The translations under genes and the position numbers were made by a program. A stretch of DNA of 56,208 bases, the filler included, from Sphacelaria rigidula (Eukaryota), in NCBI GenBank assembly GCA_964200075.2. It is 7 parts of 7 records of this genome, joined end to end, with 100 filler letters (N's around TTAATTAATTAA, not from the genome) between each part and the next. Parts side by side here need not be neighbours in the genome. Positions count along the whole stretch, not along the records: positions 16,091 to 24,034 come from CAXNAA020012893.1; 6 more parts are not named here. One strand, written 5' to 3'. Positions 1 to 56,208 of this stretch are shown piece after piece. The notes beneath the pieces are model-generated. The model did no database searches, was not told the origin of the DNA, and saw only the letters and a program-made list of their open reading frames with translations. Numbering within the stretch: position 1 is the first letter of the stretch; each line of letters starts with the position of its first letter.

Positions 1-297
1 GGAGGAACGGGACTTGCTAGAGGGGGAAATGCGGTACGTGAACAAAGGTGGCATGGAATTGTTTGATGCATTCGACAGGAGAGAGGAAACGATGGCTATA
101 CTAGGAGACAGATGGTTGCTAGAGACGGCGAAACAGGACGGGATAAAGTATGTAAAAGGTTTTTGTGTAATGTATGGAAGAAACGAAATGAGCGCCAGAA
201 TGTTGGAGGTGTGTCTATTCGGAGTAGGAACGGTGCTTCGTCTCGAAAGCGATGCGTGGTCAATGGTCACACGACTAAGGCAAGCAACAAATGAGTA
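1..297 (+). mobile_element. 3' end of non-LTR retrotransposon (family A), followed by a C-rich tract
   Basis: Clearly homologous to 52370-52668. It encodes the same C-terminus (..CNVWKKRNERQNVGGVSIRSRNGASSRKRCVVNGHTTKASNK*) and ends AAATGAGTA before a C-rich tract. Confidence 0.85.
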
Positions 298-429
298 GCC
301 TCCACCGCTCCCACCCCCACCAACCACCAACCCCTAAGACCCATCACTGCACTACCCCCAGNNNNNNNNNNCTCTCACCCCTCCCCCCAAACAAAAACAA
401 AACAACCACCCCCCCCCCCCCCCCCCCCC

Positions 430-496
430 CTCAAAAACTCGAATTTTCGATTTCGGGGCCTATGTGTCCCGAAATATGTTTTTGACAGACCCTTGC
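430..496. repeat. Short dispersed repeat (MITE-like), second copy at 24627-24720
   Basis: CCCTCAAAAACTCGAAYTTTCGAT..GGGGCCTA..TGTCCCGA..TTT..GAC..CCCTTG occurs at both sites. The 24627 copy has CAGGGG...CCCCTTG ends. Confidence 0.55.
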
Positions 497-517
497 GTCG
501 AAATGCAAAGATATCAG

Positions 518-3500
518 GAATGTTTCGGAAGTTATGGTGTACTACGTGGCATATCCATTGCTGGCATCGGGTTGCCCTCCGGGATACAGCGTTGCCGAGA
601 GAACCGACCAGCTGACTGCTACTGTTGCACACTATTTTTTTCAGCGGTGAGCTCTTCGCCTTGTGCTGTAATTTGGGGTGACTCAAGGAAGCTGGTAAAT
701 TGGAACACAGTAGCAGCTCGCAGCTGCATTTTTGGCCTTCAGTGCCCGGACGGTTTTCAGGAAGAGACCTTGAGTTGCTCACTGTGCTCAAGAGTACACG
801 GTGACCGAACACACCTGCGGATCTTTGCGATTCTGATGCTGTAAACAATGTGAGGAAAACTTCCGAGGCCTCTTGTGCGTTCTATTTTATTTCTGTCTTT
901 ATGCCAAGCACGTATGTAACCCATTTGAAGTTCGATAGTCGACCTCAAGAACATTTTCAGCCTTTGCATGGAAATGTTATGGATTCTCTCCCTCGTACGC
1001 CTCCCACCCTTTCCGCTGTACCCGCCATTCACCGACATGTGACAGGATCGACGGTAATTTTGAATCGTGGCTGATTGCACTCTCTGGTGGGGCCCAGGGT
1101 TCGCGAGTGCAATACTGGCTGGCAGTCACCGTTGCCTCTTCCGTGGGCATGTTTTCGTCGGCGATGTTACGTTTCCTCATGTTCTACGCGTTCTGGCACT
1201 GCATATGTCTTGCCGCGGCAGAGCTATGGGGCTACCCGGACCGAGACTTCTACGGTGAGATTTGGACCTACGGGGCGCCGACACTGTACCACGAAAATTG
1301 GGGAAGGGGGTCCGTCTCAAACGAACCCCGTATTGGTTTTTACGGTCACAGAAAACTGCAAAGGTAGACTGAAATGGAGGACGATTTAGCGTTAAACGCT
1401 TCGTGGTATGATAACGACACACGAAGCGCAGCTAGCGGAATTTTGATTGATTCTAGCGGTCAAGTACGGGTAGATTGTTCTCGGTAGACCCGTTTCTCTA
1501 TACAACACACCCGCGCTAACCGTAGCTGCACACACAGTATATTGGTGTTTTGCGGGAAATAGATATGTCTCTTTCTTGTCGACGTGCCATGGGCGTGTTC
1601 TAGTCGAGGGAAAAAAACGCAAAATTATGAAGGGCTTGGATCGGAAACGTAAATCGGCTCTCTCCGTGCTGTGCGCCACACACAGCTCACCGTCTCTCGC
1701 GCCAGCGCACTTGGTTGTCGAGATCGTGTTTGCCGCTGCAAGCTCCAGCACTGTGTCTGTGGCTTCTCGCATAGAGTAACGTTGATTCTTCCGGTGTTTT
1801 TCCCGTGAAACAAGTCGACAGTGTGGTGGAGGTGGAGAATTGTGTTTTCTTTCAATGCATCCAAGTGTTTGGATTCCATAGCTGGCCTTTTAAACTCGCA
1901 AGGGGAAAACAAACGCAGTGCAGAAATAGTATTCGCATCCACGAACACTGTCGGGGAACTATGCTGGTGAAGGAGAAATCATTGTTCCACCAAGCTCCTG
2001 GTCGCAGTTTCCGAGTTACGCCTTGAAATTCTGTACACATGCATCTGTAAAATGAAAAAAAAAAACGAAACGGGGACGTTGCCCATTTTCGCGTCTATAT
2101 AGCATTGTGCCGCCGTCCAAAGTTGAGATATACTCTTAAAATTCTGCAAAAATCTCCGAATGCCTCACGCTGACGGACAACATACAAATGCGCAACAGTT
2201 CCCGATCATATTTTGAAGCACGGCGACATTGTGTGAAATCCGACGTGAATTGACTCAATTTTGTCCATTTCCTTGCTTCGTGAACCGGCATTTCGCATTT
2301 CCAATGTGGCCACGATGACACGTTCGTGTTGTGTGTTTCTTGTTGTGTAGACCACAACTCGAGAAACGGGCTGGACACGCCTTTCCATTCTCCTCGCTGC
2401 GCCCAGATTGTACAGGTTGCTTACTTTATTCGCGCCAGAACATCACTGCATGAACCTCCCAAATGATTGACGTTTTTCAACATGGCGTGGGCAGCATGTT
2501 GGACGTTTGTTGAAAAGTTGTGTACTACGTGAACTGTGCGGCGTGGTCGCCACATTCGAATCCTGGACAAGTTCAATTCCCGCTGTTCGCGTACCCCCGT
2601 GCACTGCCAGGGCCTTGGTGGTTGGTGACGGACGACTTGCGTCTCATGTTCCGCATGTGGTCAACCCCTGTACACCGCTGGCTGGCAGCCTGCATATACC
2701 GACCGATTCTTCAACTTGGTGCAGGAATGAAGCACGGTCCCAGCAAAATCAACGGGTCTCCCATGGCGTCTCACAGTTCAAGGGTAGTGCCAATACCATC
2801 CCTACATACTGCCGAAGACGAGAAAAAGACTAAGAAGAGGGATGGAGACGTTGAGTGCAAGAGAGATGGGAGAATGAGTAAAAGGTGAGTCGTTCGATGT
2901 TAGGACGGGGACCAGCGCGTCGTTTTGTTTCAAGGTGCTTTTTGGCACCTGCCTACAGGCTAGTTCACGCGCAAGACCCAAAAACACCTCATCGGCAAAA
3001 CTTCACGCCGCCTTGGGGAGTTAGACCTTGAAATTTTGCACGAATGTGCCATGGGTAATTGCACAACTTTCTAAGGTCGAGTTTTTCCTAAGTTCTTGAC
3101 GTTTACCACCATTTTTCGGGAAAACTTGGATCCAGTCGGACTCCCGTGCAACGGTAAAAAGTTACAAAAAATCTCGTTCATCCAAAGTTGCGTCATGAAC
3201 CATAGCACATTTGTGTGAGACTTCAGGATCTATCTCCGAAAAACGACGTGAAGTTTTCCGCGTTTGTGCGATGAAGCCTGCCGTACTACGGTGAAACCGC
3301 AAACTGCTGGTTCCTTGAATAAAAATGGCGTTTTGAGGTCTACTGTCACGTTGACCATTAAAATTCAAGCATCAGTTAATCGCTCATGACAACGAAACTC
3401 TGTGAGGCCCTCCCTTGGGTTATGCGGCGACAGGTCGTTCGCGAAAAGAATGAAAAAATATCGTAGTGCCGGTTGTCCCAAATGGAGACTACTCTGAAAA

Positions 3501-6419
3501 TACTATTTTTCGTCCCGTCGGACCCCCCCGAAACGAGAAAAATGACGAGAAGGAAAAACCCTCGTCGATCGAAACTTGCATAATGACCCATAGTACAGTT
3601 GTGCAAAGTTTCAGGGTCTATCTCGTCATAACTGCGTGAAGGTTTGCGCGTTAATGCGAGGGCATGAACTTGAAACGTTCAAGCTCCTAACTACTTGGTA
3701 CTAGTATGAAAAACTGTTTCTTTAGTGAATTTCACGTCAAGTCAAGAAAGACTGCATGAGGTTTTCGATTGTCTCGACCAACCTTTGTAGCTGCGTTCCT
3801 TGGACTTTTCCGGGACACATCACATTATATTCTTCTTTTTGAAGCATTCTGTACCGCCCTCCGGAGGTCTTTACACTGGGACCCCTGGAAGGCGGTAGAG
3901 AACAGAGCAACGTTGAAATCTTACCAAGATTACGTTTTTTTTCCATTCGGAGAATCAATATCTACGGAACTGCCAAGTTTGAGGGTGATTTGAACTTTTC
4001 TACAACAGATACAAGGGAAACCGTCTCGAGGCTCCCTGGGTCTTTCGTGCGTATCATTTGTGGAAATTAGACCGCTCCAACCTCCACGTCACCGAAACAT
4101 GACGGTTTCGGGTATGATTCGACCCCGTTGGAACCGTTTTTACGTCTCTTTCGAACGTTAGATTCCTGAGCTTATGGCGGTTACTACAATTTGAAGCATG
4201 TGGAGATTAGGTGAAAATTGGGCTTGGAATCCGTGTTTTTCAATTTCAGAACAATTTGAAGGGCTCTGCTTGGTCGAGACACATTTTCGTCCATAGCGTC
4301 ACCGCTATAACTAACCTTTTAAAAATCTGGCTATGTCACCCTCTTCGTTTGTTCATTGAAACAATGTATGCGACTATTGGGTGCGTATTGCGGAAGGTAA
4401 TTGCTGATGACGGAACTTTGGTTTATGCGTGAACCAGCTTGTACCAGGGTATGATGAGGCATGATCACAGGTCGTACATGTTGGGGTGGTGGTTCCTAGT
4501 GGTCAAACTCGAGACTTCGCCATTTTTTATTGAAAGCGATTTGTTCCAGGTTTTTCGGTTACCACGACAGATCACGGTTTCTTTTTGATCCTGAACTTGT
4601 GGAATCATGAGACGTCAGCACCCGACACTAGTTTCGAGAAGATATATTTACTTTACGACCAATGATGAAGGAGAGTACAGCCCCCGGTTCTCATTTTTGA
4701 TATTTTCGCTTGACGGAACCGATCCGGATCGTATAATGAACAATTTTACAACTTTTGAGTGATGATGATTCGTCTGCGAAAAAGTCTCGATTGAGCAAGT
4801 GCCATATTTGAAGTGTCACTATAGTACTATATCCCCATCGATGTTGCTTGAAGTGCCGAACATATTGTTCAACAATCTACGGTAAGGCGGAGAATTGATA
4901 GGACGCGGGGAGAGAAACGAGCCAATCGCTGATATGTGGTGGATATGTTTTTCAAGAAGGTCGGTCACGATTGCCATTCATATCCAGTATTTCTTGACGA
5001 ACGTCCGACCTGTTGCGATATGGTATTGTCGGGTGAGGTCAAGAGGAGTAAAGGGCGGACCTTCGATCGGGAGAATTGAGAAGCACTGCCATATTCTGGG
5101 GACACTTTACGACTCCCTGCCCCTGATCGTACACAATTGGGAGCGGAGACTGATTATAAGTGTGCTGGGACGACATGCGATCACGTGATCAATAGAGATC
5201 GTTCTGTTGAGCACGGTACCCACCATCTCAATGCAAGCACAGCGAATTTATGCTGATCTATGTGTCCATCGTAAATTTAAGTCCAGGTGGTATGGTTTAT
5301 GCGCGGTTATCTTCAGCGAAGGCACAAGATGTCTTCCTGTTGGGCAACCTCCTGTACACCTTTCGCTTGTACGGGTTGTCTTTAGTTACCAATCATGCTG
5401 TGAAGTACGCCACGCACAACGTAAGCTGGGCTGCAACCAGGTTACCGCTTTTGTGCGGTAACCGTTGTGGTGGAGTTACATCATATGGTGCGGGGTGGAG
5501 AACCTCGACTCCGCGCGAAGGGAATGATTGTGCTACGTGGTATATCGGCGAGATACCCATGAGGCCGTGTAACCCGTGGCTGTCTCTGGAGGTGGCGATC
5601 CCGGAAAATTAAGTCTCTCAATCGAGGCTGTCATCTATGTGCAAGATAGTTAGTAGACTTCGGGCCAAGCAGTCTTCGCAGGATGCAGCTCACGCGACTC
5701 GCCGAACAGATCGCAGAGCTTGGCACTTGGCGATTGATTGGGAACTTGGTCGGCCGAAAACCCGGCGGGCTTCGTCCCGGCTATGAGGGGATGCGAGGCC
5801 ACTAGTCCTTCGACTACGGTATGCAAGATCATGAGTATACCCCCCACCCTCTGTGGTGTGTGTACTTTGTCCTCTATTCTCGTATGCCCCAGCTGAACGT
5901 TTTAAATGTCCTGCTCTCGCACTTCCCCCCCCCCGCTCTGTCTCGAAAGGGGTGCGTGGTCAATGGTCAAACGACTAAGACAAGCAAAAAATACGCCCCC
6001 CCCTCCCTCCCCGCCCGCCCGCCTGCTTATTGAACAGTCACCTCACAGTGGTGGCTGTCTCATGCGCGTTCGTATTTTCAAGCATTGTGCACGAGGCCGC
6101 CATGTTTGTGGCGATGCGGCACACGTGCTGGCCATTCAACACGTTTGCTCTGCTTCTGAGCAGCGTCCTCATGAGTCTGTGGGACGTTACGTGCCCCGTA
6201 CAGTCAATATTACAACCGCCATCTCCATCGCCAGAGGAGTCGTCAGTGCCATCGTCATCATCAAACGAGGTTGTAGGTTTCACACCCAGGGTGATGATGG
6301 GAAGCGAATGGAGGGGATGGGGCGCAGTGGCGTTTTACATGGGCACTTCTTTTCCGTTTTGCCTTACGCTGGATTACCTAGGTTGGCAGTGGTGGCGACA
6401 TGAAATACTTTCCGAGTGA
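518..6419 (+). CDS. MBOAT-family O-acyltransferase (DGAT1/sterol O-acyltransferase-like), 5'-partial; exons ~518-646, 1046-1254, 2611-2884, 6038-6419
   Basis: GT-AG exons join with consistent phases (2,1,2). The spliced product reads FLMFYAFWHCICLAAAELWGYPDRDFYG|PWWLVTDDLRLMFRMWSTPVHRWLAACIYRP ... AFVFSSIVHEAAM, which matches the DGAT1/ACAT motifs AEL..F.DR.FY.DWWN, WN.PVH.W and the catalytic His (S..FHE). The start of the first exon is uncertain (489 or 518). Confidence 0.85.
2960..3665. repeat. ~110-bp repeat unit, one inverted copy (~2995-3090) and two direct copies (~3165-3270, ~3555-3660), within an MBOAT intron
   Basis: Shared core AAAGTTGC..CAT..CCCATAG.ACA.TTGTG..A.A.TTTCAGG.TCTATCTC...CGTGAAGTTT. 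The first copy is the reverse complement. Confidence 0.55.
5365..5575 (+). repeat. Dispersed repeat, second copy at ~39240-39460
   Basis: Colinear similarity: CGTAAGCT..GCAACC.GGTTACCG..TTTTGCGGTAACC..TGGTGG..ATCATAT.GTGCGG.GTGG.AGAAC.TC.ACTCCGCGC.AAG..ATGAT..T.CTACGT.GT. Confidence 0.6.
5745..5839 (+). mobile_element. 3' end of non-LTR family B (ends GATCATGAGTATA + C-run)
   Basis: Matches 20079-20177 (CGAAAACCCGGCG..CT.CGTCCCGGCT...GGGATGCGAGG.CA.T.GTC...GACTA.GG.ATGCA.GATCATGAGTA.A) and is followed by CCCCCCACCC. Confidence 0.75.
5934..5995 (+). mobile_element. 5'-truncated 3' tip of non-LTR family A, flanked by C-runs
   Basis: TCTCGAAAGGGGTGCGTGGTCAATGGTCAAACGACTAAGACAAGCAA..TACG matches 52610-52668. 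C-runs lie on both sides. Confidence 0.8.
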
Positions 6420-7089
6420 TGAAGAATCTCTACGGAACTGCACTGCAACATTTTCAGGAGACATCTACGTTGTGCTTGTAGTTCTCGATATGAAAGATGA
6501 GCCACGGTACAGATCTAACGGCTTCGATATTTGGTGGTGTCAGGGGTGGCAGCACCTTCAACCAACTGTACGCGGAAAGTACTGCAGACTCGTGTGTCGA
6601 CGGAAACATGGATACAACAGTTTAGCCCTGGACGCAACTGTTGTAACTGTGGCTACTATAATTTGGCGTTGGACGGGCTGACTACGGATTAGGGAAGGGT
6701 GGCAACAGCCGTGCCGTGGGAGGAGGAGCTCACAGGGTCTACTAATCCAGCGTAGAACTCCACAATGAATGCTCAATGATGGCTTGGTATCCCATTTTAG
6801 CCTGCTTTATGAGGTGATGCACGGTACAAATTCTATCGGTTCATCTTTGGGGTGTTCATTCCGTAGGGCTGGTATTATACCGGACATTCGATAGTAGAGT
6901 CTGGACTCATGTCAACCTCTAGTGAGGATGCCAAACGAGGCGCACGTGGGTTTCAGTCTGTGTGATATCTTCGTCGACGGTGAAGGCGAGGGGAGTCGGG
7001 AAGAATGACCATCATCGAGAATTCCATCGGTGATCGTGGTACTTGGACTGCAAAATACTCGTTCCGAGCTTGTGCGTGCCGACGATTAG

Positions 7090-7541
7090 ATCACTGCAGC
7101 AAAGAACATGGGCAAATGGTACATTGGAGTCGAGAAAGGAGCGGTAGAGTTTGAGGACACGTGGCGACGCGCGGTCAAGCGAGAATCAGACCACCGTCAC
7201 AAACGAGAGGCCTCTGCGTCGAGGGCCGCCGATCCAAGTATCCTGTCTGTTCATATCGGTTGTTGATTATGTGCTTAGTCGGTGGCTCTGCGTGCCCCTT
7301 GGTGTGTGTCTGTATCTCCTCTGCTGCCCTGAATCCCTTGGGCTTTTTCCTTTTTGCTCTTTGATTTTATGATAGTTTCCTACTTCTTGTTTTAGATCGG
7401 CCATTTCTTTCTGTGCCTTGCTTTGTTGACTTTTCATTATTTATTTTTTCGCGTCTCTGTCCACTCTGTCGTCCTGTTCGACTTTTTCTGATCCCTGGGG
7501 TCAGTGAAAGTGCGTTAATAAATCAATCAATCAAATCAAAA
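7090..7541 (+). mobile_element. (AATC)n-tailed retroelement fragment (SINE or LINE 3' end), related tail at 24395-24476
   Basis: Both sites end CCCT.GGGG(G)TCAGT.AAAGTGCG..AAT.AATCAATCAATC. This copy is flanked by a ~90-100 bp direct repeat. Confidence 0.55.
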
Positions 7542-7945
7542 TGGCGAGGGGGAGAATGGCCATCATCGAGAGTTCCACCGGTGATCGTGGTACTCGGACT
7601 GCAAAATAACCGTTCCAAGTTTGTGCGTGCCAATTCGAACGTTGCGATATTTTTTTCCCTCCATGAATGGATGCCCTTGCCGTGAGGATCCCCACAACTC
7701 CGGCGTATGCGCCACAAGAAGCTCTTTAAAACAAATCCCAGGAACTTCACGTTTTCTTCTTCTTGTGCCTCCAGACGCTGCCCCACGCATATGATGGCTA
7801 GGTCAATGGTATTCACCCCCTTTGCAGTAGGAGCTGATTGCTGATGTTTGCTTCTTCAACCGTTCAGACCAACGTAGAAACAGCCGATCATCTATGTTGA
7901 GGATGGTGCTTTTCATTGAGGATGAGAACCCGGAGGATTAAAATC

Positions 7946-8045
7946 NNNNNNNNNNNNNNNNNNNNNNNNNNNNNNNNNNNNNNNNNNNNTTAATTAATTA
8001 ANNNNNNNNNNNNNNNNNNNNNNNNNNNNNNNNNNNNNNNNNNNN
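7946..8045. other. Artificial contig linker N44-TTAATTAATTAA-N44 (also 15991-16090, 24035-24134, 32079-32178, 40123-40222, 48166-48265)
   Basis: Identical 100-nt spacers with a six-frame stop core separate pieces of 7945 to 7943 bp. Confidence 0.97.
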
Positions 8046-8714
8046 AGCTCCGCAACCTTGGGACCAAAAAACCACCCCTGTCCGCAAAAAAACGGGGGCC
8101 GCCGGAAAACGCGCCCCCCCCCCCCCCCCCGGGTTGCTCAGGGTGTGGCGAAGCAGTATACGACAGTTCTTCCAAGGATGGATATATTATTCTGTTGGGT
8201 TAGGTTTCTTCTTTTTTTGTTTTTGGGCCTCTAGAAAACAGACTTTCGATTTCTCTCTCTCTGTTTTTCGCGCGCCCCCTTTTCCCGTTTTCGACGTCTG
8301 TTTTTCTTCTCGGTTCCTCATTTTCTTTTGGCCTCCGCCCGATTTTCGGTCTTTGAAAGTTTTTTTCCGGTTCCAAACGTTTTATCACCCACCCACTAGC
8401 CGGCAGCCGGCAGCCGCGGCCCCCTGCTCCTGAATATTGGTTGGCGGTATGGTTTGTGATGTGTAATCTTCTGACAGGCAGGCTGGCAGGTAGGCAGCCC
8501 GGCGCGCGGCCTTCAGCTGGCCCCGCTGACATGGGTCCCAAAAACCAAAGGCTTCGCCGAGAAAAAAAAAAAGTTTCCCCGAAAATAAATGCTCCCGCAG
8601 AAGAAAAGCTCCCCCGAAAAACAAAGCTTCTCCGATAAAAACTCCCCGTCTCAGGAACTAGGGTCTAAAGATGAAAATAATGATGAAAATGGTATTTACA
8701 ATGATAGTAATACC

Positions 8715-9105
8715 GCTACACATGTGCTTCCTCGACCTCCAAAATGTCTATGATTCGGTCGACCGAGAGCTTATGTCGCAGTGCTGGTCCGAGTTGAGTT
8801 TCCGGGCGAGATGATGGCAGCTATCCGCCGATTCCACGACAGCATGCAGGCCCGCGTACGCAAGGACAACGGGGGGATTTCGGAGTGGTTGGAGGTTACT
8901 CAGGGAGGGCGACAATTATGTGTGCTGCCTCCCCTGCTGTTCATTTGTTTCGGCTGTGGCGCTCAAGATGATTCTCGTGCGATTCAGCGAGGACGACATC
9001 ATCCTCAAGGACATGGTACATCTCGACGAGGAGACGGGGAGGGGGGCGGAGACACCTCTCGAATGCGTACGGGGAGCGGTGTGGGGAATGTTATGCGCCG
9101 ATGAT
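8715..9105 (+). pseudogene. Degraded RTE-like LINE reverse transcriptase fragment
   Basis: Frameshifted translation CFLDLQNVYDSVDREL ... IRRFHDSMQARVR ... EWLEVTQGGRQLCVLPPLLF ... GMLCADD corresponds to the RT motifs F.DL.KAYD.V, G.RQGC.L.P.LF and (Y)ADD. Confidence 0.75.
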
Positions 9106-9267
9106 CCAGATTCCAGAGAGTGATCGATCAATGCCTGAAACAGTTTCACTTCTGAACTCTCCCCCCCCAGGCCTTTTACGCTTTTTGTAGTAGTCTGTCA
9201 CTGAAGCCTCTGATATCCCCGAGTAGGATATCGGCGTGTAGCTTTGAGCAAACAACAGTGTTCCCGG

Positions 9268-9271
<4 letters not shown>

Positions 9272-9308
<37 letters not shown>
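9272..9308. repeat. (CA)n microsatellite
   Basis: Seen directly. Confidence 0.95.
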
Positions 9309-9315
<7 letters not shown>

Positions 9316-9684
9316 AAAATGGGCAGGTGAGAAAAAATAATAAAAGTCAAACTCAATCAACGCTGAACTCTCAATCCGGCGAAAACCCTATTAACTGTCG
9401 ATCCCGGTATGAAATAGCCTTACAGAACTTGCAGAACCTGTCGTTTATGGTATGGTATGTTCAAAAGCCGCATGGGTACGAGCTGGGCCAGCTTACGTAT
9501 AAGCGGCCAAACGTTGTCCACACTACAGCTTCCTCAGTTTTCCGAGTGAACCCGATATAAGCGTATCACTGTGAAGTACAAACCAACCTGATAACACACG
9601 GCACCACTGCTGAATGAAGAAAAAAAATCAAAAACAAAATCTGCATCATATATGACCCTAACGACGGACGAAAAAAAAAGAGAA

Positions 9685-9740
9685 TCTGTCGGGATTCGAA
9701 CTCATGACCTCCACGATTGGAGTCTCTCATCACTTGAATT
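9685..9740 (-). mobile_element. tRNA-like Pol III head (B-box GAGTTCGAATCCC), probable SINE remnant
   Basis: The minus strand reads GGAGGTCATGAGTTCGAATCCCGAC followed by a T-run. No complete cloverleaf is evident. Confidence 0.35.
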
Positions 9741-10608
9741 TTACGGGCGCGACTGTGTCACAAGAAAAGTGCGATGCCCCATCCAATTCGACGACTCTTG
9801 AGCTGAAATTTCACGAAGACCTTCTGCACCCAAGGAAATGATACATTGCGCGAGCAGCTGCAGATTCTCGTTTTTTCCCTTGACTTATGACGTTATCTTG
9901 TTTTCGCTGAAATTTCAAATCCCCATACCTTTTTTTTTCTTCTTTTTTTCTGTGCTGCTTTCGTGATGTTCTGCATGTCGACCATAACAAGCTGCTGTCA
10001 AAATTTCAGCGTCCAACTCCTAATATTACGCAGTGCGTCGCCTAAGCGAAAAATATACCCATTGTTGGCTGGCCCAGCCCGTAGCCGTTTTGTACACATC
10101 AAACAGAACTGTCGGGTACGAGTATTAGTACTGTGCCGCATTCTCTGTGCCCTCAGTCGGGTGTTTTTACCAGAGTAAACCCGTGCCCTGGGTACGTATT
10201 TGGGAGGCTTACATAACTTACAGAACTGTAAGGAACTTGTAGTACCTGGGTAAATAGCCCGTTCACCCTGGAACCCTAAACTCCACTAAAGTCATGAATT
10301 GAAAACATGATCAATTTATTTTGTGCACATGGTATGCTTAGAAACGGAACTTTCCTTGAAAATATTGAAGTAAAAATGATAGCAATTACCCATTAAATAT
10401 CGTACAGACCGCACAACTAACGCTGGATCCCCGGTATATGTATCGTGAGTATCCGTCGCACGTGTTCAAGCACCCTACGTTTTGTTGAGTTTCCACCGAC
10501 ACGACTTGCAGAATTCAACAAAGAACACCGTGTTCTGAATTTTTCTGTTGGGACGGAGTGAGGTCGAAATGACAAATAATAGTGACAAACAGCGTGACTT
10601 GCCGCCGC

Positions 10609-10680
10609 GCCCCGGTGGTTTAATGGTCCGACTGTCGCATTAGGGTGGAGAGAACGAGGGTTCGATTCCCGATGTGTTGT
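10609..10680 (+). mobile_element. tRNA-derived sequence (A-box and B-box), probable SINE head or tRNA pseudogene
   Basis: GCCCCGGTGGTTTAATGGT (A-box-like) ... GAGGGTTCGATTCCC (B-box) at tRNA-like spacing. The acceptor stem does not pair convincingly. Confidence 0.45.
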
Positions 10681-11649
10681 GTGTTTTTTTCTTTGTAGTA
10701 CCTGATTTCCACCGTGGTCAGCGTGAGAACGTGAGTAAATGAAGCAGTCAACTGAGATTGTTTGACGTGTGTTGACGCAGTGCGGGAGTACTGGTCATGA
10801 TCCAATCCGCGAGACCAAAATGCAAGGCGTGTACTGGGGATAAAAGGGATGATCCCTTGAGACCACGGACTCGTCCCGAGGAAGGGGAGCAGGGGTTCAA
10901 ACCGCGACAAAACAATATTAAATAAAGAAGTACCAGTCAAAGTCACATTTGCCCCCCCTGCTAAGCCCTAGCCTTCACAGCACGCCGCAGATGAAATAAT
11001 GGAGGCGGTGATTCAAACAGGCGTATGTCCGAAGTACCTGAATGTGCCTAGAATGTGCTCACCTACAATTTGAGGCATTTGCCTCACGAAACCTTTTCAG
11101 CACCCCGAGGTAAATCTTATACTTATTTCAAGCAGTGTTGCTCCAAGGTGTAAAACGTCTGCAAAACAAGGCCTGACACGTTTTGAGTAATCCAAGGCGC
11201 GCTCTATACTAATTACAAGTAGTACTGTTTCAAGGGGAAGAATATACGATCTGGGCGAGCCTAAAGAGGTTAAACTGTCACACCCACATCTCACCAACCC
11301 AGACGAGTTAGGCCGTGATCCGCGTTTCTTGTTAATCGCCTACCCAAGGGGCAAATACCCGCCATCTATTCAAAAGCTCTGTCAGATACTTTCTCGTTGA
11401 TGATGAAAGCCCATGTCGAGCAAATCACCTGGCGTGCGGAGATATCTCGATATTACAGTCTATACGAAACCCCTTCACAATGCAATTACCAGATGTCGCT
11501 GATTTTTGGTGTGACCATTCCTTGGGGCACGAGGAAATGATCGATACCCTCACCTAGACCTAATTCGTCATAATATATCGAAGGGCAAGAATAACATTCC
11601 ATACTAAATTCAAAACACTGTGCTAAATGCACTATATCTGGCAGCGCGG

Positions 11650-11920
11650 TTTTGAACAGCCGATTTCCAAAAATGAAGATGGAGCTTCTCATCGAGGATG
11701 ACAACCCCAAAAATTATTTTTTTCGTATCGACTCCAATTCTTCGACGTATGATTGCATCCCTTCCCCTACTGAACTACGCAGCTACAAACATACATCTAA
11801 ATTCCCCATAGTTATTTCATAACCTAGGACCCCAAATTTCGGTGATTGGAAGCCATATTTGAATGGCGCGTGTAGTACTTGTCAATCGCAACCAGTATGT
11901 GAGAGAATGCAACCATATTT
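11650..11920. mobile_element. Diverged copy of the palindromic MITE at 16316-16769 (another end fragment at 7875-7945)
   Basis: AACAGCCGAT...GAAGATGGAGCTTCTCATCGAGGATGACAACCC and CTAGGACCCCAAATTTCGGT.ATT are shared with 16316-16769. Confidence 0.6.
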
Positions 11921-12761
11921 CGAAGAGTTGGTGCGGATGCGAAAGTTTTTCCCTTTTTCGGCTTGTCATCTACACAGAAAAGCGCGATCTTCGGTTTTGG
12001 TAATGCGCTGTTTTGGAAGTTGTCCTTTGAAAATTGGTGTGAAGGATCGCAAGGGAGTGGTGGAAAACAACATCGGCACCGAAATTTTTGTTTTTTCGTG
12101 AGTTGGGGATGTTCTTTATCGTAAAATATGAATAATGTTTTTCGCCTCAATCATAGGACAAAACAAATCTTCAAGTCTTGTAGATGTTTCATGTATTACG
12201 CCCTTGCGATTTTCCACACCAATCTTCAAAATTCCCAAGCCTGAGCTGCTAAACTGCTTGCGACCTGCACATCCGTTTCCGGGCTGGCCCAGCTCGTAGC
12301 CTAGCTCGCTCCAAACAGCATCGGTATGTAAGAGGAGTATACCCGCAGTATCGTAAGGCAACAGCATCCGCACGCTATAGTATTTCTAGTATGCATACGA
12401 TGCAGGTTTGTCATGTACCGATCATAAAAAGAAGCCGTGATTTTGATTATGTACGTATCGCATGCACACAGCCCCCGTAGATCATGTACCACAGGACAGC
12501 AGCAGCAGCAGGACAAGAACGAGCCATGCTGACGATAGCGGGGTGTGCATGCTTGCTTCCATGAAAAAGAGGTCACACGTGTGTCAGATGAGCTGACACA
12601 CTCGCAGTGCGCTTGTTTTTGGGTTAAAACGATGTCAGTCAGGATGGAGGAGCCCCATGTATCGGTAAGAAGCGCGTTTGAACTACCGTTGTTGCTTTCA
12701 ACGACGATTTGAAGTGGAGCTTTGTGGACGCGAAATGGCCCAAACTACCCCCCCTCCCTAT

Positions 12762-14176
12762 CGAGGGGAGCAGGATTCTTAGTCAAGGAATACGTACACG
12801 AAGTCATGGAAATGGTCAAACGCACGGATTCCGACGAGAGCATATGGATGAGGGTACCAGGAGAGCGGGGAACGAAGGATTTCTTCCTAGAGAACATCTA
12901 TATGCCCCCAGAATCGAAGAGTAGGGCAAACGATATACAGCGGAGGTTTTGGAGAAATATCAGCAGATCTACAAACGTATCAAAGGCAAGGAGAAGTAAT
13001 ATCAGTGGGAGATTTGAATGCAAGAGTTGGAAAAGCAGGTCAACCGGATAATATCATTGGGTCAATACGGGAAAGATGCGAAGAGCACATATGGGGTAGA
13101 AATGCTGAAGTTTCTCGAGAGTAACGAGATGAAGACGCTGAACGATGGAGCACAAAAGTCAGAGGCACAATGGACATGGACTAGAAAATGCAAAGACGAG
13201 AGAGAACGCTCCGTTCTTGACTATACAGCGGTAGAGCACGGGAATAGTAAGGAAATGGAAGTGCGTGTATGTGCAGCGGACGTGGGAACTACATATCATC
13301 GCCTAATATGGACAGAAAGTCATCGGACGAACGCTAAAGAAATAGACGGGGTAGGAAGTTGCACAAATGGAGAATAGATTGACTAGAAATGGAAGAAAAA
13401 CAGCAAGAGCTCCAAGAGATGACCAAAATGCAGCAACCATTTCCGAGCTATTGGAGTGCGTAGGAACAGTTGATAGCGAAATGGAAAGGGGTCGGGCAGG
13501 AGCAAAGATTATAGAAGGACGGGGGCAGGTGGTCAAGCACACAGCGAGTAAAGTCATAAATTAGGGAAGAAACTGATCGTACACAACAGCAGCAAAATGG
13601 TGGGATGAGGAAGTAAAAGAGGCTATAAGAATAAGGAGATAGGCCCACGCAAGATACATATCGAGTGAAAGTACGGCAGGACGGGAGGAGTATACTAGTG
13701 CTCCAAAGGAAGTGAAAAATATGACGGAGAAGAAAAAAAAGGGATCATGAGAAGGTGGTGATTTTTTTTTTTGAGAATTTCGATGGCGGGATGAAACAAA
13801 TGTGGGCAGGGATAAAAGAGATGATGAGAAACCAGGCAGGAAAGATTGGACAACGGGATGGCCGCACTACGGACACAGAACGGTAAAATGGTTAGTAGTG
13901 CGAAGGAGAAGAGAGGAGTGCTAGTCGAGCACTATCGTAAACCAGGAACGCCAGAGGCTAACAACGAGTTCTACACGGACTTCAAGAAATAAATTTACGC
14001 TCAACGCATGGGCAGAGGCAACTGTAGAGGCGTCAAAACGGGAGGATAGTGGCTCCAAAGAACTGCAGACAGAGTTTACCAGAGACGAAGTAAAGGAGGG
14101 CGTAGCTAAACTCAAGAACAGAAAGGCAGCAGGGGCAGGCGAGCTAGTGACCAATGAAAAAACAAAAATACTATAG

Positions 14177-14218
<42 letters not shown>

Positions 14219-15250
14219 AGTAGTAGCAACAGCACACAAACTGCAAAAACAAGGTGTTCAACCGCGGCTCACTCATTCCATCCATCAATCGGGCAAAAAT
14301 TATCACGCATCAGAAATATGGTGGGGAATGAACACGTGAGTTTTTAAAGTACGCGGGAGGAGGAATTATTACCATGATGGTTATGCTGTACAACTGGATC
14401 TGGAGTGTACTCGACCAAAAAGAGGTCGAAAGAAGGAGTAGTCGTCAACCTTTTCAGGAAAGGAGACAAGGGTGATCCAGAAAATCATAGAAGAGTAACG
14501 CTACCGAGCACGGCAGGGAAAACTTTCTGTAAGATTCTGAATGATGGAGTAGGAACGACGATAGAAAAAGAAGAGAAAATCAGTGAGGGATAAGCAGGTT
14601 TTAGACCAAACCGTAGTTGTGTAGACCATGTGTACACATTAGGTAAACTTATTCGAGGCAGGCAAGATGCTGGGCAGACGACGTACTGTTTCTTTCTGGA
14701 CACACTAGAGGCCTATGGCACAGTATGGAGAAATGGGTTGTGAAAAAAGTTATGGAAGACGAGGATCAGAGGAAAGATGTGGAAAATGATGAAGAAGATG
14801 ACGGAAGGTGCCAAAAGCTATGATACTAGACGGAGAAATACCGAAATATTTTTATATCTTACAAGGACTTGCACAAGGATGTACGCTATCACCCACTTTA
14901 TTCAAGTTTTCAATAATGACTTGACAAGAAAATAGAAGCAGCAAAGCAAGGGGTTGAGGTGGGTGAAGATATGGTATCAGGATTGATGTTCGCGGATGAT
15001 TATGTGGGGATTTCAGAAACAGCAGAAATATTGCAGAAACAGACAGACAAAGCGATAGAATACACTAGGAAGCGGGGTGCGGCGAACTTTAATAAATGCG
15101 CGGTACTCATTTGTAACGAAGATAAGAAAAATCCGGTAGAGTTCAAGTGGAATTGGGGAGGAGAGGAATTGCCGATCGTAGACCAGTATACACACCTTGG
15201 CGTAGAGATCTCAAAAAACTGTTCTTGGGATGCATACATGAACAAAGTAA
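12762..15250 (+). mobile_element. Degraded APE-type non-LTR retrotransposon (family A), endonuclease plus RT, many stops and frameshifts
   Basis: EN motifs GAGFLV, IYMPPES, GDLNARV-like, TWT..SVLDY. RT motifs LFRKGDK.DP.N.R.VTL, AGFRPNRSC.D, G.AQGC.LSP.LF, LMFADD, YTHLG. It is colinear with 50197-51600, and a C-run (12748-12758) lies at the 5' junction. Confidence 0.9.
14178..14219. repeat. (ACAACG)n microsatellite inside a ~185-bp insertion (~14150-14336) that interrupts the LINE
   Basis: Hexamer repeat seen directly. The flanking LINE sequence is contiguous in the 50650-50700 copy. Confidence 0.85.
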
Positions 15251-15889
15251 TTCCATTTTTCAAATTGGTTGTTGTCTCAGGCCATTACAGATTCGGCATT
15301 GGATTTCTGTGACATAAAACTGTCTCGTTTTTTCAGAACACTTTTGAAGAAACAAGCAAAACTTAAAAAAAACAAGCGGAACTTTTCAAAAAACTGCCCA
15401 AAACGTGAAGGGTACTACACTGAACGCAACACAATTCTGCAGTGTTTTTTAGAACTTGAACACGCACTGTATACAGTATGCATTAACTAGTATACATCAG
15501 CTTCAGAACCTGAACACGGACTGTATACAGTATGCATCAGCTTCCCTTGTTGCGAAATTAATAGTGTCCAGCTGCTGTTGCTGTACTACTACGGAAGCAC
15601 ACGCCCTCGAGGTGCCACCCCACGTTTACCGTCATTGCGAACATATAACAGGACAAGAACATGAACTGCAGCGGTCGTGGCCGCCACACATCAACGTTAC
15701 TGCAGTGAAACGTGTGCCTGAACCGACACCACTACACTTTTGGCGTTTCTTCTTGTTGGCGACAACTTGGGCATCCGATTTTGTGGCAGGGTCCACCGAC
15801 TGAGCTGCGTGTTGGGGTGGGCGATCGCTGTTCACCTGCATCGGAATTTCCTCTTGTTTTTTCTATCGCTTAACCGTTTCACTGCAGTA

Positions 15890-15943
15890 ACGTTGCTTGC
15901 CTTAGTCGTTTGACCACTGACCACGCATCCCTTTCGAGACGGA
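15890..15943 (-). mobile_element. Family A LINE 3' fragment with a C-run at its 5' junction
   Basis: Reverse complement: (C)n TCCGTCTCGAAAGGGATGCGTGGTCAGTGGTCAAACGACTAAGGCAAGCAAC. Confidence 0.8.
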
Positions 15944-16315
15944 GGGGGGGGGGGGGGGAGGAAGCCCTCTATTGCCGCCCTGGGAGTCATNNNNNNNNNN
16001 NNNNNNNNNNNNNNNNNNNNNNNNNNNNNNNNNNTTAATTAATTAANNNNNNNNNNNNNNNNNNNNNNNNNNNNNNNNNNNNNNNNNNNNATGCCCCCCA
16101 GGCGTAAAAATGCTTTGTGCGGTATCTCACCAACCAAACCGCCGAATTCCTCGAATGGGGTACTATATGGTACCTGCATGCACAGCACGTGTGCTCAGGC
16201 AAAAAAAAGAAACAGATTGACTGTTAGGAACGCCGGAGCATCCACTCTGAATCTGAAATTTCCCTTTGAATCTCACGAATATAGTGCTGTCATAAGGAGC
16301 GGCCAGCACACAATA

Positions 16316-16769
16316 TATAAACAACTGATCGGAATTGAGGATGGAGCTTTTCATTGAGGGTGAGAACCCGGAAGATTAAATCTTCGTATCCACACCGAAC
16401 TAAATCTTCCAAAGATGGTTCCATTCCTCCACCTACTGGTAGCTATTGACACGAAATACACGACATATAAATTTCGATTTAGATAACTGAAATATTGGGG
16501 TCCTAGCTGAATAACCAATTTCGAGGGATTTCGGCGATCTGATCGGATCACCCAAAGTCCCTCCATTTTTTTCATCTAGGACCCCAATATTTCGGTTATT
16601 CAGATCCAAATGTATGGCGTGTAGCAGTTGTCGACAGCTACCAGTAGATGATGGAGTGGTTTACCATACTCCGAAGATTTGATGTGGATATGAAGATTTG
16701 AATTCTCCGGGTTCTCATCCTCAATGACAAGCTCCATCCATCCTCAATTTGGATGATCGGCTGTCTATA
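16316..16769. mobile_element. Palindromic (foldback) MITE with ~190-bp imperfect arms
   Basis: ATTGAGGATGGAGCTT..CATTGAGG.TGAGAACCCGG ... AAATATTGGGGTCCTAG is mirrored by CTAGGACCCCAATATTT ... CCGGGTTCTCATCCTCAATG..AAGCTCCATCC. TATA lies at both ends. Confidence 0.8.
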
Positions 16770-17936
16770 GCGCCTCACTGTAATGCGCGAGAGGACCGCG
16801 CGCTTGGTATCGTGGTTCAGAACATCTCAGGATCGACGTTTAGACAAAGCAATCGGACCAGCCCCTGCAGGGACCACGCCCTGACTCTAACCCCAACACT
16901 AACCCTAGCCATAACCCTAGCCATACAGATGTTCAAACTCCGATGCGTTCTTCAAAGCATGCGGTCCTTTCCGCATTACACCGTTCCTTGAGTACCACGT
17001 TAATGAGAAGTTGTACGCGCGTGCATGCCATTTTTTCTTCAAATTGCTGGGGGTCGCGCCCCACAGCAGCACCAATACACTTGATGATGACACGTCTAGT
17101 AGACCCTCCCATGACTTCGCGAGTGCGTCGGTTTCGACAGCACCAAGTCGACTGCCTCGTCTGTTCAAAGCGTAATTCTAGCGGCTGGTCACCTGCGCAC
17201 TGCACTGTGTGCAAGTGCCTCACCCTCTCTGGCATGTGAGGTATTCCGCATACGATCTGTTGCAAGAACCCGGACATACCGCAATGAAGACCTAGGACAG
17301 TGGTCCATGAGCATTCAGGCAAAACCGGGGTCAAAACACTTTGTCTCCCCCGCGGCCATGTCAATAGGCATCCTTAGTATCAAGACCTGTGCGGGAGTAG
17401 TTCTTGCTACAGACACACGATAGCGACCTGCTGTTTATTATTTTTATCTTATTGAAGTTTAGCATCAACAACGGCAGTTACTGCACACCAATTTATGGCC
17501 GGAGTGAAGACAAGCATCAACGAAGATGATGATTCGAGTCGCCGTCAGCGTGATTGCCCTCGTAAACGAACACTCACACGACTTGCTGGTTGCTTGGCGT
17601 AAACATATTCCAGTACACCAGTGCACGTGACACTGAGAATGGTGTTCCTATATTTTCATCCCTTGAACGTCTGTGGCTTCAACAAAAAAAGTACATAACG
17701 GAAGACTTCACAGGTGACACAAAATCAAGGTCCTGCAGTTAAATGATAGGCGTGGCTCTCACGGGGTACTTTGGGTGGACGGAAGGATGAATTGAAGAGA
17801 AATACAACCACGTAACCCGGAATATTTTGTCTTCAACGAGAGGACGGGGAAGGGGCACGTACACTCCAATGTACTGTATCTAAAATGCTATGTCCTTGCC
17901 GCAACCATTATTGCATTTGTCGTTCGGCGCCGGCAG

Positions 17937-20900
17937 GGTTTTACTATCGACGGACACGTCGGTGAAGAAGAGGTTCGCGAATCATTCATCGACAAATGTG
18001 TGTACGTCGAGGGCTCTGGCGCGCCGACCAGTCTACAGTACCAAGGGCACGATGTGACCAGCTCTCTGATTGGTTTCGTCATGAATGACCTGTCGATCAA
18101 GAACTGCGGGTAAGCATTCACTCTATCCTTAAACATCGATGTTTGGTAAGTAAACTCGTCGCATAGAACTGGTATAGTCAAACTGCTGCGTATGCAAATC
18201 GCCGCAAAAACAGGAACTGTTTGTCGTCAGCTTCATGGTGATTGTAACTTGCATACCTCACCGGAAAATCAGAAAGACCGTCGCACCGCGTCAAACAGTC
18301 GATCAATAGAGTAGCTATGTGTGTTTCGTGCTTTGGAGTCATTCATCGGTACGACAACGGAGGCGGGGCGGGAATGGTTGCACCACAGCAGCCGTTTTGA
18401 GACCGCACTTACTTGATGAAAAGCACCGTAATCAAGATGACCGCTATGCAGATACTTAGCGCGAGATACCCTTCCCTCCGCGAAAGGTCACGTACACAAG
18501 CGTGTTTCCCGCGCCTCTACCGTGAGTCCACTCATTGCATATAGTAAAGCAAGTAACGCGTGCTTCTCAAAGCGCCGTCAGTGCCACCACTACAGCTATG
18601 CACGAAACTAACCACTTGATGTCGTTGCCACTTGTTGTTGCGACAATGAACGACTTCTCGCAGAGGCGAGTGCGTGCGTCTGAAGAACTTTGTAACCAAC
18701 GCGGAGCTCACGGATAACGTGATTGAGTACTGTGGCGTGTACGACTTCCGTTTTGACTTGGATGGCGGAAAAAACGGCGAAGCCATATACGTCGGGACTT
18801 CGAGTACCCAGTGGACCGACGGTCCTGACGGTAGCAACTTCAACATCATCAGCCGTAACGTGATGTCGCCCCACGGTAACGAGTGCATCGACGTCAAAGA
18901 GAGCGCCACGGGTAACATCATTGAAGACAATGACTGCGCAGATCAAATGGATTATGATTCCGGGTGCTATGGCTCAAGAGGCAGTGGAAACGTGTTCAGG
19001 TGAATGCCGGAGACTTGCATTCTGCGTCGTGTACCGCATTGTGTATGTTGTGCTGAAACATATATTGTAGAAGTACATGATACACCTAGTAGTGCTGCGA
19101 TCGCTTCCGCTTGCACGTGTTGTGTAACGAGCGGGTGCGCGACTTTTTCAGTATTGAAATTGCAGGTCTTGGCCCTCGAACGCTCTCAATGATCTTGGTT
19201 CTTATACCGTAGCATCCTCTTCCTCAAAACGCTTGAAATATTTACCTCGCTTTTTCCCTCAACGCTCTGAGGCAACCCCGGTGTGCGGTAGTATTTGTCC
19301 AACGTTATGTTTTGTCACACTACGTGTTTGTTCATTCAGGCGCAACCGCGGCAGCAACTGCGCAGGGGCAGGGATTCGTCTGGGAGGGTGGACGGTGGAT
19401 GGAGTGACCTATGGTCGAGATAACGAGGTGAGAAACTCGTCTGAGGTTGGCGGTTGATATACACTTCTCCTGTGGGCGGGAAAAGAGAGTATTATTGGGC
19501 ATCCCTAATTCGGTACACGAACCAACGAGAAGCGGAAAAGTCTCACAAGGAATACGAGTTCGTGAGACGACGCCTTGAGCCACTGGACAACTGTGCAGGG
19601 TAGTTGAGACCTTTGACTTCCAGACCCTGCATGCTGCATCGTTTGTTGCCTCTGTTCATGACGTCAACGCTCGACACTAGGACGCGACGCCGGCCAAACG
19701 TCTCCTTTCATTGCTTCGCTGATACCCGCCGTTTGAAAGGCCAAGTCATACAAGGGGGGTGTACTCATGATCATGCATGCCATAATCATAAGACAAGTCA
19801 TACAAGGGGGGCAGGAATGCACGGCACCACACACTCACGCACTTGCTTCATTACCCGTGCAGGTGTACGACAATGAGTTCGATACCACGGGCAGAGGAGC
19901 CATCAACGCCCAGGAGACTCCTCAGGGACTGATTTGCGGGAACAAATGCGATGAAGGAACGGGGCTCTGTGGTATTTATGGGTGAGCTTGGTTACTCGTG
20001 TGTTTCAATGTGCGGGCATTTGCTATCGCACGTGATCATTGGCGTCAGTCGTCGTATTTGTACCCCCCCCGTAAATGGCGAGCCTGGTCCGGCGAAAACC
20101 CGGCGTGCTCCGTCCCGGCTTTGTAGGGATGCGAGGTCAATGGTCTGATGACTATGGCATGCATGATCATGAGTACACCCCCCGTAAATGGTTCCGCCCT
20201 ATAAGCCGCTATTATTGCCCGTAGTAGCCACCGTTGGTGTGTCGATGTCACGCACCGATGCTCGAGCGGCTCGCTTTTGTCCCCCCCCCCGCCGCTCCTC
20301 TTCACGTCATGAAGGAATATCAGACAAAAAGCTGACAAAAGCGGATCCGAAATTACCGTTTAGTGTCGTCGGGCTGAAGGTATTGTGCGCGGGTTTTCTT
20401 ATGATGCATTTTTTTTAACGCGTGCTTCCCCGCCGTGTTACCTCCCTCGCTCCAACGCTTTTGGAACATTCAGAGTTGATGACCTTGACGTTATCGCCGA
20501 AGGGTGGAATCAACCCTGCCCTGATTCCCTTCCAGAAGTGCCTTTTATAGATGACACGGCGACCACTTCGTCGACACAGGACGGGGATGGTACCGGTATG
20601 ACCACATCGTCCATACAACAAAAGCCGGCAGTAACGACGCAAGAAGATGATGAGGAAGACGACACAAGCACCTCATCCACCAGCAGTACGCAAGAAGGGC
20701 AGTCAACATCAGCAGAAGAAGATGATGACCGTGATGAGGCCACCAGCAGCAGCAGCACCTATTCACAAGAAAATCCAACATCTACCACGTCGGCACAGGA
20801 GGGGGGTGAAGGGGTTGAAGATAGCGACGATACCAGCGCCCCATTTACACCAGCGCCCGTCGCATCTCCTGCACCAGAACGCACGACAACAGATCAGGAG

Positions 20901-22316
20901 GGTAATGGACAAGACGATTTCGATAGTTCATCCACACAATCGTCCTCAGCACCAGAGGAGGATGATGAAAACAATGAAGTGAATGAAGCCGATGATGATG
21001 ATGAAGACGAAGAAGACGAAAGTGAAGACGAAGAAAATCACGACTTCACCGTTTTGCCTACACCAGCACCAACTGCAGCTTCGACAGTACTACCAACTGC
21101 AGCTTACTCACCAGCACCAACTCCAGCTTCTACACCAGCGCCAAACACAGCAGCAGAAGAGTACCTGGAGCAAGGTGATAACACTACATCCTCTTCGCAA
21201 CAAGCGTCCACAGGGACAGAGAGAGAGGATGGAGACAATGAAGAAGGCGAGAAAGAAGGCGACGAAGAAGGCGATGAAGAAGGCGATGAAGACGAAGACG
21301 ACGACGACGAAGACGAAGGAAATAACGGCAGCATCCTTTTGTTTACACCAGCGCCAACCACAGCAACAGAAGAGTACGGCGAGCAAGGCCACACCACTAC
21401 ATCCTCTTCACAACAACAAGCATCTACAGCAACAACAGAGAGAGAGGATGAAGGCAATGAGGAAGGCGACGAAGAAGGCGATGAAGACGAAGACGACGAC
21501 GACGAAGACGGAGGAGATAACGGCAGCACCCTTTTGTTTACACCAGCGCCAACCACAGCAACAGAAGAGTACGGCGAGCAAGGCCACACCACTACATCCT
21601 CTTCACAACAACAAGCGTCTACAGCAACAACAGAGAGAGAGGATGAAGGCAATGAGGAAGGCGATGAAGAAGGCGATGATGAAGGCGAAGAAGGCAATGA
21701 AGAAGGCAATGAAGAAGGCGATGAAGAAGGCGATGAAGAAGGCGATGAAGAAGGCGATGAAGACGAAGACGACGAAGACGAAGACGGAAACGAAGGAGAT
21801 AACGGCAGCACCCTTTTGTTTACACCAGCGCCAACCACAGCAACAGAAGAGTACGGCGAGCAAGGTGACACCACTACATCCTCTTCACAACAACAAGCGT
21901 CTACAGCAACAGAGAGAGAGGATGAAGGCAATGAGGACGGCGATGAAGAAGGCGATGATGAAGGCGAAGAAGGCGATGGAGAAGGCGATGATGAAGGCGA
22001 TGGAGAAGGCGATGAAGACGAAAACGAAGGAGATGACGGCAACACCCTATTGTTTACACCAGCGCCAGCCACGGCATCAGAAGAGTATGGTGGGCAAGGT
22101 GATGCTACTACATCCTCTTCACAACAAGCATCTTCAGCGAATGAAGGGGATCACGAAGACAATGAAGAAGACGATGAAGACGATAGCATCGCCGTGTCAT
22201 CTACGGAGAACCGACTTACAACAACGTTTGAGGAATATGACCAAGGTGGCAATGGCGATGACGATGAAGATGGTGATAGTAGCCATAATAAGGGTAAAAA
22301 CGACCGTGACGACTAG
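17937..22316 (+). CDS. Right-handed parallel beta-helix (pectin lyase-like fold) protein with a long acidic S/T/E/D/P repeat C-terminus, 5'-partial; exons 17937-18109, 18664-18999, 19340-19427, 19863-19981, 20474-22316
   Basis: All four introns are GT-AG and phase-consistent (2,2,0,2). The spliced protein GFTIDG..DKCVYV..IKNCG|GECVRLKNFVTNAE..DNVIEYCGVYDF..GGKNGEAIYVGTS..GNECIDVKE..GNIIEDNDC..SRGSGNVFR|RN..AGAGIRLGG..DNE|VYDN has PbH1-type Asn-rich coils. Confidence 0.85.
19760..19793 (-). mobile_element. 34-bp 3' tip of non-LTR family B with a perfect 18-bp TSD
   Basis: CAAGTCATACAAGGGGGG at 19742-19759 and 19794-19811. The insert on the minus strand ends GCATGATCATGAGTACA. Confidence 0.9.
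20079..20177 (+). mobile_element. 99-bp 3' end of non-LTR family B with a 14-bp TSD
   Basis: CCCCCCGTAAATGG at 20065-20078 and 20178-20191. The insert ends GATCATGAGTACA. Confidence 0.9.
21130..22150 (+). repeat. Coding tandem repeat, ~5 units of (LLF)TPAPTTATEEYGEQG-TTSSSQQQAST-(EEGD)n
   Basis: The unit recurs at about 21130, 21340, 21530, 21810 and 22050, with variable 12-bp GAAGAAGGCGAT arrays. Confidence 0.9.
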
Positions 22317-23357
22317 TGTGCGGAACAATTACCGCGAGCATATACTTTGACACACCATCCTTCCTCGAGATCCCAATTACTCTGGCGTTGGGTGTTCTGT
22401 ACAAACAAGTGTGCCCTTGGGGTGACCTCTCGGTAGGGTGGGGGTTGGGTGGGCGGAAAACTACCGAACAGGCTACTATTAACACACCGCGGACACTCCT
22501 CGTGAGTGTATGAATGCGATAGGTGAAGAAGCTTTGAGCGAGTGATTTACGCCTGTGTAGTACCGTGTGTATTGCGATAGTTGGAACGAAATTATCTGTG
22601 ACCTTGGGCAACGCCTCGAAGTAGTTCTTTCGCGGATGACAGTGTTCCGTGATGAACATATATCCCATTCTACCATGAACTGGCATTTCGCCTGGGAAAT
22701 CTGGCACGCACGTGCGGCATGGATATTTTTACTCTCAGATTTTTGTAAGCATATGTTCCGCCGCTACTACGGCCTGGTAGAAGGTATGGAGTACATATTG
22801 TAAATTCACACTCGTTGAATTACTTTGATACAGCGCGTGCTTATATTGATGATATGCGATGATCTTCGAGAATTAAAGGGGGGGGAGGGTCGGAAGGGGG
22901 GCGGGGTGAGGGCTCCGTCTTATCGTCGGGACATGACGCCCTGAGGCTTGCCCAGTGTGTGGTCGGGAAAAGTGGTCTTCTCAAATAGCGCAAGTGCTTG
23001 TGATATGAAACAATTAAACCAGGGCGGCAGGGTAGCGAAATTGGTGTGCTTCTGATTCTCTGCTGTGGTAAGCATGTGCAGATATAGATAGCTACGAAAA
23101 GGATAGGTGGTAGTATTCGGGGGACGAAGAGATAAAAATTGACAGGGGGTATCCCCATGCGGCAGGAGTCAGTTTGGGCTACGATGGAAAAAATGGACAC
23201 TCTGGTCCGAAGGGGACAGAAGTGAGGAGTATGGAAGGGGTTTCGAGACGGGTGATCCCCACCTTCGTGCGTTGTAGTGGTGGTAATCGCACTGACCGAG
23301 GCGACCTAAAGCTGCGACGTGTGAGTAGGATTGATCTTCTCGTGGTATATAATGGTA

Positions 23358-23540
23358 TGTCTCATGTGCACGTTGTTTGTGTTGTGGTGTCTAGTGTGTA
23401 TTTTGAAAGGTGAAAGGGTCTCATGTGCACGTTGGTGTTGTGATGTCTCGTGTGCATATTGGAAGGTGGAAATGTCTCATGTGTACGTTGGTGTTGTGGT
23501 GTCTCATGTGCATATTGAAAGGTGAAAGGGACTCGTGTGG
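23358..23540. repeat. ~55-bp minisatellite, about 3 copies
   Basis: TCTCATGTG(C/T)ACGTTG..GTGTTGTG.TGTCT..TGTG.AT.TTG.AAGGTG.AA is repeated. Confidence 0.8.
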
Positions 23541-24134
23541 TGTGGTGTGTCCGTCTACGTTTTGTGTTCTCGTCCTGACGTGGTTGCCATGTTGTCGTGT
23601 GCGATATTTCCTTGAATGCGCAGCTATAGCGGATATTCGTCTGATACCGATATAGTCCTGTTGTTGCTGCCGAGGTGCAACTCAGTTCTTCATAGACGTT
23701 TAAAAGTCACGTGGTGGAGTTACCGGGTCAATCACAGAATCCTCCGTAGTGTCCGTTCTTTAACATGGTGGTGGTTTGCTTGCTTGTCACGCACGACGAT
23801 CTTCGTTCATGGACACTTGGAGGTCGTCAGAAAGTCCCTCCTGCTGTTTTCCTGTTGCGATGAGAAACAGGAGTGATCAGGTATGGAATGTTTCACGCAG
23901 AAAAGCAATGTGAATAGAAAATATTGCCGGGGATTTTGAATGCATGGGGGAAAATTGGCGCTCCTGAGTGATGCTGCGATAGGGTCTGCGCTTTTGCGGC
24001 CTGAGAGGAAATCGGGATTTAGGCATGTCGAATCNNNNNNNNNNNNNNNNNNNNNNNNNNNNNNNNNNNNNNNNNNNNTTAATTAATTAANNNNNNNNNN
24101 NNNNNNNNNNNNNNNNNNNNNNNNNNNNNNNNNN

Positions 24135-24330
24135 GCTTTTGCCGAGTTTCCTCTGGCGGCGAGGCATTTTTCCCCACACGTCCTATTGCAGCGCGCCGAG
24201 AAGGCTCAGCGGTATATTACCGTTTGGGTTTGGGCGGCATCTGATACCTGTGGCGCGTGTTCTGGTCACCGAAAGTCGCTCAAACTGGCCCTTTTTCGCA
24301 CGGTGTCGATCCCGAACCAGAAAAGCCTCT
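24135..24330 (+). repeat. ~190-bp dispersed repeat, second copy at 33328-33522
   Basis: TTTTGCCGAGTTT.CTCTGGCGGC..AGAAGGCTCAGCGGTA..CATCTGATACCTGTGGCGCGTGTTCTGG..GGTGTCGATCCCGAA is present in two different contigs. Confidence 0.8.
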
Positions 24331-27300
24331 TCGAGTTTTTTTTTCTTTAGAGCGTGTTGCAGTTTCGTTTTTTGTGGGTACGTCTATCATGAGACCACGG
24401 CTGGAGCCCTAGGGGGTCAGTCAAAGTGCGACAATCAATCAATCAATCGATCAATCAATGGATCAATCAAATCAGATCGTGGAAAACTTGACAAAGTATA
24501 TATTTTCGACTTGCGTCACCCCCGGGAGGCCCGTACCAACGTCCCGAAGGGTAACCTTGTTTTATATATCATATATCATGTACAATATATAATATAAAAA
24601 GATCTCTACTGTCTACGGCGAAAAACCAGGGGACACACGGGTTGGTGTCCCCCCCTCAAAAACTCGAACTTTCGATCTTGGGGCCTACATGTCCCGATTT
24701 TTGTTTTCGACTGCCCCTTGGTGGAGTACTTAAAGCAAACAAAAAATAACTTCTGTGTTGACGTCCCTCCTGTGTGACCCCGGCTGATGCGCCCACATAT
24801 CAAGGTTTTGGCGTGGTGAGTGGGGATATAGGGACGCCTCTTTTCTCCAGGAAATACAATTCCATACTACAGTGGAGAGCGACTATGTCGTGGGTACACA
24901 AAATTCGACTCTACGGTCGACGAGGGACAGGGACTGCTGAACCCCCCTCGCGATAAAAAATAAAGGCGCACCAGGATACGGTGTCAACACTTCTTATCCA
25001 CTTGTCGAACCTCGTGCGAAGCGCAGCTCTGCAAGCACAGACAGTTCAGCAGTACAAGGTCGCACCTGTACAGTCTCCATTCGTCAACGTGGAAGCGAGA
25101 TACGTCTCCGCCGCCCGCGGACGTCGCGACCAGAAGCTCCCGTACGTTCTCCGTTTGTCGACAGTCGACACACGGGGAGTAGTTCGAACCAATCAGATCA
25201 CGTACTTTAACACCCCTCTCCCATCTCAGCCTCGGACGGCGTCGTCATGCACAAGCAAAGACAAAGAAGAGAGCAGCGATGAAGCTGAACCTTCTTGAGG
25301 GGTTTTAAAGTGATTCGGAGAGCCGATTGCTGCGTGTGATGCCTCCAACCTCCAAACGTGCCTCGTTTGAAGTTGCGACAGTCAAGTTTGAGAAGTTGAA
25401 TCAAGACCAGTGCTGGTCAAAAGGAGTCGAGTTGGGCTGTTCTTGAGACCGCTCACAGACAGAAGCGAAACACAACGCCATGAGCACCGATGAAGCTGAA
25501 ACTTCTTGAGGGCGTCTCGATTGGTAATAGAAGAGCGACGGGATGGTTCTTTCGCGCAGCGCGGCTTCGAATCCATCCGGGAAAAAAAATGCGTGGTTCT
25601 GGCCTTCGTTGTGAGAGCGGACGGATAGGATAGGACAGGACACTTTTTGAATTTCGGTCCAGTAGAACCCTTTTCGGCCTAGGGCTTCAAAGGAAAATGT
25701 TGACACGATGCACAGGATTTTTGTGCAAAGACTCCACCGTCTGCCCCGTACACTTATTCCCTTCTTTCTTTGAGTTATCGGCGACCGAACATCCCTGTTC
25801 GCGTCTCGGGCGGCCCAGCCTGTACAACAGCATTTATTTCGAACAGCAGAGGCTGTCCAAATTCCATATTTCGATAGCACTTGTGCTTACAAACCATCCC
25901 AGGGAATTTTAATGTTGACAGACCTTCGTGGGCCCCAAGATCAAAAATCATCTCGAGGACTGCGAATACCAAGGATCCTTTAGTGGGAATTTCAAAATTG
26001 TTGATAGCACCGCGACTAGTTCAGGCGCCGTGCTCGTCCTTTGAGGACTCTTGTTTTTGTACGGAAAGGCGGGAACGGCACGGCACGGGTGTAATTCATG
26101 CGCAAAATGCATGGCACGGGCACGCTGCACCTCAACTCCCACCGGCGGGGTATTGTCATCTTCTGTTTCTAGAGCTCACGTCACATTAGCTCAATTCCCT
26201 GAGAGCATTAGTTCCTTCTCTCCGACCCGTGATCACAGGGTGCAAGGAGCCAAAACGGTATAGAACACGAAAAGAACGAGCCCGCAAAAACCGATCGAAC
26301 TACAAGCAACGCACTGCAAGCTGACAAATTACCAACGTGCGATCTAGACGACCAAATTACCACCTACTGCTGCATATACGTGTAGAAACAGCAAACGCAG
26401 GAATCGACATGTCGCAGGCAGCGAGAACCATCCGGTAACAGACCTAGTAATTTAAGGAAAGATCCCAGGTTCAAGGAAATGAGGAAATAGCTTCATCACC
26501 GAAGCATCAACTGACTTGGCTCAACATCAGTATCAAGTGAGTTGATCACCCTATTATTAGTTCGGCGTAACTACCCAGAGCTAACACAGGTTTGAGAAAC
26601 TCATATCTTCTTGCTCTAGAAGCAGAAAATTCGTATGTATAGGAAATAGTTTAAAACTAAGGCCATATAGAACTCAGGACACTCTCGATCCCCCCTAACC
26701 TTGGCCCCCAAAAGGCACTGGGAAGAAGTTGATTTGACCACGTTACTGCACAGAAGACGACACAAAGCCGAAAGAACCGGAGCTCAAAATGAGAAGAAAA
26801 GATGTCGCTCAAAAGTCACAGATGCTGCCGAAAGTTGACATGAATGACGTCGGATGTGACGAAGTCCGTCACGTTCCGAGTGCAGGCATCTGGTGTTGGA
26901 ACGCATCAAGGTAGAAAGAAGGCGGGCAGGGGCAAAGTAAAGGAACGTAGAGACGTGAACAAGCGTGCAGGCTGGAGATTGCACTGAGGCATATTGAAAG
27001 CAAAAAAACAGGGCTGCCACCGATGACAGCAAGCATTGAAGGTGGGAGAGGGCAGGATGAAAATGGGACTAAACATGGTGCAGAGGGGGTTGAACGGGGA
27101 AAAGGGATGTATAGTTGTCGTACTTACCGTAAACTGTGGTTCAGTCTACAGCTCCGCTTCTGGTAGCCGTGGGTCGGGTACCCTGTCAAGTAGGATTGGG
27201 TTTCTTCTTTTCGGGTGGAGGGTCGGTTTTGCTTGGTGCGCACGGGATCGCCTCCGGGAGGGGATGGGGAATAAGTTTGACTCGCGGTACTTTCCGAGGT

Positions 27301-28679
27301 GTGGAGTTGTCGTTTCTCGAGGCAAACGACTCGTTCTCCTGCAAAAAATGCCGTTGGATATCCGGCAAGAGCTCGGTGGTATGGAGTGCTGACCCCAATG
27401 TCCGCGCCACACGCAAGGCAGAGGAAGGGGACCTGTTTCCCGGCGCCCTTTGGGACTGACCTTGTCTCCTGGGATACAGACGCGTGGGTAGTGCACACGG
27501 AGCACCTGCAGATGTTGAACGAATCGGGAGAAGGACGAAGGGACGGTTGCGAAACGTTTAGCGAGGAAAGTACCGAAGGAGACATAGTTGTACTGTGAGA
27601 AAATGCGTGACGAACGGGTGTTGAAAGCAACGACGTCAAGTAGGTGGAAAAGGAAGCAAGTGGGATAATAGGCTGCTTTCGGTGATCAGGTTACTCCACG
27701 AGGAACTTACAGTGGGAAAACCACCGGCTTGTTAGTAACTGTGGTATTCTATACAAGCAAGTACAGCATGTAGGAGTGTGTTGTATTGCGTTAACTCAAA
27801 GAAGGTGAGAGTCCCCTTCTAGCGCCCCGTTCCCCATGTGCGTTGAATCGTGGGCTGAAAATGGGTGATGTCAACTCCTGCGGGAAAGTACACCGAACAC
27901 CTGCATTAAATGGACTGAGAACTGGACCAGTTAATACTGTATATCTTCATTGTAACTGGAGTTAAACTGGAAATGGCTACGAATGCGCCAGTTGTCCAGT
28001 TCATCTGGAGGTGTTGTGCCGCTTGTCGTTACCAAGTATTTGTATATTTGTTTCATTTTGTGGAGTTTATAACAAAGGAGCACTTCATTTAATTAGACTG
28101 TACGATTGAAGTCTGCACTCTACAGCAGCACAGGTACCATAAACATCGTTGGTATCTAGTTGTTCTGCATTTTTCATAACTATTTCCGATATTTGCAGGG
28201 AAGATAGGTCAAACACCGTAATTTCTTCTGCCTTGGGCGGCGCTCCTGCGCGGCACCCCCCACCAGCCGGGAGGGGCGATTAACTGGGAAAACAAATGAT
28301 GTACTGGCAACTAGCGCGGCCAGTATCGACCGAACTGAACAGAGCTGATTGCTAACAGCCCTTACAAAAACGCTGTTTTTTTCGTAGGGTTAGGGTGTGT
28401 TCGGTAGGGTATGAGAGTCTTCACAAATCTTACAGAACTGACGAGTACCGGGATGAGATTCATACTTCGATACCTATAAGTATTTCATTTCCACAAGAGG
28501 AGCATAGTGGTGGATCAGAGCGTAGCGGGATCTGAAGGTTGTGGATCGGGACGAATTTTTACAACATGCAACTTTTAGCCAGCCGGACTTCAGTCAAGTA
28601 CGAATGCGGGTATGCGGATTTACATCATTGTTCCGGTCGACGGAGGAAAGAACAAATCATCCGTCGCTTGGCTGTCATG

Positions 28680-31199
28680 TAGGGCTGTATATCAACTATT
28701 TTTAGGGGTTGATTTGATTCTTGATTTTTCTTCCAAATCGGCTTGATCAAATCATGATCGGTTGATTCAATCAACTAATCAACGACACGTCAATTGAATC
28801 AACAAACTCGATTAGTTGATTTTTTCGGCAGAATTTTAGCAGCACCCAAGCCAAAAATCGGCTGAATTTTTTCGTGTGACAATATAGAGCACACGACCAC
28901 GCATACGCAAGCCCACAGCAGCAGCACAGCAGTCTTGTGTTCAATATTTTTGCTTCATCTGCTGCATCGGTACTCCAGCACCCCGTCTTCCTGCACTACC
29001 CCTGCATTTTACTTCGAAACGCTCTCAAATATGGAACGTGTACGCCTCAAACTTGTCTGGCAAAAAAAACGAAAGTGGTAGCCAGATTGCACGAAGATGA
29101 TTCCCGACGTTGATACTTGAGATGGTCAATGCTACCGTATTCGTGCCGGTACGTTGCAATTTGGTGTCCGGATGTTTCGTACGGTCAGTATATGTGCTTC
29201 AAGGACGTACGGGTGTTATAGGAACAATGGTATATGATTTTGGTTACGTCTACTACACCATCGGTGACCTTGGTCCACGTGCATTGCAAGCCCCGCTTGG
29301 AATCGCTGCACGACCCGGCCCGGTCGACGGCCGTTCGCTTTCAGTCGACCGGTATTGCACACATGAAAATTCCGGGCTTCACGAGCTACTTTTTTCCAAA
29401 TATCACACCATTGATGCAAAAGAAGTGACCGAAGTTCACGAGGAAAACGAATGAAAAAAGTTGAATCCACTTGAATTCGAATTATGATATGCCTTACATG
29501 AGGCATGAAAAAAAAACGAATTCATGGTCGACGAGGGAAAGAGAGAGCTGAACCCTCTCTCGATGAAAAATATAAGGCAAGCCCCGCAGAACGAAGGCGG
29601 AGAAAGCAACGCTACGGTAGGGGTGCACGAAATGTTTCTGGGTAGGGGTACCGGATGGAGACTACAGCAATGCCGCGAAACCCCCCCCAAAAAAACCAAA
29701 TACAGGCATAGACCGGGCTGGATTGGAGGTGTGTGCGATACTCTGCGACCAAGTATGTGCGATGCATGAGACATGTCACCGGTCCAACAATACAGCGAGA
29801 GAAGGCCTCAGAGAAGATTTCGCGAAAAAGGTGCACCCCTACCGCCGTAGCATTGCTCGAGAACTCGAACAAATGAGAAAGGACAAGAAGTCCTGTGTTG
29901 GCCTTCCTCCTGTGTTACCCCGGCTGGTGCGCCCACATATTCCAGAAGGTATAGACTGGTGTCCAGAATAGATGGGATGACAACACACACAGTCATTCTG
30001 GGACAGGCGACCCCCATATCAGCCCTCAAAACTGTCACGGCAATAAAAAATTGCGGGACACTCCAGTTTTTTTCATACAGCATGCACACGCGGCCAGCTT
30101 TTTTCATACGGAGGAATTAAACGCCTCCGCAGGTGTGCGCGGCCCTCCAGAGGAAATTCTTTGGTTTCCTCCAGATGGATTAAACGTCTCCGGAGGCTTG
30201 TTTTTGCCTCTGGAGGGCCGCGCATGCCCCAAATTCCTCCGGAGGGGTGCGCGGCTCTCCAGGTCGGTAGAGGTTTGTTTCGTCCAGAGGGATTGAAAGT
30301 CTCCGGAGGCTTGTTTTGCCTCTGGAGGGCCACGCATCCCTCTGGAGGCGTGTAAGGGGGTAGCCAAATGGCCGCGTGTGTGAGGTGCCTCATGGACGAC
30401 ATTGGCGGGTTTTACGACTACTGTAGCGATTTTGCAGCTGCTCTGTGCATACACGAGGTTCTTTTCTTCGTTTCGTGTGACAGGTCTACGTGAAATTTTG
30501 TTTGGCGTAGATTTTGTCACAGTGGACTGTGCAAACCATTTCGTGAAATGTTCTACACTACAGGGCTTTTGACCGCGGGTACGGAGTATGTACTTCGGAC
30601 TAGAATGATACAAAACGGGACCAGCTGCCGGTTTTGGACGTGAGCTAACCTTGCCTGCGCTCACCACAGACAGTCCCGCGAAAATGTGTCATCGCGAAAG
30701 CTCCGCCGACCGAACGTCCGTAAAGAGTCTGACCAGCGAAATTATATGGAGCTAGATCAATGAAAATGAGACGACAACGTTTCCCTGTGACGACGGATCG
30801 TGAGCGTCACCCTACCTCAATCCACAAAATACAGCACAGGCACCATAGGTACAGTAGGTACCCGGTACCGCTATTTGGGACATCTCATACCCTACCGATA
30901 CCGGTCCAATCGGGTATTTAAAAATGTCATACCTACGAGTCGATGAGTAGACATATCCGTCGATCGATGGTTGCGCCGCAGGCAAAAAAAAAGGTTACAC
31001 GACGCAAACGCCTCTTTTCTTCCTGAAAAAAGTCAACTAATCATGACTACATCAAGTATTTTGACTTGATTGATTGAAGTTGATTAGATGATATAAATCA
31101 ACTAATCAGCGAGGCGTTGACGTGATCGTTGATATATATCAAATATACTTTGAGATCAAAATCAATCGTGATTTATTTGATAGTTGATATACAACCGTA
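28680..31199. mobile_element. Non-autonomous hAT-like DNA transposon (~2.5 kb)
   Basis: TIRs TAGGGCTGTATATCAACTAT / ATAGTTGATATACAACCGTA. 8-bp TSD CTGTCATG (28672-28679) / GTGTCATG (31200-31207). Both subterminal regions are rich in TGATT/AATCA motifs. No transposase ORF was recognised. Confidence 0.8.
30135..30352. repeat. ~110-bp tandem duplication with internal CCTCCAGAGG/CCTCTGGAGG inverted motifs
   Basis: GTCTCCGGAGGCTTGTTTT(T)GCCTCTGGAGGGCC occurs twice about 112 bp apart. Confidence 0.75.
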
Positions 31200-32178
31200 G
31201 TGTCATGATAATTTAGATAGAACCTACCACGGCTCGGACGAATCACTGCCGGTTCGAGTAGCCAAATCCACGATTTTTTAGTGCTGATTGCTCAAAATAG
31301 AGAAAAAAAGTCGACCGCTTGTCAAACAGGTCTCCACGCAACTTTTGCACCATTCCATGTGCCTGGGCTGCGCGTACCTGGCTTGCAACGCTGGAAACAA
31401 AGCCTAAGGATTAATTCGTACGGGAAATCACCTACACTAAAATCAAGTGATTTCTAGACGAATCATCAATTCGTCCGACCGTGGGAAGCTACAGACAGTG
31501 TAGTGCAGTACAGTACAGACAGTACAGTATCGTTTACTGTTCTCAACGAAGCACCTCCGGCTTCTCCTCGATGTTTGTAATGGGGACACACACACAGCAC
31601 AGTGGGAGCGCACACTCGGCATACAATACACACACTTGGCTGTAGACTTAAAGAGGGAAGCCAGAAGAGAGAGAGGGAGGGAGAGATAGCAACACACAGT
31701 AGGACACAGCAACAACAGCAGACCCCAGACGCCTTGCCTTCGGTTGCCGAAATACTGTATGCATCAGAGAAAAGGCACTCTCAGTACACATTACACGAAC
31801 TCTTGGCTGTATACTGAGAAGAGGCGAGGCAGAAAAGACAGGAGAGAGACCAACACAGACAGCGATGATCATGGTAGATGCGAACTCCTAGCGGATTTTT
31901 GACTACAGCCAGGCTCACCTTGCCGATTTGTGGTCGCTCCATCCTTGTCGTCCGGGGCAAAAGTTCGCGACGCGACGACCCGATTTGAGTTCGCTCGTAG
32001 CAGGGTTGGTACGACATCAACACTTAACAGCCGATTTTCGAAAATGGGGTTGAAAAACAAAATGAGGTTCAACTCAAANNNNNNNNNNNNNNNNNNNNNN
32101 NNNNNNNNNNNNNNNNNNNNNNTTAATTAATTAANNNNNNNNNNNNNNNNNNNNNNNNNNNNNNNNNNNNNNNNNNNN

Positions 32179-32251
32179 AGCTTTTGAAGAAACGTAATGA
32201 GCGCCAGAATGTTGGAGGTGTCTCTATTAGGAGTAGGAACAGTGCTCCGTC
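32179..32251 (+). mobile_element. Family A LINE near-3' fragment at contig start
   Basis: GAAGAAACGTAATGAGCGCCAGAATGTTGGAGGTGTCTCTATTAGGAGTAGGAACAGTGCTCCGTCT matches 177-243 and 52546-52612. Confidence 0.8.
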
Positions 32252-32364
32252 TGGGGGGGATCCGACGTGGTCACATGACGGGCGTACCCGAGACAAACAA
32301 AACCGAAACAATCGCTGACGAAAAACGAACAGAAAAGTTAGAACAAAACGACAGAGTAGACTAG

Positions 32365-33181
32365 GGGCGTGTCTTAGCACCTGTTTTTTTGTCGAAAAAA
32401 TGTCGCGGTGGAATTGATCTGAGCGAAATTCTCTCGTTTCGATGCAGTTGGGTCCAGATGGATTTTCAAGCTTTCAATCGAAAGAAGACGGTGAAATCCG
32501 TGAAACAGCACATGGTCACTTGTGTAAAGTACAGACAGTCTGTACTGTCTGCACTGCTTGCAAGCAGTGTCTTGGGTGCGTGTGTGCATGTTTCGTTCAG
32601 GACGATATACAAGAGAAGCGGGCAATGTGCAGTGCAGACAGCCCAGGACTATCAGCTCTCTCTGCTCACAATGCGACGTTAAGAGGACTTCAGCAACGTG
32701 CAGCTTTGTGCTGCCTGCACTGTCCGTGAGCGTGCACGCAACTCGATTGCCCACCGTACCACGCAGTTCCGTCGCTGATCCCTACCAAGAGAGAAGATGC
32801 GCAAGTTTTCGCCAACAAAAAAACAAAGCACACCAAACTACTGCAGTGTATTCATCCCTGGGCTCAACTCGTGCTCTATGCTGCAGGGTTGCGGTGGTAG
32901 GTGAGAATGAGTTGATGGGGTTTGCATGGTCCTGTGAACAGATGTTATCTGGCGTGGTGGTATGTAATGTGGGAGTCAAGTGCCGCTTCGTGCCTTTCGA
33001 CCGCATTTTTTCGATCGAAAACGATGGTTTTTTACCTCGATGCATTCTTCTCCGCGCATCGCTAATTATAATTTTGAGTTGAATCCTTCTGGGGACACAA
33101 GTGCGGTGGACCTATCAGATCGTCGAAACAAATTTCGACCGCACTTTTTTTATCGAAAAAGAAAGGTGATAAGACACGCCC
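32365..33181. mobile_element. ~820-bp TIR element (possibly PIF/Harbinger-like, non-autonomous), copy 1
   Basis: TIR GGGCGTGTCTTAGCACC..TTTT.TCGA / TCGAAAAAG..GGTGATAAGACACGCCC. A full-length inverted homolog lies at 49122-49953. Confidence 0.75.
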
Positions 33182-33836
33182 TGAGAAGAGAAACATGGAA
33201 AGGACAACAGAAAACAAAGGAAACAAAAATAAATGGTCGGCCTCCGCCACATGCCTTCGCTGGAAAAGGTCTTGCCCAGAAGTCTGTAAGCATATATATG
33301 TACATGTATCATTTCACATCCATCATCACTTTTGCCGAGTTTTCTCTGGCGGCAAAGCATTTTTTCCCGCGCCTTTTTTTTGCAGCGCACTAAGAAGGCT
33401 CAGCGGTACATTATCGTTCAGGTTTGGGTGTCATCTGATACCTGTGGCGCGTGTTCTGGCCACCAAAAGTCGCTCGAACTGGCCCTCCTTCGCGGGGTGT
33501 CGATCCCGAATCACGAAAGCCTTTTTAATATCATGGAAAACTTGAAACAGCAACCCGAAGCACGAAAGCCTGTTGAACATCATGGAAAACTTCAAACAGG
33601 ATTGCTTTTGGCGGGGTACTTTTCCCCCGTGTTTCTCTTTGTCGCGTTCTCGTTCATTTGGGAGCACGAACACACCGGTTAAGCCGCCAATATCACGGGA
33701 GCATGATGAGAGCAAAGCAGTTGGAAACGATTGAACATTGCCTTGGCCTTCGTCAGTAGCAAACGCAAGACCGTGCAATGGGCCGTCGGCGAGTTGAACA
33801 AGGCACAGCAGCACGGCAGCACAGGAATGTTTTGCC

Positions 33837-34082
33837 TGTGACGCCAGACAGTGGAAGCACTGTTGGATCACTGCTGTTGAGGGACTCCCCAGTCTTGCTG
33901 GCCTCAGTTTCAGTTGTCAGCCTTTACATCTCATTATTCAGAAGTGACCTCCCAGGCGGCTCCATAAACCACATCAGGGTATCACCCCTGTGTCCATGTC
34001 ATTATCCATATCATCACTACAGATCCCCAGTCAGCATCCAATCATCACTATATACTCAACGTGACGGCGTGATTTCGTCACA
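33837..34082 (-). repeat. 3' LTR
   Basis: Direct repeat of 38418-38665, with about 11 substitutions and 2 indels by manual count. Confidence 0.95.
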
Positions 34083-37000
34083 GCACCCCCAAAGCGCGTT
34101 GCACGAGAACCGAGCAAAAGCTTGACACTCAGAAAAATAACGCCAAAACGATTGAGCAAGTCACAACTGAATCCCAAACTCACGCGTAATGCGAGCAGCA
34201 ATGGAACGAGTCACTCGCACCTTACGCAACTCCTTTTTGAGAATTTCCGGAGCGGCCTCAAAAATATCCTTGAAAGGCTCCCACGTACGCTCCTCGACTT
34301 CAAAACCTACCCAGTCGACCAACACGATCAACGAACGATCCGCTGCCTCTGCCACGCGAACAATTCCAGCCATCTGAAATTGCCCCTGGTTGAAAGCGTG
34401 CTGAAACACATCCTTGACGTCTGCCGTTACATTAAGCTGTGAGTCTGCATAAAAACGCAGACGAGCTACATGGGCGGTCTGAACACGACCCGAAACAATA
34501 TTTTGGATCTCAAACACATGCGGGTGATGAGCACCAACNNNNNNNNNNCCACGGACCAGTCCACGTCGCCATCAATTTAGGCGTGACTCCCTGGCGACGC
34601 ACGCGTACATACAAAACATAATCGTCTACCTCGCAATTCGGCAATTCCAGCCCCGACGAGGACCCCTCACGTCTACGTGTACGTTCAGCGGCAACACGTT
34701 CCTGCACTTGAACGTGGAAACGTTCTTGCAAGTTCACGAGTCCTTTCAATGCACTCTTAATTTGAACATCGTCCACACCATCACACTTCCATACCCCCGC
34801 CGACGTAGACGTCAGCACCGAGAAAGACGTCCGAGGAGCACGACCAAACATCACGTGCTACGGCGTACTATCGTGACGACGACGATACGCTGTATTAAGC
34901 GCCCATTGCACCGCCGGCAACACCTCCACCCATTCGGAAACCGCTCTACGCTGCCCGAGAAGAATAGAGCGAAGAGCACGAACTACTTCCTTGACCATGC
35001 GTTCGCACGTACCGTTGGACCACGAAGAATACGCTACCGCAAACTGGTGATCAACGCGCAAAGCCTCCCGCAATCGGTCCAAGATCGCATTCTTGAAATG
35101 CGTGGCGGTATCACTCACCCACACACGGGGCACCCCCAAAGTTTTGCACCAATTCAGCAAAGATGCAGCGGTCGACTCAGCAGTACACACTGCTACGGGT
35201 TCCAGAGCCACAAAGTTGCTCAAATCATCCATAATTACCCAAATGTATCGAAACCCAGCCTCCTCCGACAAACCTTGGGAAGGTAGCGGGCCACTCTCGC
35301 CCACGTACAAGAAGTCAAGATGGACGACGTCATTCTGCGTGGTCCCATGGACCGTTTTGCCGAGCGGGCGGGGAACAACATCGCCCTCCCTCGAGTCAGC
35401 ACAGTGAAGACACTGGCGGACAAATTCGCGCACATGAGTTTATATCCCCTGCCAGACACAAAACTCTTGCGAACGGACGAGCGTCGCAAGCCACACCACG
35501 ATGCCCATCGTCGCGCATGTGCGCGCAAATCATCAGACGTACCTGCAACTGCTTGTCAGAACTCGGAATCCACAAAACGTTTCGGCCATGCACACGAAAC
35601 AGACCTTCATTGTCCAAGATAGCAGTACCAACGCCCGACTCGAAAGATTGCACATCCGCATCGTCGGCCCCAAGGTATTTTTGTTGCGGTTGGCGAACAA
35701 CAGATTTGGACGGCATCGAGCCATCAGGTTCACACCGACCATAAACAGCCATAGCGCGAACAGGCATTTCAATTCCAACTGTAGGCACCTGCATGACCAA
35801 ACTACCCCAATGGCACGCAAATGCATCCGGGAACATTGACACCTGATAATCAGGACGAGGATGAAGCAGCGTCACGGCATGAGCCACCAGATCCTTCGCT
35901 GCCGCCCACGTAGCCTGCCCTCCATCCACGGTGCAGCCTTCTGCGGAAACGCCATACCCGGACTGGACCACCCTGCCTGCAAATTCCGTAACAACAACCC
36001 GAGCGCCAAAACAGTCGCCATGCACAACATCAACCAACTCGACTTCACTGGATAGTACCGCCGCGGCTTCGTCTTCGCCGCGGACGCCCCAGGTTTTAGC
36101 TGAACACGTATGGGCTCCACGCCCGCAGGGGGATCACCCCGCAGCGCACGACGAAACGCGTTGACGCGGCAATGCAATATGCCGCGCAGGCGCTCCGCTT
36201 TCGAGACGCTGAGGCCTTTCGCCACAGCATCAGTCACGCTCTCCTCCAGCGCGACCTTCCGAGCGGACTCCTTTTCCGCCCGGTCCATGAACATATCCGG
36301 GCCGCGCTCTACTAAGCGTTTCACCGCCGCATCCCACTCCTCGGTCACCTGCCTCCCAGTCTCCTGTAAAGCATCCACCGACAAGCTCACGTGACGACTG
36401 CCCAAAAAGGCGGTCGTCTCCACGTGCGGACCAGGCGGAGACAGCCGCGTATTGATGGAGTGCTTCAACCGCTCATACGGGTCGACTCCTAGATCCTGTA
36501 GCGTCGGCAGCCACAGAAGAACAACGCCATCCGACCCTGGCATAATCGCAAACGAGATCGGAGGCAACGGGGCCAGCCCCCAAGCAGTCTTGAAGGCTAG
36601 CTGCAACGGAACAGTACGCTCCGTGACTGAAACATGCTGACTTGACGCGGTGACTGCCTGCCGCGCCCCGAGCGGAAACGGGATGCGCAGCGGCACACCC
36701 GGGAGTTGACGCTCCAGCATCTCAACCATCTGCACCGGCAGACTAGTGAAAGGGGTGCCAGAATCCAACACAGACAGAACCACAATGGCTCCACGCTGCC
36801 GTTGATTCGGAAGACATAACTCTGCCGAAATGTATCTGTTGGCAAGCTCCACGGGAACTTCTTCCGCTGACCTATGCGCCGCTAATCCCACTTGACGCCA
36901 CGGCTGCGCAAGCTGCGCAGGCGAAGACGCCCCAGCAGGTTCAAACGGCACCGCCGGCGGGTACGCCCCCCAGCCAGCAAACCAAGAATTTGGGGACCCT

Positions 37001-38417
37001 CCGACCAACGCGTCAACACGTGTCGCGCCTGGCGCTGCTGCCGGTGTCGCCGCCGGCGCCACCACCGGCGCCGGCGCAGTGTTCGACTCTGTAGAAGTTG
37101 GGCCCACCTGCACATCCCGCCGCGGAGCAGCAGCACCTACGGCGGCGACAGACCCAGAGCCAGGCCCATGCTGACGCCGCTGCCTCTGCTGCTGCTGATT
37201 CTGCTGCTGCTGCGGCTGCTACTGAGGGCTTGCCTGTGACCCTCCATCGCCGGAGGATCCGCCGCCGCCACCACGATTACCTCGTATTTTACTCTTGTGC
37301 TGACGATGCTGATGGCGCGCGGCACTAGACTGCCCAGACTCTCCACCGGAAGACATTGAGCAATCGCGCGCGTAGTGGCCGACCTGGCCACAGCGGTGGC
37401 AAGTAATACTCGCGGCGCGACCAGCCGATTTCGAGCCATGGTTGCGCAAATATTACGGCAAAGAGGTGGACGACTGGCCGAACGCCTCTATTTTCCGCCA
37501 CTCCTTGGCCTCGGCCACGACGGTGCTCATCACCAGGTACGGGTCGTCGTTTCAATCTGATTAGTGCTACAGCTTGACAAGCACGGTTTGCTTGAAATTT
37601 CCCGGTGCCAACCCCTCCACCACAGCCTTAGTGATTACCGCTGCCGGGCCGGGAATGAACTCATCATCGGGGAAACGATATACTAGTTCTACGTTCGGAT
37701 TTTCCGTGAAGTAATTCTCCAAATTGGCCAAGATGGGCTCCACACGCTCCAACATCGTTTTCCCCCGAGAATCCATTGCGACAGCTTTCGCCACGGCCGC
37801 GGACGCTTGGGTCAGATCTAACTCGGCGCCCGCCGCATGCCCAGCATGCTTTCTGATCGCCGCAACCAATGGCGGCGAGGTGGTGCTGCTCTCGTTATGT
37901 TCCAAACGAGCGAACACTCTCTGTACATGAGTCGGCACTTGTTGAGTCATAGTCAGCACCTGATGCCGCACAGCACCCCCTGCATTAGCGTGCCCCACAC
38001 GTTTCTTGTACTCCCAAGTATTTTGTATAAAACGTGCGAGATGCACTCTCTGAGTACCTGTCCCCATCTTGGGGAGGTCGCAAATCTCCCTGCATGACCA
38101 CGGGTGTCGCCATAGCTGTAGCTGTAACCGGCTACCTGCGAACCTCTGCAGGTCAGCGGACCTTCGCGAATCGCACCTTCCTTGCTTCGTCACCGCACCA
38201 CACAGTCGTAGGAGCCTCCAAACTCTCGCTGCACACAGCTTCAGCAAGTCTCCTGTCTGGATCAATCACAAGCCAGCCGCCTTTCTGCAGCTGCCTCCGC
38301 TGGAACATTCTCCACGCGTCCGTGGTGTATCAGGTTTCCACAGCTCCCAGACTCCTACCGAAATCCTTTCCAGTAGATTTCTGGCACTAACACTAGCACT
38401 AGCACTAATACCGATAT

Positions 38418-38665
38418 TGTGACGCCAGACAGTGGAAGCACTGTGGATCACTGCTGTTGAGGGACTCCCCAGTCTTACTAGCCTCAGTTTCAGTTGTCCG
38501 CCTTTACAACATCTCATTATTCAGGAGTGACCTTTCAGGCGGCTCCATAAACCACATCAGGGTATCACCCCCATGTCCATGTCATTATCCATATCACCAC
38601 TACAGATCCTCAGTCATCATCCAATCATCACTATATACTCAACGTGACGGCGTGATTTCGTCACA
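38418..38665 (-). repeat. 5' LTR
   Basis: Direct repeat of 33837-34082. Confidence 0.95.
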
Positions 38666-39136
38666 TGCCGCAAAAAACTATCACCCTGTGTAAAAAAAAA
38701 ACGTGATGTGGAAGCCACAGTTATGTACAAAGAATATGCCGAGAGTTTCCACGCATTCCATTTTTTTTGGAATTATCTCCCGCTGTCATGTCTTTGTGGC
38801 ACGAGAGCTACTACTCACTCTGGCACCTCGGGAATGCCACACATGTCCTACGCCGGCGGTTCCGCCGTCGGTCTCCGTCCGAATTCCCCTATTTCCGAAC
38901 GACATCCGAAAACGCATGCGATGTTTTGTACAGCGACGATCTCTACTGTGCATTTAGATACAACAGTCTATCTTGACCATATATTCTCGATTTGCCCCTA
39001 CCAACCTCCCGAACGGGAATCTTGTATATATATACACATTTTTCGTCCCCGTCAATTATTTTAGCCCAATTTCCTTTCGTGGGACAAGGCCGTAGTCTCA
39101 AGTCTCAATGGGTCGACCCATTTCTCCCCCGGTATA

Positions 39137-39202
39137 CGCTCCGTCTCGAAAGGGATACGTGGTTAATGGTGAAACGACCAAGGCAAGCAACAAATGAGTA
39201 CG
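39137..39202 (+). mobile_element. Family A LINE 3' tip followed by a C-run
   Basis: GCTCCGTCTCGAAAGGGATACGTGGTTAATGGTGAAACGACCAAGGCAAGCAACAAATGAGTACG|CCCCC, with CTCCCCC just upstream. Confidence 0.8.
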
Positions 39203-41809
39203 CCCCCTTCAGCCTGATCCGGCGAAAATCTGACCCCCCTATGGGGTTGGCGTCGGTTGGCAATGACACTGTTAAACACGACCCTCACTGCGTAAGCTTA
39301 GCAACCTGGTTACCGTTTTTTTTGCGCGCTTGCGTTTTTTTTGCGGTAACCATTTTGGTGGTCGAGCTAGATCATATTGTGCGGCGTGGGAGAACGTCAA
39401 CTCCGCGCAAAGCAGATGATCGTACTACGTAGTGTTTATATGGTGGGACGCCCATAAGGCATTTGGTTGTTCGATCACAACTTGTGAAAAAAAATCACAC
39501 GTGTTGACCCTTTGGGACTGGGCCTCGAAAACCACCAATGAGGCTGGTTAGGAATGACGTGTCCTGCATATGATAGAAGCAGTGGCTTCATGTTGCTGGA
39601 TATCCACGTACGTATGTAAACCGCAGGGTTGGAGGGAGACCGAATTTTTCGTCGAACCTATTTTCAGGTGCAGGTACAAACTGTCTGTGCTAAAATTCGG
39701 GTGTTGTGCGCATCAGGCAATGTACAAATGTATCAAGCAGTATGAGTCACCGTGGAGAGCCTTCAACAGGATGTGGACACCGCCACCCGCCACTTGTGGC
39801 CTGAGATATTGTCCCCATCACCTCGCTACACAGCCCTTTGTGGTCGGGGTGGGCCGCGATTTCCCTCTTTGTTGCAAGCGGCAAATTTACTTCCAACGGC
39901 ATGGGCGTTGCGCCGCAGATACAGTACAGTGCAGCAGCAGCTATGCCGCTGCATACTCCCTCACATGTTCTGGGCAGTTCTCCGCGACGGAGATCAGCTG
40001 CCTATACACAGCTCGTGCGTTAGCGTGGATTACATACGACCTCACCGCCGCTTGTACCGCCTCGACGGAGGGATACGCAGAACTCATGCCTCTAGCTCCG
40101 TCTCTCGTTGCACTGCGTCGCTNNNNNNNNNNNNNNNNNNNNNNNNNNNNNNNNNNNNNNNNNNNNTTAATTAATTAANNNNNNNNNNNNNNNNNNNNNN
40201 NNNNNNNNNNNNNNNNNNNNNNCGCTCTTCCTTTATTTCCCCCTTTTTTCGCATCCCCTGCCCCCCCCCCCCCAACCCCATCGTGCATTCTTTTTTTTTT
40301 TGCAGCCGGGATGGCACTTCCACCCGACTTTCCGCTCCTGCTGCACTGTTGCTGCACCCCGCGGACCCTGGGATGGCCTTCTTTCATTTCACAACATATG
40401 ATGAGACGGCCGCGCGCCTCCGTCCCCCGCTCCCGCCTTAACAATAATAATATCATCTGTTCGCTAAAATTGTCTGTAGGGTTGTCGCTCAACGTAAACA
40501 TGCCCGTCGCGCACACATCAAAACAAGAAGCAAAAATATGAAACACTCGAAAAACAGCCAACTCGTGTGGACGCCAACCACCAGGCCATGCAAGCTACCC
40601 TGTCGCCATTCATTGCTTCGTTTACGCTGTTTCTCGGGAACCGCGCGAGTCGTTCCAAGAAAAATATGAAAAAATAAAAGCAGAACAACACGAGAAATAA
40701 ACGTACACGAGAGACTACTGTCGGAGGCGCCGAAAAGAGGGCACACACTACGGGGGAGAAAAAAAAAAAGAAACGAGCGTTCCGCGCGGCTTGCGTATTT
40801 CTTAAAGTGCGCCGTATTCATTTGGTTTTAGCTCACCCTGCGCACCCATGCTTCACCCCGAGCTTAACCCCATGCATATGAAAAACCACCAGTGGGCTGG
40901 CTCTCTCCGCAAATCTCGGGTTCGCTTCACTCGGCATGACGGACAACAAAAATCGAACGTAGACACTTACGAGCAGTGGCGGTAAAGAGTAGCGGAATAA
41001 TAGTCCACGTAGCTCCCTCATGGCGCATCCGAAGCGTTTCGTAGCGGTCGTCTCGGCTAGCAGCGACCTCGTTCCACATCCCCACACGATTTCCCATCCC
41101 TCCAACGGGTACCGGCTGCTCTCCAAGCATCGCTCCCTCAGGTCTTGACAACTTCATTTCACAGGTCTTGACAACTTCATTTCACTCCCATTACATAATC
41201 TTTACGGTATAACATTTCTAGTATTCCCCCCAACCTCCCGGCCCACCCAGTACGCATCTTGGTCGTGCTCCCCATCTTGTATGGAATATTGCGGGCGAAC
41301 GGTGTCCCAGCAGCATACATTCAGGAGAGTATCCTCGCTCCGCACACGAAACCACCACGGCGAAACGGCAGTCCGGCGTCGATCTATACGTTGTACTGTA
41401 CTCACTTCGCCTTTTTTTATAAATTGTATTGGCGTCTTGTATCCTCCTGTTCTCTCCATCCCCCCATGTCATCCTTCCGTCCCTCCCGCCCCCCACCCCT
41501 CGCTCCATGCCGACACTCGTGCACTGTCAGCTGAACGGGCCATTCTGCTGAAGCTCTGTTTGCGTGCCGTGTCTCCTCCATTTCCCAGCCCGTCTCCTCC
41601 AGAATAAGTAGTAGCATCCCTTGCTCCCTCCCCCGGCCCGCCGCGCAAGTGATATTTCCGCTCACGAGGGCACCGCATCGTGCCGGGTTACTCCTACAGT
41701 ACTTCCTCAACAGTACTCTGCCACTAGTCTAAAAACCAGTGTATTCGCACCTTCTCAAGTTGTTCCAAAAATTACGCAGGCTGCTGCCTGGTCCAAGTGA
41801 GGGTGCTCT

Positions 41810-44440
41810 TCAGAGCGCTGCAATCGCCGGATGACCGCCGCCAGCACCAAACAAGCTGTTGGCAGCGTGAGCGGGAAAGGCGGCACCAGCCCAGCCGCCG
41901 CTACCAGCCCAGCCGCCGGTACTATCAAGGTCGCTGCCGCTACAGCCACCATCGCCGCCGGCCAAATTCCCCGCGTAGCCCTGAGCGCAGAGACCAGTAC
42001 GGACCTTCTCCATGTCCTGGAGGCAGCGGCTGAGCTTGTCCAGCTGGTAGCCCGTGACGGCGAAGAATGCAAACGAGGTCGGGGCGGCCTGGCCAGGGCA
42101 AGTGATGCAAGACGCCCAGTACAGGGCGGTGGCCGCAAGGGCGGACGGCGGGTGCTCCAGGGACGACGCATCGCGAAGCACACTAAGGAGTATCTTTTGC
42201 GCCTCGCGACCCACTCTCTCCGCCACTTGCCCGGCCTGCGACAGGTAACCCAGCACGACAGCCCGCTTCACGAACACCCCAAGGAATGACAGCGCAGTAG
42301 GGACAGTGAGGCGAAAGCCCAGGGCCGAAGCCACGCGCATCTCCATCGCCGCGAGCTCCTTCCGCGCTGCGGCGACATCAACGTCCCCTTTGCCTCCAAC
42401 TCCACTGCCGTCCCTAGCATCGCCACTGACCAAGTTACTGTTTATTCCCATTGCAATAGTAGCCGACCAGTCACCAGCCCCACCGCCACCTCCACCGGCC
42501 GCCGCACACACGCCCGTGTTCGCCGCCGCTGCCACGCCCCACAGTGAGATCGGTTGCGTGTCTTCGTACTTTGAAGCCAGGGTCAGGGCTGCGGCAGCCG
42601 TGAGCTTGAGCGCGTCGCCACCAACAAAGGCAGTTCGCGCCCCTTCCGCGGTGCTCAAGAACCGGTCCACAACGTTCACCGCGAGGAAAAGCGTTTCGGG
42701 GGAAAGGGGCGGACCACCGCCGGACGCCACCGGCGCTGTGGAGTGCAGTCGGGATAGCCAATCCACAAGGGCCGTACGGGCGACGGGGGTTACCAGCCCC
42801 GGGCGTCCGGCACCTGCGAGGTAGCCGGGACCGACAAAATTAGCGAGTTCTTGCTGGCGAAGAAAAGCATTGCGGTCGTCGTCGTATTCTTCGGAGAAAG
42901 AGTCAGCACCTGTCAGCTTCGGTGAGGGCGATGATGTTGGTGACGATGTGATGGCTGCTTTGTCATCGAATAGAGCAGCACTAAAGCAGGCAGTGTTGCT
43001 GTCGTGGCAATCCGTGGTACCGATTCCGAACCCCGACATGAAAGGCTCCGTAATTCCTCCCGATCCTCCCGCCGCCCCTTGCTCGCCATGCTGCGGCTGA
43101 AGCCCTAGCTGCTGTTGATGGAGCTGCCGCGTGTCCATCTGCTGCTGTACCGACGTGTCAAATGTCGATGCCGGTCCTTTTGGGCAGGAGTTCGGACCTG
43201 GTACTTGAAAGCCGTACCCGAAAGACAACTGACGCTGAGGACGCAAAGGTGCATTAGGCGCCACGAGTCGTGGAGAAACCCTCAGCTGCGCCTGTGCCGA
43301 CGGCTCCACCATCAGAGGGGCCGTTCCTTGGGGAAAGTATAGATCCCCGCCGGCAGCCATCGCGGCAGCTGTACGCGAGAACCCGCCAACTTCACCGTCG
43401 CCACCGCGTCCACCCTTATGCCAAAAACCTCGGGAAGTAACGGTCGGAAGAATTTCAGGCTCAGTACGAGCAGGTGTAAAAAGCAGCGCGTCCAGGATCG
43501 GATCGTGAGGAATCACAATCGGAATGTCGTCGCGGTGAACAGCGGTAGCCGCGGCACCGCCAACGCCACACCCAATGGCATGGTGATGACCTCCAATCAC
43601 TTGGTCTTGAACAGCGGCACTGGTGATGGCAAGCGGCCAGTCGTACGTCGCTGGAGGTTGGAGGAATAGTTTAGTTCCCGCCATCACGGCACCACCAGTC
43701 GTCAGACGTTTGTTGTTTGAGTCGTCACTGATATTGTTGGTGGTGGGTTCTCCGGTAGGGGTCCATGTAATCCCGACAACATTGTTGTTGCTGCTACTGA
43801 CGCCGCGAGCAGCAGCCCACACGTCTCCAGGATAACCGCCTTGGTCTCCGTAACCGGAAATCCCGAAGCCGCCAGCACGCCATGGCAGAGGGTCGTCCTC
43901 GACAAGGCGATCCACAAAACTCTCAGCGTCAAATGCTTCCAGCAGCTCCGCACAATGGGCTGGTGGTGGTGGTACCTGTACGGTAGTAGCCGACAAAGTT
44001 TTTCGGGCGCCGGAGTCAGCCGTCCCCCAAAAATGAAACATCTCGTCTCTCCCACCACTACTGCCGCCGCCGCTACCATTAGCACGCCCCGCTACCGTGC
44101 TAGGATGAGGTACACCCGTCTCCCACCCGACGGGCACCCAGTTCGACGTAGAGGCTACCATAGCAGAAGCCGCCGGTGCGTTCCCGCCAGAACCTGAAGG
44201 TTTCAAACGCTGTTTCTCTTCGGTCAAGAGTGTGTCCACCAGCCTCCTGTGTGAGGCCCGCAAGCCTTTCGGCAATACGGTGAGGCCCCTGCAGCCCCCA
44301 GAATTCGGCCTAGCACATGGCTGAATCGGCTTAGCAGGACACACCCATGGGTAGCGTTGGGGAAGGGGGCTGGCGGAAAGCGGGTACTCCCCACGGCACG
44401 TGCTGTTCACCGTGCCTCTTCGGTACAGTGAAAAGTACAA
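41810..44440 (-). CDS. Cyclin (A/B-type cyclin box) with a long low-complexity N-terminus; true start or upstream exon unresolved
   Basis: 876-aa open frame. Cyclin N-box ARTALVDWL..H..LSPETLFLAVNVVDRFL..LKLTAAAALTLASKYED..LAAMEMRVASALGFRLTVPTALSFL, and a C-box-like HPPSALAATAL..TGYQLDKLSRCL. Confidence 0.85.
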   Translation of the reverse strand: MYFSLYRRGTVNSTCRGEYPLSASPLPQRYPWVCPAKPIQPCARPNSGGCRGLTVLPKGLRASHRRLVDTLLTEEKQRLKPSGSGGNAPAASAMVASTSNWVPVGWETGVPHPSTVAGRANGSGGGSSGGRDEMFHFWGTADSGARKTLSATTVQVPPPPAHCAELLEAFDAESFVDRLVEDDPLPWRAGGFGISGYGDQGGYPGDVWAAARGVSSSNNNVVGITWTPTGEPTTNNISDDSNNKRLTTGGAVMAGTKLFLQPPATYDWPLAITSAAVQDQVIGGHHHAIGCGVGGAAATAVHRDDIPIVIPHDPILDALLFTPARTEPEILPTVTSRGFWHKGGRGGDGEVGGFSRTAAAMAAGGDLYFPQGTAPLMVEPSAQAQLRVSPRLVAPNAPLRPQRQLSFGYGFQVPGPNSCPKGPASTFDTSVQQQMDTRQLHQQQLGLQPQHGEQGAAGGSGGITEPFMSGFGIGTTDCHDSNTACFSAALFDDKAAITSSPTSSPSPKLTGADSFSEEYDDDRNAFLRQQELANFVGPGYLAGAGRPGLVTPVARTALVDWLSRLHSTAPVASGGGPPLSPETLFLAVNVVDRFLSTAEGARTAFVGGDALKLTAAAALTLASKYEDTQPISLWGVAAAANTGVCAAAGGGGGGAGDWSATIAMGINSNLVSGDARDGSGVGGKGDVDVAAARKELAAMEMRVASALGFRLTVPTALSFLGVFVKRAVVLGYLSQAGQVAERVGREAQKILLSVLRDASSLEHPPSALAATALYWASCITCPGQAAPTSFAFFAVTGYQLDKLSRCLQDMEKVRTGLCAQGYAGNLAGGDGGCSGSDLDSTGGWAGSGGWAGAAFPAHAANSLFGAGGGHPAIAAL

Positions 44441-46002
44441 GTGGGCAACCGGAGCGGTAGAAGGTAGCAGGTATCTAGGCTTCTTTTTTTTTAATTCAGT
44501 ACGTATGATTGGTCATCAAGAATCAAGAACGGTTGAAAATGCTGGCTCTGCTGACAAGTTTGTCAAATGGGTCAGGTTCTGCTGTAAAGTGATGTTCAGA
44601 TGTTCGTGACGGGTCTTTTTACGTGTGGATTCATGGTCATGGGTTGCCGAAACACACGTTATTCGTGGAACTACGTAAGAAGAAACGGTGCTGCATGTCG
44701 TGGTACGGGTGTGGTGTACCATTTGGGGGTAGAGTGTGACAGGGGGCTGCTGCTTCACACTAGAAAAGACGGCATCATTTAATTACCGTACGATGAAAAG
44801 ATGCAAGTCAAGTTGTAGTTGCACTACAGTACACGGCAAACATAAGGACTGATCACACGAACGACGTACGTAAGCGTTTGTTTCGTGGCATCGGCATCGA
44901 GGGCGAAATGGCTGCCAGTTTGATCTACAGTAGTTTATATTGAAAGCGATATTTTTGCTACTACGACCCAAGCAACCCATAACTAACTATACGTACTTAG
45001 TGAGTATATTTCAACAACTCCTGAGTCATCACTATGCGCACCTACAGGATATAAATAATACAATTGCGATGAAGGTGGTCCTATGGAATCTAAAATGCTG
45101 CATGCACTACTACACAAGGATATACTGTTGTGTGTATACCAACAACAACGACAACATGAACAGCAACAACAGACAGTACTACTACTGTACCGTACTACAA
45201 TTCAAGATCGAATCTGAGGTTCAAACCGGAACATCAACAATGGTAAAACCGACGAAAAAATTCACTTCGTTCTTGTTGCGGGTTGAAGCTCACTTTGGAA
45301 AAATCTGTAACTACTTAGCCCAGGTAGCGCCACCACTTATTATAGGAATTTGGCAGGTACGTACATGAGAATAACTTGCTGAGCCTCCAACTTCTCGATA
45401 TGACTGAGCACATGAGAGGAAAATGGGATGCGAGAAAACCACCTGCTATACGAGTATACCACTCAAATAAAGCCTACGGAGTATACATATATTACTATGT
45501 GCGGCTGTTCCTGGAAGCCCACAGAGGAAATAAGAACTCGAGCTTCGAACCAAATAATAATGATAACGAGAGGTTCTTGACCCTTTGACGGCCGAGGTGG
45601 TGGGTCATCCGGACCACGCAGTAATTTTTTAGGTGAAAGCGATGATGATGCTGATCGATTTAGCGGAAAACTGACCTTCACTGGCGGTCAAAGGCGCGGG
45701 TCAAGTGGTGGCGCTACCACCCTACATGCTTACGATTTTAAACACACATATATATATACATATATATATATGTATGGTAAACGATGATACTCGTTTCAGT
45801 TTTAGTTAAGTTTCGGTTTTTTCGGGGCATCCGCTCCGAACTTTCAGGGTGCCATGTGGAAACAAACAACGATAATAATAAGATGTGTGAAACAGACCCA
45901 CCCAATGACATGATGAACGAAAATATAGTTATTACCGAAGATGAAATACGAAAAATATACAAGTATGAATAAATGAAAAATGAAGAGACGCGCGCACCAA
46001 TT

Positions 46003-46083
46003 AGAAGTAGTAGTAGTGTTATTATAGTAGTAGTAGTAGTAGTAGTAGTAGTAAGTAGTAGTAGTGGTAGTAGTGGTAGTAGT

Positions 46084-46127
<44 letters not shown>

Positions 46128-46200
46128 TAGTAGTAAGTACTAGTACTAGTAATAGTAGCAGTAGTAGTAGTAGTATAGTAGTAGTAGTGGTGGTGGTGGT
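46003..46200. repeat. Compound (AGT)n/(AGC)n/(GGT)n microsatellite
   Basis: Seen directly. Confidence 0.95.
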
Positions 46201-47684
46201 ATATTATGGGTAAAACAAACTCCCCCAAGAGCATGAATGAAATAAGGATAGTTATTACCGAAGATGAAATAAGAAAAAATTGAATGAACGAAAATGCAAC
46301 GAAAAATGAAGAGACGCGCGCACCATCAAGTAGTAGTAGCAGCAGCAGTATACAAAATTCGACTTGTTGACGAGGAGGGAATGAGATACTGTCCGTCCCT
46401 GATCCGAGTAAACCTATACCACCCGAAAAAAATCGAGGAAAAGATGCCATCCAGCGGCCATGCATTGCTCAGGCCTACGGCGTATGTATGTTGCGTGCAG
46501 TATCTTGTTGGAGTCATGGGCCGCTGAGAGTCACACGGAGTGAGGTTTCAGACGAGACAACGAGTGGGTGACCGCCGTGACCACCGCGCGACTAACAGAA
46601 ACCGTATTGATCGGTTGATTGGTCAAATAAATTATACGAATATCGTATTATCGATTGATTGTCGCACATTGACTGATCCCCTAGAGAGTGGTCATTATCC
46701 ACAAGACGAATGTACCGCACCCTGGATATCGTAAGATATGGTCATTACATACAATATACGAAAAATATACAGGGTAAAGTAGTACAGGTTAATTGCAACT
46801 ATGGTCGGCAGGTGAAAAAAAAAAAACACGCTAGCTGAACCCTTGCGCGGCGAGGAGGGTATGTCATCTGTTAAATCAAATTCATTCGAGAAAAGTGTGG
46901 ATGATCCAGATGGACTACCCTCCTTGCGGTCTAAAAAGAAGGTGGGGGAAAAAACAAGAAATGTATAAATGTTGACAAACAGAAGGAGGAGTCAAAACCT
47001 GAAAAACAAGAACAAAAACAAAAATGCGTGAGGAAGTAAAGGTTCGTGAGCACTCTAATGTGTTGAAATTGAGTCTGGGTGCCTTACAGCAAGTACATAC
47101 TACTATATATATATGTAGGTGTTTTGTGTGTTGTGTATGTTAACATCTTATCTAACTTGGACGCCGATCTACACCAGGGTATAGATATATGCGTGCTGTA
47201 TTAGTAATTCGTCGCTACGAGTTGGGCCAGCCTAAAAACGGATTCAATTCGTCACAGCCATATATCATCGACGCAGACAAATTGAGCAGTGATTCGCACA
47301 ATTAATTACACCATTTTAGTGCATCACTCGAACTGTATGACCCCGCGACATCGTCTACCCACCCATCACTATCTAACAACGCCGTTCTCTACTGTCGGTA
47401 CTCTAGCGTTTGCCCAATTTTCCTTCTCGATAGTGAAACCTGGTGATCCTTATGTATCTGCCCTCCTTCCGTTGCCCCCTGGACTGCCCCGGTGAAGACC
47501 TCCTACGCCATGACTCGACAAAAAGACCGACTATAAGAACTCCCACACACGCATTCGAGACGCGTGCTTATTTTCCTTCACATCTTTTTTCGTCATAACC
47601 TTGTCCATGAAGACACCATTCGCAACTGCCAATCGTTTCGAACACGCTCCGATGGTGCCCAGAGAATTCCAGGCTTCTAATTAT

Positions 47685-47948
47685 TTACACCTTCGGCATA
47701 GCGCCGTCCATGAATATATTCTCGGCAACACCAAGTTTCCACATGCTGAAGAAAAACGTATCCCGCAATGTTTCGGCAGCGCCACCTTCAACGGTCTCGA
47801 TCGCACCCACAACAGCGCTCTTGGCGAGAACCAAGCTGGTTTCGGGCTTGCGTCTTCGCTGGTAGTCTTCGAGGGTAGCGGACAGACTCCCCTCGTACGC
47901 TCCGCCGCGGTTTAGTTGAGCCAGACGTTCGGCCAAGCAGTACGCATC
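47685..47948 (-). CDS. Probable last exon of an FAD-dependent monooxygenase (salicylate hydroxylase / epoxidase-like), upstream exons outside the contig
   Basis: Acceptor TTTTAACAG, then DAYCLAERLAQLN..LEDYQRRRKP..LRDTFFF..DGAMPKV*. DA..LA and L..Y...R..R are the pattern that follows the GQG.N.A motif in class A flavoprotein monooxygenases. Confidence 0.6.
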   Translation of the reverse strand, partial: DAYCLAERLAQLNRGGAYEGSLSATLEDYQRRRKPETSLVLAKSAVVGAIETVEGGAAETLRDTFFFSMWKLGVAENIFMDGAMPKV

Positions 47949-48137
47949 CTGTTAAAACCGTTGAATCACAAAAAAAAAGGAGAGCAGGACGTGTGTGAGA
48001 GACAGTTTGGCAGCTTGAAGAAGCAAAAAAAAACGGAGATATATACACGCACGTATCGCTTGCTGCTTGCCGGTTAGGTACTACTGCTGTATCACCTTTT
48101 GCATCACCTTTTGACACCGCGGGGGGGGAGGGGGGGG

Positions 48138-48165
48138 TACTCATGATCTTGCATGCCATAGTCAT
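48138..48165 (-). mobile_element. Family B 3' end followed by a C-run, truncated by the contig end
   Basis: Reverse complement ATGACTATGGCATGCAAGATCATGAGTA|CCCCCCCCTCCCCCCCC. Confidence 0.8.
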
Positions 48166-48265
48166 NNNNNNNNNNNNNNNNNNNNNNNNNNNNNNNNNNN
48201 NNNNNNNNNTTAATTAATTAANNNNNNNNNNNNNNNNNNNNNNNNNNNNNNNNNNNNNNNNNNNN

Positions 48266-48562
48266 GGCGGAGTTTGACACCTTGGAATGACTTGCTCTAC
48301 TAGTTGAGGCGGTTCCAGGACATCTTCCCGTTCTCCGGTGGCCGCAATTTTTATTTTGGCCAAACAAGAATCTTCGTCCAGAAATGGTGAAGTCCAGAGA
48401 AAAATGGCGTTTTTTTCTACTCCAGACTTGACTGTTTTTTATTGTTCTTGGGCAAAATTCTTGTTTGGCCAAAATAAGAACTGCGGCCACCAGAGAACGG
48501 GAAGATATCCTGGAACCGCCTCAACTAGTAAAGCAAGTAATTCCAAGGTGTCAAACTCCGCC
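48266..48562. mobile_element. Foldback MITE with ~110-bp high-identity inverted arms
   Basis: GGCGGAGTTTGACACCTTGGAAT..TTTTGGCCAAACAAGAAT is mirrored by ATTCTTGTTTGGCCAAAA..ATTCCAAGGTGTCAAACTCCGCC, followed by TA. Confidence 0.85.
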
Positions 48563-49121
48563 TACCTCTCTCTTAACCCTTTTGGAACTCACCATGGAAG
48601 ATTGATCATTTGCAATTGATGGTTTTTGAGCAAGATGTGGTTGATGGTTTACAGCTCAGACGCAACAACATTCACCACATGCGTATTTTTCAGACCCGTG
48701 CGAGTGACAAGTGGAACAAAAGAAGGTTTCCTACTCACCAATGTGCCGTACCAGACCCTGGAACCCGTTGCTGTTTTTTTAATGGAATGTCTCATAGTGG
48801 TTTTGCTGATTATTGTCGATGGAAACAATTGGACACTTCATCCGTCGCGTGGTATGATTGGACGAACCTCACCCGACCCCTCCAGGGAGGACATTTTTCC
48901 TGCACCCGCCGCGTGTGCAACCGGATTATTCTTCTGTTTTCCATTATCAAATGGTTGCCGTCCGCCTTTCCTGCTTCCATCTTTTCCTCTTTGTCAGAGC
49001 TTCTCATAATGAGGCGTTTGGCCCGGGGTTTCCAAAAGGGTTGAGGCGTAAAGCGATGTAAAAGTTCCAAAAAGGCACTTTTCCAGATTTTCATTTTTGT
49101 CTGTTACAAGCAGCGGCCTAA

Positions 49122-49953
49122 GCGCGTGTCTTGGCACTTTTTTTTCGATCGAAAAAGTGCGGTCGATTTTTTTTTTTGCTGATCTGATAGGTCCACCGCA
49201 TTTATGCTCCTAGAAGGCTTCAACTCAAACTTATAATAAGTGGCGCGCGGATAAAAAATGTTCGGGATAAAAAATAATCATTTTCGATCAACAACATGCC
49301 GTCGAAAGGCTCGACGCGGCACGTGACTCGTATCTTACAGGCCATCTCGTCAGACAACACCTGTTCACAGGACCATGCAAAGTCCATACAACTCATTCTC
49401 AGCTACCACCGCAACCCTGCAGCATAGAGCACGTGTTCAGTCCGGGGATAGATACGTCGCAGTAGTTGGGTATACTTTGTTTATTGTTTGTTGGCGAGAA
49501 CTTGCGCATCCTATTTCATGGTAGGGATCAGCGACGGAACTGCGTGGTACGGTGGGCAACCGGCTTGCGTGCACACTCATGGACGATGCAGGTAGTACAA
49601 AACTGCACGTTGCTGAAGTCCTTTTCACGTCGCATTGTAGGCAGAGAGAACCGATAGTCCTGGGCTGTCTGCACTGCACGTTGCCCGCTTCTCTTTCATA
49701 CCCTCCTGAACGAAACACGCAGACATGCACTCGAGACACAGCTTGCAAGCAGTGCAGATAGTGCAAACTGTCTGTACTGTACACGAATGACCATGTACCG
49801 TTTCACGAATTTCATTGTCTTTTTTCGATCGAAAGCTTGAAAATCCATCTGGACCCAACTACATCAAAACGAGAATATTTCGCTCAAATCGATTCCACCG
49901 CCCCATTTTTCCGATCGAAAAAAAAGTGCTAAGACACGACCCAAGACACGGCC
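49122..49953. mobile_element. ~830-bp TIR element, copy 2 (inverted relative to 32365-33181)
   Basis: Colinear reverse-complement similarity over the whole length, with TIRs CGTGTCTT.GCAC / GTGCTAAGACACG. Confidence 0.75.
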
Positions 49954-50196
49954 TGAACCTATTTATCACAGCGATATGTTTTTCGTGTCGCCGCAATTTC
50001 TGGGAGCCCGAAGCATTTGATGAGGCAGCTTCTCAGAATATCACGGAAAAGATAAGCCGCGTTTGGTCGTTGTATTTGATGAACGACAAATAAACCGGCT
50101 ACTGTTTCTGGGGGGTCAGGTATGTAGCGCCCGCGCCGACTATATAGAGTACTGTACTCTACTGCACTGTACCCCCACTCCCCCCTCCCCCCTGTG

Positions 50197-56208: not shown

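Follow-up and report, generated by a model that had tools for sequence, protein, structure and literature searches.

We find that a brown-alga LINE, referred to here as B, and its non-coding partner, A, land almost only in short C-runs, and the evidence supports the C-run being part of the target, where it lies inside the TSD. It seems probable, if not compelling, that the pair spreads by target-primed reverse transcription (TPRT) into oligo-C/oligo-G tracts. The window analysed is a stretch of 56,208 nucleotides from Sphacelaria rigidula made up of seven N-separated pieces of about 8 kb each, and copies are present on six of the seven, as had been reported in a preliminary description of this DNA, with none found in 24135-32078. 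All coordinates given in that description hold on re-reading, while its interpretation as a whole (tail-less LINEs whose endonuclease nicks the G-strand of C/G homopolymers) is partly supported.

Anatomy of A and B

B is an autonomous LINE whose APE-type endonuclease and RT are encoded in a single ORF of about 1,400 aa, together with a CCHC motif in the C-terminal region; the TGA stop of this ORF lies inside the terminal ...AAATGAGTACG, 5 nt from the element end. A ends in ...ATCATGAGTACA and has only the last ~70 nt in common with B, including a conserved hairpin. Intact B ORFs occur outside the window at L002 (1,426 aa; PF03372 at 6.7e-13, PF00078 at 1.1e-30) and L004 (1,382 aa; PF03372 at 8.1e-11, PF00078 at 6.7e-32), so that Exo_endo_phos and RVT_1 are found in one ORF in both, and the window B copy gives an RVT_1 match of 6.9e-10. 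The motifs IQESW, GDFNAR and TTDH are readable in the intact ORFs, meaning that the APE catalytic motifs are kept, and CPCGKAIESR[TV]HIV[AG]EC stands near the C-terminus of each. This combination of domains supports the placement of A and B among the APE-type non-LTR elements that had been proposed earlier. A sequence search of the RT against the PDB returned L1 ORF2p (3e-22) and R2 (4e-18), which are distant matches and not clade-diagnostic. The best named protein matches are Ectocarpus proteins at 57-61% identity.

The copies in the window, with their flanks, are as follows (coordinates on the window; strand of the element).

1..297, + strand: remnant of the 3' part of an older B copy that the start of the window truncates; flank C-rich with no pure run
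5555..5839, + strand: longer non-coding A copy, at least 285 bp, then C6 (5840-5845)
5935..5995, + strand: B unit, with C10 before (5925-5934) and C8 after (5996-6003)
12755..15251, + strand: internal B fragment from endonuclease to RT, 3' part missing (tblastn, and blastn to L002/L004); its 5' truncation point falls just after C7 (12748-12754)
15892..15958, - strand: B unit piece of 53 bp (15892-15944), 3' end lost, beginning behind C15 (15944-15958, G15 on +) where such units usually start
19742..19759, - strand: TSD at the 3' side of the following copy, CCCCCCTTGTATGACTTG (element strand), whose C6 abuts the element 3' end
19760..19793, - strand: A copy of 34 bp, 5'-truncated, ending ATGAGTACA, read directly; 3' end 95% to the 20143-20183 copy
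19794..19811, - strand: TSD at the 5' side of the same copy, the identical 18-mer CCCCCCTTGTATGACTTG, read directly
20063..20078, + strand: 5' TSD of the following copy, C8 + GTAAATGG, read directly
20079..20177, + strand: A unit of 99 bp, intronic in an expressed gene, read directly
20178..20191, + strand: 3' TSD of the same copy, C6 + GTAAATGG, read directly
39138..39202, + strand: B unit, with C5 + GGTATAC before (39126-39137) and C5 after (39203-39207)
48138..48165, - strand: A copy 3' end, cut by the piece end, then C8TC8 (48121-48137 on +)
50180-50192, + strand: C-rich 5' flank of the following copy
50197..52668, + strand: B copy of 2.47 kb, 5'-truncated and frameshifted, with RT (RVT_1) and C-terminal region, 84% DNA identity to L002
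52669-52677, + strand: C9, 3' flank of the same copy
53426-53449, + strand: 5' TSD of the following copy, C7TC9GTATCGT
53450..53514, + strand: B 3'-end unit of 65 bp, ending AAATGAGTACG
53515-53536, + strand: 3' TSD of the same copy, C8TC6GTATCGT
56148..56208, + strand: A copy, internal or 5' part, with similarity starting 14 nt past C8 (56140-56147)

The copies range from 34 bp to 2.47 kb and have one common 3' end with varying 5' truncation. An A-run follows the 3' end in none of nine window copies and none of five outside copies, which agrees with the earlier claim that these elements have no poly(A) tail. The preliminary description had also treated the insertions as one LINE family; this holds for the B copy at 53450, while the copies of 99 and 34 bp are those of the non-coding partner A. 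The family underlies a repeat that is very abundant in introns. The interval 32179-32290 was considered as a copy interrupted by a G7 run, but a 3' end that is old and divergent is the better reading, and the interval is left out of all counts.

C-runs at the insertion junctions

In the window, eight of nine intact 3' ends directly abut a run of at least five C, against a background of 0.22% of oriented positions (binomial P ~6e-21); the lone exception is 1-297, where the flank is C-rich. At the other end, each of the eight locatable 5' junctions is preceded, at a distance of 0-14 nt, by a C-run or a tract rich in C, among them the tracts at 12748-12754, 15944-15958 and 50180-50192 that had been pointed out before. 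The TSDs of the three clean short insertions (18, 14-16 and ~22-24 bp) start with the C-run, as had been read previously, and two further copies (5935 and 39138) have C-runs on both sides only, without a clean TSD. In the B unit at 39138, seven unexplained bases separate the 5' C5 from the element.

The pattern extends beyond the window, with five of five outside 3' ends lying at C-runs: L001 at C8, L002 at C10, L003 (+) at C10TC9, L004 at C13 and an A-like end on L003 (-) at C5. The full-length copies at L002 and L004 have no definable 5' end or TSD, their similarity fading into repetitive 5' regions. A protein search with L002 for related loci recovered only L004 and gave nothing in viral contigs, and a scan of viral contigs with the 3'-end pattern gave 0 matches. 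A lone A-type 3'-end match in the genome contigs, L005 on a Pseudomonas syringae scaffold, was dropped as chance because it has neither upstream similarity nor a C-run.

It is quite improbable, in our judgement, that the element brings the C-run with it as a poly(C) tail equivalent to poly(A), which the RT would either copy from a template or add, with the 5' C-runs arising from landings in the tails of older copies. Such a tail would be consistent with the C-tract starting right after the conserved ...GAGTA, at the point where a distant relative has a true (TAT)n tail, and with the long C-tracts behind many copies and the tandem unit-Cn-unit arrays described below. But three insertions have a 5' C-run upstream of unique TSD sequence with no older copy adjoining, which indicates that the C-run was already in the target. 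The lengths of the runs also argue against an added poly(C) tail, since in none of the five pairs does the 3' run exceed the 5' run (5'/3': 6/6, 8/6, C7TC9/C8TC6, 10/8 and 5/5). This comparison, including the exact C6 on both sides of 19760-19793, sustains the earlier statement that no tail was added.

The distant relative (genome G001, loci L007-L074, whose record bears a bacterial MAG label) provides a useful contrast. It has the same ORF layout as B at 35-59% aa identity, and shares with A and B the 3' motif GCGTGGTCAATGG...GGCAGC..CATGAGTA and the same hairpin with compensatory changes, but differs in that its TSDs are ordinary and a (TAT)n/(TATT)n tail, which varies, lies outside them. 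Its 3' flanks start with C>=5 in 0 of 30 cases and with TAT in 24 of 30, and in four distinct copies with TSDs an A/T tail of 5-11 nt stands between GAGTA and a TSD whose start is non-repeat. Since the relative combines the same 3' motif with a tail outside the TSDs, the C-run targeting is specific to the A/B lineage.

Proposed target-primed insertion and the selection of the C-run

In the TPRT model considered probable above, the first nick would fall on the G-strand of a C/G homopolymer, either at the boundary of the run or a few bases within, with the order of the strands following standard TPRT. The oligo-G 3' end so released would then prime cDNA at the last bases of the element, ...GAGTAC[AG], and would probably be held by C-rich RNA just downstream, provided by read-through or by a short C stretch. 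A second nick ~5-24 nt further on would yield a TSD that begins with the C-run. Every new copy would thus carry a C-run at its 3' side that draws further insertions, giving rise to unit-Cn-unit arrays and duplicated C-runs. The C-run may be selected by the endonuclease, by annealing of the RNA to the primer, or by both.

At one extreme of this choice, the nick would have little sequence preference and C-runs would be chosen only at priming, by way of a C-rich 3' extension of the element RNA that comes from read-through into the donor flank. We regard this as unlikely, although annealing combined with an unspecific nick fits the data as well as nuclease specificity does. All examined copies lie upstream of a C-run, so that any read-through transcript would end in C's, and the shorter 3' runs (8/6 and 10/8) are what primer pairing inside the run would leave. 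The G001 relative, with the same 3' motif next to another repeat, likewise indicates that the tail or flank can change without a large change in the protein. Against this reading, the RNA-like sequencing run X5 shows the A unit only embedded in longer contigs, with no transcript 3' end seen.

An origin in which cDNA is captured, without the endonuclease, at breaks in DNA that is structured or fragile and G-rich, such as G-quadruplex-prone tracts, is barely credible. G/C homopolymers are prone to form structures, and the window has about 2.5 times as many C/G runs of at least 6 as base composition predicts (51 vs. ~20). But regular TSDs of 14-24 bp together with precise 3' ends are what staggered nicks characteristically leave, the intact copies retain the APE catalytic motifs, and a single G6 run cannot make a quadruplex.

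The behaviour of the A unit at a larger scale is seen in contigs of four sequencing runs (X1, X3, X4 and X5; X1 may be the sample behind the window assembly) aligned to 19300-20600, which again carry the pattern outside the window. The 99-bp A unit is present in 53,124 contigs of X1, 38,745 of X3, 60,285 of X4 and 2,953 of X5. Among the loose ends listed, those behind 20181-20183 with a C-dominated consensus comprise at least 1,228, 432, 1,225 and 152 contigs (in the same order), and those before 20079-20084 at least 546, 546, 582 and 81, where the consensus agreement is low (0.38-0.49) and these k-mer contigs may break or collapse in homopolymers. Among those listed, one X3 loose end of 213 contigs, located behind 20168, departs from this with a consensus other than C. 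Joints going back by 100-106 correspond to tandem unit-Cn-unit arrays, the joint from 20183 to 20081 being found in 22, 15, 20 and 2 contigs of X1, X3, X4 and X5. An empty (pre-insertion) allele of the 19760 or 20079 insertion is not among the 15 joints listed, with X4 having no cover over 19828-20047. In X5, one spliced contig (record 25) joins 19980 to 20473.

A broader history may be tentatively proposed, which we consider possible while leaning somewhat against it. The endonuclease of this brown-alga lineage would have evolved a G-strand nick, specific by structure or by sequence, at short oligo(dG)-oligo(dC) tracts, and the tail-less pair, priming directly from the exposed oligo-G, would have spread by target duplication until its copies numbered at least tens of thousands, becoming the source of much of the C/G-run excess and of the unit-Cn-unit arrays. 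Such a process would be self-reinforcing and a mirror of the relation between T-runs and poly(A) in L1. The A/B family may explain the excess of C/G runs, and it is of use in describing brown-alga genomes.

Comparison with known elements and the shared 3' end

The target choice of LINEs is usually loose, as with the T-rich nick site of L1, or else bound to multicopy genes and repeats of some length. L1 inserts at TTTT/A with a poly(A) tail, using an APE endonuclease and RT for TPRT in which the nicked strand pairs with the 3' end of the RNA. A and B resemble L1 and Alu/SINE pairs in the APE and RT domains, TPRT, a homopolymer-like target, TSDs, 5'-truncated copies and a short partner that depends on the LINE and is more numerous than it, whereas they differ from L1 in having no poly(A), a C/G run as target, a conserved 3' hairpin and, in B, an ORF that reaches to 5 nt from the end. 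RTE and RTE-X elements encode one ORF and their 3' UTR is very short, and B, with one ORF of 1,382-1,426 aa and its stop 5 nt before the end, is similar. RTE proper has no Cys-His motif after the RT, a character that may not apply to RTE-X, and B is unlike RTE proper in having a Cys-His motif near the C-terminus.

Among brown algae, the main text of PMC12477816 describes the Ectocarpus element RTEX-N1_Ec32 as short, non-autonomous, more abundant than RTEX-1/2 and having only the 3' end in common with them. The RTE-X/RTE elements of brown algae, as presented in parts of PMC12477816 and PMC4421812, are like A/B in host group and in pairing an abundant LINE with a more abundant short element that shares its 3' end, a likeness that carries no clade placement. 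That main text makes no mention of homopolymer, C-rich or G-rich targets or of an insertion preference, and the family notes in its supplement may cover 3' flanks. Sequence-specific APE-type families are reported in the Tx1 and R1 clades in sections of PMC4640811, where Togen targets (TG)n. Compared by behaviour, these repeat-specific LINEs share with A/B simple-repeat insertion, occasional tandems and a target that forms the 3' flank, and insertions of A/B are almost wholly confined to one repeat type with flanks matching on both sides; the targets named in those sections of PMC4640811 are microsatellites such as (TG)n, however, with no C/G homopolymer among them. A/B targets are dispersed short runs inside introns, in contrast to the long arrays used by microsatellite-specific LINEs. 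Outside curated libraries and the supplement of one paper, the literature covered gave no account of a LINE that targets C/G homopolymers.

Homing to short, dispersed C/G homopolymers without a tail would amount to a natural experiment on the roles of the endonuclease and of primer-template pairing in target choice, with the G001-type relatives, which have the same 3' recognition motif and another tail, as a ready comparison. An endonuclease/RT pair with a simple, short and definable target could also interest the field of targeted-insertion enzymes. Some caution is warranted in assembly, as homopolymer-flanked repeats break short-read assemblies.

The short units have sharply preferred 5' starts, which the proposed model leaves unexplained. 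A ribozyme, tRNA or other known RNA was considered as a cause of these discrete starts and set aside, as Rfam at E up to 10 gave nothing in 19700-20250 or 52300-53600.

In stringent-type LINEs (L2/UnaL2-like) the RT recognises a 3' stem-loop, and the conserved stem-loop near the 3' end of A and B may be a comparable feature, judging by sequence. RNAalifold on 12 brown-alga 3' ends alone gave weak structure with 0 compensatory pairs, and support for the hairpin emerges only once the distant relatives are added to the brown-alga copies. The hairpin then consists of a 5-bp stem and a tetraloop, with 92.6% of cells paired vs. 21-56% in slid controls, and two of its five pairs change on both sides across about four lineages, the distant relatives included.

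Insertion sites and the origin of the C-runs

Every junction was checked again by direct reading of the window sequence, which bore out the target-site duplications (TSDs) starting with a C-run at the first three copies listed here.

Short copies and their flanks
19760-19793, minus strand: 34-bp copy between two identical 18-mers, CCCCCCTTGTATGACTTG (element's strand)
20079-20177: 99-bp copy, flanks C8GTAAATGG and C6GTAAATGG
53450-53514: 65-bp copy, flanks C7TC9GTATCGT and C8TC6GTATCGT
5935-5995: short copy, flanks C-runs only, C10 and C8
39138-39202: short copy, flanks C-runs only, C5 and C5, with 7 unexplained bases at the 5' junction

The preliminary description also had all other intact 3' ends running into C-rich DNA. 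At least 5 C directly follow the intact 3' end in 8 of 9 window copies, while such runs begin at only 0.22% of oriented window positions (P about 6e-21 for 8/9); in the exception, copy 1-297, the flank is rich in C but holds no uninterrupted run. The C-runs proposed for 5' junctions were likewise seen, as a C-run or C-rich tract 0-14 nt before the ends at 12755, 15944 (minus strand) and 50197, and also before 56148, and the reported spread of copies over six of the seven pieces (each about 8 kb, separated by runs of N) was reproduced.

The unique TSD sequence is preceded by the 5' C-run in all three clean cases, which means that the run was in the target before insertion. Systematically longer 3' runs, as from an encoded tail, were not found, the 3' run being no longer than the 5' run in 5 of 5 pairs, and nothing but C[AG] separates the conserved ...GAGTA from the TSD. 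The C-run observation is solid, and we infer the mechanism in part: target-primed reverse transcription fits best, and it would start where the G-strand of the run is nicked, a second nick falling 5-24 nt downstream. Choice of the run might lie with the nuclease, with annealing of the oligo-G primer to C's that follow the element in its RNA, or with the two together, and the data do not separate these options.

The short units have discrete 5' starts, with type B units beginning at the same base, GCTCCGTCTCG, in four window copies (5935, 39138, 53450 and 15944 (-)) and, in hundreds of contigs, type A units within the five bases 20079-20083. Such sharp starts are not what random 5' truncation would produce; an Rfam search at the unit starts returned no ribozyme or tRNA.

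Element types, coding capacity and the 3' hairpin

Two 3' types occur in the window. Type B ends in ...GGCAAGCAACAAATGAGTACG, the end of an autonomous LINE, and a degenerate pattern for this end matched four outside contigs, two of which (L002 and L004) carry an intact single ORF (1,426 and 1,382 aa, respectively) that encodes an APE endonuclease and a reverse transcriptase (RT), both ORFs having a CX1CX8HX4C motif near the C-terminus. The stop is the TGA within the terminal ATGAGTACG, so that only 5 nt follow it. The first ~200 aa ahead of the endonuclease are kept among relatives and lack a Pfam match (for example ...DMTRIEFKRKC..GLYC...VEREGEHFRVTL... at about residues 60-140 of the L002 ORF). 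For the RT fragment at 50838-51620 the best named protein relatives are from Ectocarpus sp. (57-61% identity), and unnamed proteins are closer (75-77%), so that the window appears to derive from a brown alga.

Type A ends in ...GGCATGCATGATCATGAGTACA and has its terminal ~70 nt in common with B, while its upstream sequence is non-coding, with a similar non-coding copy on the outside contig L003. On these grounds A is a dependent partner of B, and the pair resembles the RTEX-N1/RTEX-1 pair of Ectocarpus as described in PMC12477816. At 32253-32290, where ...GCTCCGTCT is followed by GGGGGGGATCCGACGTGGTCACATGACGGGCGTAC, the copy appears to be a third variant of this 3' end that is old and has been shortened.

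Within the shared 3' motif, about 22 nt from the end, lies a stem of 5 bp capped by a tetraloop, in which pairing is kept in 92.6% of cells vs. 21-56% with partners slid (19 sequences from about four lineages), and two pairs change on both sides. This makes the hairpin a candidate RT recognition element with moderate support, since the covariation events are few and the region is also protein-coding.

Copies beyond the window

Outside copies end in C-runs in 5 of 5 cases (C8, C10, C10TC9, C13, C5). Contigs from four public runs of three studies (X1, X3, X4 and the RNA-like X5; the window itself may derive from one of them) were compared with 19300-20600, and the A unit is present on 53,124, 38,745, 60,285 and 2,953 contigs, respectively, with a depth of 12-29 for the unique flanks. 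In the same order, loose ends with a C-dominated consensus occur behind 20181-20183 on at least 1,228, 432, 1,225 and 152 contigs and before 20079-20084 on at least 546, 546, 582 and 81, among the loose ends listed (773 more exist); agreement of the consensus strings is only 0.38-0.49, and k-mer contigs behave poorly in homopolymers. One listed loose end, in X3 behind 20168, is not C-rich. On at least 686, 600, 715 and 75 further contigs the upstream sequence is that of the longer A element, and joints going back 100-106 bases give unit-Cn-unit tandem arrays. No empty allele was present among the joints listed. One spliced X5 contig joins 19980 to 20473, which places the 99-bp copy within an intron (about 19981-20472) of an expressed gene on the plus strand; X5 also covers 19344-19431 and 19861-19980.

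Copies of the brown-alga type, one with the intact 1,382-aa ORF, lie on contigs in bacterial bins, L003 (Sulfitobacter MAG) and L004/L006 (uncultured bacterium MAG), and are probably mis-binned host DNA.

A distant relative and neighbouring repeats

A distant relative (35-59% aa identity) came from a profile search and lies in G001 (loci L007, L009, L011-L013, L015-L020, L025-L031, L035-L040, L042-L074). This record bears the title 'MAG: Nitrospirales bacterium', yet has megabase contigs (up to 2.7 Mb) full of LINE copies, which number in the dozens; in spite of the bacterial label the DNA appears eukaryotic. The relative retains the motif GCGTGGTCAATGG...GGCAGCAACATGAGTA, and a 39-nt LINE 3' motif gave 47 matches, of which 30 loci were read. 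C-runs are absent from all 30 flanks, and TAT stands first in 24; in four distinct TSD-bearing copies a 5-11 nt A/T tail lies outside the TSD, which does not start with the repeat. The same method thus gives an ordinary picture in this relative and an unusual one in the brown alga. Another distant relative (L008:3087-3400) ends in ...CATGAGATAAC and is followed by tandem repeats of a roughly 35-nt unit, neither a C-run nor (TAT)n, so that the clade has a third type of 3' flank.

The literature searched held no report of a LINE aimed at C/G homopolymers, though C flanks may already be on record in Repbase/Dfam or in the supplementary family notes of PMC12477816. Another short repeat, starting TCAAAAACTCGAA... 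(431-495 and 24656-24720), has a C-run directly ahead of both copies (C22 at 409-430, C7 at 24649-24655), and more than one family in the window may use C-runs. Diverged tandem repeats at 20947-22183, with 71-83% identity between copies, sit in a region of strong A-over-T skew.
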